Shown here in pieces: positions 1-64,000 of a DNA stretch of 64,000 bases (positions are counted from its first letter, which is position 1; every line of letters starts with the position of its first letter). Made by a program: the position numbers and the translations under genes. The notes beneath the pieces were generated by a model that was not told the origin of the DNA, ran no database searches, and worked only from the letters and a program-made list of their open reading frames with translations. The stretch spans positions 186,001-250,000 of the forward strand of contig NW_003314356.1 of assembly GCF_000143415.4 (NCBI RefSeq). The letters run 5' to 3'. This DNA comes from Selaginella moellendorffii (taxonomy: Eukaryota > Plantae > Lycopodiophyta).

Positions 1-780
1 GTTAGTATTACTTTATAAAATAGTTTATCGTTCGATGAGGACATTGAACTTCGTCTATGGGTGGTGGAGTTGTGAGACACAAAATCTCTAGGTCCCAAAG
101 TGGAGCCGAAAGGGTGCCATGTGGTAGTGGCCGAAGCGAAAACCAAATGAGCGTAACACGTTTGGACTAAAAGCTTTGACTTGAAAGGTCGAGAGCGGGA
201 GTGGAACTCCCAACGAAGTGCTCAAGGAATAAGCACAAAACAAGCAATAAGTGAGTCTCTAGAAAAGGGACATAAGAGGACCTGACATGGAGTCTGAGAT
301 GGACTCGAGATGGAGTCCGTGATGGACCCAAGATGGAGTCTGAGATGGAGTCTGAGATGGACCCGAGATGGAGTCTGAAATGGAGTCCGAGATGGACCCA
401 AGATAGAGTCCGAGATGGAGTCTGAGATGGAATCCGAGATGGAGTCCGAGAAGGACCCGAGATGGAGTCTAAAATGGAGTCTAAGATGGACCCGAGATGG
501 AGTCCGAGATGGAATCTGAGATGGAGTCCGAGAAGGACCCAAGATGGAGTCCGAAGTCGAGACCGAGACCGAGACTGAGACCGAGGCCGAGGCCGAGACC
601 GAGCCCAAGCCCGAGTCTGAGTCCGAGTCCAAGTCCGAGTCCAAGTCCGAGTCTGAGTCCGAGTTCGAGTCTGAGAGGGTGAAAGCCCAAAGCATTCGTC
701 TCCCAGACCCTGGGGGGTTTGGTGAGCTCCAAAAGTATAGTAGGGGGAGGACTGTAGTGGAGCCAGTTTGGCTAGGAAAG
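1..780 (+). mobile_element. 3' end of a family-A LTR retroelement: internal end, PPT and truncated 3' LTR (71-780)
   Basis: gatgaggacattgaacttcgtctatgggtggtggagt followed by TGTGAGACAC at 71 matches the internal/3'-LTR junction at 8759-8805. LTR similarity stops at 780. Confidence 0.85.
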
Positions 781-1169
781 TGTAAGCCACAAATTTTTCC
801 TTTCCAATTTGCCAGCTTACCTCATCTATCCGACCAACACTGCCTTGGCTTGTGCTAAGTTCCCTTGCCAAGGTTCTCGCCTATTGAACCAGCTCCTACT
901 TGGTCCTACTTGGTTTCAGCTATTCACTGCACGAGTAATGGAGTGTTAGCCATCCATCTACGGATTCCCAAATCTCTCCCAATCTCCCTCCCCGGGTTAG
1001 ATTGGACTTAAGGTTCGGCTACACTTCCCGCAGGCACAAGCAGCCAAGCACACCAAGCCTTCAGGTTCCTAACACCCCTTGGTACAACAAGATTTGATCA
1101 TGGGACCCTCTAAATCCCAAGCCTTGGGTGCAGCACTTGCTTCGGGACGTCGGGGCGAAACACTGTGGC
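781..1169 (-). mobile_element. Terminal fragment of a family-B LTR in reverse orientation
   Basis: Starts TGTAAGCCACAAATTTTTCCTTTCCAATTTG and is the reverse complement of the LTR end at ~46570-46958. Confidence 0.8.
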
Positions 1170-1403
1170 TGTGAGACACAAAATCCCTAGGCCCCAAAGT
1201 GGAGCCGGAAAGGGTGCCACGTGGTAGTGGCCGAAGCGAAAGCCAAACAAGCATGACACGTTTGGACTAAAAGCTCCGACTTGGAAGGTCAAGAGCAGGA
1301 GTGGAACTCCCAACAAAGTGCTCGAGGAGCAAGCACGAGGCAACCAATAAGCAAGGCTCCAAAAAGGGACCCAAAAAGGACCAACACATGACATGTGGAA
1401 GTG

Positions 1404-1766
1404 TCCGAGATGGAGTCTGAGGCAGACCCGAGATGGAGTCCGAGATGGACCCGAAGTGGAGTCCGAGATGGACCCGAAGTGGAGTCCGATATGGAGTCCG
1501 AAGTGGAGTCCGAGATGGAGTCCGATCTGGAGTCCGAGATGGACCCGAAGTGGAGTCTGATATGGAGTCTGATATGGAGTCCGAGATGGAGTCCGAGATG
1601 GACCCGAAGTGGAGTCCGAGATGGAGTCCGAGATGGACCCGAGATGGAGTCCGAGATGGAACTGAGACCGAGATCGAGGCCGAGATCGAGGCCGAGACCG
1701 AGTCCGAGTCCGAAACCGGGACCGAGACCAAGTCCGAGTCCGAGTTCGAGCCCGAGTCCGAGTCTG
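1404..1766 (+). repeat. LTR-internal tandem array (GATGGAGTCCGA/GATGGACCCGA 11-12-mers, then GAGTCC/GAGACC hexamers)
   Basis: Directly visible. The same array with different copy number occurs at ~287-673, ~9028-9326 and reversed at ~18240-18980. It generates the spurious SD/RP-rich ORFs. Confidence 0.9.
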
Positions 1767-2288
1767 AATACTAATACAGGCAGTTGGGTGAAAGCCCAAA
1801 GCGATCGTCCCCCAGGGGGGGGGGCTGCGGGGGGTTCCAAAAGTATAGTAGGGAGAGTGTGGGGGTTGGAGCCCAGTGGAGCCAGTTTGGCCAGGAAAGG
1901 CCAGTTTGGCCCAGGAAGGCCAGACCCAGTGTTGGGTGATGAGCTGACCACTGGGAAGTCCAAGACTAGAGTGAACACGGACTGACAAGCGGGGTAGCTT
2001 GGTGAAGTGTTCAAGAGCCGGCTCTAGTTCCCCCGGGAGATTGACTGGCCGATGTTCCCAGTCCAAGTGTGGGTGGCACTACCTACTTGGATACCAGGCG
2101 TGGCTCAACGGAACCTCACTCTAAGCCCATGGCTAGAGCACCCAAGGGCAGAAGGCGGGGAGAGTACCCAGGTGGCTCGCGTAAGGCCACGGTGTTCCGA
2201 AATGTTGTCCCAAAGGCCCAGACTGTGGAAAGGAAGAGGAGCAGTCCTCTGGGGTAGTGACCAAGGACACAGTCGTGTGGTGAGGAAG

Positions 2289-4160
2289 CATAGTTACGAA
2301 CACGAACACAGAACACGAACACGAGCCTCAGATTTCAGGAACCCGAACACAAAACACGATCACGGCCCACGACGGCTCACGAATATTCTACTGAATATTC
2401 TAAGAATATGTTATTTAAAAATTATATTCTATTTCTTATTATATTATTATAGGAATATGCTATATTTTATTATATTATTCTTAATATTTTTATTTGCACA
2501 TAAACTACTTCACACTTTTAAACTACTCAAATATCCTGCATCTCATCGTCATCTTCAACCTCATGATCTTCGACCTCACGATCTTCGACATCATCTCCAT
2601 CTTCCTCTTCCTGTCCTGACTCAAGCTCGTCTTCAGGATGAGGAACTGTCTCCAGGACTTTGTAGCTTACAAACTTGTCGTAATCACGATCATTTTTGCA
2701 GGTTAACAACCTGGTGTTGCAAGCCACAAAAACCAGATCCGCTGTCCTGTCCATGGTAAGTCTGTTCCTCTTTTTTGAAGAAACATGCTCGAAAGTACTG
2801 AACAATCTCTCCACTGAGGACGACGAGCATGCCTGACTTAGAACTCGAATGGCCAACTTCTGAAGATTCTAACGATGGTTTCTAATGAAGATCACCAAAG
2901 ACTTTCCACGCTCCAGAAGTGTTGCCATCCATGGAAGTACACCGAAGTCTTTCAAGGCATTGTTCAAGCAATGGGCAAAACATGCTGCCCATTGAATTTT
3001 CGGGTACCTCTGTTGCAAAAGTGCTGCTGCTGCTCTGTTTGCATTTTCCCCATCGGTCACAACCATGACAACGTTCTCTGCACCTACAATGTTAATGCCT
3101 TCTTCCCAGCAGCGCAGAGTATTTTCAGCTGTTTTTCCTGTTAAGGAAATGTCGATAGCCTTCAAAAAAGCTCCTCGTCCTTGACTATATGCCACAAGCC
3201 CCATGATATGCCGATTCCTCCTATCTGCCCACCCGTCTGCGCATATGGTTGCACCCCTCTGCTCCCACTACTTCCTCAAGGACGCCATCTCAATGTCAAT
3301 GAATCGTTTCTCTTTCACCAAAAGCTTATCCCGGAGATCATCATATTTTGGTGGTGCATAAGGCACACCATGCCTGGCAACTTCCTGTATCATGTTGAGG
3401 AAGTAAGGTGACCGAGCCTTGACAAATGGAATGTGTTCATTCCAGAAAAATCTTCCGATAGCCACATCAACTCGGTTCTTCCGCTCAGGATCCATCGAAT
3501 CAACAATATGGACTTGACTCTGTTTGCTAAAAAACAGGGAACTGCAGCCACTTCCACTTGACTGGGATGATACCACCGGTGGAAATCCTTGGACATTGCC
3601 ATCCATTCTCATAGAAGCACCACCAGATTCATTTGGCCGTTTCTTCCCCCTTGCCCCTTTCTCGGAATCAATAACCTTTTGCATATTGAGCAGATCCGCT
3701 TTCTTGTTACCTGGGATGAGAGGACAACTCACAATATCCTTGCTGCCTGGGCCTTCTCCTAACAGATGAGCTCGCACACGATCAACACCACTCAGTTTGT
3801 TCACCATTGGGCAGTATTTGCATGACCATAATTTGTGGCTATGCCCCCTGCTCTCAAGAACACTTACCTCATCCCACCATCGCGAAGAAGGATGCTTTCG
3901 CAGTATGTTGGATTGCTGCGCCATGCTTGTTTGCCTTGGATTGCTGCTGTTGTGCCCTGAAATGGTGCGCCCTGGCTGGATTGTCGTGTGATGCCGTGCA
4001 CCCTAAAACCAGAATATTCCGCGCGAGAATATTCTGAACAGTGGTCCGTGTTACTAACACGGACCACTGTTCACGAACACGGCCGTGGGAACACGACCCA
4101 TGGCCGTGTTCGTGAAACACGGTGAACACGGCCGGGATCCCGGCCGTGTTCGTAACACGG
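2289..4160 (-). mobile_element. Internally deleted hAT DNA transposon
   Basis: 8-bp TSD TGAGGAAG at 2281-2288 and 4161-4168 (single copy in the 3' LTR). Imperfect TIRs CATAGTTACGAACACG / CCGTGTTACGAACACG; subterminal GAACACG repeats. Confidence 0.93.
2527..3924 (-). pseudogene. hAT transposase pseudogene (BED finger, DUF659-type catalytic region, C-terminal dimerisation domain)
   Basis: One frame: WSCKYC...RVRAHL, TICADGW, VTDGE, CFAHCLN, SSSVERLFS. In-frame stops near 3268 and 2869; the segment between IRNHR and LAIRVLSQ is deleted. Confidence 0.9.
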
Positions 4161-4672
4161 TGAGGAAGTCCCAGAGGACCGTAGGACTTAGTGGTCGGGC
4201 TTGTGGGCCTCGATCCAGTGGCAGTGTTGGCAAACACGGCCAGGGGCAGAAAGGGACTTAGTGGGGACTGATAGAGGGATATTGGGGAAGGCTATTCCCC
4301 ATGTCGGTGGGCATCCTAAGGATGCTAAGGAGTGGATCCGAGATGACCACTCATGGATGGTTTGCCTAGTATTGGAGAGCCAAGACTGTGATACAAGTGG
4401 TATTGGACTACCAGTGTGGCAAAGGTGATTGGGCATGGCCTTAGCGTAACAGGCTGCCATGTCGGTGGTACTTTTGAGTGTCGGTCATGGGATCGGACAC
4501 GTGGAGCACTTGGACCAAGTGCAAATGTTGAGTGGCATGGATGCCATTCTCGAGGCTAGCAAGTCCCAAGTCCTGAAATGGACTTATGGAGGTTGTGATT
4601 GAGACTCCTCCAAGTGGTCGGAGGTGTGGTTAAGTGACTAAAGTAGAATGGAAAATTTAGTCGCTTACAATT

Positions 4673-4684
4673 TGGTATCGGAGC
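4673..4684 (+). other. Primer-binding site (tRNA-iMet type)
   Basis: TGGTATCGGAGC, 3 nt after the 5' LTR end; near-canonical TGGTATCAGAGC. Confidence 0.85.
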
Positions 4685-7600
4685 TGTTCCTTAGTCCGAC
4701 TTTTATTGGTGCTCAAGTATTTCACCATTGATATTGGCATTGAAAGGTCCTAGGAGTGGGTTTATCCTTGAGGAGTAGCATGCCGAGAGGACATGGCTCT
4801 CCACTCAAGTTCATGCGTGACTTGGGCGCGATGTGGTGGATAGAAAAGGGGCCGGTAAGGGAACGACTTTAGGATCTTGGGAACAGTATATGGTTTTCCT
4901 TAGAGAGTTGAGGATGTGATCCAGATGAGCGTTTGACTCAGTAAATGGCTAATGTAGTTGTGGTAAACAACTAAAGTTGGGATCACGGGAAAGATAAAGA
5001 CTCCAAAGCAATAAGGGAGTCACAAGATTATCCTCATATAGTTGAGGTTGGTGCTCATGAATGTGAAACCAGAAGTAATGACTGTGGGAGGTCAAATACG
5101 GAAGAGGACTCAAGTCCTTGAAATGGTAGCCGGGGCTACCTTTAATAAATGCTGGAACAACCCAAGGAGTTGGGGGGTGTACTTAGAGATGAGTTGGTAT
5201 TCTCATCACATGGACAAATAGTCCTAAGGGGCAGAGGTTGCCCTAGAGAACAAAAACAAGTGTCAGCGTAACACTTGTGAAAATAGTCCTTCTGAGTAGA
5301 ACAGGAATGTAGGAAGTGTATTCCAGTGAGCTAGTGCCTCACAAGTGGGACCTTACGGGTCTGTGGATTAACCAAGTCCAAAACTGCTGGATGACTCAAG
5401 TAGAGTCAAGGAATGGTCCTAAAAGGACTAATGGAAGCATTTGGACTGAGGTGTGTGGTACCCCACGAAGGATGGGGGGGGGGGATCATAGGATCCAAGG
5501 ATGAGAACAAAGGGTATCTCATCGATGGCAAAAGGTGCCATGCTAAAATCGTGGGAAAAGTGTTCCCAAAAAGAAAACAACTTTGACACAAAGTTGTGTG
5601 TGACTTCTATGGTGTAGTGCTAACAGATGGTTGGCATGAGAAAGAGCGGTATTGGTCGTGGCAAAGACTTAGACACAAAGAAGAAGTGTCATAGAGGTAG
5701 GCTCGTGAAGCCGATGGTGTGGAGACACCAAATGTGCCAAGGCGTGATACCTTGAGGCTATGTTGGTGGGTTCATGAGAACCCCTTGCTAAAGGAATCTC
5801 AATGGAAATGGGAATGGCATAGCCTAAGCGACAGAGCATGCAGTTGGAGTGTGGTGACCCAGATAATGATGGAGGTGTGGAAGCACCAGCAATGAGTTGT
5901 AGGACTTGACAACTATGAGACAACTAAGCAAGAGGTGCAAAATAATTGGTTAAATGGGTAGAAGGTAGCTACCCAAGCCTTCTTAATGGCATAGGAAAGT
6001 TGGACGTACCCTTACGGGGGATAAGTTGCTTATGTTGCGATATAGTAAGTCAATGTCATAAAAGGAAATACTCATTGTCAAGGAAGCCATCATTGGGACA
6101 CCCGAACACTCTAGAACACTAGGAGGTGGTGTTTGATGTCGCAAGGGTAATAAATAAGGCCCAAGGGACTAAGTCCCTAGCGAACGATGGATAGAAGGTG
6201 CTATCCAAATGTCCAAAGGTGGCGGAGACAAGAGAAGACTGTCTACTCAAATTGGACAAAGCCAAAAAGGGAATTTTGGCAAGGCTAGTGATGGGTATGT
6301 AAAGGCCCGTAAGCAACAACGTAATCTTGTTGTGTGGGATTATAGGGTGAGCATACCTGGATTGAGGAACCACTCCCTAGGCTATTGGGTAGGTTCATCC
6401 CTAAGAATACTTGCTAAGGCATGATAGAAAGTGCAAAGCTATCCTCCTGGTCTGGAGGAGAATGACCGAAGGAAATGTGTGAAGCCAAAAGCAAGAAGTA
6501 AGGGGATAGAACTGAACCATAGGAATCGAAGGGCATAACCAAGGTTGGTTATGCCAGCTGGGAGTGGAGAATCAAGTGGGGGCTCAAGGGTGTTGCCGCT
6601 AGCAATTGTGATGCCATGGAGAGTCTAAAATATGGAATTGTCCATGTTAGACTATATGGTAATTGGAAAGCTTGCAAAAAGGGAGGCCTTAGCAAGCTAA
6701 GGGACAGAGTTCCTTCAAGGTTCCCAAAGATGATTCTAGGTAGCTTAGTACCTAGAAAGGCCAAGTGTAAATGGTTCAAGGAACACGCGAAATCAGAGTG
6801 GCGCAGCAGAAGCGTGGTCTTGAAACTTGCTATGAGGCAAGGCTATCAAGGTTAGGGAAGTAGTTCCCGAGTGTTCAAAGAGAGGGCTTTGAACGAAAGT
6901 CGATGACCAAGGGCTTTCACGCTTGTGCAAGAACCATGTTACAGTGGTCGGAGGACTTGCCAAAACGAGATTGGCAAGTCAGGGGAACAAATGCCCTAGT
7001 TGAAGGTGATAACTTCAAAAGGGGTGTGCCATGGGGCCAAGCATGGAGGAGTCCAAGCATGGAGGAGTCCATGCATGATCACAGACTTGTCAAGTGAGAG
7101 GACTTGGCAGTGTGGAGGAACTAGGTTCCTAAGCTGTGATCTGTAGCGCACTTTGAGTATAAGTTGGTGCACCGGCGTGGGGAGTCACGCCAGGCATCCT
7201 GGGTGATGCCGTCCGTAGATGCATATACGGAGGTTGGGTTCGAGTCCCGACTCTCTAGTGCTTGGGTTCGAGTCCCAACTCACTAGGGCGTGGTGATGGT
7301 TTGGAATATGAGGACACTCATTTTTCGGTGGTCATGGACTCTCAGTGTGGAGACTGGCTTGGGCACACCGCCAAGCGAGGGATGCCTCGGAGTCGTGATG
7401 CACGGTTAGATTGCTTAATGTGGCTCAGCATATCTAACTTGAACACTTTGGTGCAAGTGGCACCAAGGACGTGGTGAATGAGATGGGGACACCCAGTCTC
7501 AGTTGCTATGGACCCTTGGCCGGAAGGGCTGGCTTGGGCGCACCGCCAAGTGTGGGGGATGCCCCTGGGGTCGTAGTTAACAAGTTAAAGGTCTGGAAGA

Positions 7601-8794
7601 CCTAGTGCCTATTGGCAAACCTGTTAAAGTGCCAAGGTGAGATCACTAGGTGATCTTGTGGCTAAATAAGGACAAGGTCCTTGTTTGGGCTAAGGAATAA
7701 GGTTTCTAGTTCAAAGTGTTGATTTGAACTATTGATGATGGTGTGGCTTGGTCAAGGTGACCAAGTGGGAAAAGCACCTTAGGGGAATGGGCTATGTCAT
7801 TGCGATGGCATAGTGTGTCCAAGGAAAATAGTCTCTAAAGAGACCTATGGGAGGGTCACAAAGTTGGGCCGTGGATAGAGCCCACAGCAGAAGATGCTAA
7901 AGAGACTTACTAGGGGTGAACACCCTAGTCTTGGCAAAGCAGAGCCTTTGCTATGGAATCAAAAGAATACCTCAAGGAGAGGGGGTAGAGATTCGGTGTT
8001 GCTTGGTGCAACAATCAACGGATAGGAGCAAAAGATGAGTGGCCAAGATAGGGCCGTGGAATCCCTTGGAAGGAATCCAAGTGGCAAAGTTAGGCGAGTA
8101 ACACTAATGTGTTGGACGCTAACGAACTGCGGGAAAGGAAGTGTGTTTCCAAGGATGGATTCCGAATTGCTCCGATTTGGCGAAAGGGGAAGCTCCAAGA
8201 GAGGGAGCGGTAAGGTAGCCAAATGATAGGGCCATGAACAGCCCTAGCACAAAGTATGATAACTAGAACTTAGTGTCCCAGGGTGGCATGAAATAGAAGA
8301 GAGGATGATGGTGCCCTCGAGTAAAGAACTTCCTAGGATGGGAAGTGGAGTTGCACAAAAGGTGCAAGGCAAGGTGTCAGAGACACCTAGGAAATTGACT
8401 CCAAGAAGTCAAAATTCAAAGTTCCAAAGTGCAAAGGTTATTTCGATGGAAACTGAGACCACTCAAGAATGAGTAGCGGGAATTGAGTTAGAGAAGATGT
8501 CTCTAACAGGTTTAGTGAGAACTGAACCAATAAAAGGAGCAAACCACCCCAAGTGGTAGAATAAGTCTCTATGTTGGAAAGACTATGCTCCTTAGAGGAT
8601 GGGCAAGGCATAGTGAGCCTTTGGTGTCAAACCATTGACGAATATGGAGAAGGCATGGTGATCCTTTGGTGTCAAACCATAGACAGATATTGACTGGGTG
8701 CCAAGGATGGAAATGGTAACACATGCGGGTGTTACTTTATGAAAGGGTTTACTGTTTGATGAGGACATCGAACTTCGTCTATGGGTGGTGGAGT

Positions 8795-10352
8795 TGTGAG
8801 ACACAAAATCCCTAGGCCCCAAAGTGGAGCCGGAAAGGGTGCCACGTGGTAGTGGCCGAAGCGAAAGCCAAATGAGCATAACACGTTTGGACTAAAAGCT
8901 CCGACTTGGAACGTCGAGAGCGGGAGTGGAACTCCCAACAAAGTGCTCGAGGAGCAAGCACGAGGCAACCAATAAGCAAGGCTCCAAAAAGGGACCCAAA
9001 AAGGACCAACACATGACACGTGGAAGTGTCCGAGATGGAGTCCGAGGCGGACCCGAGATGGAGTCCAAGATGGACCCGAAGTGGAGTCCGAGATGGACCC
9101 GAAGTGGAGTCCGATATGGAGTCCGATATGGAGTCCGAAGTGGAGTCCGAGATGGAGTCCGATATGGAGTCTGAGCTGGACCCGAGATGGAGTCCGAGAT
9201 GGAGTCCGAGATGGACCCGAGATGGAGTCCGAGATGGAATCGAGAGCAAGACCGAGGCCGAGACCGAGGCCGAGACCGAGTCCGAGTTCGAAACCGGGAC
9301 CGAGACCAAGCCCGAGTCCGAGTCCGAATACTAATACAGGCAGTTGGGTGAAAGCCCAAAGCGATCGTCCCCCAGGGGGGGGGGAGGCTGCGGGGGGTTC
9401 CAAAAGTATAGTAGGGAGAGTGTGGGGGTTGGAGCCCAGTGGAGCCAGTTTGGCCAGGAAAGGCCAGTTTGGCCCAGGAAGGCCAGACCTAGTGTTGGGT
9501 GATGAGCTGACCACTGGGAAGTCCAAGACTAGAGTGAACACGGACCAACAAGCGGGGTAGCTTGGTGAAGTGTTCAAGAGCCGGCTCTAGTTCCCCCGAG
9601 AGATCGACTGGCCAATGCTCCCAGTCCAAGTGTGGGTGGCACTACCTACTTGGATACCAGGCGTGGCTCAACGGAACCTCGCTCTAAGCCCATGGCTAGA
9701 GCACCCAAGGGCAGAAGGCGGGGAGAGTACCCAGGTGGCTCGCGTAAGGCCACGGTGTTCCGAAATGTTGTCCCAAAGGCCCAGACTGTGGAAAGGAAGA
9801 GGAGCAGTCCTCTAGGGTAGTGACCAAGGACACAGTCGTGTGGTGAGGAAGTCCCAAAGGACCATGGGACTTAGTGGTCGGGCTTGTGGGCCTCGATCCA
9901 GTGGCAGTGTTGGCAAACACGGCCAGGGGCAGAAAGGGACTTAGTGGGGACTGACAGAGGGATATTGGGGAAGGCTATTCCCCATGTCGGTAGGCATCCT
10001 AAGGATGCTAAGGAGTGGATCCGAGATGACCACTCATGGATGGTTTGCCTAGTCTTGGAGAGCCAAGACTGTGATACAAGTGGTATTGGACTACCAGTGT
10101 GGCAAAGGTGATTGGGCATGGCTTTAGCGTAACAGGCTGCCATGTCGGTGGTACTTTTGAGTGTCGGTCATGGGATTGGACACGTGGAGCACTTGGACCA
10201 AGTGCAAATGTTGAGTGGCATGGATGCCATTCTCGAGGCTAGCAAGTCCCAAGTCCTGAAATGGACTTATGGAGGTTGTGATTGAGACTCCTCCAAGTGG
10301 TCGGAGGTGTGGTTAAGTGACTAAAGTAGAATGGAAAATTTGGTTGCTTACA
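8795..10352 (+). repeat. 3' LTR of the family-A element
   Basis: TGTGAGACAC...GCTTACA, preceded by atgggtggtggagt (PPT). Confidence 0.9.
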
Positions 10353-10930
10353 AGTAGTTCATCTCTGCTGGTTGTAATGTATGGCTTATATATATAATAG
10401 GATAGCATTGAATAGGCATACTCAGTCTCTCTTGCATCAACACACCTCGAAGACTAATATTAGAAGCATTAACGTATAAAATGAAAGTTTGAGTGTAGTC
10501 AGGATATGCCAAAACCGGAGGAGTTGTCAATAGCTCATGAACGCCCATACACAATCCACACACTAGATGAAAGATGATGTTGATGATTTTAAAAACGCTC
10601 TCAACAGTGCAGTGTGATCAGAAAGATGATTCATAAAACAATCTAGATAATTCACTTTGCCTAGGAAGTGTTGCATATCATTCACACACTTCAGAGTAGG
10701 AAACTTTAGAAAAGCCACAAATTTGTTAGCATCAACTTGCAAACCCTCATGAGAAATATGGTACCCTATGTCCTTTGAGCCAAACAACACTTTGACCACT
10801 TTAGTTTTCAATCAACCTCTTGTAGTTAATCTAACACTTTACGAACATTATGGACGTGTTCCTCCCACGTCCCCTCTGAGTGGATTGAGACATCATCAAT
10901 GAAGTCAGCTAATAATTTTGAAACCTTATC
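10353..10930 (-). pseudogene. Degenerate Ty3/Gypsy RT-RNase H fragment
   Basis: FIDDV (YxDD-like), QHFLGKVNY, LTTPPVLAYPDYTQTFILYVNAS, YISHTLQPAEMNY; frameshifted and cut by the LTR at 10352. Confidence 0.85.
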
Positions 10931-11109
10931 TAAACTCTTTGCCACCATGTAACAATCCTCACCATTGCTTTGGAGTGTCACAAATATGGATCATTGAATT
11001 GAGAGTATCTACCATGAGTAAAAATGAATATTCTTAAAATGGAATATATGATGCCAATGCCAAAATAGCAACTTTAAATAAGGAGCATGACTAGTAGAGA
11101 CCCCAACTT

Positions 11110-11380
11110 CACTGGGAGATATAGCATACCAAGATAAATAAATCATCTTTTCTAATTTTACAATGTTAGACATTTTAATTGTATACAAGGTTAGATTTAT
11201 CTAAAAGTTTTTACTATTCATCTCCAGAAAAATGCATAATAATGCACTATATAATAAAGCAAGTGTTGGGGAAGATAAGATCATTTTTCTTATCATCATT
11301 AAATTTGAATTAAATTTTTTAATTGCCTTTTTAAAGAGGTGCACAACCCTACACAAATCCACAAGATTTCTGCCATCTTT
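11110..11380. repeat. Left arm of a diverged AT-rich inverted repeat; right arm at ~17075-17201 plus 19212-19535
   Basis: aagtgttggggaagataagatcattttt (11261) is the reverse complement of aaaaatgatcttatcttccccaacactt (~17164). ctgggagatat and ttgtatacaaggtta match reversed sequence at ~19255-19535. Confidence 0.65.
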
Positions 11381-12789
11381 AAAAGCAATTGAATTTTCAT
11401 AAAAACAAAGAATTATAGGCTACCAAACTAATAATAGGTTAGTTTGAAAAATATTTAATTTTAATTGCATACTGTGTTGAATTTATTTTATGTGAATTGT
11501 AATGATGCCTCTAACATGCATAGTTTAATAATGAATAATAGAATTTCTATTATGTGTCTGGTTTTACATTTAAAATATACATAAGTAAATTTATCTAGTT
11601 TGCTACCACATTTATATTAAACCTTATAAGCTGGATATAATAAGAAAATATAAACTGAAAAAAACTAAAAAATATATAATAGATACTTGCAACACAAGAG
11701 ATGGTAAAATTCTTCATACATTTTATATATATAAAGCCAAAAGTTTTGTATTGTTTGAGTAAATTCCTAAATTTAGACTTTTTGGGAGGTCATCCATACT
11801 ACTACTACTACCCCCTACTACTAAAACCTTAAGATGCTTAACTTGTAGTATCTTAAAAGGCTTAACCAATTGGAAAAGAATGTGCAATTTTGTTTAAAAA
11901 ACATTTCCCTTTATATTTGAACTCTTATATATCATTTTTTTTAGTTGTTCTTTTTGGTTGCATATGATTCACTATGCTTCTTTGCAAATTGATAAACAAA
12001 AGTTCAAAACTGTAGTTTTCTCAAGAGCACTGCCCTCTTGACATCTTACCCTTGGGTTTAACTTAGCCAGAGCAAAATGGATTACCAAATGTAAATCTCA
12101 ACTCGATGACACAGCAAAAGTGTCCATGCCAACATCAATCCTAGAGGCCCCACCTCGATCAGGCTGCTCACATTCTAGAATTTCCACTTGATCATCGCCA
12201 CCATCTTCACTCAGATTGGGACTTAGCATGAAAGTAGTGATATTTGTCGAAATAAATGCTACCTTCTTCACAAATGACAAACATCATTGGTGTTGTTCAG
12301 ACTGAGAAGCAAGAACGAATGTTGGAGTTTTGTACTTGTGTTTGCAAGTGAATCCAAGTGTTCCCTCATTGGCCTGGCATACTCACAATCCGTCCAGCTG
12401 CTCGCCTAAAGAGATCGCAGGATTTTGTAACTTTGTTTCATCATTTGGTTTTACTGTTCCTTTGAAAGATTGAATCAGCACCTCACCACAGCTGAGAACA
12501 GTTTGAACCAGCTGTGTTCTGGCACATAAGGAAATTGGTATGCTATTCATATGGAATCACGTCAAGGAGTGAGCGACTGAAACTAAGATTTTCACCAAGA
12601 CAAGAACAAGAACAAGAAAATGAAATAAAATTACCAGTCCTCCTCCCTGGGTTTTAAATGGTGATTATTCAGACAACAGTCATGCTCTGGCATGGAATTG
12701 AAGAGAACTCAACATTCTTCCAAGTGATCTAGCTTCTGGGTCTCAACAACAATTGGTTTTGTTGAGGCATACTTCTAAAAAGCCTCCAT

Positions 12790-13720
12790 GCAAACCCGTT
12801 ATCAGTATGGAATTCCACATCATTAGCTTTGGCATTCATTTGAAGACTGCCTTGGCTCCCACATGCCTAGAGCAAGCTTTTTGGATGTGATAAAAGAAAA
12901 GCTTCAATACGTTTTCTAAATGGGCATGTAAGTTTCCGCATCAAATCCCTCTCAAGCATCTCATTGAACATGCATAGAGATTCACACATATGCCGTGTTT
13001 GGCCATATGCTGCCAATTGGCTTCCAAGACACTGCATGTCATCTTAAAGAAATACTTGGCTGCCAGATTTCCTGGTGGTTGTGTTCTCCGATTCTCGCCA
13101 TTGCCCTAGTGCAGATCCAGCATCCTCAAGGGCATCAAGATTCCGGTACTATTGGAATTGTTCATGTAGTGTTCTTTTGGATAGAACTTTGGATCTTGGA
13201 GCTTTCAAGCCTTCTTATTCAAAGAAAGAGGAAGTCAGTGAAGATTTCTACCTGCATGGAATGGAGAGTGATGATGGCACTCCCAATTGATGTGGATGTG
13301 AGAGACCAATCTTTTGTGTATTTATTTCCTTTGCTGCATTTGTTAATACTATGGGAAGTTCCTGTTTCAGATAGAGTTTGGCTAGTGAGATAGTGTGTCA
13401 TGGAACACAGACTTGTAGAAAATGCCATAAATGCAAAGAGCACCTTTGCTGACACCAGACTTCTTGGAACAGCCTCTTGACCATCCATGCCAAGTCTGTG
13501 ATTGTCTTTTCCACTTATGAAAGAATAGGATGTTATCTTCTGTAACATAAAGCCAAGCAGGTAAATCAATGTATGTTTCAAGAAAATCAGATTTCTTTTA
13601 ATTTTATGATTTCTGTTTATGCTCTTTTGATGACCTAGTATCATGGACAGCCATGCAGCACATGCCAACAATGGGCATATGGAGGAATCTGAGAGAATAT
13701 ATAGGAATATGGGAGTGGAA
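12790..13720. pseudogene. Highly degenerate PPR (PLS-type) motif relics on both strands
   Basis: Minus strand: LAAYGQTRHMCESLCMFNEMLERDL (~12940-13015) and AKAVFK*MPKLMMWNSIL. Plus strand: LVSWTAM..AHANNGHMEESERIYRNM (~13634-13712). Confidence 0.5.
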
Positions 13721-15262
13721 ATGTCTTTCTGTCACATCTTGATGGGCAGGAGCTCACTCATTGTGAGGACACAAATATGCCTAAACTTCATATGCCTCAT
13801 GTGCAGCACAGAAGAAATCTCCTCTTGGGGAACTCTCACTTAGAGGCTGGGATATTTTACAAGGATGTAAGTCTATTGTTTTGAGATTGTTTTTATAATT
13901 TTGTTGTAAATTTTAAACTTGTTAAATTGTTGTAAATAGAAATATGAATTTTACAAAAGTTTGTTTTCAGTACATGTTCTTTACTTGTAGACAAACCATT
14001 TTCCAACCACACTAACATGAGTTTTATTTCACCATTTTCAAATGATTCCTCCCATGCTCATTCTGATCTGTCCATATCCCATGAAAGCAGATGGAAACGC
14101 AGTAGTGCTCCAGAACATAACATCTCCAGCATGGTGTTCTTCAGTATTGGGAGAAGCTTCTTCACGCTTGGCCTCAGCCTCGCTTGTGGAGAGAAGAACC
14201 ACACAGATCAAACAAATAGTAAAGCCATGAACATACCTCAACTGGTAGGAGTATCTTGTCTTGCAGAAGGAAAGCTCTCACAACTAAAACCAAGAACAAC
14301 AAAGTAAGCCAGTTGAGGAGAAAGAGAAGAGAAAAAAACTTGACTCAAGCCGCTTGAGAAATTTCTATCAATATTTTCATTAGCACCACCTCCAACCTTG
14401 GACATCATCCTGGCACACCTGTGAGCAGCAGAACCAAAACACATAAGGTAAAAGAGAGAAAAAGTAATGAGTACCTACCTCTTCACCTAAATTTCCAGCA
14501 ATGAGCTTCTCCCTTGGAGCTCCATCGCTCAACTCCTCCAACAAACTCTTCCTAAGGGCGCAAGCTTAGAAACAAAGCAAGAAAGAGGAAAAATCTCTAC
14601 TACCTAATGAGACCTGGCCTGCTCCCTGTCTCGTCCGATGCTGATTGGGATTGTCCTGCTTGCTAAAGAGATCGAGGGTCCTGGAAGCCTTTCCAATGGT
14701 GGAGTCCATCCAATAGAAGCTTGCAAAGTTGCAAGAGAGAAACTGAACGACCCTGAGAGGCATAGCCAAGACACTTCAAACAATGAAGAAAAAAAAAAAC
14801 TTCGAGCTCAATGAACAAATAAAAACAAGTATGAGGCACAAGAGAAAAGGATGAGAGCGAAACCTTGTCAGCAACCATGACCTTTGGAGCTCATCTTGCA
14901 TAAGAACTTTGACTGGAACATTCACAAGCTTAGAACAAATACAAAAGAAGTCCACTAAAAGAATAGTTCCTGCAATATGAGTTATGCTCTTACCAAAGCC
15001 CGTGGCTTTACATCCAAGCCTCAAGGACGTCACCGCAATACTTCGTGGATTCCAACAAATCCAACTGTAGCGCTTATGGCAGAGATCCCAAGCTCACTCA
15101 CAAGCTATGGACCTTCTCCCAGGAGCTTATAGACAAGCATTCTCCGTCCTAAAGGTAAAAGGTTGATAGTGCTAGAGAGCGAGCGAGCAAACAAGGACAA
15201 CTAGGCAATGATTTGTGGATAGACTGTATTTACTCTTCTCGAAAGCTCGAGCTTGAGCTTGA

Positions 15263-16178
15263 TCAAAAGTAAGGCGCGTTGCCTACATTGCACATGACTA
15301 AAACTTTGGTTTCAAGCATGTCGTCCATCATGTACTTGACACCCTCTCGTTGGATTCCAGAGTCTTTGATCCCACCATATGGCTGGCTATCAACGCACAT
15401 GCTTGGCAAATCGTTGAGGCAAACTCCTCCAGCCTGTGAGGATCAAATAATCATCAAACAATCGATCAATACTTTCTATATCTCAAATGAAAGGCTACCT
15501 CTATGTGCTCAAATGCATGGAAGGCCTTGTTTAGATCATGCGTAAAGACGCTGGCTTGGAGACCATAATGCGTGTTGTTAGCTTCCTTCACGGCTTCCTT
15601 GAAATCACTGCGTCACCACCGTTTTAGTTTAGAGAAAAAAAAAAGGAAGTAAAGAAGAACTTCGGGAGCTAAGAAACTTTGAGAGAGGATCACGGGACCG
15701 AAAATCTCTTCCTTCCTTGCATCTCTGTCAAAGGGAGCGTCTTCCAGGATCGTTGGCCCCATGAAAGCTCCCCTTCGCTTACCACCAACTAAAAGTTTGG
15801 TGCCTGCCTTCACTGCCTTATTCACGCTCTTCTCCACTGTAGCTGCTGACGACTTGGATATCATGGGCCAGATTGACATGTCGTCTTGGCAAGGATCTCC
15901 ACCTTTGAGTTTCTTAATGGCAGCGATCAATGCATCCTTCACCTACACAACCAGCACCAAATACGTTAGATCAAAGCTCGATTTGAGAACAAAGAATACG
16001 ATAGAATTTAAAGACGAGTGTTGGATACCTCACCTTTCACGTAAAGACGCTGCATGTGAATGCACGACTGGCCGCTTTGATAGAATCCTTTGTGGACCAA
16101 CTTAGCGATTGTACCTTCCAAGTCTGGAACGAAACCTTCTGCTATGCATGGAGCATTGCCTCCCAGCTCCATAATCAC
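15263..16178 (-). pseudogene. ALDH21: 3' half of an aldehyde dehydrogenase family 21 gene, intron-containing and 5'-truncated
   Basis: VIMELGGNAPCI, GFYQSGQSCIHMQRLYV (catalytic Cys), ARKEEIFGPV, DSQPYGGIKDSGIQREGVKY.MDDMLETKVLVM, stop at 15263-15265. Short introns; no upstream exons seen beyond ~16230. Confidence 0.8.
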
Positions 16179-17201
16179 CTGTAAGAGGAATCAAAGATGT
16201 TGAAGAAAGCGAAGCTCCATCCGAAGGAAGATATAATAAAATATCATTATTTTTTAGTATCTTTATAAGTAAGAATAATTTTCTAAATCAAGTTTACTCT
16301 TCAAGATTAGCATTTTCTACAACATCCATCTTACAACTGATATAAATCCCAGTTGACAATATGTTTCCTTTTTAATAATTTTCATTAAAAATAGTTTTTA
16401 TATTTTATGTAGATAATGGTATTCTATAGTATTTCATAAAGCCAAAAATTTCTTACAGTTAGAAGGAAGCAGTGGTTCTTGCAATATGAAATATATTTTA
16501 ATTATTCATATATATAGTAGTATGTTAGATCTAATTATATAATTTTTAGTTTTATGTACTATAAAATTGAGGTTTGAACAATCTAATTCATAATACAAAA
16601 GAATGATGAACAAAAATGATTTTTTTTAAAAATTACTTTAACAACTTTAAATCTTATTATGAATATAATAATGTTATTTTCTATGTTAATTGCTAACTTT
16701 TATTACTAGATTGATTTACTGCAAGTGTTGTGTAACTAATTGTAATCAACAGTGATATGCTTTAATTAACAAGAATTCCATTCTAGAAAAAATCAATTAC
16801 AGCTTCTAAACAAAACAAAAGAAAACTAAACCCACTATGAAGAAAATCCTTTAAAAAATTTCATCATGATTCTTTCTATATTTATTTCTAGAGTATCATA
16901 ATTTAATTATTTATGTTAATCTTATATTTTAGGTCAAAGTCTATAAAACAATTACATGCTTTTGTTATGTCCACTTACAATATCAACATATTCTCACCTT
17001 CTTGAAATATATGTATAAATGTTATTTTCATAAAACAAATCAAATGATACTCATAGAGGTGTGCACTTGAAACTCTTGGTAGCAATCTTGTAGTTGTATT
17101 TAGGTTTGTGTAGCTTTTTATAAAAGCAATAAAAGAATTGAAATTCAAATTTAATGATGATTAAAAAATGATCTTATCTTCCCCAACACTTGCATTATTA
17201 T

Positions 17202-19211
17202 TGTAAATGACTAAATTTTCCATTCTACTTTAATCACTTAACCACATCTCCAACCATTTGGAGGAGTCTCACTCACAACCTCCATAAATCCTATTTTGGA
17301 CTTAGGGACTTGCTAGCCCCAAGAATGGCATCCAGGCCATATAACTATTGCACTTGGTCTAAGTGTGTCACGTGTCTGATCCCATGACCGACACCCCAAG
17401 GTACCACCAACATATCAGCGTGTTACACTAAGGCCATGCCCAATCACTTTGGTCACACCGGTGGTCTAACACCACCTACATTATAGTTCCGTCTTTCAAA
17501 GATTGGGCCATTCGTCCACGAGTGATCATCCTAGATCCACTCCTTAACATCCTTAGGATGCCTGCAGACATGGGGAATAGCCTTCCCTAATATCCTTTTT
17601 CCGGTGCCCACTGAGTCCCTTTTCTGCCCATGGCCGTGTTTGCCAACACAGTCACTGGATCAAGGCTCACAGGCTCGACCACTAAGTCCCATGGTCCTTT
17701 GGGACTTCCTCCCCACACGACTATATCCTTGGTCACTACCCCAGAGGACTGCTCTTCTTCCTTTCCACAGTCTGGGCCTTTGGGACAATATTTCGGAACA
17801 CTGTGGCCCTACGCGAGCCTCATAGGTACTCTCCCCACCTTCCACCTTTTGGTGCTCTAGGCATGGGTTTAAAGTGAAGTTTCATTGAGCCACGCCAGGT
17901 ATCCAAGTAGGTAGTGCCACCCACACTTGGACTGGGAGCATCAACCATTCGATCTCCCGAGGGAACTAGAGCCAGCTCTTGAACACTTTACCAAACTACC
18001 CCGTTTGTCAGTCTATATTCACTCTAGTCTTGGACTTCCCAGTGGTTAACTCATCACCTAACACTGGATATGGCCTTTTTGGGCCAAACTAGCCTTTCCT
18101 AGCCAAATTGGCTTCACTGGGCTCCAACCCCCACACTCTCTCTACTATACTTTTGGAACCCCCTGCAGCCCCCCCCCCCCCCCCCCCCTCCTGGGGGACG
18201 ATCGCTTTGGGCTTTCACCCAACAGCCTATATTAGTATTTGGACTCATACTCGAATTCGAACTCGGACTCGGTCTCAGTCTCGGTTTCGGACTCGAACTC
18301 GGTCTCGGTCTCGATTCCATCTCGGTCTCCATCTCGGACTCCATCTCGGGTCCATCTTGGACTCCATCTCAGTCTAACTTAAACACACTAAGGGCGTGGG
18401 AACGAGATGGGGACACCCAGTCTCAGTTGCTATGGACCCTTAGCCGGAAGGGCTGGCTTGGGCGCACCGCCAAGTGTGGGGGATGCCCTCAGGGTCATGG
18501 TGAACAACTTAAAGGTCTAGAAGATCTAGTACATATTGGCAAACCTATTAAGGTGCTAAAGTTAGATCACTAGGTGATCTTATGGCTAAAATAAGGATAA
18601 AGTTCTTGTGAGGTTAATGAATAAGATTCCTAGTTTAAAGCATTGATTTGAATTATTGATGATGGTGTGGCTTGGGCAAGGGGACCAAGTGGTCAGAGGT
18701 GTGGTTAACTAACTAAAGTAGAATGGAAAATTTAATCGTTTACACTCAGGTCCATCTCAGGTCCATCTCAGACTCCATCTTGGACTCTATCTTGGGTCCA
18801 TCTTAGACTCTATCTCGGGTCCATCTCGGACTCCACTTTGGGTCCATCTAGGACTTCATCTCGGACTCCATCTCAGGTCCATCTCGGACTCCATCTCAGG
18901 TCCATCTTGGGTCCATCTCGGACTCCATCTCGTGTCCATCTCGGACTCTATCTCGGGTCCATGTCAGACTCCATCTCGGACACTTCCACGTGTCATGTGT
19001 TGGTCCTTTTGGGTCTCTTTTTAGAACTTCACTTATTGCTCGCTTCGTGCTCATTCCTTGAGCACTTTGTTGGGAGTTCCACTCCCACTCTTGACTTTTC
19101 AAGTCGGAGCTTTTGGTCCAAACGTGTTACACTTGTTTGGCCTTTGCTTTAGCCACTTCCACGTGGCACCCTTTCGGCTCCACTTTGGGGCTTGGGGATT
19201 TGTGTCTCACA
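17202..19211 (-). mobile_element. Solo LTR of family A
   Basis: Reverse complement of the family-A LTR with TG...CA ends; 5-bp TSD ATTAT at 17197-17201 and 19212-19216. Confidence 0.92.
18373..18744 (+). mobile_element. 372-bp chimeric insert: family-A internal segment fused to the LTR 3' end, opposite in orientation to its host solo LTR
   Basis: Matches ~7433-7768, then switches at CCAAGTGG to ~4611-4669; flanked by CTCAG on both sides. Confidence 0.7.
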
Positions 19212-19280
19212 ATTATCTCATTATCTATTTCTTTGGAGATAAATAGAAGATAAATTTAACCTTGTATACAGTCAAAATTT

Positions 19281-19476
19281 TGTAAGCAACCAAAGGGAAC
19301 GACTCGAGAGACGATCCATAGGGGTTCAAATATAGAGGGAAAGGGCCCATGAACAAGAGTGCACCCCCTTTTCCAATCGGTTAAAGGGTCTTGGGATACT
19401 TGGGGTTAAGCGTCCTTGGGTTTGAATAGTACTGGGCTGGGTGACCTCCTGGGAAGTCCAAACTCAGGAGCTAACA
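19281..19476 (+). mobile_element. Cassandra-like solo LTR carrying a 5S rRNA-derived segment
   Basis: TGTAAG...CTAACA with TSD AATTT. Contains gttaagcgtccttggg...tagtactgggctgggtgacctcctgggaagtcc (~19405-19459), similar to the 5S internal promoter region. Confidence 0.8.
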
Positions 19477-22400
19477 AATTTCTAACATTGTAGAATTAGA
19501 AAAGATCTATTTATCTTCAGTATGATATCTCCCAGCAGATATTTCAGTATACTCTTTGATCTATAGAATGAAACATTTATAGAACAAAGAGTATTTGATT
19601 TATTTGATAGTATGATAGTAAAATTAAATATAATTTTGTTGTACAAAGATTGTATATAGTAGACACAATAGAAAATATTCTATAAAGTTGAAAAGTAAAT
19701 AAAGTAGTGACTATAGAAAATGATACATTTCATAACTTACAATATAAGAGTTGAATGACTCCAGCTATATTATCTTATAAATTAGCTTAAGGTTTATCAA
19801 TAATCTTATGATACTTATTACACACTCATATACGAATCTAATCACATTGAGTTGCTGGTTAGTCAGATATATTCTAAGATTTGTGTAATATCATAAAGTG
19901 ATAATACTGTTTTTAAGACTAATAATTTATGCATTGATACATGGAAAACATATAAAAAAAATATGACATAGGTAAAATTATGTTTGAGACAATATTAGAC
20001 ACAATACAAAAGGCTGCAATCTAAAAAAATGTCATTCCAAGGAAAAAAAAGATTACACATCATCAATACCTAATATCAGAGCAAAACCTTACCTTTCTCT
20101 AAAAACATTTAGCCTCAATAACATTTTTATAATGTCTTAAATTTAATTAAAAAAATATAACATAGACATAATAATATTAGATTATATAAGTATTTTCTCT
20201 ATATAAAAATATATACAGAAATAATTTTAATGATATGTAATATAATACATCAATTTTTTATTAGTACTAAAATCCATAAAATGTTTATATTTTTTACATT
20301 TATAAGAAGTTTAAGTGTTTTTTAAGTGAGTTTTAAATTTATATTTTTTAACATTATTATATTTGAGTGTACTTAAAGTAACACTTCATTAAGTGAAAAA
20401 TTTGTAGTTTTGAAATAATCATCAGGTTTTTTAATATTTTTTATCGATTATATAGTTTTCAAATAAAAGAAAAAATTAATTACCCAACCTCAAACTCTAA
20501 ATGACTCATCTGGCCATGGGATTCCATAATAAGCAATTCTATTTATAGAATAACCTAGAATTCACTCAACAATCAAATTTTTAAATGTGATATAATTTTA
20601 TTAGTTATATTTATTATGTTCTGACGTGTGTTGGTGATAGAGTTAATTATGGAAGGAATTTTTAATATAAAGATTAAATTATGTTTAGCTATGTATGTTA
20701 TAATTATGATTATGTTAAAAATTACATTTATGATTACAACTCTTTGAAATTACTAAAAACATCTGGAATAAACACAATGCTCACTGCCCCCTCTCAGAGA
20801 TATCAATATTGTTATTAACTATTGATTAACAACCCTTACTGAGCCAAGGGGAACCAACACCTTTATATTCACATAGTACAATAATAAAAATATTATTATT
20901 ATTATTTAGGCGCTACATATAAATTTATATAAAATATTAATATTTTTAAAATATATGTTTCTTAATAATTATGTTCTCCTTTAGATAATATCTGTTTTTA
21001 ATAATTTAATTTTAAGTTTATATTTGAACTTAAATTTTCTAAATTGTTAGCTTTATATGATTTAAAATCCATTTGCTAGAGGGAATCTTGAATAAAATTA
21101 ATGCAAGTTTCAAACTTTATTAGAGCTTTTGAAGTCATAACTTCCATAAACTTTTATAATCATACCTTCTAGCATGATATCACCTAATTATAATCCTGAT
21201 GAAGCATAGTTTATTATTTTTAACATTATTCCTAACAATCTATATATTTAATCGGGAGTTTTCTTACTACTTTGTAACCTGAATCTCTTTTCATGAGAAG
21301 TTCATTTAGACCACTCTTTTTAACATTTTGAATTCTTATTTCTATAAAATTTCCTTCTTATTCTATTTTTTTTCTTCTCAATTATTTTGTCTTTTCATCA
21401 TTTAAATGTCATAGTAATTATTTTTTATATGATAAGTTACAAATGTCTTACACACTCTTGATCTATTGGTAAAGTATGTTCTTTATTATAGGTTTATTAA
21501 TATTTTTATTTTATAAGATATTATTATGGCAAATCCCATTTCCATCAGAATGGAACCAGCTTATTGCTCCTGATCCAAAACCAGTTTTTTCATGTTCAAC
21601 AGCATCACCACCATCACAAGGATCACTTTGCAAAGCCACCATCACTAAAATCTGGCATGCAAAGGATGGGGCTAGGAATCCCGAAATCCCGTGCTCTTGT
21701 TGTGGCAGGTTGAAGATAGAGACTTTGTTCTTTGTGTCGTCTGAGAATTCTAAGCGAGTTTCTGGCTCTTCCTCATTTTTTTTCTCTCTTTTGTGTTTGG
21801 TAGTATGCTAATCAAAAGCGTGTGTAGCATGGGTGCAACAAAAAAGAGGACACCATCTGCAAGATTTGTCAGCAAGTACATCATCTGTCGTCATGTTTGC
21901 TGATTTCAATCATTCTTTAGTTTTGAATGCAGCCCAGATAGAGCTCCATTCCTCAAAATTATGACACAACACCTAAGAACTTAGCTGCGAATGTGGATTT
22001 CCACACAAGGGTCACTAACTTGTTGCTGTTTCCATCACTGCATAATGTTTGTGATTTGTTGCTCAAGTAGGTCATAAGAAAAACCAAAAGCCATAGAAGA
22101 CACAAATTAGAATCAAAGCTATAAATCTCAGTAGCAACTGGTAGTAGTAACAAGGTAAGGAACTTTGTTGTTCATGCCGGCTGAGATTTCTAAGCAAGTT
22201 TCTGGCTTACCTTGCTCGTGTTCAATGATTCTTTTGATCATTTTTTCATTTCTTTTTCTTTTTCTTGGTGTCTGGTGCCTCACTTATGTTTTGCAGCCTT
22301 TTAAATGCTACACAGCACTAGTCCAGTCTCCTGCTGCTCTTATTGCTCTTTACCTGATGACCACTTGAGGTATGTGTAGTCTTTTCCTTGACATGCTTGC

Positions 22401-23976
22401 TCAATTCCTTATAATTTAGTTTATAAAGTTTTTTTGTAGTGCTACTTTTTTCATTGAGCAATTTTTGTGAAGCTGAGGTAGAGCTCCATTCCTGAGAATT
22501 GTGCTTAAGAAATTTCATAGAAGGGTCACCAAATGAATCACCCAAGACAAAATGTGGAAGAAAAACAGAATTGGATTTTATCACCTTTGCAAATACCTAG
22601 ATAGACACATATCCTTGCTAGAGGAAGAGATCTAACATCAGTTGCATTGCCTGACACTAGATTCAAGAGCTTCCTTAGAATAGCTTGTGGTGGCAGGGAG
22701 CATAGAAACATAAGTTTGGCCCACAAAGGTCACCATTTCAATCTTATTATCAAATGGTCCTTTCTTAAAAATTCCTTTAGGAAATAATTTTTAAAATCTA
22801 TATTATATTTTGATAATTATATTATGCTATACTTTAAAAAATATTAAATATCATTATATTCTTCTTGTATATTGTAATATATCAGATCTAAGACTATTTT
22901 TTATTTATATGTTCTTTATAATTAAAGTATCAACAATCTAATTCAGAAAATGAAGAATTGGAGGGGATAAACATCAATAACAACACCTTATTCACAAATG
23001 ATAATCTTGATACAAAAATATATTATCTTAAAATAAAATAAAAATAATATAAATTTAACTATTATGTCATATTATATTCAGAAGATGTTATTACATTATA
23101 ATAGATATAGTACCATGAAAAAATATAATAATATTATTATATAAATAGTAATGTGCTAGATCTAAGCTTTTAATAAAATTATTGATATTTTTCATAATCT
23201 AAGTTTGTTTACATAATTGCTAAATAGTAAGTAGTTTTTAGTAGTCTTATAGTAATTTTATATTTAAATTATACATTTCTAAATTTTTAACTATATATGA
23301 ATTAAAATTCCGTGGCAAAAGCTCTATTTCGTTAAAGTGGGATTTATTCAGTAAAATGGGACTAGGTACAAATTTTCAAGTATTTGAAAATGACGTGAAA
23401 TTATATGTTTTTTGTCTAGGGGCTAGACATATCTGGGGCATGGTGACTAGCGCAGTGACTTTATGTCCAGACTAAGTCCATCTGGTTGTATAATAAATCT
23501 CATTGTCAAGGTGAACAAGCCGAATCTGAAGCTAAAGAAGAGTGATGGCATGTGCGCACACACTATTTATTTGTTCATTGAGCGTGTGGTGAGCTTTCCA
23601 AGATGAACGTCATTCCTATTAGCCAGACATATAACTTAATGGTGAGAACATTTAAATATTATTCAATGTTATCTTTTTCTAACAAATCTAATTGTGAAGG
23701 TGTAGCAAGAGGCATTGCTAGTCTGGAGAAGTCATTTAACTCATTTGACCCTTGAAATTTTCATGAAACTAAATAACATTCATATTATTAAGGAATTTCT
23801 TTAGTACCTTTTTTTTACGACATAGAGGCTTGCATTTCTTTCAAAGGTGATTTAGTAAAAGGCCTAAGGGCACATGCCATTCTATTTCTCAGACCGGTAT
23901 TAAGATATACTAGTGCAAAGGGAAAAAGGTATTTAGTGATCAAGTAAATGGCATGAGGGCACACGCCATTATAAGC

Positions 23977-24234
23977 CTAAGCGCTAGTGGACACCTCCTT
24001 TTTGGTACTCTCAGCGGTACTATCATCCTTCTCCGGGTCAGTTGTTTTGCTTTGGATTGTTGTCTCTGACGTTACTGGGGCGTTCTCGATAGTTGTTAAT
24101 GTTGCCGTTTGTTCAGAAAAATGATCACCTGGAGTATAGTACGGGGAGTTTGGAAGACTTATATATTCTACATCTTCACCTATCTCCTTCTCCGTCTCCT
24201 TTTCTGCCTCACTTACAGATTTTGTGCTTGCCAT
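23977..24234 (-). CDS. Small Ser/Thr/Glu-rich ORF inside the transposon, function unknown
   Basis: MASTKSVSEAEKETEKE...VSTSA; higher-GC patch between palindromes; no recognised domain. Confidence 0.25.
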   Translation of the reverse strand: MASTKSVSEAEKETEKEIGEDVEYISLPNSPYYTPGDHFSEQTATLTTIENAPVTSETTIQSKTTDPEKDDSTAESTKKEVSTSA

Positions 24235-24874
24235 GAGAACGCTCTTCACCCTAAAATATGGAGTTCGTTGTGTTATAAAAGGAAACCAACACACACGCTG
24301 CAAGGGAATGATGGTACATAAAGCACGTAAGCCCACAATATAGGTTTATGTGCCATTAATATGGGCCACACGCCATATTATTAGATTTATGCACGTGTGA
24401 TTGGTAAATGCATATGTCACATCATCTTTGTTTTACCTCACACACTATATTAGGCCTAATGAACCATATCACATGTGCGCACATGCTATATATATGGAGA
24501 AGTATTATGCAAGGATAGAAAAATTCAATGCATGATTGTGGAGAGCAATGGCATGAAGCCACATGCTAAATAACATTTTAGAGAAAGAATTAAAATAAAA
24601 ACATGCAAATAGTACTGAGTGGACCAAGACTTAGAAGTGCACAATTGAATGAGGTATTTCTAATAAATATTTCACTCACCTCATATAGGAATGGCTACCA
24701 CTCTCAAATGGCGTATCGCCTCATGCCATCACCTCGCAATTTGTTATAACAATCCGATGAATTCATATTCGGCTTGTTCACCTTGAACTTTAAGTAAGAT
24801 TTGCTAGAACAACTAAGAATTTATACTTGTTATTTGTATCATCTCACCTAGGAATGGCGTAAGGCCACATGCCA

Positions 24875-27800
24875 TCACGCCTCCTCTGATTCAGATTCGG
24901 ATTGTTCACCTTGAAATAAAATACATTAGAAACTTAGTAAAGGAATATTAATGAATCTCACCTTGAACCCGGGTTATGAATGCTCTTGCTGCATCTCTTG
25001 CATGGTCTGGCAAGGTGATGGTGGCACTCTGCTTCTGCATCCAACCATGCACAACATTATCCACCGATATGCTCATGCTGGGATCCCTTGGATTCAGCAC
25101 CCATCTCTTTTCTAGGCAATCCTTCGTATATCCAGAACTTGGCTTGAACCACTCCACAGTTACATTGAAGGAGTTAGTTTCCGCGTCCTCCTCTGCATCA
25201 CTGATGCAGCGCCCCACCCATATCATTTGTTTTTTATTACTGGGTCTGATAAGCACGACCATTCCTTTGCAGACCTGTACTGGATTGAATGCTGAATCCG
25301 GCTTCTTGTTCCTCGGCCCACAATAGTGATCCTCAACATCGTTATCTGTCACTGCATTTCCAGAGGACATTGTTCCGCTACTATCTGGTGCTCTGGGTTC
25401 TGGCCAAAAGGACTCTTCCAATTCTTCATATACAACCGGCCCATTTTGGATAGCAGATATAATCTTCTCCCAGTATTCGAGCAAAGGCTTGCACCTCTGA
25501 AAATAGGATTCTCCACCAAACACCAACCCCCTCTTCCAGAAGGCAATATGCTGTCTAATCCCGGCCACTATACTTTCCTGATCTTTGAGTCCATCCGGGT
25601 GCATTGGCCGTGGGGAACCCTAAGGAATCATAGGTTCCCCAGTTATGGGATCTCTCTTGAAGAGTTCAATGCCGTCCACTGGCAGCCACATTGTGTCCCA
25701 TTCTCTCATCTTGTACCTCATCACTGGAGCACCGTCACGCATGCTGAAATGAAACTGAAGAGGCTTGGAGTGGCCAATCAGCGTTTCAGATCCGTCCCTG
25801 ATGTAGCCTCTTACAAACCCCTTAAAGTCTGGAACCTCTGTCACAAGTGCAGCTTCAACAGTGCCTTTGATGCAATTTTGGAATTCATCGTAGAGTTGTG
25901 GGAGGGTGAGGACATTGGATCGCCGGAGGGACTCTGCCAGGTGACTGAACATGGCATCGACGTCTTCATAAGTCTGCCCAACCATGAGAAAGCCAAGTGT
26001 AACCGTTTCAAATATGCCTTTGGCAACAAGCATCGCCAAGTACGCGAAGATGTACATGTTTTTGTTCTCACTGCCAGCATTGTCTGTTTGGAGCAGAAGA
26101 TGGGGTGGAAGGCCACATCGGCCGCAAGAACTTCCTTGAGATTCTGCTTCGTTTGGATGAGGCTGTGCATTCACCGGGCGATCAGCCTCGTCGGAATGGC
26201 ATGAGGCCTCACGTGATAACCCTACAATCTGACGGCCAACATATTCACTGGGATGGCATGGGGCCCCACGCAATACTACAAGCCTTTGCTCCTCCTCCAG
26301 CTGAACCCTGTATGGGGTTCGATCGACAAGGGCCTTATGCAAGGGTTGGCCGTTCAGCTCAGTCTGCACACTTTGCAGAGACCTTAAGTGTTTTGCTAGG
26401 GACGCAATCATCATGTTTGCACCCCCGCCACCCCATAGAGGTACAAAGAAGTTCCCATAGTTCTGGGCACCATGCCCATGAGCGATTATGCCAAACAGAG
26501 ACACAGGCAGCTGCATGGATGAAGAGATTGCCTTGGGGGCAGGATTGAGTCGAGGTAAGCACGTCTTTTTCTGGTCCATTTTGTCGTGGATGATGCAGAG
26601 GTAAGAGTCAGGTCTCTCCATGGAGAGAATCCTGTTATGATAATATGCAGTCCTGCAGCTTCTCTGCTCGATGTTGTGGTCGAGCCGCCTTCTAACCAAC
26701 GTCTCTTGCTCTTGAGCGCTGCAAGAATTCTTCGACAAAGCCATTTTGATAGCAGTGCACTCGTCACACTTTGAAAAGCTGGAGTACTTTCCTATACTCA
26801 CATTCCTGAACTTGTTGCTCCACAATCTACTAAATTTAGATTGGCTCAGCTTCCTGTAGCCATTACTCTGGAGTTCCCGATTCACATCTTCCAATATGGC
26901 CCCCTTGGTATACATGGAAGGGAGAACTCGTTGGGTGTCTCGTGTTCCATCTTCCAAGAGGCGGGTTTTATGTGGTTGCTGCTCGCTACATGTCTCGACA
27001 AACCTCTTGAAGATTGCCTCTCCATATACAACATGACCCTTGGTTTTATGCGTACCGTCATTCCCATGGACTGCCTGTTGAACCCTTTGTTCCTCGAACT
27101 CAGTTTTGATTCTGTAGAATGTGGTTCGAGGGACTCCATAAATGATTCTCCATGCTTTCATGCAGACCAAACCCCTCTGGAAGACCATGCCCCCCACCTG
27201 ATGTTCTGAAGCATCAACAGATGACCGTAATGCCTCATACACAAAATTGCGAGCTGCCTTCCAGGACAATGTCTTGTATCTTGCTCTCTCCTCTTCAATA
27301 GCATCCCAATCAGCATGTTGACAGCACCTCCTCTTGCAACAAACAACTGTCGAGACCATTCGAACCTCCATCGCCATTTTCTGCCTTTTCGGTTCGTTGC
27401 TCAGATCCCTTTGGCTGCGCTTTAGGAAGGTGTACTTTCTTTTCCCATGAAGAGATGTTCTATCATCAGTTGTAGTGGTGTTTGATTGTGAATCCTTCAC
27501 ATTCTCAAACACTAAGTGCCTCAATTTCCACCACACAATGCTTCCAATAGTCAGACTGTTTTCTTCTGTGTCAACAACCTCTAAAATCGCAACTCCAATA
27601 TCATCCCAGCCCAATTCTTGATTAGCAACCGCATCTCTTGGATCGACAACTGTGGCTAAGCCCTCAGCTACCACCTCCCCCTCGGGGTTGTTTAGAAACA
27701 CCTTTGCCTGAATCCATGTAGCACGGTTCTTAAGATCCACGGAGGGAACATGCGTCGCACTTGCGCTGTCCCCAACATCTGCTTTCTTCTGAAGATTTTT

Positions 27801-28016
27801 CAAGGCAACAACAACATTTACCCCGACGACCATCTCTCCTCGTTCAATAGCGACCACATTCCCATCGAAGACAGTCTCTACTGATACAGCAGCATTGCCT
27901 TCCCCAAGCCTTTCACAGTGTATAACAAAGTTCCGATCCATAGACACAAGGGTCCCTTTTGCAACTCTCTTCCCACCATTCAAAATGTAAACCTTTTCCC
28001 CAACCCTGAAGGCCAT
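24875..28016 (-). pseudogene. Sola1/DUF7869-like DDD transposase (~1,030 aa), one in-frame stop in copy 1
   Basis: CCKRRC, VCMKAWRIIYGV, FSKCDEC, IIHDKMDQKK, LQTDNAGSENKN, FLMVG(Q/H)T(Y/H)EDVDAMFS. TAA at 25620-25622 is CAA in copy 2, so ORFs 25620-28016 and 24948-25604 are one frame. A predicted intron at 24910-24961 gives a C-terminus GEQSESESEEA*. Confidence 0.8.
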
Positions 28017-29272
28017 TCTGAAAGTGCAAAAAAGACGTTAAAACCATACAAAAAATGATTGGAGAATGGCCTAAATCATAACATACCAAACAACCTCAAT
28101 AGCATGAGGCCATATGCCATTATTCAAACATGCTATTGACACCCACGTGAAATTTCGCATTCACAAAATTGGCATGAGGCCTCATGCCATCTTGATATAC
28201 ACACAGCTGCAGGCAAGTAAAAACATACATGACAATACGCTAGCCATGAAATTGCAAGGGCCCAAGATGGCATGTGGCCTCATGCCATTTCTAAATGTGG
28301 TCCTAAGCCATTCCATGGTGAACATACCAGGAAGCACAAGTGCCGAATATCAAGAGGAAGCGGTAGCCACACCAAAGACAGTGCCGCTCGCAACACTGCA
28401 ACTGCTCGTAGCGCCGCTCGCACAAACTGCCACTCGCATAAACTGCCGCTCGCAATGGCGCTCGCAATGCCGCAACCGCTCGTAGACGCATAAACCACAG
28501 CTCACAACGCCGCTTACACAAGCAGCGCTCACTGCGCTCAGCGGAACCAAGAACACGGCGCACAAAAATGATAGACCTAGGAATGAGTTCGAGAATTCAA
28601 AAATAACACACGCTTGAACGTCACATCAAATCCTCTGACAAACCAGATCTTATGACTCCTCTGACAAATTTCAAACTGAGTAGCTTCTAGACTTTGCTGT
28701 CGGAGGTTGAACTTTGTCACATCATGTCCTTGCCTCGATCCAGCTGTGCCATGTCAGTGATTCGAACTTTGCCATGCCATGTCAGCGATCTGCGCCAAGA
28801 TTATTCGCCGTGTAAAGGAATAATTATGCTGTGTGTGTACGTCCATTTATGGCAATATAAGGCCACACGCCATTCAAAGAATAATGCTAGTCGAGCATTT
28901 TTTGGTGCATTTTTGGGTTCAAAATTGCATGAGCCCGCACGCTATAAAGTTTACCTGTACCAAAAATAGAAACAGCTTTATTTACTTGGGAATTTAAGTG
29001 GTTGAGGCATTTTTAAACTTACAAACACATGCCCTACTTTGGTTGCTTAAAATTCAAAAATATTATAAACCTTTCTTTTTGTATTTTCAATGTTTTCAAT
29101 TATGGTTTTTGATTTTCGCAGGACCAGCCTAGTAATCTATTTGCATCCCGTCATGTTTATAGCTAGCTTTCGTTTGTCCCCTTCGCTAGCCTGAAATACA
29201 TCTGCTCGGCATCTGCCTATTACAGCATTTGCCCAGAAAGGGCATCTTTCTTCACGCAGCATTTGCCACATG

Positions 29273-29298
29273 TTTAGGGTTTAGGGTTTAGGGTTTAG
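29273..29298 (+). promoter_or_regulatory. Short interstitial plant telomeric repeat (telo-box-like) in the spacer between the divergent genes
   Basis: (TTTAGGG)3 TTTAG; mirrored at ~59855-59880. Confidence 0.6.
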
Positions 29299-30389
29299 CA
29301 ATTCAGTAGCTTGATAAACATGCAAATACAGAACTTGATGCAAAATCCTTTGATATGTCACAATGCCCCTAGGACCATAAACACATTTCAATAGAGAGGG
29401 TCCTTTCATTTCATAACTCCTTACGTAGATCTTGGTGAAACCAGAGTTAGTGAAGTTAGTTTCTTGTGATCCCGCATCTGATTGTGATGTCCCTTTGCAG
29501 TGTCAATGGAAAGGTCAATGCACACCAAACTGTAAAATCTTGGAGCAAAATAACGGTCGGATCTATGGCAAATGCCCCTGAAACATTGTAAGGCTCGTGT
29601 GGTCTCATGTAGTGTCCGATCGAGATGCTTCTTTGCAGGGTCATCAAGTAAGACATTGTATACCATTCTGTTAAATCTAGTTGCGATCTAACGGTTGGAT
29701 CTCCAGAAAACTCAAAAAAATCTCGCACGTGTCAGAATATCCTAGGAATATACTCCTATGTGCCCCTGAAAATGGCATGCGGCCCCACGCCATTCAAGAG
29801 ATAACGCCAGATGACGCCGAGAATTTTTTGGTGCATTTTTTGGGTTCAAAATTGCATGAGCCCACACGCTATAAAGTTTATCTTTGCCAAATAGAGAAAA
29901 GTTTATCTGTGTCATGTGAGGTAGTTACAATCCTTTGTGCTCGGCATCTGCCTCTTGCAGCATTTGCACTGAAAGGGAATTTTTCTCCATTCAGCATTTG
30001 GCCCTGAAAATGGCATGCGCCCACACGCCATTCAAGGAATAATGCCACAGGACGCCTGGATTTTTGGGTTTAAAATGTTTAGGGTTTTTTGGGTTTTTTA
30101 AAAATATTTTGGGTCCAACGTTTTTTGGGTTTCTTTGGTTCAAAATTGCATGAGCCCACACGCTATAATATTGATTTGAGAGAAAAATAGAAACAGATAG
30201 AATTTCTTTATTTAGCTGAACATCTGCCATTTTTGGAAATACAAGATGCTTTGGAATATCCAATCATTTCAGCGCCACTCTCCAACTGTTAAGTGGCAGA
30301 GTAGCCTTGTTGCTACGATCCGCTGCACACACAGTGCACATTCGCCAGCGAGTCCGGCCTCGATTGTCACGGCCTCCATTCGGCTTCAA

Positions 30390-33300
30390 ATGGTAAGTCT
30401 TTTAGGCCAAGTAGAAAATGGCATGAGGCCACATGCCATTCAGTAGCAACATTGGCATGCACCGATTGGGCTCTTGAGTGCAGTCCGGTTACAGATGGCG
30501 TCTAGCCTCACGCCATCTTAGGATGCAGCCTCAAGACATCTGATGTAGTGGTGAATGGCGTGTGGCCTCACGTTATTTCCAGCTGCTAGCTTTTCATCTG
30601 TCAGTTCTAATTGTTGTGCATTTTTGAACAGGCGAGGAATTGCGTTCTTCTTCCAGCCACTGTCAATGTGGATGCAGAGAAGGGGGAGGAGCTCACCAGT
30701 TGGACTTTCGGGATGGAAGGCGAGGATCTGAGGCTGTACAACACAGATGGTGGGAGAAAAGAATGCATGGGGATCCTCATCCAAGTGACAGACACTCCAT
30801 GCAGTTCCATGCAAGAATATGGACTGGCACTTGTGGTAGAGACAGCGTCCGCCTTCAAGATCCACCTTGCACATCCTAACGGCTTCCCGGAGGGGGGTAG
30901 CAGCTATGAGGAATTCCTAGAGGGAGCTAAGGAGAGGTTGTCCAGGAGGCCCACAATTTCAAAGACGCTGCAGGTCTATGAAGATCACATGGAATCCACG
31001 GACCTCACCTACGGCGATGTTCAAAAACTATATTCCAACATTGAGCCGTTGAGAGTGCCTCCAGTTCGCGAAGCGAAGGGGAAGGGGGTCGATCTGGAAA
31101 CTACCCCGAAGCAGAAAAGGGTGGTCAAGCTCAAGCCGACGTTCGACTCTCTTGCTCCAAAAAAGAAGCTACTCGGTGATGCCATTGCCTCGGGTTCGAA
31201 CACTACACCCACCAAAAAGAAGAGCTGCAAAGAGCAGAAAAAGCAAGAAGAGGCAGCAAAAATCGTCACAGATAATAGTACTTGTTACTATTCCAACAAA
31301 GTATATACAATCGACGTGAGCCGTATCGACATCCAAAGCAAATACAGCCACAGGCTAGTACCTGATGAGTGGGTGGAGAAAATGAAGCAGAAGATGCTAG
31401 CAAGTCTAGTAACACCCGACATCGCAGACGTGATCCCCTACTACCGAACAATGAAGGGCGAGACGAGGTTTCCAGACTTGATCAATAGGAAGGTGTTGGA
31501 CGATCAGAACATCCGGTTCTATGCCGTCTCCAGGCAGCATTCTAGCTTGGCGATGCAAGAGATAGTTGTGGATATTATGGTGGGCGAGGAGGTGAAGAAA
31601 GTCTTCAAAACAAGAGTTGTCCGCCTGATAAAAGGCAACTCGCCCCTCCGATCTATCATATCCATCTCCCACGCACAGAATGTCAAGCAAGAAACATGCT
31701 ACAAATTGGGTCTGCACGAGACATTGGCATGAACACGGAAGCTCTGGGTTCAACTGAAGAAGCCACAAAAACCAGGACAAGGACTTGCACTAGCAACTAG
31801 CGCCTGGCAGGTAAGCCTCGTTGCATGTGGCATAGCATGTGGCCTCACACCATTTCCATTGCAGGAATTCTCGAGTCTTCTCTCGAAAACACTGGGGGTC
31901 AATGACACACTCAGCATCCATAACATTCTACTCACAACAAAAGTTGTTTTTGACAAATGGGTAGATGTGCGGAGGAGGTACCATGACGGGGAGTTGCTAA
32001 ACTCAATGGGTGTGGAGGACGGCCGGAAGCCCAATGATTTGAAGCTCAACGCCTTGCGTTTCTTGCGGTCTCAAGATGACGGCGACCTTCAGACAGTGGC
32101 TAATGCTCTTCTACGTGGTGAGGTAGTCTTCAACAAGACCAAAATGACTCCCGCCATATTGTGACATACGAGGACTTGTGCACGACTCTGAGAGCTCGTG
32201 TGCTATTGAAGGATTGGATCTTCGAGCAAGTGGCCGTGGAGAGGGTGAGCATCGACACCACGCAAGAGATGATGGAAGAGTTGGAGTTGTCAAATGAAGA
32301 CATCGACGACTACGTGAAGGGGGCCCCCAAGTTCATCGATCTGCTGCGGGATGCCACGAAAAGTAAAGCTGAGAAGTTGGATCAGTATCCAAATTTCATT
32401 AAGAGGGATGTCGACCGCCGGCTTCAGAAACAGCTCGACCCCGCAACAGAGGCCTATCGAGAACCTTACCGGGTATACGTGAATTCGGATGAGGATCAAA
32501 GGTGGAGGAGCATCGTTTCCCGCGGAGATGAGCAGGTCAAAAACATCTTTTGTGTGATGGACTTCACAAACGAGGAGATCACTCATGCAGACGAAGTCAG
32601 CTCCATCATTGACTTAATGGTGGGACTTGCGGAGGTGGAATCTTCAGTCCACTATATGATCTACGACTCCGAATCCTATCACAAGTTCTGGAAGGCCTTG
32701 AACGAGGTGAAGGCTCGGTTGAAAGGCAAGGAGATGCGGGAGATCCATGGGATAATGGCTAAGAAGAAGATACCGACGAATGTCCGCATCTTCACACTCG
32801 CCCTTGTTATTGGTCCTGCAGCAGAGTGGGACTGGAGTGACTTCCCAGCTTCGTTCGACAAGGCCGATCGAATTGATCTGAGGGAGGTCAATTTACCCGT
32901 GCCTGAGGAACTGAAGACGGCTATGGAGCTTTCGAATCCAGAGAAAGCTCCAGGTGCAGCATGGGAAATGCTCAGCTGGGTCTTCAACGCAATAGCACCT
33001 GCTTCCGACTCCAAGGGCAAATGCGTTGTCGAGTATAACTGCGGCGGACTATTCTTTCGAGCCGCACTACTCAAGGGTGTCCCGTGTGTTGCGGTGACAA
33101 ACTCCATTGAAGAGGTGACTTCAATGAAGCATATAATTACAGTTGCCAAAGAAAAACAGTATCTTCTCTGCGAACCTGGTGAGTACGCACTTTAAGTTTA
33201 AATGTTATCTCACAAGCTCTGTATGCAGGAGCGTGGCCACCCCCAGATGCTGAAACGGCGTTAACAGCTACTGTTGAAGATACCCATGTTAGGCCGAGCT

Positions 33301-35950
33301 CACAACCTGCACAAGGTAAGGTCACGTGAGGCCTCACACCATTTTGATTATAGATCGTTGTGAATATTCAGACACGAGGACTGAAAAGCGCACTGGTGGC
33401 GCGTCGAAGAAGGACAAACAGACAAGCAATAGGAAAAAAGGAGGTACAAATTATATTTGCAATGGCGTGTGGTCTCATGCCATTCCTTGCAGGAGACACT
33501 TCTTCAAAGGCAAAACAGGCAAGCACCAGCCAAGCTCAAACTGACAGTGGTCATAAAAAGTGAAAGCACGTTGGACAGTTGTCGGGATCAGAGGCGTTTA
33601 ATTCGAAAAGGAAGAAGGGCAACGAAAAGATGATAGGTAATGCCTCGTGGTCACCACCTCCTGACTCAGATTCCTATGGCAGACTCCCCTTCCCCAATCT
33701 CAATGGAAAGGTACAATGGATGAGGGATGCTTTTCAAGTCAGGGCCACGTTTTTCTCATCTCGTCGTCTTCGAAGGGTGCAAGAACGTGCAGAAACCATG
33801 TTAAGATAGTCGGGTGAGGATACGGTCCTAGGTCACGCACTAAAACAGGCTATGGATGTCTTGTATTTTGAGATGGAGACTCGGCCAGATGATTTTCCCA
33901 AGATGGTCCTAGAAGAACAAGCCATCCAGCCTGAGCAGCCTATGGAAGAAATGCAGGAGGGGGATGAGGAGCCAGAGAAAAATAATGAGCAGGAAGAGCA
34001 GAAGGACGAAGAGGAGGACAAAGAAGAGGAGGACGAAGAAGAGGAGGACGAAGAGGACTTGGATGGTCCTCACAATGGTGACAATCACAATAACGACGAC
34101 GACGATGATGACGACAATGGCCAGGCTGAGGTGGCCAAAGAGCAGCGGAGGAAGGTCATACAAGACAAACCATCAGGTAAATAATAGTACATCCATTCCT
34201 AACCTTTTACCATTTCTAACATTGTCCATGTAGGTTGCAAAGCAAATGGTAAGTAGAGATTATTCAGTTGAATTAAGATACAAATTCTAGCCTTTAGTGT
34301 CGAGGAAGGATAGTGCCAAGCAAGGGTTGAAACGTATGTCCAATCCTTCAGAATCAGCAGTGCGCCCAAGTGATATCGGTCCTAGTTCCTCAATAGCAGT
34401 TGATGGTAAATACAGTATAGTCGATTCAATGTGCTAATAAGTTTGTTTTTAGTAGCCAGTAGGGAGGATACCATCTGAATCGAAAGGAGATATTTGGACA
34501 TGCATATGGATCCGCCAATGGACTCTACTTGCCTGCAAGAGTCATCAGAGCTGGTGGAGGCTACTATCCATATCAACGCCAAGCAAGCTGACCACGCTCC
34601 ACTTGATGCTGCCCATACCACTGAGTCAATCTTGTCCACGTATCCAACTGACGGTGACCAGGCGCCATTGGACCCGCATGAGGCCGCCCCAGCCGCCGAG
34701 CCGGTCGTATCCTCATTTCCAACGGACTCAACGTGTGCCCAATTGTCTGACTACGTGCCGTTGGAACCTCCCTACACCGCCCTTGCTGCCTGTTCAGTCA
34801 TGTCCACTTTGCCAACAGAGGCATCAGCTGAAATGGCGTGTGATCACACGCCATCGGAACCACCCCATGCCACTGTTGAGCCAGTTGTACCAGAGTCTAC
34901 AGCTGAAATGGCATGTGCCCACATGCCATCGGATGCGATTGACCCCACATTGCAGAGGAGAGTATTTCCGCCCTTCACGTTTCCTCGACCAAAACCCTCT
35001 CAACGACCATCGGGAGCACCATTCGCTAATATTGTAGATGGTAAAATTGACTTGTACCATTTTTTATGCTGACGCATTTCATTTCAGAGTCACAGCGAAG
35101 GTACTGTATCATTTTTTATCTGAACGGTGTCCTTTTCTCCCATGAGCATGGCTCGTCCTCGAATGTCACTGCACCCTCCAAAGCTTGCAGTCGCAAGTTG
35201 GTCAAAAGAGACAGATTCACATTAATCACACGGGAGAAACTGCGGGATCTAATAATGACCATGCGACACTTAAAACAGAGGGCCGGGTTCAATTTGCAAT
35301 TGGGAGTTTGGACATCCATAATGCGCCACAATGCATTAACGTTGCTACAGATGATGCACGATCAGACGCGAGTAATATTACCATTTGACTTTCTCCTAAC
35401 GCAGGAGGATTGCTTGACTATGGTCCATGTGAGGGGTAGCAAGCCCATCTTCGTCAAGCCAGAGGCTGTAGTGATGAACCGGACTGCTAGGTCAAGTGAA
35501 ATCCTCATCATCGATGACTCGCCGATTAAAACTGCAGCGAACACGCACACATATGCAGTGCACCCCATCTCTTGCAGTATGGAAACTAGGGAGAAGAAAC
35601 CGTATGTTCTGGGGGACCTTGCAAAACGGCTTGGAGCGATGGTGATAGAGAACCGGCCAGTCCAGGAGGTGGCTGCAGAAATTAACCAAATGGCAGATGG
35701 AACGGTATATCAGAAGCCATTTGATCGGACAGACACCAGTCATCATTTATGGCATGTATATTGTCTAGCCAAGCACTATCCGCATCTCCATAATCTGCTC
35801 AACCGGATGGGTTCTTCGACCACTGAACATGAGCATGGACGTATTAGAGAAGAGATGGCATTACTATTGGGTTTAAATCCTGATAGTGTGGAGAGTGATG
35901 AAATTCCAAGATTATTGTATAGGCGTTGGAGGCAAAAAATAACAGTCTAA
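30390..35950 (+). pseudogene. 10-exon transposon accessory gene: ParB-like domain + degenerate N4/N6-MTase-like fold + acidic linker + FCP1/NIF HAD phosphatase-like domain (copy 1, disabled)
   Basis: Predicted GT-AG introns 30393-30631, 31811-31864, 33179-33228, 33316-33371, 33444-33492, 34177-34233, 34249-34297, 34406-34452, 35041-35087 all keep frame (~1,640 aa). Copy-1 lesions (stops near 31730, 33561, 33807, 34476; 1-bp deletion near 32153) are absent in copy 2. Confidence 0.8.
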
Positions 35951-36392
35951 GATGGCATGTATTTATTTAAAAATGTAACTTATTATGGCATGGGGTTCCA
36001 TGCCATTGTATTAATATTAAAATACAATTCTTTGAGAGGATTTGCATTATACTAGAAGTGTTACAGCATGTTATTGGAAGTCTACGAAGTTGTTTTATTA
36101 ATAAGGGGAAAGTAAAGATTGAATGGGGACTTGGGCTCCACCTAGACTCGGAGCAACTGAGCCAATATTAAAAGGATGGAAAGAAATTGGACGACGATGA
36201 CAAGGAGAAGAGAGAGGTGAAGCAGTGGCAGGGGGAGGAGAAGTGATTGAGTAGACATTTCCTTGTTTAAAATAAAATGGCATGTGCCTCAATGCAGTTG
36301 AATTTTGTTATATTTATATACTATATAAAGGTTTGGAAACCTTATTTTACAAGTGGGATAATGACAATTCCCACTTTAACGAAATAAAGCTT

Positions 36393-37672
36393 ATTCACAC
36401 CTTTTTAAGGTCACAACTCAAGGAATGCTCCAGAATATTTACAAATTTTTTATGACAACCAAGATCCCAAATCACTACTTCACAAACGATCAAAAGAAAA
36501 AATTCGTCTTGAGGACATGACGATATTCAGTTGTGGGAGGCAAACTATATAAGCTTGGACATGACAACATCTTGAGAAGATGCATAGAATCACAAGAAGA
36601 GATTAAGGATCTACTCGATGAAGCTTATGCAGGAAGATCAGGAGGTCATTTTGTCAAAGAAATTACAGCCAGGAAAGTGTTACAAGCTGGATTATGGTGG
36701 CCGACACTTTGGAAAGACACCACTTAGCATTGTCAAGAATGTGACATATGTCAAAGAATGAAGTTTCCACTAAGGAAACAAACTCAGGAACTCAATCCAA
36801 CAATGGCATTGGAACCCTTCCAGCATTGGGGACTTGATTTTGTTGGACCTATAGCAAAAAGTAGTAAAGGAAATCAATATATTTTGGTCGCTACTGATTA
36901 TATGACAAAATGGGCAGAAGCTCTCCCACTAAAGAAAGCCACAGCAAAAAATACAGCCAAGTTTCTCTATGAAACAATTATAACACGATATGGATTACCA
37001 CAAGAAATTGTTACAGATCGAGGAACACATTTTCTGAATGAGACCATCGACATTCTTGTTAAAGAATTTATCATCAACCATAAGAAGTCGACACCATATT
37101 ACCCCCAGGGTAATGGACAAATAGAATCAACAAACAAAACGCTTAAAAACATAATCAAGAAAATAGTCAAGACAAACCTTAAGGATTGGGATGAAAGAAT
37201 TTACAATGCTCTTTGGGCTTACAGAACAACCTACAAAGTTTCAACAAATTCTACACCTTTCAAGTTTGCTTATGGCCTTGAAGTGTTAACACCACTAGAG
37301 TATACAGTACCATCCTTGAGAATGGCCATTGAACTTGAAATTAATCAAGAAGAATCGATCAAGAAAAGACTCACGATGCTTGAAAAACTCGATGAAGAAA
37401 GACTAAGTGTAATATGGACAATCGAAGCAATACAGGCTAGAAGGAAAGCTTATCAAGATCGCAAACAAGTCAAGAAAAACAAAGTGCATTACAAAGTAGG
37501 AGATTTTGTATTATGGTATTGTGGCAATGTGGATAAACTTGGAGGAAAACTCGTTCATCAATGGGAAGGACCATTCAAGATTACAAGTATACAAATCCCA
37601 GGAACAGCAAAACTTGCAACTTTAGATGATGAAAAATTGCAAGTAGTTAAAAAAATTAACGTTTATTTTTAA
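36393..37672 (+). pseudogene. Ty3/Gypsy integrase fragment (non-chromovirus, Tat/Athila-like)
   Basis: GGHF..TARKVLQAGLWWPTL, PFQHWGLDFVGP, VATDYMTKWAEA, VTDRGTHF, PQGNGQIESTNK, WEGPFKI; starts abruptly at the transposon TIR. Confidence 0.9.
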
Positions 37673-38679
37673 AATAATTTATTTACCATTTGGAATAATA
37701 GGATATTTTCCTTATGCTTACGTAGGGATTAAAAATGCAGATTAATATCTAGAGCAAGATCAAAATATTTATTTAAAATATATGGCTCAATATTGAAACA
37801 AAAGATAAAACTCATGTAAATATTTAAGAGAAACCTGTACTAATGTTTTATCATAAAATTATGCATTCATGTTTCATATATGACATGGTATCTAATATGG
37901 TATAAGATATTTCATACATATACAAATATAAAATCCATTTCTTAATAATATCCCAGTTGTATGAAGATTTCATAGAAAATAAAACATTAGCTATTAGCTC
38001 AAAGAATAGCATAAAATTATAAATTATAACATTACACTTTGAGTAGCAATGAGTTTGATAAAAATTATATTAGATTAAAAATATTTACAAGAACATATTC
38101 TACTATTATTGTGGCATTGCAAAGATATAAGAGATATTTAAGGGTACATCAAACAATTTTACTATATATACTAAATCAATAAAAAAAAACCCAAATCAGA
38201 TAGTCATGTTTGAAAAAAAAAAAGAAAATTAAAAACTAATTATAATTTTATGTGAATTTTTAGTGAGAGTAAATTTATAGAAAAAAATAAAAATATTATT
38301 ATCTTCTGTATAATATTATTGAACTTTATTTAATTTTTCTTATAGACTTGTTGAAAGTTATTTAAAAGTTAAATTAATCAGCTTTAAACTTGCAATTTTA
38401 TATTATGGATTGCAACTATAAATTAAACTACCTGAATAAAATACATTAATTTATAGATAGAAGTATTGATGATTTTAATGTTGCATGAAAAGAAGTTAGT
38501 CACTTTTAATAGAACGAACATATATAAAACACAAACCCAAATTAAGGTAGAAAAAATGAATAGCATATTTTTCAAATTATTAGCTTGAATATATCATTAG
38601 TAAGTTGTAGTAAAAATTATATGCTCTTTTGAAGAAGTCTCATTTTTGAAGTGTATTCCTGATATTCCTACTATTTAAC

Positions 38680-41054
38680 TTTGGAACCAGAAGAAATTCA
38701 CAAGAAAGTTCCATAGGGGGGAATAATGATGGTTTGAATGTAAGTTTTCTTTAGAAACTATCAAAGTTTTATTTTGCTTCTTTTTACTAGGCTAACGTAT
38801 TGCATGATAGGGTTTTCAAGAAGATATTTGACTTTGGGCATTTAGGAAGTCATGTCACTAACTTGAGTGATGGGTAAATAAAAAATCAAAACTCAAATAC
38901 TTATAGTTTCAAAGATGTGAGGTTCCCTTACTTTACTTTAATCTAGCCCTTATTTCAAAATGAATATTCTTGGTGACAGTTTTCTAATTTGGTTTTACTT
39001 GCTGGAATTAAGCTTAAAAGTTAATAAGCTCTAATTTCCAGGTTGGAGAGCAAATTTGAGAATGTGATGAAGGAGAAACTCTATATCACTTAAAGTATTG
39101 CGGCTGCTAAGGAGCTACTTCAAGCATGGGATATGAAGTTCCTTACTAGTGCCCACACCGGCATAACACTTCCAAAATATGAAGAGCTTGAGGATGGATG
39201 GCTTCCTGATGGCAGCTCAAGCTTCATGGATTTCAAGAACTAGTTGGGCCAACCATTTTTCTCATGCTGCATGGCATATAGGTATATTGCAAGAAATTGA
39301 CTTGCTTATGTAATCATGGCTCTTTTATAGGTATTTAAATCATTGCCTAGGTGCTCCAGTGTACACAACAAGTGTTTTTCTCAAGCTTTTAACTGGTGGG
39401 AAGAAACTTGGCATGTATGAGCCAGAGGTCCATTGTCCCACTGCACGGGAGCGAGAACTTTGTCCATGGTACTTGGAGTTGTGGAGCCAAATGCCATTTT
39501 GAGCTTTTGAGCTTGATTTCTACCTTGAGTGTCATCCAGGTTTGATGAGTAAACCTTCCTAGCAATAACTTATGTTTCTACTTTATTTATTATAGAGGCA
39601 CTTTTGGAGGGAGTGGAAATGCCTCATGACAGAGATGAGATTCATATTGAGCAGCCTGAAGAGCAATATGTGGAGAACCCAGTTGAAAACTCTCTTACCC
39701 CATCTCATCTTACAGCAGTTGCTCATTCTCCAGATCCTACTGCCACTGCTTGTCCAGCCCCAACTATTCGAAATGTACGAAGGCAGCTCCATGGTAAGGA
39801 CGTCCAAAAGAGTAAAAACTTGATTTCCAATGACCTTGCTTATTATAATTTAGTTATAGATGTTGGAGAAACCAACTAGCACTCTATACACCAATGTACA
39901 AATGCATTCTTTCCATCTCTCCCCACTACTATAGAGGATGACCTCCAAGAGTTATCTTCATCGGCTTCACATAAACAGGTATGATAAAAAACATGTATTA
40001 ACTTTAATATTTCCTGGTTTTAAACACTATTCAGGTTCACCCTCTTTCTCCTATAGGAAGTGTTGGCAATGTGGAAATAGTTATTGGGGACTACTTTCAG
40101 CTTTCCAACAACGTGAGCCGAGAGTTTTCTATGTTCCATCGATAGATGCAAGGATTGGGAATGAACAATACTTTCAGCATTGATCTTGTGTTCTTTGACT
40201 TGCTTGATGGGTTACCACCTTTACAAGGCGACACCCCATCCTAGAACATCCTTTGACTGGACTATATTTCTCAAGTGGTGGATGTAGCATTCAAGGTGTT
40301 GCGATATGAGGGATTATGCTAGTCATTCTTCCCTGTTCTTTGTTTTGGGAAGGTCTTCTTGCAATGATGGCAGAGAATGATGACTCTAGATTGGTTGAGT
40401 TTGCATTAGGCTGCCTACTCTCAAACATCCCGGTCGAAACAAAAGGAGCAAGTGGCTGAATCCAAAAGGTTTGCATTTCCTTATTTTTCATATTTTAAAT
40501 TAATTGCCTCTTTTCATTGTAGGTTTTAGCATGGAACTACCATGCTCTCTGCTGCTACTCTTGCTATCATAGTATTACACAAGCTGATGAGCGTGTAGGT
40601 TTGGTATTGCCAGGATATGATAACTCAACAGATATCATCCCGAATGTCATTGATGAGGACCATCATATAGAGTTCCTTAGCTATTGATACCATTCACCAA
40701 AGGCCTTGCAAATCCTCCTAGAGTTGTTTTGTCCTCCTAAATGCTACAGTAGGTTTTGGTTCGATGGTGCCAGCGGCTAAAGAGACTAGCTGTGCAGTTT
40801 TTGCACTGGAGAAGGAGAGTGCATTTGAAAGTGTTCTTGGGACCTTTCATTCAGGTGATAATAAAGTATAAATTTCTCATTATAGTAATTCCATCATGGT
40901 TGTGTATATTAGGTGGATTGATGATGTGGGCTATAATTTACCATGTTATGTAGAAGCAATGGCACAAGCTCATATACAACAAGAGCCCACAGTTAGAGAG
41001 CATAATACTATACGAACTCCTCCTTTTGTGGATGTGGATGCCGAGGAAGACTAA
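38680..41054 (+). pseudogene. Degenerate multi-exon gene with a beta-class N4/N6 DNA-methyltransferase-like fold
   Basis: Manual translation: SIDLVFFDLLDGLPP...DYISQVVDVAFKVLRYEG/IMLVILP (~40175-40335) and SPKALQILLELFCPPK/NATVGFGSMVPAAKETSCAVFALEKE (~40694-40818). Short GT-AG introns, many stops and frameshifts; 5' boundary approximate. Confidence 0.6.
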
Positions 41055-43979
41055 GTTTAGTTTTTTTTTAGTTGAATTTTTTAGTGGTAATATAGAGTTT
41101 CTTGTTTGACTTATGATATTTATTTTCTTATTAGACTTATATTATTTAGTTTTTTCTTGGACTGAAAATATGTCTTAAGTTTTGAATAGAATTGTTGGTT
41201 TGTCCCGAACCAATCATTTAAACATCATTTTTTGTATTTGGTGGACTATTGACTTTCATTGACTTGAGCTTAGCTCATAAACTACCCAACCCCCTCTCCA
41301 AGTAAGCCTTCCTTGTTAGATCAACTAAAGATTCCAACTTTTTTTGGTGATGATGGTGTGGACAAGTGTCTCGCTTGGTTAGCCAATGTGAAGAAGTTCT
41401 TAGCTACTAGGGAAACTCTAGATATAAAGGCTTTAGTGGGTATTCCAATGGTTTTGTGTAATACGGGTCTTCGGTGGTGGAATTGGCTTAAGGAGTTTTG
41501 TGTTGCAGATAAAAAACCATTAGTGTTTACCATAGATGACTTTGAATTTGCTTTTCATTTACATTTTGCTCCTCACTACGACATGAAGAATGTTCACATA
41601 GAACTTTGACATTTCCAATAAGGGAAAATGAAGCTCAGGGACTGTATTGAGAAGCTTACTTGCTTGGTTAGCTGTGTTCCACGATCCAGATTAGAACAAG
41701 TCTTACTTTATTGATTGCCTTCATAGTGAGAGCATGTGGCAATACTTGCGTCATTCTCAACCTACAAAGAGTTTGGAGGAGCTCTTTGATATAGCTCGTT
41801 GACTTAACAATGTCAAACACAAGTCTCACAAGCATTTGAGGAGTCCTTATGTCAAGAATTATTGTGATGATTGTCGTGGACACAAGGATGAAAACAAGAA
41901 TCACAAGTTGAAGTCTATGGTGACTACTTTGAATGCAAGTCAAAGAAGCAAAAGTTCTTTATGAAGAATTATAGATAGGGTTGTCATCATTGCGGTGAGT
42001 TTGAACACTACAAGGCTGATTGTCCACAGTTGAAGAATAAATGGCAGGAGAAAAAGAATGGCCAATCTTCTACTGATAGTAAATTAGATACTAAGAAGTT
42101 GTAAACTTTGTAGCGTGAGGATGATGGAGATGACTATTCAAGCCAGAGGAAGAGGCTTTTGATTATTGTTCATCAACTCAACTATGTGTGGAACAAGATG
42201 GAGCTCAAGGACACTCGTGAATTGGCTTTAATGTTGGAGGGTATGTTTTGTGGCAATCTAGTGCAGATTTTATTGGATAATAGGAGTGATGACAACTTTC
42301 TTTTGATAAAGTTTGTTTAGGAGCATGACCTGGTGACACAAGGAGTTTTTCCATACACAGTGGAAGGTGTAGCTACCTTTGCTTAGCATTTCAATGCTTG
42401 TGTTGAGGGTCTAGAAGTGTTGGTTGGAAAAACCACACTTGTGGAAACTTTTTATCTTGAGGATATCCATCGTGTGGATTTCATTTTTGGGATGCCATGG
42501 TTGGTAAAAGTGGATCCAGATATAAAGTGAAGTATTAAGTGTGTCTCATTAGAGTATGGTGGCATTAAAAATGTGAGGTTTGGAGAGGGAGTTCAACCTT
42601 TAGTTGTTATGCTCTCTACTACATCTTTAAAATGGACTTGTTGTAATAAAAAAACACTTTTAAGTTACTTGTTGTTTGTTTGCGACTTGAGGGACCAAGG
42701 CACATGTGGGGGAGAAGTAGTAGTACGGGATGTACTTGATGATTTTTCTGATGTTTTTCTATTTGAACTTCGTCATGGGTTGCCTCCATTATGAGGTGTA
42801 GAGTACGAGATTATATTGGAGCTGGAGACATGGCCAATTTATTGGTGTCTATTCCAATTGAGTTATGCAGAGGAATAAGAAGTTCAACGACAAGTCAAGG
42901 AATTATTTGAGTTTGGATTTATTCATCCAAGTAAGTCTTTTTTTGGTGCTCCGGTCTTACTTGTGAAGAAGGACGGTTCAAATGTGGATATGTATTGACT
43001 ACCATACCTTGAACAAGAAGATAGTGAAAGATAATATACTAATGCCGCATGTGGATTCATTTGAGTAAGGTGGTCAGCAAGTTTGGGTAGTTGGTTGAGC
43101 ATGCTCAAGCTCAAGATGCTAAGGTGGTCTCTTTGTGAGCCCAGATGGAAGCACCTTTCTTATTGGTGGATGGGATTTTTTACTACAATGGCTGTGTATA
43201 TTTGCTATGGGTGGATGCATTAATTACTCAAGTTTTATTCCACTATCATGATCACCTAGAGGTTGGTCATTTTGAGGGGAAGAAGATGTATGAGTTGATT
43301 AAGTGCAATTTTTATTGGAATATGAAGGCTAATATCCTCGAGTATTGTAAATCATGCGAGCTTTGTCAGTGGGTTAAGGTGTTACAGGAGAAGCTAGGGG
43401 GACTTTTGAAACCTTTACCTATTCTTTAGAGCCATTGGTGTAGTATCTTTATGAACTTCATCACTTTGCCACGAACACAAAGGCAAAAGGAGCAAGTATA
43501 GGTCATAGTGGATTGATTAACGAAGTATGTATAATTGTTGGCTCTTTAGAAGATTATTACCGCCTTAAACTAGGTTGCAGTATATTTAAAGAAGGTTTTT
43601 CCTAATTTTGGTTTGCTGAAGGACATTATTAGTGATCGAGATTCAAAGTTCACTAGTGGATTTTAGAAGAGCTTTTTAAAGGATATGCAAATGATTTTGA
43701 AACTCTCGAGTGGAGATCATCCTTAGATGAATGGGCAAACCGAGCATGTGAATCAAGTGGTGAAGGATATACTATGCTATAGCATTGGTCAAAGGCAAGG
43801 ATAGTGGGATCTATATCTTCTATTGGTGCAATTTATTTATAACAATAGCCAATACAATGGAACAAAACTAAATGCTTACTTTGCCATATTTGGAAGGCAT
43901 CCTAGAATAATGGTGGAGTTAGGATTACATTTGAGTAAAGATGTTTAAGATAAGCTTGATTTTGAGGCAACTGATCTAG

Positions 43980-44654
43980 TGTAGTGCACCCTATCTCTCT
44001 CCCCTTAAGCTAACTGGAAAAGGGGAAACTGCTTGATGAGAGAGCCTTTAGTGGCTATTTTATCCCCATTTATCCCCTAAGGTTCCAAGGATCTATGGTG
44101 ACAATATATCCAAATCTCATCCCATGATCACATGTGTTACATTCACCCTCCTTTTAGAGATGTTAATGTCCTCATTGACTATTGATTAACAACCCTTACT
44201 GAGCCAAGGGGAACCAACACCTCTATTTCTGCACTCAATCTATGAATCCTTCCATTGTGTAAACTAGCTATTCCATGTGAGGCAACTAATCATCCACCCG
44301 TACTACAATCCCACGGTGGATACCTTTGTCTATGGATACTCCACACAAGAGGAAGGATGTACGTATGGATGTCCAATACGTACGATTTCTAATTTTAGGA
44401 GTAGGAATATATCTTGCTCAAGAGTATATTATATTTTTAAGTAGCCACTAATGAATGGGAATCGAACTTGTGCCATTTGCTCCTATACCATATGTAGCAC
44501 ACCCTATCTCTTTCCCCTTAAACCAACTAAAAAAGGGGAAATTGCTTGATGAGAGAGCCCTTAATGGCTATTTTATCCACATTTATCTCCCAAGGTTTCA
44601 AGGATCCACGGTGACAGTATATTCAAATCTCATCCCATGATCACACGTGCTACA
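43980..44654 (-). mobile_element. Complete TRIM (675 bp) inserted in the Gypsy integrase
   Basis: 162-bp LTRs at 43980-44141 and 44493-44654 (TG...CA), TSD TCTAG on both sides, minus-strand PBS TGGTATAGGAGC and PPT. An internal piece recurs at ~20780-20870. Confidence 0.92.
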
Positions 44655-46141
44655 TCTAGCCACAGAACTTGGTGGTGTGCAAATGAAATTTGTAGACAGC
44701 TCAAGATAGAGTAAAAAAGTTTACTAATGAGCATCATCAATTCTGGGAATATAAGGTGGGTGATTTTATTTTTGTGTGAGTGATCTTTCTGTCAAGTGAG
44801 TAGCGGAACACCTTGGTGTCTTTATGGAATGGGAAGAGTGATAAACTTTCTCATCGGTATGCTGGTCCATATGAAGTGTTGGAGCGCATTGGTAAGGTGT
44901 CTTATCGGGTGCAACTGCTAGCTGGGGTGAAAATTCATTTAGTAGTTTATATCAGCCAATTGAAAGGTGTACTATCTCAAAGTGATGGACCCAATACCTC
45001 CTTGATGTATATGAATATGGGAGATGGACCAAGAGCTTGAGCAGGGTTCCTCAAAAAGGGTGATCACTAGTACAATTCATCCTTAAGACAACGACTTTGT
45101 TAGAGGGGAAGAATTATTAGGCACCAACTTTGACCACATGGTCAACATCAGTCAAATGGACACTCAAGGGTACATTAAGGCATGTTAGGGTAAGGAACTT
45201 AACTACTCTAGGGTTCACAGTGGAGTGGTGGCACAGTGGAGCTTTTGAGATACCTTGGGGGTGGTTGGGTGGTGAGGAACCTCAAGAGAAGGTATAGTGT
45301 AGTTTAGGAAGATTAGATCTTCATCTTTTTACGCTAGATCATAACAGTTGACAACTCAATGTGCTCTCTAAAGACAACTTTAAGATAGGATGGCACTATT
45401 GTGCTTATGGGATGAAATTTGTTTACAGTATTAACTGGAGAGAGCCTCTTGAAGCTCCAAAAGCTTATTGAGCAAGCAATATGTGCCCTTCATTGTCAAC
45501 AACATAATGTAAGGAATCAACTCCTCGAGGTGTCGAAGGCTAAAGGATCCCTGAAAGCAGGACCAATCAGATGAGACCAAGTCTGAGACCGATTCTAAGA
45601 CCAAGTTCGAGACCGAGTTCGAGATTGAGTCCAAGGTCAAGTCCAAGACTGAGTCTAAATACTAATACAAGTAATGACGTGAAAGCCCAAAACATGTCTA
45701 CCAAGGGGGGGGGGGGGGGGCCTAAGGGGTTCCCAAAATTTAAAAGGGGAAAAAAGGGCCAAATACCAATCTTGAAAAAACCCCCTAAGGGGGGCCCCAA
45801 ATTATTTGGGGGTAAAAACGGGGGCCAAAGGCCCTTGGGGGGAATGAGCCAGGACCCCAGTGGGGCCCGAAGGGCCCCCCCAGGAAAGGGTTAAAAAGAA
45901 CCCCCCCCCCCCGAAGGGAAAACAAATGGGGGGCCCCTGGGCCCAGGGGAGGGGGGCCCCCCCTGAAAACCCTAAGGGCCCTTGGGCCCCCCCCCTTTTA
46001 GGGGGTTGGGCCCTCCCCTTTGGAAGGAAAAGGGGGAATAAGGGTACCCATACCCAGCTGTTAGGCCCCGGGGTTTCCCCCCCATGGCCCCAAAAAAGGG
46101 GTGGCTCCAAAGGTTGGGAATTAAAGGGGCCAAAGAACAAA

Positions 46142-46241
46142 NNNNNNNNNNNNNNNNNNNNNNNNNNNNNNNNNNNNNNNNNNNNNNNNNNNNNNNNNNN
46201 NNNNNNNNNNNNNNNNNNNNNNNNNNNNNNNNNNNNNNNNN
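46142..46241. other. Assembly gap (100 N), preceded by low-quality sequence
   Basis: N run; 45720-46141 is a homopolymer-smeared version of 46242-46650. Confidence 0.97.
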
Positions 46242-49239
46242 GTATAGTAGGGATAATAAGGTCTAAGTACTAGTCTTGAAGAAACTCTCTAGTGGTGCTC
46301 CAAATTGATTTGAGGTTAAGACTGGGGTCAAAGGGCCTTGGGTGGGAGTGAGCATGGACTCAAGTGGTGCCGGAAGGGCCACCCAAGGAAGTGCTTAAAA
46401 GTAACTCCCACTCCCGGAAGGGAAATCAATTGTGGTGCTCTTGGCTCATGTGGAGTGGTGCCCCACTTGAGTACCTTATGGCTCATTGGTCCTCACCCTT
46501 TTTAGGGGCTTGGGCCTTCCCTTTGGGATGGAAGTGGGGGAGTAGGGGTACCTATACCGAGCTGTTAGGCCATGGTGTTTCCCCCCAGTGTCCCAAAGCA
46601 AGTGTTGCATCTAAGGCTTGGGATTTAGAGGGTCTAATGATCAAGTCTTGTTGTACCAATGAATGTTAAAAATTTGGAGGCTTAGTGTGCTTGGTTACTT
46701 GTGTCTGCAGGGAGTGTAGCCGAACCTTAAATCTAGTATAACCCAAGGAGAGGGATTGAGAGAGAACTTGGGAATCCGTGGATGGATGGCTAACACTCCA
46801 TTGCTTATGCAGTGAGTTGCTGAAACCAAATAAGACTAAGTAGGTGCTAGTACAATAAGTAGGAACTTTGGCGAGGGAATTTAACTAAAGCCAAGGCCAT
46901 GATGGTCGAATAAACAAGGTAAGCTAGCAAATTGGAAAGGAAAAATTTATGGTTTACACATAAAAACATGCCTTGTGAGGTGATCTGTGCAGTATATGAT
47001 CATTCTTTTTACCGAGATGAGAAGGGTAAGCAATGTTTACTTCCTCTTTGTCATGTTTTCTTGTTGATATTGGTTTTTCTAATATGACAATTCATGTTTC
47101 TAACTAGCCTCTACATGTTATATGGGAAAGACTCCAGTCTTGAACAAAGCCTTGAAGGTAAAAGCCATATACATTGTCCTACACAGCTTTGTGACATTTT
47201 CCCATTTTCAAGTGAGGTGAAAGCTCATCAAGCTTATCCAGGATGTTATCAACCAATGAAGAGCTTTCAGAAAGCCGTAGAAAACATTGTTGCTCATGGA
47301 TCAGCTGGATGACAAAGAAGAGGCTTTGGAAGATGCTCAAATCATAGACATGCTCAACATGTACATGAATACTGGTCACAACTTGATGGCTCATGTCATC
47401 ATGTGGCTCATGATTACCTAAAGAAAAATCCTGATGTGCTCAAGGTAAACCTTTGCAGTTTCATACAAACTTTCTTCTTTAGGCCAAGAAAAATGACATT
47501 GCTAAACACATTTCAGAAGAGGAAATGCTCAACATTTTAGATATCAAAAGTATGTGCTACCTATCTAGAGTCAATGCTGGCCATTTTCCCCCGTTTTCAT
47601 TCCTGAATTTGCCTTTTCTTTTTGCAGATTGTCAATTAACACTATGACTTGCAAATATATCTCCAATAGTCATTAGAAGAGCCTGGGTAGTGTTGAGTTT
47701 AATAGTGGGTGTGCATCTTCTCTCAAGTGATTTTCAAGTGATGTTCAAGTGATTTGGCACAGGAGACATGGTGGCTGATATCTTCACCAAGTCCTTGGTT
47801 TATGATTGTTTTCTTTAGTATCAATATAGTTTTGGTCTCTACTTGTTGAGGAGTTCCAATCTACTTGTTTAAAAAGCAAAGTGGCCATAAGTAACCACTT
47901 TAGAAAGGCAGGTGGAATTTCCTCAAAGTGGAGAGGTAGTTGATAATGAACTCAATTTCCTGTGGTAATACAGTTATTGCCTCAGAAAACAAAGCAAAAA
48001 TTCTAAAAACCTTTAGCTCTTACATATAGTAGGAGTAACAAACAAACACTTCTTTTCTCTACCCAACCAACATTAATATGTTACCAGTTTTATCACCAAC
48101 ACAATTGTCGTCCAATTTCTTGTCCTATAGTTGCCTGTTTGGGACTCTTTGGTTCTTATGCTTGCAGCTGGAGGTGGCACTGGGGTTGGTTCTGAGGAAT
48201 CCAGTGACTCTTCTAGACCTCCAACTTTGTCATAAAGCTTCTCCACTAGGATTTTCTTGCAGGAGAACAAGGCCTTGACATACTCTATCGAAGCCAACAG
48301 GTCTGCTATCTCGAGCAGAAAATGGAGAAGGAGGCTTCTGCACTGGTTTGAAATCAAGCCACTCTTTTTCTTTCAAGGCTGCACATTCCTAAAGATATAA
48401 AGGACCTGTAATAGCTACAAAGCTCAATTCGTAATGCATAGATGGGACTAATTCACTTAGGGAGATGTTGATTACTGTTAGTTTTGTTTTTTATTTCTGA
48501 ATTTAGTAATACACAGGCCTTTCATAGAAATAAACAATTAATTTCAATTGCACATGAATACTGAACATATTATATCCATTTGTCCTACATATTGGACTGG
48601 AAAACTTGTAGATGCTACTGTTGTTTCAACATCCTTGCATTGGAGAGGACAACAACTTTTGCTAGCTCATATTAGCTAAATTTCAAAAGACAAAAAGAAA
48701 AGACATTCTTGGCCTCAGTGTTAGTGTTGAGTTTTCTTGATCTCAGTTTTGCTTGTACCAAGCTTCCTTAAGCATCAACTTGGTAGACTTTGGTGGACAC
48801 AATGATGGTTCTTTTTTAAATTCAGTTGCAACCTGGGCCTTAGTCAGCACTTTGCACAAACAGCAAGCACACTTGCAAGGTCCATCATAATAATAATCTA
48901 AACAAATATAGTGTTGTTACCTTGTTTGAAACTATGAAGGGTTCTAAACTTTATAATCTCACTACTGAACAATCTATACCAAGAATTTCAGTGTACCAAG
49001 GGTGTTCATTCATATCTAAGTTTAAATGAGATATCTAAGTTTTTATAACGTAATTTAAATATGCCAAAAGGTTGTAGATAGTGCATCTAACACAAAACGT
49101 CTTGGAGTGAAAAAAAAACCAAATGAAATAGAAATGGAACATAAATGGAAATTATAGTATTTATTTCTTCAACTTTTTCTTTGCCCTGTTTCATATCTTT
49201 TTTTAAAGTTAATCTCATATAGGACAGGGTACTTGCTAG

Positions 49240-50600
49240 AACCCCAAAGGTGGCCTCAAAGCCATAATGCCTTTTCTATTAGTCCAAGTGCTCCATGTGT
49301 TCAAATCCCACTTAAAATGCCCAAAAATGCCACTAATATCCCAATCTCTTATATATCTGTTCTCACCATTTTATTAGTAGCCCAAAACCACCCATAAGAT
49401 AAGACCATCCATTTCATGTGTGGTAACCCTATTACCATTTTTTAGCATCCTTAGAAAACCTAAAGATCTGGGGAACATTGTCCTCCAATATCTTTCCTTC
49501 AATCCCTATCAAGTCCCTCTCTATCTACAATAGTTCTCACCAATATTAATGGGTTTGAAGGCTCATCCATTAGGTTCTACTAACTTCTAGGACTTCCTCA
49601 CTATGTAATTATATACTAAGCAAGAGGACCATTCCTCTTCTTTTCTATAGTCAGGGATTTTGGGACAACATTTTGAAACATTACAACCCAAACCTTATGG
49701 GTATGTATGTTCCCCACCTTCTAGTAAGCAACTAAATTTTTTATTCTACTTTAGTCATTTAATCACACGTTTGACCATTGGAAGAGTCCCACTCACAACC
49801 TCTATAAATCTTATTCGAGAGTTGAGGACATGCTAGCCCGTAAATGGCATCTATGCCACTTAGCTTTTGCACTTGGTCCAAGTGCTTTATGCATTCAACC
49901 CTTAACACAAACACCCAAAACCATTGACAAACATTTATGTTATGCTAAAGCCATATTCATTTACCTTTGTCTTATTGTCCAAGACCACTTGTGCCATAGT
50001 TCTGTCTCTTAAAGATTGGGTCATCTATCCATGAGTGGTCATCCCAGGACCACACTTTAGCATCCTTAAGATGCCCGAAAACATAGGGAACACCCTTCCC
50101 AAATATCCTTTCTTCAATCCCCATTAAGTCCCACTCCAATCCTAGTAATGCTCACCAACACTGCCAATGAGTCAAGGCTTGAGGGCCCAACCATTAAATC
50201 CCACTAACCTTTAGGACTTCCTCACCACTTGACTATGCCTTTGGTCATTACATAAAAGGACTATTCCTTTTCCTTTCTATAGTTTAGGACTTTGGGATAA
50301 CATTTCAAAACACTATGACCCTACGTGAGCCTCGTGGGTACTCTCCCCACCTTTTGCCTCTGGGTGCCTTAGCCATGTGGCTATGAGGTTCTGATGAGCA
50401 GTGCCAAGTATCTAAGTAGGTAGTGCCACCTACACTTGGATTTCAAGCATCAACCATTCAATCTCCTGAGGGAGCTAGAGCTGACTTTTGAATGCTTCAC
50501 CAATGTTTGTATTCATTCTAGCCTTAAACTCCTCAATAGTTATACCCATGATGTGGGTGCAACCTTCCTAGGTCACACTGGCCTTTCTTGTCTAAATTGA
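49240..50600 (-). mobile_element. Two adjacent degenerate partial family-A-like LTR fragments (~49240-49720 and ~49724-50600)
   Basis: Reverse-complement similarity to the 3' half of the family-A LTR, e.g. gtaagcaactaaattttttattctactttagtc and gtaggtagtgccacc. Confidence 0.75.
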
Positions 50601-52261
50601 TTCCGGTCTAAATTCCTGACTTGGATGATTGGGCATGTAGTGGTTATATAGGCTGGTGATAGCATGCTAAACCTATCCCCTTTTTGTCTTTTTATATCCT
50701 TGGCCATAATAACATACACTCCACTTGCTCAACATTTACTCTTCTCTTCCATGCCTATCTTACTCACTGCCTTCTGGGGATCAAGGCTGTGAGATGTGCA
50801 TCAATCTCAGCATCAACATCTTTGCAACAACACATGGTTAAATATTTCTTTCCTTTTTATGTTTGGATCTAGTTTAAATTAGAGAGGATTCACAAGATTA
50901 TTGTAGAGGTGATTTTGTAGTTCTCCACTTTGGCGACCACGGTGGGATAGGCGAAGTGAAGAGCACCCAAAAAACAAAGACTGGAAGCCTTGGCCACAAC
51001 TAAAAGAAGAAGCCAAAGTCAAGAATCAAGGGAAAAGTCGAAAAGAGACAAAAAGAAGAAAAGAAGAAAAAATGACAAAAATCTACAGCAAGAAGTATAG
51101 CAATCATGCTAGAGACCAAGCGCTTGAAGACTATGATCATCTAGTGATCTCCCACTTCTCAAAAAGTCCAAGCATCTTCTATAACCACCTCTTGGTAAGA
51201 GGTTGAAGATGAAGAATATTCTTTGCATCAGAATATTTGAAGAATCTCCAACAAGAAATCAAAGCAAGCAAGTGCTAACAAGTATGAAAACATAAAGAAC
51301 ACTTGAAGATTGAAGCCACTCAAGTCGTGGAAAACTTGAAGTGTAAGCGTAATCGTTTTTAGCGGGAGGTTGAAGAAAACAAATATTTCAAGAATCTACG
51401 ACAAGGAAATGACCAAAGAAAAATTCTAGCTGCTGGAGATGGAGGAAGAATGAAAAAGCATGACTGCCCATTTGGAGACACAAACTGTATGAGATACAAG
51501 GATTGCCTTCTATGTGGTTTCAGAAATTATGCAAAACCATACAAGCAATGCTATCCAAAATGGCGATGTGACACCTACAAGAAAGCGAAAGCAAGACTCC
51601 GAATCAGGGATGAAAATGCCACAGCAGAAGAGAGAAAGAAATGAGAAGAAATAGCCCAAGAAGATGACACCAAAAAGAGTGACGATATTTTAGAAAAAGA
51701 AGAGAAATAAGGCTTCAGTTGCTTTCAAAAACTTCAAGAAACACTTTTGCGACTCTTTTACAAATTGTCTAGCAAATAGAAAGAATGCGAAAATGAGGAA
51801 ATATTGAAAGAAAAATATGTTTACTTTTGATTTCTTTACAACTTGAAGAACCCTGACTTGGGTGTATTGTGGACACATCTTTCAACAGACAATTATTGAA
51901 TTCCTAAGCATACATAAACATGAAACTTTTCAACCATTAATGCTCATTTTCAACATTGATTTGACAAGAGTTATAGCAGCAACAGAGTATGGAACCTTTG
52001 AACCACAAGTTCGTTGGTTTGTTGACACACTTAGATTTAGAGATTTTGAAGAGAATGCTAAATTACTTTACCAACTTCTTCAAAGTCCTTTTGGTGTAAC
52101 GCTACCAACAAACACTCTTAACGAACTATACATTATAGCATATTGGCATTGTTTAGGACGGACAAGAATAGCTGGAGAATTAAGAAATCAAGGACAAGGC
52201 AATCAACAAATTTGAATTGGTAATTTGAGTTCAAGAAACCGAGAGGAACCTAAACTTGAGT
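50600..52261 (+). mobile_element. 5' part of a Tat/Athila-like Gypsy element: LTR end, tRNA-Arg-type PBS, decayed leader/gag, cut by transposon copy 2
   Basis: ...TTCTCCA ctt TGGCGACCACGGTGGGA (50931-50947), consistent with the 3' end of plant tRNA-Arg(UCG), followed by A-rich broken ORFs. Confidence 0.6.
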
Positions 52262-52703
52262 AAGCTCTATTTCGTTAAAGTAAGAATTGTCATTATCCCA
52301 CTTGTAAAATAAGGTTTCCAAACCTTTATATAGTATATAAATATAACAAAATTCAACTGCATTGAGGCACATGCCATTTTATTTTAAACAAGGAAATGTC
52401 TACTCAATCACTTCTCCTCCCCCTGCCACTGCTTCACCTCTCTCTTCTCCTTGTCATCGTCGTCCAATTTCTTTCCATCCTTTTAATATTGGCTTAGTTG
52501 CTCCGAGTCTAGGTGGAGCCCAAGTCCCCATTCAATCTTTACTTTCCCCTTATTAATAAAACAACTTCGTAGACTTCCAATAACATGCTGTAACACTTCT
52601 AGTATAATGCAAATCCTCTCAAAGAATTGTATTTTAATATTAATACAATGGCATGGAACCCCATGCCATAATAAGTTACATTTTTAAATAAATACATGCC
52701 ATC

Positions 52704-55700
52704 TCAGACTGTTATTTTTTGCCTCCAACGCCTATACAATAATCTTGGAATTTCATCACTCTCCACACTATCAGGATTTAAACCCAATAGTAATGCCATC
52801 TCTTCTCTAATACGTCCACGCTCATGTTTAGTGGTCGAAGAACCCATCCGGTTGAGCAGATTATGGAGATGCGGATAGTGCTTGGCTAGACAATATACAT
52901 GCCATAAATGATGACTGATGTCTGTCCGATCAAATGGCTTCTGATATACCGTTCCATCTGCCATTTGGTTGATTTCTGCAGCCACCTCCTGGACTGGCCG
53001 GTTCTCTATCACCATCGCTCCAAGCCGTTTTGCAAGGTCCCCCAGAACATACGGTTTCTTCTCCCTAGTTTCCATACTGCAAGAGATGGGGTGCACTGCA
53101 TATGTGTGCGTGTTCGCTGCAGTTTTAATCGGCGAGTCATCGATGATGAGGATTTCACTTGACCTAGCAGTCCGGTTCATCACTACAGCCTCTGGCTTGA
53201 CGAAGATGGGCTTGCTACCCCTCACATGGACCATAGTCAAGCAATCCTCCTGCGTTAGGAGAAAGTCAAATGGTAATATTACTCGCGTCTGATCGTGCAT
53301 CATCTGTAGCAACGTTAATGCATTGTGGCGCATCATGGATGTCCAAACTCCCAATTGCAAATTGAACCCGGCCCTCTGTTTTAAGTGTCGCATGGTCATT
53401 ATTAGATCCCGCAGTTTCTCCCGTGTGATTAATGTGAATCTGTCTCTTTTGACCAACTTGCGACCGCAGGCTTTGGAGGGTGCAGTGACATTCGAGGACG
53501 AGCCACGCTCATGGGAGAAAAGGACACCGTTCAGATCAAAAACGATACAGTACCTTCGCTGTGACTCTAAAATGAAATGCGTCAGCATAAAAAATGGTAC
53601 AAGTCAATTTTACCATCTACAATATTAGCGAATGGTGCTCCCGATGGTCGTTGAGAGGGTTTTGGTCGAGGAAACGTGAAGGGCAGAAATACTCTCCTCT
53701 GCAATGTGGGGTCAATCGCATCCGATGGCGTGTGGGCACATGCCATTTCAGTTGTAGACTCTGGTACAACTGGCTCAACAGTGGCATGGGGTGGTTCCGA
53801 TGGCGTGTGATCACACGCCATTTCAGCTGATGCCTCTGTTGGCAAAGTGGACATGACTGAACAGGCAGCAAGGGCGGTGTAGGGAGGTTCCAACGGCACG
53901 TAGTCAGACAATTGGGCACACGTTGAGTCCGTTGGAAATGAGGATACGACCGGCTCGGCGGCTGGGGCGGCCTCATGCGGGTCCAATGGCGCCTGGTCAC
54001 CGTCAGTTGGATACGTGGACAAGATTGACTCAGTGGTATGGGGAGCATCAAGTGGAGCATGGTCAGCTTGCTTGGCATTGATATGGATAGTAGCCTCCAC
54101 CAGCTCTGATGACTCTTGCAGGCAAGTAGAGTCCACTGGCGGATCCATATGCATGTCCAAATATCTCCCTTCGATTGAGATGGTATCCTCCCTACTGGCT
54201 ACTAAAAACAAACTCATTAGCACATTGAATCGACTATACTGTATTTACCATCAACTGCTATTGAGGAACTAGGACCGATATCACTTGGGCGCACTGCTGA
54301 TTCTGAAGGATTGGACATACGTTTCGACCCTTGCTTGGCACTATCCTTCCTCGACACTAAAGGCTAGAGTTTGTATCTTAATTCAACTGAATAATCTCTA
54401 CTTACCATTTGCTTTGCGACCTACATGGACAATGTTAAAAATGGTAAAAGGTTAGGAATGGATGTACTATTATTTACCTGATGGTTTGTCTTGTATGACC
54501 TTCCTCCGCTGCTCTTTGGCCACCTCAGGCTGGCCATCGTCGTCATCATCGTCGTCGTCGTTATTGTGATTGTCACCATTGTGAGGACCATCCAAGTCCT
54601 CTTCGTCCTCCTCTTCTTCGTCCTCCTCTTCTTTGTCCTCCTCTTCGTCCTTCTGCTCTTCCTGCTCATTATCTTTTTCTGGCTCCTCATCCCCCTCTTG
54701 CATTTCTTCCATAGGCTGCTCAGGCTGGATGGCTTGTTCTTCCAGGACCATCTTGGGAAAATCATCTGGCCGAGTCTCCATCTCAAAATACAAGACATCC
54801 ATAGCCTATTTTAGTGCGTGACCTAGGACCGTATCCTCACCCGACTGTCTTAACATGGTTTCTGCACGTTCTTGCACCCTTCGAAGACGACGAGATGAGA
54901 AAAATGTGGCCCTGACTTGAAAAGCATCCCTCATCCATTGTACCTCTCCATTGAGATTGGGGAAGGGGAGTCCGCCATAGGAATCTGAGTCAGGAGGTGG
55001 TGACCGCGAGGCATTACCTATCATCTTTTCGTTGCCCTTCTTCCTTTTCGAATCAAACGCCTCTGATCCCAACGACTGTCCAACGTGCTTTCGCTTTTTA
55101 TGACCACTGTCAGTTTGAGCTTGGCTGGTGCTTGCCTGTTTTGCCTTTGAAGAAGTGTCTCCTACAAGGAATGGCATGAGACCACACGCCATTGCAAATA
55201 TAATTTGTACCTCCTTTTTTCCTATTGCTTGTCTGTTTGTCCTTCTTCGACGCGCCACCAGTGCGCTTTTCAGTCCTCATGTCTGAATATTCACATCGAT
55301 CTATAATCAAAATGGCGTGAGGCCTCACGTGACCTTACCTTGTGCAGGTTGTGAGCTCGGCCCAACATGGGTATCTTCAACAGTAGCTGTTAACGCCGTT
55401 TCAGCATCTGGGGGTGGCCACGCTCCTGCATACAGAGCTTGTGAGATAACATTTAAACTTAAAGTGCGTACTCACCAGGTTCGCAGAGAAGATACTGTTT
55501 TTCTTTGGCAACTGTAATTATATGCTTCATTGAAGTTACCTCTTCAATGGAGTTTGTCACCGCAACACACGGGACACCCTTGAATAGTGCGGCTCGAAAG
55601 AATAGTCCGCCGCAGTTGTACTTGACAACGCATTTGCCCTTGGAGTCGGAAGCAGGTGCTATTGCGTTGAAGACCCAGCTGAGCATTTCCCATGCTGCAC

Positions 55701-58281
55701 CTAGAGCTTTCTCTGGATTCGAAAGCTCCATAGCCGTCTTCAGTTCCTCAGGCACGGGTAAATTGACCTCCCTCAGATCAATTCGATCGGCCTTGTCGAA
55801 CGAAGCTGGGAAGTCACTCCAGTCCCACTCTGCTGCAGGACCAATAACAAGGGCGAGTGTGAAGATGCGGACATTCGTCGGTATCTTCTTCTTAGCCATT
55901 ATCCCATGGATCTCCCGCATCTCCTTGCCTTTCAACCGAGCCTTCACCTCGTTCAAGGCCTTCCAGAACTTGTGATAGGATTTGGAGTCGTAGATCATAT
56001 AGTGGACTGAAGATTCCACCTCCGCAAGTCCCACCCTTAAGTCAATGATGGAGCTGACTTCATCTGCATGAGTGATCTCCTCGTTTGTGAAGTCCATCAC
56101 ACAAAAGATGTTTTTGACCTGCTCATCTCCGCGGGAAACGATGCTCCTCCACCTTTGATCCTCATCCGAATTCATGTATACCCGGTAAGGTTCTCGATAG
56201 GCCTTTGCTGCGGGGTCGAGCTGTTTCTGAAGCCAGCGGTCGACATCCCTCTTAATGAAATTTGGATACTGATCCAACTTCTCAGCTTTACTTTTCGTGG
56301 CATCCCGCAGCAGATCGATGAACTTGGGGGCCCCCTTCACGTAGTCGTCGATGTCTTCATTTGACAACTCCAGCTCTTCCATGTCTTCATTTGACAACTC
56401 CAGCTCTTGCGTGGTGTCGATGCTCACCCTCTCCATGGCCACTTGCTCGAAGATCCAATCCTTCAATAGCGCACGAGCTCTCAGAGTCATGCACAAGTCC
56501 TCGTATGTGACAATATGGCCGGGAGTCATTTTGGTCTTGTTGAAGACTACCTCACCACGTAGAAGAGCATTAGCCACTGTCAGAAGGTCGTCGTCGTCTA
56601 GAGACCGCGAGAAACGCAAGACGTTGAGCTTCAAATCATTGGGCTTTCGGCCGTCCTCCACACCCATTGAGTTTAGCAACTCCCCGTCATGGTAACTCCT
56701 CAGCACATCTACCCATTTGTCAAAAACAACTTTTGTCGCGAGTAGAATGTTATGGATGCTGAGTGTGTCATTGACCCCCAGTGTTTTCGAGAGAAGACTC
56801 GAGAATTCCTGCAATGGAAATGGCGTGAGGCCACATGCTATGCCACATGCAACGAGGCTTACCTGCCAGGCGCTAGTTGCTAGTGCACGTCCTTGTCCTA
56901 GTTTTTGTGGCTTCTTCAGTTGAACCCAGAGCTTCCGTGTTCGTGCCAATGTCTCGTGCAGACTCGATTTGTAGCATGTTTCTTGCTTGACATTCTGCGC
57001 GTGGGAAATGGATATGATAGATCGGAGGGGCGAGTTGCCTTTTATCAGGCGGACAACTCTTGTCTTGAAGACTTTCTTCACCTCCTTGCCCACCATAATA
57101 TCCACAACTATCTCTTGCATCGCCAAGCTAGAATGCTGCCCGGAGACGGCATAGAACCAAATGTTCTGATCGTCCAACACCTTCCTATTAATCAAGTCTG
57201 GAAACCTCGTCTCGCCCTTCATTGTTCGGTAGTAGGGGATCACGTCTGCGATGTCGGGTGTTACTAGACTTGGTAGCATCTTCTGCTTCATTTTCTCCAC
57301 CCACTCATCAGGTACTAGCCTGTGGCTGTATTTGCTTTGGATGTCGATACGGCTCACGTCGATTGTATATACTTTGTTGGAATAGTAACAAGTACTATTA
57401 TCTGCGACGATTTTTGCTGCCTCTTCTTGCTCTTTCTGCTCTTTGCGGCTCTTCTTTTTGGTGGGTGTAGTGTTCGAACCCGAGGCAATGGCATCACCGA
57501 GTAGCTTCTTTTTTGGAGCAAGAGAGTCGGACGTCGGCTTGAGCTTGACCACCCTTTTCTACTCGGGGTAGTTTCCAGATCGACCCCTTTCCCCTTCGCT
57601 TCGCGAACTGGAGGCACTCTCAACGGCTCAATGTTGGAATATAGTTTTTGAACATCGCCGTAGGTGAGGTCCGTGGATTCCATGTGATCTTCATAGACCC
57701 GCAGCGTCTTTGAAATTGTGGGCCTCTTGGACAACCTCTCCCTAGCTCTCTCTAGGAATTCCTCATAGCCGCTGCCCCCTCCAGGAAGCCGCTAGGATGT
57801 GCAAGGTGGATCTTGAAGGCGGACGCTATCTCTACCACAAGTGCCAGTCCATATTCTTGCATGGAACTGCATGGAGTGTCTGTCACTTGGATGAGGATCC
57901 CCATGCATTCTTTTCTCCCACCATCTGTGTTGTACAGCCTCAGATCCTCGCCTTCCATCCCGAAAGTCCAACTGGTGAGCTCCTCCCCCTTCTCTGCATC
58001 CACATTGACAGTGGCTGGAAGAAGAACACAATTCCTTGCCTGTTCAGAAATGCACAACAATTAGAGCTGACAGATGAAAAGCTAGCAGCTGGAAATAACG
58101 TGAGGCCACACGCCATTCACCACTGCATCAGATGTCTTGAGGCTGCATCCTAAGATGGCGTGAGGCTACACGCCATCTGTAACCGGACTGCACTCGAGAG
58201 CCCAATCGGTGCATGCCAATGTTGCTACTGAATGGCATGTGGCCTCATGCCATTTTCTACTTGGCCTAAAAGACTTACCAT
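52704..58281 (-). pseudogene. ParB-like/MTase-like/FCP1-like accessory gene, copy 2
   Basis: Same exon structure; keeps FYAVSGQHS and IVFDLNGVL. Lesions: 1-bp deletions near 57775 and 57563, TAG at 54806. Confidence 0.8.
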
Positions 58282-61135
58282 TTGAAGCCGAATGGAGGCG
58301 TGACAATCAAGGCCGGACTCGCTGGCGAATGTGCACTGTGTGTGCAGCGGATCGTAGCAGCAAGGCTACTCTGCCACTTAACAGTTGGAGAGTGGCGCTG
58401 AAATCTCCCGAGACGCCAAGTGGGCTGCGTGTGGGTGGCGGAGTGGGCGGCGGAGTTGGCGGCGAAGTTACAAACTGGGTGTGTCTTGAAGTGGACGCCG
58501 ATGCACACGAGCGCGATGCGAGCGTGAGTGTGATGCTAGCGCGAGTGGACGCCAATGCACACGAGAAACCTGTAGAGAAGGTAGATGAGCGCGAATGTGA
58601 GCGTGATCGCGAGTGGGAGCGCGATGCGAGCGCGAGTACGAAGCAAAATGCAAAACCTAACCTCACACGCGCGAAATGTCACGACGGTTGGTAATCCCGC
58701 CACGTCATCATTCCTCGGACTTGGGCGCCACCATTAATTTCTGGATTGCCGCGCACATGCAAGCACGCAAAATCCAAAAGAAATCCGCAACGTCATCATT
58801 CCTCGGACTGCATGCACGCGAAATCCAAAAGAAAGATCATGATTGGGATATCATTTAATACCCTCGCTATATTTATACAATGCATGATTGGATATTCCAA
58901 AGCATCTTGTATTTCCAAAAATGGCAGATGTTCAGCTAAATAAAGAAATTCTATCTGTTTCTATTTTTATCTCAAATGTATATTATAGCGTGTGGGCTCA
59001 TGCAATTTTGAACCAAAGAAACCCAAAAAACGTTGGACCCAAAATATTTTGAAAAAACCCAAAAAACCCTAAACATTTTAAACCCAAAAATCCAGGCCTC
59101 CTGTGGCGTTATTCCTTGAATGGCGTGTGGGCACATGCCATTTTCAGGGCCAAATGCTGAATGGAGAAAAATTTCCTTTCAGTGCAAATGCTGCAAGAGG
59201 CAGATGCCGAGCACAAAGGACTGTAACTACCTCACATGACACAGATAAACTTTTCTCTATTTGGCAAAGATAAACTTTATAGCGTGTGGGCTCATGCAAT
59301 TTTGAACCCAAAAAATGCACCAAAAAATTCTCGGCATCATCTGGCGTTATCTCTTGAATGGCGTGGGGCCGCATGCCATTTTCAGGGGCACATAGGAGTA
59401 TATTCTTAGGATATTCTGACACGCGCGAGATTTTTTTGAGTTTTCTAGAGATCCAACCGTTAGATCACAACTAGATTTTACAGAATGGTATACAATGTTT
59501 TTTTCTTGATGACCTTGCAAAGAAGCATCTCAATCGGACACCACATGAGACCACACGAGCTTTACAATGTTTCAGGGGCATTTGCCATATATCCGACCGT
59601 TATTTTGCTCCAAGATTTTACAGTTTGGTGTGCATTGACCTTTCCATTGACACTGAAAAGGGACATCACAATCAGATGCGGGATCACAAGAAACTAACTT
59701 CACTAACTCTGGTTTCACCAAGATCTACGTAAGGAGTTATGAAATGAAAGGACCCTCTCTATTGAAATGTGTTTATGGTCCTAGGGGCATTGTGACATAT
59801 CAAAGGATTTTGCATCAAGTTCTGTATTTGCATGTTTATCAAGCTACTGAATTGCTAAACCCTAAACCCTAAACCTAAACATGTGGCAAATGCTGCGTGA
59901 AGAAAGATGCCCTTTCTGGGTAAATGCTGTAAGAGGCAGATGCCGAGCAGATGTATCTCAGGCTAGCGAAGGGGACAAACAAAAGCTAGCTATAAACATG
60001 ACGGGATGCAAATAGATTACTAGGCTGGTCCTGCGAAAATCAAAAACCATAATTGAAAACATTGAAAATGCAAAAAGAAAGGTTTATAATATTTTTGACT
60101 TTTAAGCAACCAAAGTAGGGCACATGTTTGTAAGTTTAAAAATGCCTCAACCACTTAAATTCCCAAGTAAATAAAGTTGTTTTTATTTTTGGTACAGGTA
60201 AACTTTATAGCGTGTGGGCTCATGCAATTTTGAACCCAAAAATGCACCAAAAAATGCTCGACTAGCATTATTCTTTCAATGGCATGTGGCCTTATATTGC
60301 CATAAATGGACGTACACACACAGCATAATTATTCCTTTACACGGCGAATAATCTTGGCACGGATCGCTGACATGGCATGGCAAAGTTCGAATCACTGACA
60401 TGGCACAACTGGATCGAGGCAAGGACATGATGTGACAAAGTTCAACCTCCGACAGCAAAGTCTAGAAGCTATTCAGTTTGAAATTTGTCAGAGGAGTCAT
60501 AAGATCTGGTTTGTCAAAGGATTTGATGTGATGTTCAAGTGTGTGTTATTTTTGAATTCTCGAACTCATTCCTAGGTCTATCATTTTTGTGCGCCGTGTT
60601 CTTGGTTCCGCTGAGCGCAGTGAGCACTGCTTGTGTAAGCGGCGTTGTGAGCTGTGGTTTATGCGTCTACGAGCGGTTGCGGCATTGCGAGCGCCATTGC
60701 GAGCGGCAGTTTATGCGAGTGGCAGTTTGTGCGAGCGGCGCTACGAGCAGTTGCGGTGTTGCGAGCGGCACTGTCTTTGGTGTGGCTACCGCTTCCTCTT
60801 GATATTCGGCACTTGTGCTTCCTGGTATATTCACCATGGAATGGCTTAGGACCACATTTAGAAATGGCATGAGGCCACATGCCATCTTGGGCCCTTGCAA
60901 TTTCATGGCTAGCGTATTGTCATGTATGTTTTTACTTGCTTGCAGCTGTGTGTATATCAAGATGGCATGAGGCCTCATGCCAATTTTGTGAATGCGAAAT
61001 TTCACGTGGGTGTCAATAGCATGTTTGAATAATGGCATGTGGCCTCATGCTATTGAGGTTGTTTGGTATGTTATGATTTAGGCCATTCTCCAATCATTTT
61101 TTGTATGGTCTTAACTTCTTTTCTGCACTTTCAGA

Positions 61136-64000
61136 ATGGCCTTCAGGGTTGGGGAAAAGGTTTACATTTTGAATGGTGGGAAGAGAGTTGCAAAAGGGAC
61201 CCTTGTGTCTATGGATCGGAACTTTGTTATACACTGTCAAAGGCTTGGGGAAGGCAATGCTGCTATATCAGTAGAGACTGTCTTCGATGGGAATGTGGTC
61301 GCTATTGAACGAGGAGAAATGGTCGTCGGGGTAAATGTTGTTGTTGCCTTGAAAAATCTTCAGAAGAAAGCAGATGTTGGGGACAACGCAAGTGCGACGC
61401 ATGTTCCCTCCGTGGATCTTAAGAACCGTGCTACATGGATTCAGGCGAAGGTGTTTCTAAACAACCCCGAGGGGGAGGTGGTAGCTGAGGGCTTAGCCAC
61501 AGTTGTCGATCCAAGAGATGCGGTTGCTAATCAAGAATTGGGCTGGGATGATATTGGAGTTGCGATTTTAGAGGTTGATAACACAGAAGAAAACAGTCTG
61601 ACTATTGGAAGCATTGTGCGGTGGAAATTGAGGCACTTAGTGTTTGAGAATGTGAAGGATTCACAATCAAACACCACTACAACTGATGACAGAACATCTC
61701 TTCATGGGAAAAGAAAGTACACCTTCCTAAAGCGCAGCCAAAGGGATCTGAGCAACAAACCGAAAAGGCAGAAAATGGCGATGGAGGTTCGAATGGTCTC
61801 GACAGTTGCTTGTTGCAAGAGGAGGTGCTGTCAACATGCTGATTGGGATGCTATTGAAGAGGAGAGAGCAAGATACAAGACATTGTCCTGGAAGGCAGCT
61901 CGCAATTTTGTGTATGAGGCATTACGGTCATTTGTTGATGCTTCAGAACATCAGGTGGGGGGCATGGTCTTCCAGAGGGGTTTGGTCTGCATGAAGGCAT
62001 GGAGAATCATTTATGGAGTCCCTTGAACCACATTCTACAGAATCAAAACTGAGTTCGAGGAACAAAGGGTTCAACAGGCAGTCCATGGGAACGACAGTAC
62101 GCACAAAACCAGGGGTCATGTTGTATATGGAGAGGCAATCTTCAAGAGGTTTGTCGAGACATGTAGCGAGCAGCAACCACATAAAACCCGCCTCTTGGAA
62201 GATGGAACACGAGACACCCAACGAGTTCTCCCTTCCATGTATACCAAGGGGGCCATATTGGAAGATGTGAATCGGGAACTCCAGAGTAATGGCTACAGGA
62301 AGCTGAGCCAATCTAGATTTAGTAGATTATGGAGCAACAGGTTCAGGGATGTGAGTATAGGAAAGTACTCTAGCTTTTCAAAGTGTGACGAGTGCACTGC
62401 TATCAAAATGGCTTTGTCGAAGAATTCTTGCAGCGCTCAAGAGCGAGAGATGTTGGTTAGAAGGCGGCTCGACCACAACATCGAGCAGAGAAGCTGTAGA
62501 ACTGCATATTATCATAACAGGATTCTCTCCATGGAGAGACCTGACTCTTACCTCTGCATCATCCACGACAAAATGGACCAGAAAAAGACGTGCTTACTTC
62601 GACTCAATCCTGCCCCCAAGCCAATCTCTTCATCCATGCAGCTGCCTGTGTCTCTGTTTGGCATAATCGCTCATGGGCATGGTGCCCAGAACTATGGGAA
62701 CTTCTTTGTACCTCTATGGGGTGGCGGGGGTGCAAACATGATGATTGCGTCCCTAGCAAAACACTTAAGGTCTCTGCAAAGTGCGCAGACTGAGCTGAAC
62801 GGCCAACCCTTGCATAAGGCCCTTGTCGATCGAACCCCATACAGGGTTAAGCTGGAGGAGGAGCAAAGGCTTGCAGTATCGCGTGGGGCCCCATGCCATC
62901 CCAGTGAATATGTTGGCCGTCAGATTGTAGGGTTATCACGTGAGGCCTCATGCCATTCCGACGAGGCTGGTCGCCTGGTGAATGCACAGCCTCATCCAAA
63001 CGAAGCAGAATCTCAAGGAAGTTCTTGCGGCCGATGTGGCCTTCCACCCCATCTTCTGCTCCAAACAGACAATGCTGGCAGTGAGAACAAAAACATGTAC
63101 GTCTTCGCGTACTTGGCGATGCTTGTTGCCAAAGGCATATTTGAAACGGTTACACTTGGCTTTCTCATGGTTGGGCACACTCATGAAGACGTCGATGCCA
63201 TGTTCAGTCACCTGGCAGAGTCCCTCCGGCGATCCAATGTCCTCACCCTCCCACAACTTTACGATGAATTCCAAAATTGCATCAAAGGCACTGTTGAAGC
63301 TGCACTTCTGACAGAGGTTCCAGACTTTAAGGGGTTTGTAAGAGGCTACATCAGGGACGGATCCGAAATGCTGATTGGCCACTCCAAGCCTCTTCAGTTT
63401 CATTTCAGCATGTGTGACGGTGCTCCAGTGATGAGGTACAAGATGAGAGAATGGGACACAGTGTGGCTGCCAGTGGACGGCATTGAACTCTTCAAGAGAG
63501 ATCCCATAACTGGGGAACCTATGATTCCTCAAGGTTCCCCACGGCTGATGCACCCGGATGGACTCAAAGTCCAGGAAAGTATAGTGGCCGGGATTAGACA
63601 GCATATTGCCTTCTGGAAGAGGCGGTTGGTGTTTGGTGGAGAATCCTATTTTCAGAGGTGCAAGCCTTTGCTCGAATACTGGGAGAAGATTATATCTGCT
63701 ATCCAAAATGGGCCGGTTGTATATGAAGAATTGGAAGAGTCCTTTTGGCCAGAACCCAGAGCACCAGATAGTAGCGGAACAACGTCCTCTGGAAATGCAG
63801 TGATAGATAACGATGTTGAGGATCACTATTGTGGGCCGAGGAACAAGAAGCCGGATTCAGCATTCAATCCAGTACAGGTCTGCAAAGGAATGGTCGTGCT
63901 TGTCAGACCCAGTAATAAAAAACAAATGATATGGGTGGGGCGCTGCATCACTGATGCAGAGGAGGACGCGGAAACTAACTCCTTCAATGTAACTGTGGAG
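61136..64000 (+). pseudogene. Sola1/DUF7869-like transposase, copy 2 (runs off the window)
   Basis: Premature TGA at 62024-62026 (CGA in copy 1); keeps VGHTHEDVDAMFS (~63170-63210). Confidence 0.8.

What the first reader, a model, noticed from the sequence alone, without database searches (positions are those of the whole stretch)
23319..36392. Candidate new system: 13-kb Sola-like transposon pairing a ParB/MTase-fold/phosphatase protein with ~29 dispersed palindromic sites
Seen: TIRs, a DDD transposase, a divergent 10-exon gene, and a 22-bp dyad repeated along the whole element but not noticed elsewhere in the window. Established: bacterial ParB proteins load at palindromic parS sites and spread along DNA; Arabidopsis VANDAL transposons encode VANC proteins that bind short motifs accumulated in their own non-coding regions and remove silencing. 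Inference: the accessory protein, or the transposase, binds the palindromes to mark its own copies, as a self-recognition, anti-silencing or synapsis module. I do not know of this combination being described, but cannot search.
Basis: partly seen in the sequence, partly recalled or inferred. Interest (0 to 1): 0.93.

Follow-up and report, generated by a model that had tools for sequence, protein, structure and literature searches.

The report
Sola-like transposon with private palindromes
A 13-kb cut-and-paste transposon, present twice in the window, carries about 27 copies of its own 22-bp palindrome in its non-coding DNA; distant relatives carry different palindromes next to the same transposase gene, so these look like recognition sites for the element's own protein, not a new ParB-based system.

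Summary
The sequence observations are largely real. The element is 23319-36392, with 27-nt inverted ends. It has a 1022-codon transposase frame, a divergent block of long open frames, and 25-27 copies of ATGGCRTGNGGCCNCAYGCCAT. At up to 3 mismatches no site lies outside the two copies, and sites avoid open coding blocks (2 of 27, p=7e-7).

The transposase is Pfam DUF7869. Its catalytic motifs match published Sola1 motifs.

The ParB, methyltransferase and phosphatase labels found no support in four profile libraries, PDB, tblastn or an exhaustive protein search. Structure models were unusable. Only the last block has a real homologue, with HAD-like motifs by eye.

The main new result is comparative. 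Several distant relatives (28-35% identical transposases) carry their own, different palindromes, mostly in arrays 0.4-1.9 kb upstream of the transposase gene. None shows any similarity to the accessory gene.

The palindromes therefore go with the transposase. They are most likely binding sites for an element-encoded protein, as with En/Spm TnpA sites or VANDAL VANC targets. No binding was shown. I rate this a new variant of a known kind.

The parts
23319..23345 (+). Left terminal inverted repeat (AAGCTCTATTTCGTTAAAGTGGGATTT)
   Evidence: pair I4, 27 nt, 93%. The boundary is confirmed by the deleted copy L083, which ends at the same base.
36366..36392 (+). Right terminal inverted repeat
   Evidence: pair I4. 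Similarity to copy 2 stops exactly at 36392 = 52262.
24948..28016 (-). Transposase gene. One 1022-codon frame with no intron needed. Pfam DUF7869 with Sola1-like catalytic motifs. Broken in this copy by a TAG at codon 799 (25620-25622).
   Evidence: Codon positions: D478 = 26583-26585, D645 = 26082-26084, E684/D685/D687 = 25956-25967. Copy 1 reads GQTYED where copy 2 and P0015 read GHTHED.
23545..24875 (.). Left subterminal cluster downstream of the transposase gene: 7 palindromic sites (starts 23545, 23859, 23948, 24468, 24548, 24708, 24854)
26196..26274 (.). Two palindromic sites inside the transposase frame (starts 26196, 26253). They lie in the length-variable linker between the first and second catalytic Asp.
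   Evidence: (unalignable linker)
28099..30576 (.). Intergenic region between the two divergent genes: 11 palindromic sites (starts 28099, 28169, 28267, 28924, 29772, 29851, 30010, 30145, 30418, 30495, 30555). One triplet lies within about 270 bp of the transposase ATG. Another lies within about 300 bp of the first in-frame ATG of the accessory frames.
   Evidence: Local duplications D4, D5 and D7. Telomere-type repeat at 29272-29298.
30713..31729 (+). Accessory block A, an open frame from the first in-frame ATG. No homologue or family was found.
   Evidence: (pLDDT 32)
31832..31853 (.). Palindromic site between accessory blocks A and B
31865..32161 (+). Accessory block B (open frame; the start coordinate is an inferred splice acceptor)
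32122..33192 (+). Accessory block C (357 open codons). It has no true homologue among 1.84 billion representative proteins.
   Evidence: the only hit is a spurious TSP1-repeat protein; pLDDT 35
33321..33483 (.). Two palindromic sites (starts 33321, 33462) in the gap between blocks C and D
33564..34181 (+). Accessory blocks D and E (two open frames separated by one stop; the second is acidic and low-complexity)
34479..35069 (+). Accessory block F, Pro/Ala-rich, either coding or intronic. It contains two palindromic sites (starts 34833, 34908) inside a 75-bp duplication.
   Evidence: (D12)
35051..35947 (+). Accessory block G, the last block. It is the only part with a real homologue (P0041). Its motifs look HAD/FCP-like by eye: FDLNGVLFS in copy 2, FYLNGVLFS in copy 1, then VWTS and IIDDSP.
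35985..36298 (.). Right subterminal palindromic sites (starts 35985, 36277)
52262..64000 (-). Second copy of the element, inverted and cut by the window end, 97.8% identical to 25152-36392. It has 20 palindromic sites.
58405..58883 (-). A 479-bp CpG-rich segment of the intergenic region present only in copy 2. Copy 1 lacks it at 30266/30267.

Best explanation
The region is a copy of a 13-kb (about 13.5 kb when undeleted) cut-and-paste DNA transposon of the DUF7869 / Sola1-like kind. It inserted recently and both copies in the window are now broken.

The 22-bp palindromes are most likely binding sites for a dimer of an element-encoded protein. The most economical candidate is the transposase itself, through its poorly conserved N-terminal part (Cys clusters and a helix-turn-helix-like stretch).

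Proposed working (inferred):
1. The protein recognises only copies of its own lineage through these sites.
2. Sites close to the start of both divergent genes let it control their transcription or their chromatin state.
3. Sites in the subterminal and internal non-coding DNA concentrate the protein on the element for end pairing.
4. Sites turn over quickly by tandem duplication and decay, so each lineage ends up with a private motif.

What is shown: the motif, its statistics, its restriction to the element, its avoidance of coding blocks, the family-wide occurrence of lineage-specific dyad arrays, and the absence of the accessory gene in relatives.

What is inferred: that a protein binds, which protein it is, and what binding does.

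The second gene is a lineage-specific addition of unknown function. It has a possible HAD-like C-terminal domain.
For: - Motif enrichment: 44 matches in the window against 0.05 expected, all inside the two element copies. No half-site occurs outside them.
- Sites avoid open coding blocks: 2 of 27 against 53% expected, p=7e-7. Triplets of sites sit just upstream of both genes.
- Sites in the window are dispersed, not a tandem array. Only the dyad core is shared between sites (family D1), so the core itself is what is kept.
- Relatives with 28-35% identical transposases have their own dyads:
  - L001/L002: GTTATCGTCG-N3-CGACGATAAC, 16 and 8 sites.
  - L003: TTGGCCATATGGCCAA (longest form ATTTGGCCATATGGCCAAAT), 6 sites upstream.
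  - L004: GGCTCAAACTTGGGTTTGAGCC.
  - L005/L011/L012/L018: AGGAAATCTAGCACGTGCTAGATTTCCT.
  - L019: CACGGGTGAACACCCGTG, 10 sites.
  - L036, L063/64, L070, L071: AAAATGC/GCATTTT-type dyads.
- The zone 300-2000 bp upstream of the inferred transposase start holds 12 of 31 dyad families in 13.5% of the non-gene DNA, p=4e-4.
- The array lies inside the shared part of the element. Its unit number differs between two copies from one assembly, 16 against 8. Elements whose transposases are about 80% identical already differ in their dyads.
- No accessory-gene similarity appears in any of the 82 loci then held. L018, L001 and L070 have no second large open frame.
- The window motif is absent from all 84 fetched loci.
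- Precedent: VANC targets lie in non-coding regions, form tandem repeats and vary between related elements (PMC5735166, PMC10398659).
Against: - No binding was measured, and no DNA-binding domain was identified with significance. HTH_29 and TNP1/En/Spm reach only E = 0.014-0.08 in 1-2 of 8 members.
- In relatives the sites form arrays upstream of the gene. In the window they are spread over 13 kb, so the two arrangements may not do the same job.
- Some dyad families in related loci are far from the gene or belong to unrelated repeats. L062 is a 900-bp dispersed repeat. L048 and L076 lie 6-11 kb away.
- Several metagenomic loci are redundant (L012 = L018, L063 = L064), so the statistic is only approximate.
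- The terminal repeats themselves do not contain the palindrome. End recognition must therefore use another contact.
Confidence: 0.55

Rival explanations
1. The accessory protein (claimed ParB, MTase-fold and phosphatase) is the palindrome binder. It loads on the sites and spreads or modifies chromatin to protect or mark its own copies, like a VANC-type anti-silencing factor built from a ParB-like module.
For: - This lineage has both the extra gene and an unusually wide dispersal of sites, including the gaps between the accessory blocks.
- Three sites lie within about 300 bp upstream of the accessory frames.
- In VANDAL elements the binder is an accessory protein, not the transposase (PMC5735166).
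- The block-A stretch RFYAVSRQHSSLA has the strand-then-helix look of a ParB box II. This is my reading by eye only.
Against: - Relatives carry lineage-specific palindromes without any accessory-gene similarity.
- There is no ParB, MTase or NIF/HAD hit in Pfam, NCBIfam, PHROGs or PADLOC.
- PDB sequence searches were negative, as was tblastn against plasmids and phages.
- The ParB arginine motif GxxRxxA is not present.
- The structure models were unusable.
Confidence: 0.15
2. The palindromes are cis-regulatory sites for a host transcription factor or chromatin protein (promoter, enhancer or insulator elements) that the element has accumulated.
For: - Site triplets sit next to both gene starts.
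- A telomere-box-like (TTTAGGG)n repeat lies in the same intergenic region, so host-type promoter motifs are present there.
Against: - Each lineage has a completely different palindrome.
- There is not one half-site in about 39 kb of non-element DNA in the window. A host factor would be expected to have sites in host promoters as well.
Confidence: 0.12
3. There is no protein partner. The dyads are by-products of tandem-repeat formation, or act as DNA or RNA hairpins (cruciforms, recombination or replication pause sites, small-RNA sources).
For: - In relatives the sites lie in 46-64-bp tandem units.
- Local duplications exist in the window's intergenic region (D4, D5, D7).
Against: - In the window the sites are not tandem. 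Only the 22-28-bp core is shared while the flanks differ (D1).
- The sites avoid coding blocks.
- Different lineages converge independently on dyad symmetry, which points to selection on a symmetric reader.
- A 9-11-bp stem is too short for known small-RNA precursors (established knowledge).
- No Rfam family matches the window.
Confidence: 0.1

Closest known systems
Sola superfamily, Sola1 group (Bao et al. 2009, as summarised in PMC10741241; core alignment in Majorek et al. 2014, PMC3985635 supplementary file 5)
   Same: - It is a TIR element with an RNase H-like DDD/E transposase.
- The motifs IHDKMDQ / LDNCGSENKNRY / VGHTHED parallel Sola1-1_AP FDLEKVL / SDNCGGQNRNRF / ERGHTQS.
- Its size falls within the reported 2 to over 15 kb range.
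- Sola is reported in a moss. Many relatives found here come from metagenome series that I recall, from memory only, as moss or peat associated. The element carries a plant-type telomere repeat.
   Different: - The 4-bp target-site duplication is not evident, unless the terminal AGCT is itself a palindromic duplication.
- I found no description of internal palindrome arrays or of a second multi-exon gene in Sola elements in the searchable literature. Repbase itself could not be consulted.
En/Spm (CACTA) TnpA and its 12-bp subterminal motifs
   Same: - Many copies of a short motif lie inside the element, in both orientations and as dyads.
- Motifs overlap the promoter region, and in En/Spm an element-encoded protein reads them to affect both transposition and transcription or methylation (established knowledge).
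- Copy 2 has a CpG-rich segment next to the sites, which recalls the GC-rich downstream control region of Spm.
   Different: - The transposase family is different.
- Here the motif is a 22-bp perfect dyad, spread over 13 kb rather than confined to a few hundred bp at the ends.
- In the single-gene relatives no separate TnpA-like product is evident.
- The weak Pfam TNP1/En/Spm match (E=0.014-0.08) is not significant.
VANDAL21 VANC anti-silencing system (PMC5735166, PMC10398659)
   Same: Binding motifs accumulate in the element's own non-coding regions, form tandem repeats and vary strongly between related elements. The same holds here.
   Different: - VANDAL is a Mutator-like element and its binder is a dedicated accessory protein. 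Here relatives have only the transposase.
- VANC motifs are short and not palindromic.
- No Pfam family matched any accessory block, but a specific comparison with VANC was not made.
- Loss of methylation could not be tested.
Bacterial ParB-parS
   Same: A palindromic site could be read by a dimer.
   Different: No ParB homology was detected by any profile or sequence search. The element has 27 sites and sits in a eukaryote. Relatives without the candidate protein still have palindromes.

Membership tests
Sola superfamily (Sola1 group) | RNase H-like DDD/E transposase with the Sola1 catalytic blocks | tested here: met
   Three conserved blocks in alignment A1 match, by eye, the Sola1 rows printed in Majorek 2014 supplementary file 5. 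Especially close are DNCG(G/S)(Q/E)N(R/K)NR and GHT. No statistical alignment to Repbase Sola1 was possible.
Sola superfamily (Sola1 group) | 4-bp target-site duplication | tested here: inconclusive
   The flanks of copy 1 (GGCAA / ATTCA) show no duplication. All four ends end in AAGCTT, so a palindromic AGCT duplication hidden in the apparent TIR cannot be excluded.
Sola superfamily (Sola1 group) | Terminal inverted repeats | tested here: met
   27 nt, 93% complementary.
ParB/Srx (accessory block A) | Match to the ParB N-terminal domain profile with the GxxRxxA arginine patch | tested here: not met
   No hit in Pfam (E up to 10), NCBIfam, PHROGs, PADLOC, PDB sequences or plasmid tblastn. The sequence reads SRQHSSLA at the candidate position.
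ParB/Srx (accessory block A) | ParB/Srx fold | tested here: inconclusive
   The single-sequence AlphaFold2 model has mean pLDDT 32. No homologues exist to build an alignment.
SAM-dependent methyltransferase (accessory block C) | Profile or fold match to a Rossmann-type MTase with motif I | tested here: inconclusive
   No profile or PDB hit. The exhaustive search found only a spurious repeat protein. The model has pLDDT 35. Only a motif-I-like string, VVEYNCGG, is visible by eye.
HAD / FCP1-like phosphatase (accessory block G) | Motif I DxDx(T/V), motif II S/T, motif IV DD, and a family profile match | tested here: inconclusive
   Copy 2 and the homologue P0041 read FD(L/M)NGVLFS, with Asn in place of the second Asp. 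Copy 1 reads FYLNGVLFS. VWTS and DDSP are present. There is no Pfam or PDB hit for the block, for P0041 or for their profile.
VANC-type sequence-specific anti-silencing | Motifs concentrated in the element's own non-coding DNA, varying between related elements, often as tandem repeats | tested here: met
VANC-type sequence-specific anti-silencing | A VANC-family protein that binds the motifs and removes DNA methylation | not testable with these tools
   No Pfam family matched any accessory block, but homology to VANC specifically was not tested. Binding and methylation need experiments. CpG to TpG/CpA variation within the sites (36 CpG arms against 54 decayed arms) is compatible with methylated CpG but proves nothing.
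En/Spm-type subterminal transposase-binding repeats | Repeated motif near both ends, bound by an element-encoded protein | not testable with these tools
   There are 7 sites within 1.6 kb of the left end and 2 within 410 bp of the right end. Binding was not tested.

The most novel reading that the evidence does not exclude
The 13-kb lineage has turned the family's transposase-linked palindrome array into a two-component, VANC-like self-marking system. In this reading the orphan accessory protein, with degenerate ParB-like, Rossmann-like and HAD-like modules that no profile can yet see, loads on the 27 dispersed dyads. It then alters methylation or chromatin over the whole element, including its own introns.
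Probability: 0.1. Interest if true: 0.85.

Novelty: new variant of a known kind. Interest (0 to 1): 0.55.

Why it matters
I am not aware of any biochemistry on Sola-type transposons, and the literature searches here turned up none. Nothing was found on how their transposases recognise DNA.

A family-wide pattern of private, fast-changing palindromes next to the transposase gene gives a concrete and cheap hypothesis to test, because site and protein pairs from several lineages are available.

If binding is confirmed, it would extend the principle seen in VANDAL and En/Spm elements to another superfamily and probably to non-seed plants. That principle is sequence-specific self-recognition that evolves by tandem-repeat turnover.

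Orthogonal dyad and protein pairs could also serve as tools.

The second gene is an orphan. No true homologue was found for its largest block among 1.84 billion representative proteins, so its role is open.

Tried and rejected
- Profile searches of all accessory blocks against Pfam, NCBIfam, PHROGs and PADLOC found nothing.
- PDB sequence searches with single blocks and with profiles A1 and A2 found nothing meaningful.
- The word-index homologue search with block A found nothing.
- The exhaustive HMMER search with block C returned only a thrombospondin-repeat artefact.
- tblastn of blocks A and C against plasmids and phages found nothing.
- Single-sequence AlphaFold2 models of blocks A and C had pLDDT 32 and 35. 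I did not run a fold search on them.
- Exact look-ups of P0015 and of block G from both copies in public assemblies were not on record.
- A terminal motif AAARTGGGA as a possible half-site relative is not enriched.
- TIR searches in related contigs gave no clear ends. The L062 'long TIR' turned out to be a dispersed 900-bp repeat.
- Splice-site inference for the accessory gene was ambiguous.
- Comparing copy 1 with copy 2 for selection is uninformative. Amino-acid divergence of 3-6% against 2.2% at the DNA level looks neutral.
- The Bao 2009 and Yuan & Wessler 2011 papers are not held.
- No paper mentions DUF7869.
- Rfam gave no hit.

Full report
**What is there**

The interval 23319-36392 is bounded by 27-nt inverted repeats that are 93% complementary. 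It is 97.8% identical to 25152-36392, is cut by the window end, and carries an extra 479-bp CpG-rich segment (58405-58883) that copy 1 lacks at 30266/30267.

Similarity between the copies stops exactly at 36392 = 52262. A third, internally deleted copy from a public read assembly (L083) ends at the base equivalent to 23319. All four available ends read ...CGAAATAGAGCTT and then diverge.

No target-site duplication is visible around copy 1. One exception remains possible: the terminal AGCT could itself be a palindromic 4-bp duplication.

**The transposase**

On the minus strand, 28016 to 24948 is a single 1022-codon frame. It is interrupted in copy 1 by one TAG at codon 799, where copy 2 has CAG. 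Copy 2 has a nonsense codon at 297.

The protein matches Pfam DUF7869 (E=2e-39). It has unnamed relatives of about 1000-1100 residues at 28-36% identity. The alignment shows invariant IIHDKMDQKKT, LQxDN...NKN and MVG-T-ED-DA blocks; most members read GHTHEDIDA.

These blocks parallel the Sola1 rows printed in the supplement of Majorek et al. 2014 (FDLEKVL, SDNCGGQNRNRF, ERGHTQS). Sola elements are described as DDD transposons with 4-bp duplications, 2 to over 15 kb long, and are present in a moss (PMC10741241). 'Sola-like' is therefore reasonable, at motif level only.

No solved structure is related by sequence.

**The palindrome**

ATGGCRTGNGGCCNCAYGCCAT, with A/T-rich flanks, occurs 44 times in the window at up to 3 mismatches, against 0.05 expected. 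Of these, 25 are in copy 1 and 19 in copy 2, with none elsewhere. At up to 4 mismatches the counts are 27, 20 and 1. The 8-nt half-site never occurs outside the copies.

- The sites are dispersed, not tandem, and share only the dyad core (D1).
- They avoid open coding blocks: 2 of 27 against 53% expected, p=7e-7.
- Seven lie between the left end and the end of the transposase gene.
- Eleven lie in the 2.7-kb region between the two divergent genes. These include a triplet 83-251 bp upstream of the transposase ATG and a triplet within about 300 bp upstream of the first ATG of the accessory frames.
- The rest lie in gaps between accessory blocks and near the right end.
- The R/Y positions are CpG against TpG/CpA (36 against 54 arms). 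This fits decay of methylated CpG.

**The accessory gene**

On the plus strand between 30.7 and 35.95 kb there are seven long open blocks in three frames, of up to 373, 357 and 299 codons. Frames this long are not expected by chance, so this is, or recently was, coding. The exon count cannot be fixed without RNA data.

- No Pfam, NCBIfam, PHROGs or PADLOC family matched, even at permissive thresholds.
- No PDB sequence matched.
- tblastn against plasmids and phages found nothing.
- Block A had no homologue in the word-index search.
- Block C's only hit among 1.84 billion representative proteins was a spurious thrombospondin-repeat protein.
- The AlphaFold2 models, made without an alignment, were unusable at pLDDT 32 and 35.

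Only the last block has a true homologue. P0041 is a 215-residue protein on a gene-dense contig (BLASTP 2e-11). It shares FDxNGVLFS, WT(S/T)MMRHNA, LLTQEDCL and DDSP. That motif order looks HAD/FCP-like to me, but no profile confirms it. Copy 1 has Tyr where copy 2 and P0041 have the would-be nucleophile Asp.

**The comparative result**

I fetched 80 loci encoding relatives of the transposase from metagenome contigs, and two more by exact look-up.

None of these 82 loci shows any similarity to any accessory block (tblastn, E up to 0.1). None of the 84 loci held by the end contains the window's palindrome. Many nevertheless have their own repeated dyad:
- L001 and L002: GTTATCGTCG-N3-CGACGATAAC, 16 and 8 sites with about 57-bp spacing.
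- L003: TTGGCCATATGGCCAA, 6 sites upstream.
- L004: GGCTCAAACTTGGGTTTGAGCC, 3 sites.
- L005, L011, L012 and L018: AGGAAATCTAGCACGTGCTAGATTTCCT.
- L019: CACGGGTGAACACCCGTG, 10 sites, with 47-bp spacing in the main run. Eight are upstream and two downstream of the gene.
- L036, L063/64, L070 and L071: dyads of the AAAATGC...GCATTTT kind.

The arrays sit mostly 0.4-1.9 kb upstream of the inferred start of the transposase frame. That zone holds 12 of 31 detected dyad families in 13.5% of the non-gene DNA (p=4e-4). This is conservative in one respect, because L001 and L019 were scored as 'elsewhere'. It is approximate in another, because some loci are redundant.

In L001 against L002 the array lies between segments shared by the two copies, and its unit number differs. 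Elements whose transposases are about 80% identical (L006 and L008 against L012) already have altered or different dyads. L018, L001 and L070 have no second large open frame. One apparent case, L062, was a dispersed 900-bp repeat and was dropped.

**Interpretation**

The component shared by every element with a private palindrome is the transposase, not the accessory gene. The most economical reading is that the dyads are binding sites for a dimer of an element-encoded protein, probably the variable N-terminal part of the transposase.

That part carries invariant Cys clusters (CCxxxCCQ, CxxC) and a helix-turn-helix-like stretch. Pfam support for these is only marginal.

The sites' position next to the gene starts suggests control of transcription or chromatin. 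Their presence in subterminal and internal non-coding DNA suggests that they concentrate the protein on its own copies. Their turnover by tandem duplication gives each lineage a private code.

This is how En/Spm TnpA sites (established knowledge) and VANDAL VANC targets (PMC5735166, PMC10398659) behave. None of the binding steps is shown here.

The window lineage is unusual in two respects. Its sites are spread over the whole 13 kb, and it has acquired an orphan multi-block gene.

**Verdict**

- The ParB, MTase and phosphatase labels and the 'new system' claim are not supported.
- The family-wide, lineage-specific palindrome arrays of Sola1-like elements appear not to have been described in the literature I could search.
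- I rate this a new variant of a known kind, of moderate interest.

Noticed in passing
window 29272-29298: A plant-type telomere repeat, (TTTAGGG) x 3.9, lies inside the element's intergenic region. It hints that the host belongs to the green lineage, and it may act as a telo-box-like promoter motif.
   Followed up: no
window 58405-58883 (copy 2) versus 30266/30267 (copy 1): A 479-bp CpG-rich segment with CGCGCTC-type repeats is present only in copy 2, between the palindrome clusters and the accessory frames. It could be a promoter or first-exon region that copy 1 has lost.
   Followed up: partly
L083 (Logan ERR10900155), whole locus: This is an internally deleted copy of the same element. It joins window-equivalent 25884 to 23452 and lacks 27765-28008, and it has a different flank. 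The family therefore also exists as deletion derivatives at other sites.
   Followed up: partly
window 36758-37672 (+): A 304-codon open frame 366 bp beyond the right end of the element looks like a retrotransposon integrase core. I judged this by eye and did not search it.
   Followed up: no
window 3268-3924 (-): An open frame has a BED/hAT-like zinc-finger look and a plant hAT-like continuation. I judged this by eye and did not search it.
   Followed up: no
window 1110-2066 and 8732-9577 (-), also 167-871: Near-duplicate open frames rich in Ser/Asp/Arg dipeptide-like repeats lie in GC-rich, strongly GC-skewed DNA. This indicates a duplicated repetitive segment at the start of the window.
   Followed up: no
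window about 46140-46250: A run of N (translated as X) shows that the window comes from a draft assembly with a gap.
   Followed up: no
L084 2146-2793 (P0041): The only homologue of accessory block G is a stand-alone 215-residue protein. It sits in a gene-dense, apparently intron-poor contig among housekeeping genes (MOZ_SAS, ThiF, RFC-like AAA, PCI). This suggests that block G derives from a cellular gene family without a Pfam model.
   Followed up: partly
window 28016-27500 and 25400-24948 (-), i.e. transposase residues about 1-190 and the C-terminal 150: The transposase family has two N-terminal modules and one C-terminal module of about 60-90 residues that look like small beta-barrels. The N-terminal one gives a marginal Pfam TNP1/En/Spm match (E=0.014-0.08 in 2 of 8 members). 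They could be chromatin-reader or DNA-binding modules.
   Followed up: partly

What the first reader, a model, noticed from the sequence alone, without database searches (positions are those of the whole stretch)
30390..35950. Scattered ORFs splice into one ~1,640-aa multidomain protein
Seen: an ATG-only first exon, a 239-nt first intron and eight 47-57-nt GT-AG introns (one 15-nt microexon) link the separate ORFs in frame. The two copies have complementary lesions, so an intact ancestor can be reconstructed. The ORF track hides this gene. The domain order ParB-like, helical, MTase-like, acidic, HAD phosphatase-like is unusual cargo for a cut-and-paste transposon.
Basis: partly seen in the sequence, partly recalled or inferred. 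Interest (0 to 1): 0.85.

Follow-up and report, generated by a model that had tools for sequence, protein, structure and literature searches.

The report
Spliced ParB–methylase–phosphatase gene of a plant transposon
The scattered reading frames do join into one gene of about 1,640 codons, but it is not chance cargo: it is the standing second gene of a plant DNA transposon family, similar to accessory genes recently reported in algal transposons, and both copies here are decaying.

Summary
Window 30390-35950 can be spliced through nine GT-AG introns (239 nt, then eight of 47-57 nt, with one 15-nt exon) into one frame of about 1,637 codons. A second, inverted copy (97.8% identical) carries different stops and frameshifts.

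All five domain calls hold, at different strengths:
- ParB/sulfiredoxin fold: predicted structure only.
- Helical region.
- Relic of a beta-class N6/N4 DNA methylase: the family profile matches M.RsrI, but the catalytic DPPY motif is absent.
- Acidic linker.
- FCP1/NIF-type HAD domain: Pfam, above threshold in copy B.

The gene lies in a 13.1-kb element with 27-nt terminal inverted repeats. It runs divergently from a DUF7869-type DDE transposase gene.

The "unusual cargo" reading is not supported. Homologues with the same domain order sit next to homologues of the same transposase in the liverwort Riccia sorocarpa. ParB-plus-methylase accessory genes are already described in brown, red and green algal transposons.

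The new points are the land-plant lineage, the lost methylase motif, the NIF fusion, and a 22-bp palindrome (16 copies per element) concentrated in the introns. Splicing is untested at RNA level; only intron 2 has comparative support. Function is inferred.

The parts
23319..36392 (+). Transposon copy A, about 13.07 kb, bounded by terminal inverted repeats
   Evidence: TIR pair found. The right end is defined by where copies A and B diverge. The left end is defined by where copy A and the third copy L006 diverge.
23319..23345 (+). Left terminal inverted repeat (27 nt, starts AAGCTC...)
   Evidence: pair I4, 93% complementary; L006 ends at the same base
36366..36392 (+). Right terminal inverted repeat
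   Evidence: similarity between copies A and B stops within 5 nt after it
24948..28016 (-). Transposase gene (ORFs 25620-28016 and 24948-25604, possibly further 3' exons). DUF7869-type DDE transposase.
   Evidence: Pfam PF25273 E=2.1e-39. Homologues of about 1,070 aa at 33-37% identity. Invariant D478, D645 and E684 columns in alignment A9.
28017..30389 (.). Region between the two divergent genes, rich in the 22-bp palindrome ATGGCATGnGGCCnCATGCCAT
   Evidence: copies at 28099, 28169, 28267, 29772, 30010
30390..30392 (+). Proposed exon 1 (ATG only), followed by donor GTAAGT
   Evidence: An upstream start is needed because the frame is open from 30611 with no ATG before 30713, while homology to the N-termini of relatives seems to begin upstream of that ATG (low-identity alignment). 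The choice of this particular ATG is inferred.
30632..31810 (+). Exon 2: N-terminal domain, basic linker (31109-31246) and ParB/Srx-like domain (about 31262-31810). The core motif FYAVS[G/R]QHSS is at 31517-31546.
   Evidence: Stop at 31730 in copy A only.
31811..31864 (+). Intron 2 (54 nt, phase 0), containing one palindrome copy
   Evidence: All homologues aligned across this point have a 14-19 residue gap exactly here. Palindrome at 31832.
31865..33178 (+). Exon 3: helical region, then the relic beta-class N6/N4 MTase domain. The motif-IV position (IFCVMDFTNE) is at 32545-32574 and the motif-I relic (VVEYNCGG) at 33025-33048.
   Evidence: 1-bp deletion at 32152 in copy A.
33229..33315 (+). 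Exon 4 (87 nt)
   Evidence: and hand frame check; no independent support
33372..33443 (+). Exon 5 (72 nt, or 90 nt if the acceptor at 33353 is used)
   Evidence: and hand frame check; no independent support
33493..34176 (+). Exon 6: basic then strongly acidic low-complexity linker (the D/E run is about 33966-34124)
   Evidence: Stops at 33561 and 33807 in copy A, and opposite 33846 in copy B.
34234..34248 (+). Exon 7, the 15-nt microexon (optional; skipping it keeps the frame)
   Evidence: unverifiable without RNA
34298..34405 (+). Exon 8
34453..35040 (+). Exon 9: Pro/Ala/Thr-rich region that carries two in-frame palindrome copies (34827-34853, 34902-34928)
   Evidence: Stop at 34476 in copy A only.
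35088..35950 (+). Exon 10: FCP1/NIF-type HAD domain. Motif I is at 35108-35137 (copy A FYLNG, copy B FDLNG). The DD motif ILIIDDSPIK is at 35501-35530.
   Evidence: Pfam NIF E=5.7e-6, 26.5 bits against a cut-off of 21.8, for copy B. Free-standing homologue P0041. Coordinates.
52262..64000 (-). Transposon copy B (inverted; its left end runs off the window). The accessory gene lies at 52704-58281.
58405..58883 (-). 479 bp present only in copy B, about 125 bp upstream of the accessory gene's ATG. It contains TATAAATA.

Best explanation
Window 30390-35950 holds the second, divergently transcribed gene of an autonomous-type DNA transposon with terminal inverted repeats (copy A 23319-36392; an inverted copy B at 52262-64000+). 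The element's transposase belongs to the DUF7869 DDE family.

Spliced from ten exons, the gene encodes a protein of about 1,637 aa. In order it has an N-terminal domain, a basic linker that looks like a nuclear localisation signal, a ParB/sulfiredoxin-fold domain (core motif SGQHS), a helical region, and a relic of a beta-class N6/N4 DNA methyltransferase. That relic keeps the motif-I region but not the catalytic (D/N/S)PP(Y/F/W) motif. An acidic low-complexity linker and an FCP1/NIF-type HAD domain with a DxN motif I complete the protein.

Shown:
- the in-frame gene model;
- the fold and family assignments;
- conservation of the domain order, and of its linkage to the transposase, in liverworts;
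- neutral decay of both window copies.

Inferred:
- The ParB-MTase core came from a bacterial or phage ParB-methylase fusion, which is a common architecture there.
- The protein now acts as the element's own DNA- or chromatin-directed accessory factor, like TnpA of CACTA elements or the ParB-type accessory proteins proposed for algal transposons.
- It may bind the element, possibly at the 22-bp palindromes, to help assemble the transposition complex or to alter the element's transcription or silencing.
- The NIF-like domain would act on, or merely bind, a phosphoprotein such as the RNA polymerase II tail.
For: Gene model. Introns 6, 8 and 9 carry branch-point-like CTAAC, CTAAT and CTGAC about 17-20 nt before the AG (read). 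Intron 2 is matched by a gap in every homologue aligned across that point.

Transposon: 27-nt TIRs, two copies, and a third, internally deleted copy from another data set that ends at the same terminus. Transposase Pfam DUF7869 E=2e-39, with conserved D/D/E columns.

Family: 15 remote homologues among 1.84 billion representatives. They come from Selaginella moellendorffii, Riccia sorocarpa, Calypogeia fissa and unnamed assemblies.

Collinear ParB-like, helical and MTase-like order: all three blocks at six loci (L001, L003, L004, L005, L007, L009); partial at L008 (no window-to-ParB hit) and L002 (helical only). NIF follows in P0023 and in L004 and L005.

Linkage: transposase homologues lie next to the accessory-gene homologue in Riccia L001 (E=9e-63) and L004 (E=4e-47, divergent as in the window).

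Domains:
- ParB: AF2 model with pLDDT 75. The top 46 Foldseek hits are all ParB/Noc/Srx/SbnI-type (best E=6.9e-4, prob 1.0).
- MTase: the family profile matches M.RsrI at E=2.8e-7 and MboIIA at 0.037. PF01555 is hit in 5 of 10 members, in P0023 and in L009.
- NIF: copy B is above the Pfam gathering score.

Precedent: ParB plus MTase accessory genes, with inverted-repeat arrays, in algal transposons.
Against: - No RNA evidence. Only one of nine introns has comparative support. Exons 4, 5 and 7 and the ATG-only exon are conjectural.
- Both window copies are broken and have diverged neutrally (nonsynonymous:synonymous 73:24), so nothing here is functional now.
- ParB-like rests on a predicted structure with modest Foldseek scores (TM 0.3-0.4). 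Pfam ParBc and a profile search of PDB sequences found nothing.
- The window's own MTase-like stretch lacks the segment that aligns to the HPxxKP motif of M.RsrI, and its structure model was poor and uninformative.
- Two DUF7869 loci with no detectable accessory gene (L011, L012) also carry palindrome arrays. The palindromes may therefore be transposase sites rather than sites for the ParB-like protein.
- No target-site duplication was found.
Confidence: 0.72

Rival explanations
1. Captured host gene (true cargo): the transposon picked up a cellular gene or gene fragments, as Pack-MULEs do. On this reading the multidomain protein has nothing to do with transposition.
For: The NIF-like exon has a free-standing 215-aa cellular relative with the same DxNGVLF and LLTQEDCL motifs in a gene-dense eukaryote (P0041/L010). 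S. moellendorffii has a 451-aa relative in an ordinary gene neighbourhood. Two DUF7869 loci lack the gene.
Against: The ParB-like / helical / MTase-like / NIF order recurs beside the same transposase family in Riccia at only 25-33% identity. That points to long-term co-inheritance with the element. The family was found almost only as repeated copies or metagenome fragments, with no widely conserved host orthologue.
Confidence: 0.1
2. There are two or more separate transcription units: a ParB/MTase-like gene ending in the low-complexity region, and an independent NIF-domain gene starting at the ATG at 35066.
For: The last exon has its own in-frame ATG (ORF 35066-35950). The linking exons 4-9 are short or low-complexity and unsupported by homology. 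Annotators split the Riccia L004 gene in two. The window's NIF domain and the Riccia NIF domains are not significantly similar to each other.
Against: All junctions keep one frame, with uniform phase-1 introns and good donor, branch and acceptor signals. The ATG at 35066 lies inside a 47-nt GT...AG interval with a CTGAC branch signal. Two independent Riccia gene models join MTase-like and NIF in one product (P0023; the L004 702-aa gene). Calypogeia has the same order on one strand.
Confidence: 0.14
3. The protein is an active DNA N6-adenine or N4-cytosine methyltransferase that marks the element's own DNA, guided by the ParB-like domain, as proposed for the algal accessory proteins.
For: Homology to beta-class DNA methylases. 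A motif-I-like GG is kept in all members. This reading has precedent in the literature.
Against: No family member keeps the (D/N/S)PP(Y/F/W) motif at the aligned position; they have DLTHP, DLTSSP, DSANG, DLRRC or DFTNE instead. The window and Selaginella copies also lack the segment aligned to HPxxKP. No member reaches the Pfam gathering score.
Confidence: 0.08
4. The joined frame is an artefact: unrelated ORFs in a decayed repeat that happen to be linkable by GT-AG pairs.
For: Short GT...AG intervals are frequent. Several small exons are unsupported.
Against: There are five open stretches of 196-438 codons on one strand. Three of them have independent family or fold assignments, in the same order as in distant homologues.
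Confidence: 0.01

Closest known systems
ParB-like + DNA methyltransferase accessory gene of Sola1-1_Ec32 (Ectocarpus, brown alga; Dinatale et al. 2025, PMC12477816)
   Same: A large protein (1,104 aa there) with an N-terminal ParB-like domain and an N6/N4-type DNA methylase domain. It is encoded inside a large DNA transposon on the strand opposite the transposase.
   Different: Here the host is a land plant. The methylase motif IV is lost, a C-terminal NIF/FCP1 HAD domain is added, and the gene has many short introns. Direct sequence homology to the Ectocarpus protein, and whether the DUF7869 transposase is a Sola1 transposase, were not tested because no sequences were at hand.
Plavaka accessory genes PAG2 (N6-adenine methylase + SET) and PAG3 (ParB-like + 2OG oxygenase) of red algae (Petroll et al. 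2025, bioRxiv 10.1101/2025.02.11.637652)
   Same: ParB-like and PF01555-type domains are carried by DNA transposons. Arrays of inverted repeats lie within the elements and are proposed as binding sites. The ParB call there also rests on weak structural or profile hits (7BNR, E=0.29).
   Different: There the ParB and methylase domains sit in two proteins with other partners (SET, 2OG), and the transposase is Plavaka/EnSpm. Here there is one protein with a NIF partner and a DUF7869 transposase.
Bacterial and phage ParB-domain DNA methylases (ParBc + N6_N4_Mtase fusions; beta-class enzymes such as M.RsrI, PDB 1eg2)
   Same: The same domain order, ParB/Srx fold then beta-class methylase with motif I near the C-terminus. 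The family profile aligns to M.RsrI residues 208-270.
   Different: The catalytic DPPY is absent. The ParB core motif is SGQHS rather than GERRxR or DGxHR. This is a eukaryotic, intron-containing gene with extra domains. That the fusion is common in prokaryotes comes from general knowledge and was not tested here.
TnpA of En/Spm (CACTA) elements and other second ORFs of plant DNA transposons
   Same: It is a second element-encoded protein alongside the transposase, and short repeated motifs are spread through the element as likely binding sites.
   Different: There is no sequence relationship. The motifs here are 22-bp palindromes found throughout the element, including in introns, not only near the ends.
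FCP1/SCP/NIF family of HAD phosphatases (PF03031)
   Same: The Pfam match is above threshold. The motif-I nucleophile Asp (copy B) and the hhhDDxP motif are present.
   Different: The second acidic residue of DxDx(T/V) is Asn here, Asn in Calypogeia and Glu in one Riccia copy. Catalysis is therefore doubtful.

Membership tests
ParB/sulfiredoxin (ParB/Srx) fold | Characteristic alpha/beta core, with a Gly-x-x-(R/H) motif at the junction of a strand and a helix | tested here: met
   AF2 model of B residues (window 56863-57420, 19-sequence alignment): pLDDT 75.2, pTM 0.66. Foldseek against the PDB: ranks 1-46 are all ParB, Noc, PadC, KorB, Srx, SbnI or Atu1540 (best E=6.9e-4, prob 1.0, TM 0.3-0.4). 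Strand 87-93, G94, helix 95-106 places SGQHS at the canonical position.
ParB/sulfiredoxin (ParB/Srx) fold | Sequence match to Pfam ParBc (PF02195), or to ParB/Srx sequences in the PDB | tested here: not met
   No Pfam hit at E<=1 for the window pieces or for any of 19 family members. A profile search of PDB sequences found no ParB.
ParB/sulfiredoxin (ParB/Srx) fold | CTP-binding GERRxR box, or nuclease/Srx-type G(C/H)HR | tested here: not met
   The family motif is (A/V)(I/V)SGQHS; Q and H are invariant and the final Arg is replaced by Ser. Copy A has R for the conserved G.
Beta-class N6/N4 DNA methyltransferase (PF01555) | C-terminal motif-I region (hPxxKP ... hLDxFxGxG) homologous to known enzymes | tested here: met
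   At family level, profile A5 matches M.RsrI (1eg2) at E=2.8e-7 over residues 208-270 and MboIIA at 0.037. PF01555 is hit by 5 of 10 members (best 5.4e-5). The window's own copy keeps only ...VVEYNCGG... and lacks about 19 residues around the KP motif.
Beta-class N6/N4 DNA methyltransferase (PF01555) | Catalytic motif IV (D/N/S)PP(Y/F/W) | tested here: not met
   At the aligned position the members have DLTHP, DVTHP, DLTSSP, DSANG or DLRRC; the window has MDFTNE (alignment A4).
Beta-class N6/N4 DNA methyltransferase (PF01555) | Pfam gathering score (26.7 bits) | tested here: not met
   Best whole-protein scores are 20.3 bits (P0023) and 21.6 bits (L009 piece). There was no hit for the window pieces.
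FCP1/NIF-like HAD phosphatase (PF03031) | Pfam gathering score (21.8 bits) | tested here: met
   Copy B last exon: 26.5 bits, E=5.7e-6, residues 13-161 on profile 1-126. Copy A gave no hit; it has Tyr in place of the motif-I Asp.
FCP1/NIF-like HAD phosphatase (PF03031) | Motif I DxDx(T/V), with both catalytic aspartates | tested here: not met
   Copy B has FDLNGVL (Asp then Asn) and copy A has FYLNGVL. P0041 has FDMNGVL. Calypogeia has LDLNK and Riccia has LDVEG.
Cut-and-paste (TIR) DNA transposon | Terminal inverted repeats bounding the repeated unit | tested here: met
   27-nt TIRs, 25/27 complementary. The ends agree among copy A, copy B and L006.
Cut-and-paste (TIR) DNA transposon | Element-encoded DDE-type transposase | tested here: met
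   PF25273 E=2.1e-39. Invariant IIHDKMDQKKT, LQxDNxxxENKN and GHTHEDID blocks. Their catalytic role is inferred. The superfamily could not be assigned: no PDB or named hit.
Cut-and-paste (TIR) DNA transposon | Target-site duplication | tested here: inconclusive
   The flanks of copy A show no direct repeat (...GTGGCAA | element | ATTCACA...). The left end of copy B is off the window and no empty site is present in the window.
ParB-type accessory proteins of algal DNA transposons | A ParB-like domain joined to a DNA/chromatin-modifying domain, encoded inside a transposase-bearing element that also carries inverted-repeat arrays | tested here: met
   Architecture and location. Palindrome arrays. 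Literature descriptions.
ParB-type accessory proteins of algal DNA transposons | Direct sequence homology to the published algal proteins | not tested

The most novel reading that the evidence does not exclude
DUF7869 transposons of land plants may carry a self-recognition module of prokaryotic origin. On this reading, the ParB-like protein binds the element's own lineage-specific 20-25-bp palindromes, much as ParB binds parS, and spreads over the element. These sites have colonised even the element's introns and partly supply splice signals. The NIF-like domain would then act on the RNA polymerase II (or IV/V) tail or on chromatin phosphoproteins, so that the transposon controls its own transcription or escapes silencing.
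Probability: 0.15. Interest if true: 0.8.

Novelty: new variant of a known kind. Interest (0 to 1): 0.55.

Why it matters
Transposon accessory genes that may bind and modify their own element are rare and have so far been described mainly in algae. This finding extends that class to land plants: a lycophyte-like source here, plus liverworts.

It ties the class to an unnamed transposase family (DUF7869) and shows a version in which the methylase chemistry seems to have been given up. A CTD-phosphatase-like domain has been added in its place.

It also offers a concrete and testable cis element, the 22-bp palindrome, that could be the binding site. In practical terms, ORF-based annotation misses this gene entirely. 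That probably explains why only fragments of the family appear in protein databases.

Tried and rejected
- Direct Pfam and NCBIfam scans of the window ORFs found nothing for any piece of copy A. Only copy B's last exon hits NIF.
- A word-based homologue search with the 344-aa MTase-like ORF found nothing. With the NIF exon it found one protein.
- Profile searches of PDB sequences found nothing useful for the ParB-like region, the helical region or the transposase.
- The AF2 model of the helical plus MTase-like region was poor over the MTase part (pLDDT about 45-60). Its Foldseek hits (LarE, OMP decarboxylase, DnaB) are generic and were discarded.
- I tested whether the N-terminal domains of the transposase and of the accessory protein are related. 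They are not (hhalign E=0.9).
- I tested whether the window's NIF domain and the liverwort NIF domains are directly alignable. The alignment is in register but not significant (E=0.58; hhalign E=0.08). Common origin or separate acquisition therefore stays open.
- I looked for a target-site duplication and for an empty site and found neither.
- I tried to name the transposase superfamily from source names and from the literature. There are no names and no papers on DUF7869/PF25273.
- The A/B comparison cannot show selection, because the substitutions are neutral.
- I did not build a consensus or "ancestral" version of the gene. It was not needed, and the searches were done on unaltered pieces.

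Full report
**What is at the coordinates.**
The window looks eukaryotic: GT-AG mini-introns, CpG depletion and a Ty3/gypsy integrase ORF next door. A self-comparison shows that A 25152-36397 is repeated in inverted orientation at B 64000-52257 with 97.8% identity. The finding (30390-35950) lies in the right half of copy A. Its counterpart in copy B is 58281-52704 on the minus strand.

**Gene model.**
I rebuilt the model from the sequence. Ten exons are joined by nine GT...AG introns of 239, 54, 50, 56 (or 38), 49, 57, 49 (or 42), 47 and 47 nt.
- Intron 2 is phase 0; introns 3-9 are all phase 1.
- With the lesions of each copy set aside, the frame runs from 30390 to the TAA at 35948-35950, about 1,637 codons.
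- Introns 6, 8 and 9 have CTAAC, CTAAT and CTGAC about 17-20 nt before the AG (read).

Independent support exists for intron 2 only. The six homologues that span this point all have a 14-19 residue gap exactly where the 54 nt would be translated. In copy B those 54 nt are read through in frame, giving a 697-aa ORF.

An upstream start exon of some kind is needed. The frame is open from 30611 but has no ATG before 30713, and similarity to the N-termini of relatives seems to begin before that ATG, although that alignment is poor (11-19% identity). Which ATG is used is conjecture. Exons 4, 5 and 7 are multiples of three between phase-1 introns, so they could be skipped without any visible effect.

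**Lesions.**
The alignment of the two copies and the translations give the following.
- Copy A has stops at 31730, 33561, 33807 and 34476 and a 1-bp deletion at 32152. It also has substitutions at conserved residues: R for the near-invariant G of SGQHS, and Y for the motif-I Asp of the NIF domain.
- Copy B has 1-bp deletions opposite A 30892 and 31109, a stop opposite A 33846, and an in-frame 18-bp duplication.

Substitutions between the copies are neutral. They fall 42/30/26 on codon positions 1/2/3, the nonsynonymous:synonymous ratio is 73:24, and exons are no more conserved than introns. They are dominated by transitions, many at CpG. Both copies are therefore dead and decaying.

**The element.**
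A 27-nt terminal inverted repeat pair (23319-23345 and 36366-36392, 25/27) bounds copy A. Similarity between A and B ends within 5 nt of the right repeat.

A third copy, L006, comes from a Logan assembly of run ERR10900155 and is 97% identical. It is an internal-deletion derivative that ends at the same left terminus. No target-site duplication or empty site could be found.

On the minus strand, diverging from the finding's gene, is a transposase gene (ORFs 25620-28016 and 24948-25604). It hits Pfam DUF7869 at E=2e-39 and has relatives of about 1,070 aa at 33-37% identity. These share invariant IIHDKMDQKKT, LQxDNxxxENKN and GHTHEDID blocks, which is a DDE-like triad. Copy A has GQTYEDVD in the last block. 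The superfamily could not be named.

**Relatives of the gene.**
An exhaustive HMMER search with the 697-aa ORF of copy B found only 15 weak hits (best E=1.3e-9). They come from Selaginella moellendorffii, the liverworts Riccia sorocarpa and Calypogeia fissa, and unnamed metagenome or Logan contigs.

Mapping them back shows collinear ParB-like, helical and MTase-like blocks at six loci (L001, L003-L005, L007, L009). L008 and the Selaginella locus L002 match only in part. A NIF domain follows in Riccia P0023 (1,064 aa), in the 702-aa gene of Riccia L004, and in Calypogeia L005.

In Riccia, homologues of the window's transposase lie next to the gene. In L001 the match is E=9e-63 on the same strand; in L004 it is E=4e-47, divergent as in the window. 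Two other DUF7869 loci of unknown origin (L011, L012) have no detectable copy of the gene.

**Domains.**
- *ParB-like.* The family shares IPVxxI..PP..R..N, PQxADLxP and FxAISGQHSxxA. Sequence methods do not see ParB. An AlphaFold2 model (pLDDT 75) gives Foldseek hits that are ParB, Noc, PadC, KorB, sulfiredoxin or SbnI from rank 1 to 46 (best E=6.9e-4).
- *Helical region.* It is confidently helical but has no informative match.
- *MTase-like.* A profile of the conserved block APxW...K...TVLDFFSGG...AL matches the beta-class adenine methylase M.RsrI at E=2.8e-7, over its HPTQKP...LDFFAGSG segment. PF01555 is hit weakly but repeatedly. No member keeps a DPPY-type motif IV. The window and Selaginella versions (VVEYNCGG, IVEYGCGG) have also lost the KP segment.
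- *Acidic linker.* It is plain in the sequence (about 33966-34124).
- *HAD-like.* Copy B's last exon passes the Pfam NIF threshold (26.5 against 21.8 bits). Motif I is FDLNGVL, so the nucleophile Asp is present but the second Asp is Asn. ILIIDDSP is kept. A free-standing 215-aa cellular relative shares these motifs. Liverwort copies have DxN or DxE.

**Comparison with what is known.**
The Ectocarpus transposon Sola1-1_Ec32 carries a 1,104-aa ParB-like plus N4/N6 methylase gene on the strand opposite its transposase. [quoted passage not shown]

Red-algal Plavaka elements carry PAG2 (PF01555 + SET) and PAG3 (ParB-like + 2OG oxygenase), next to arrays of inverted repeats. The present gene belongs to this emerging class. 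It differs in four ways:
- the host lineage is land plants;
- the transposase family is DUF7869;
- the catalytic methylase motif is lost;
- a NIF domain is fused at the C-terminus.

I found no paper describing it in land plants, but the search library is incomplete.

**Mechanism.**
What is shown is the architecture and its linkage to the transposase. The inference is that the gene is a standing accessory factor of the transposon rather than cargo. It would descend from a prokaryotic ParB-methylase fusion and now act by binding rather than by methylation, with a phosphatase or phospho-binding domain as effector.

The 22-bp palindrome ATGGCATGnGGCCnCATGCCAT is the obvious candidate site. There are 29 matches in the window against 0.01 expected, and 16 per element. 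Related loci each have their own 20-25-bp palindrome in many copies. However, the transposase-only loci have such palindromes too, so the binder may be the transposase.

**Verdict.**
This is a new variant of a known kind and of moderate interest.

Noticed in passing
window 23319-36392 (copies at 23948, 24548, 24708, 24854, 26196, 26253, 28099, 28169, 28267, 29772, 30010, 30418, 31832, 33462, 34908, 35985; weaker ones at 30552, 33318, 34832): A 22-bp palindrome, ATGGCATGnGGCCnCATGCCAT, occurs 16 times per element (29 in the window against 0.01 expected). Of the seven copies inside the accessory gene, five lie in introns 1, 2, 4 and 5 (648 nt) and two lie in frame in exon 9 (out of 4.9 kb of exon). 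The extended unit often ends in ...CCATTCAG or ...TTGCAG, so it can supply an acceptor-like site.
   Followed up: partly
L003, L004 (Riccia), L005 (Calypogeia), L007, L011, L012: Every related DUF7869 locus examined has its own palindrome of roughly 10-25 bp in many copies. Riccia has TTCGGGACGCGTCCCGAA (27 copies in L004, including between exons). L007 has CAACGC[C/G]GCGTTG in a 26-nt tandem array. L011 has CTAGATCAGACyTAGTCTGATCTAG and L012 has GTTATCGTCGrsyCGACGATAAC. The sequence differs by lineage while the pattern is shared, as expected for co-evolving protein-binding sites.
   Followed up: partly
window 58405-58883 (copy B only): A 479-bp GC-rich segment containing TATAAATA sits about 125 bp upstream of the accessory gene's ATG in copy B and is absent from copy A (junction at A 30266/30267). 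It is either an insertion in B or a deletion of promoter or 5' exon sequence in A.
   Followed up: no
L002 (Selaginella moellendorffii GL377575.1; P0001 = D8RBM5 / LOC9650508): A 451-aa Selaginella protein corresponds to the helical plus MTase-like part only. It sits among ordinary genes (ArfGap, VQ), with a second near-identical locus. It may be a domesticated or relic copy.
   Followed up: no
L010 (Logan SRR29293673), gene 2146-2793 (P0041): This is a free-standing 215-aa NIF-like protein with the same FDxNGVLF, MMRHNA, LLTQEDCL and DDSP motifs as the window's last exon. It lies in a very gene-dense, intron-poor eukaryotic contig. It is a possible cellular source of the domain.
   Followed up: no
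window 25620-28016 (-), residues about 679-686: Copy A's transposase reads GQTYEDVD where the aligned relatives read GHTHEDID (E and both D invariant, both H and the I nearly so). Copy B's transposase frame is broken into several ORFs. Neither copy is likely to be autonomous now.
   Followed up: partly
window 36758-37672 (+): A Ty3/gypsy-type integrase ORF (Pfam rve, E=6e-12) starts 366 bp beyond the right end of copy A, in AT-rich DNA. The transposon sits in a repeat-rich neighbourhood.
   Followed up: no
window 1-2288, 8729-10353, 17200-19212, 49718-50503: Another repeat family, unrelated to the finding, occurs in four or more partial copies at 75-98% identity with internal short tandem repeats.
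   Followed up: no
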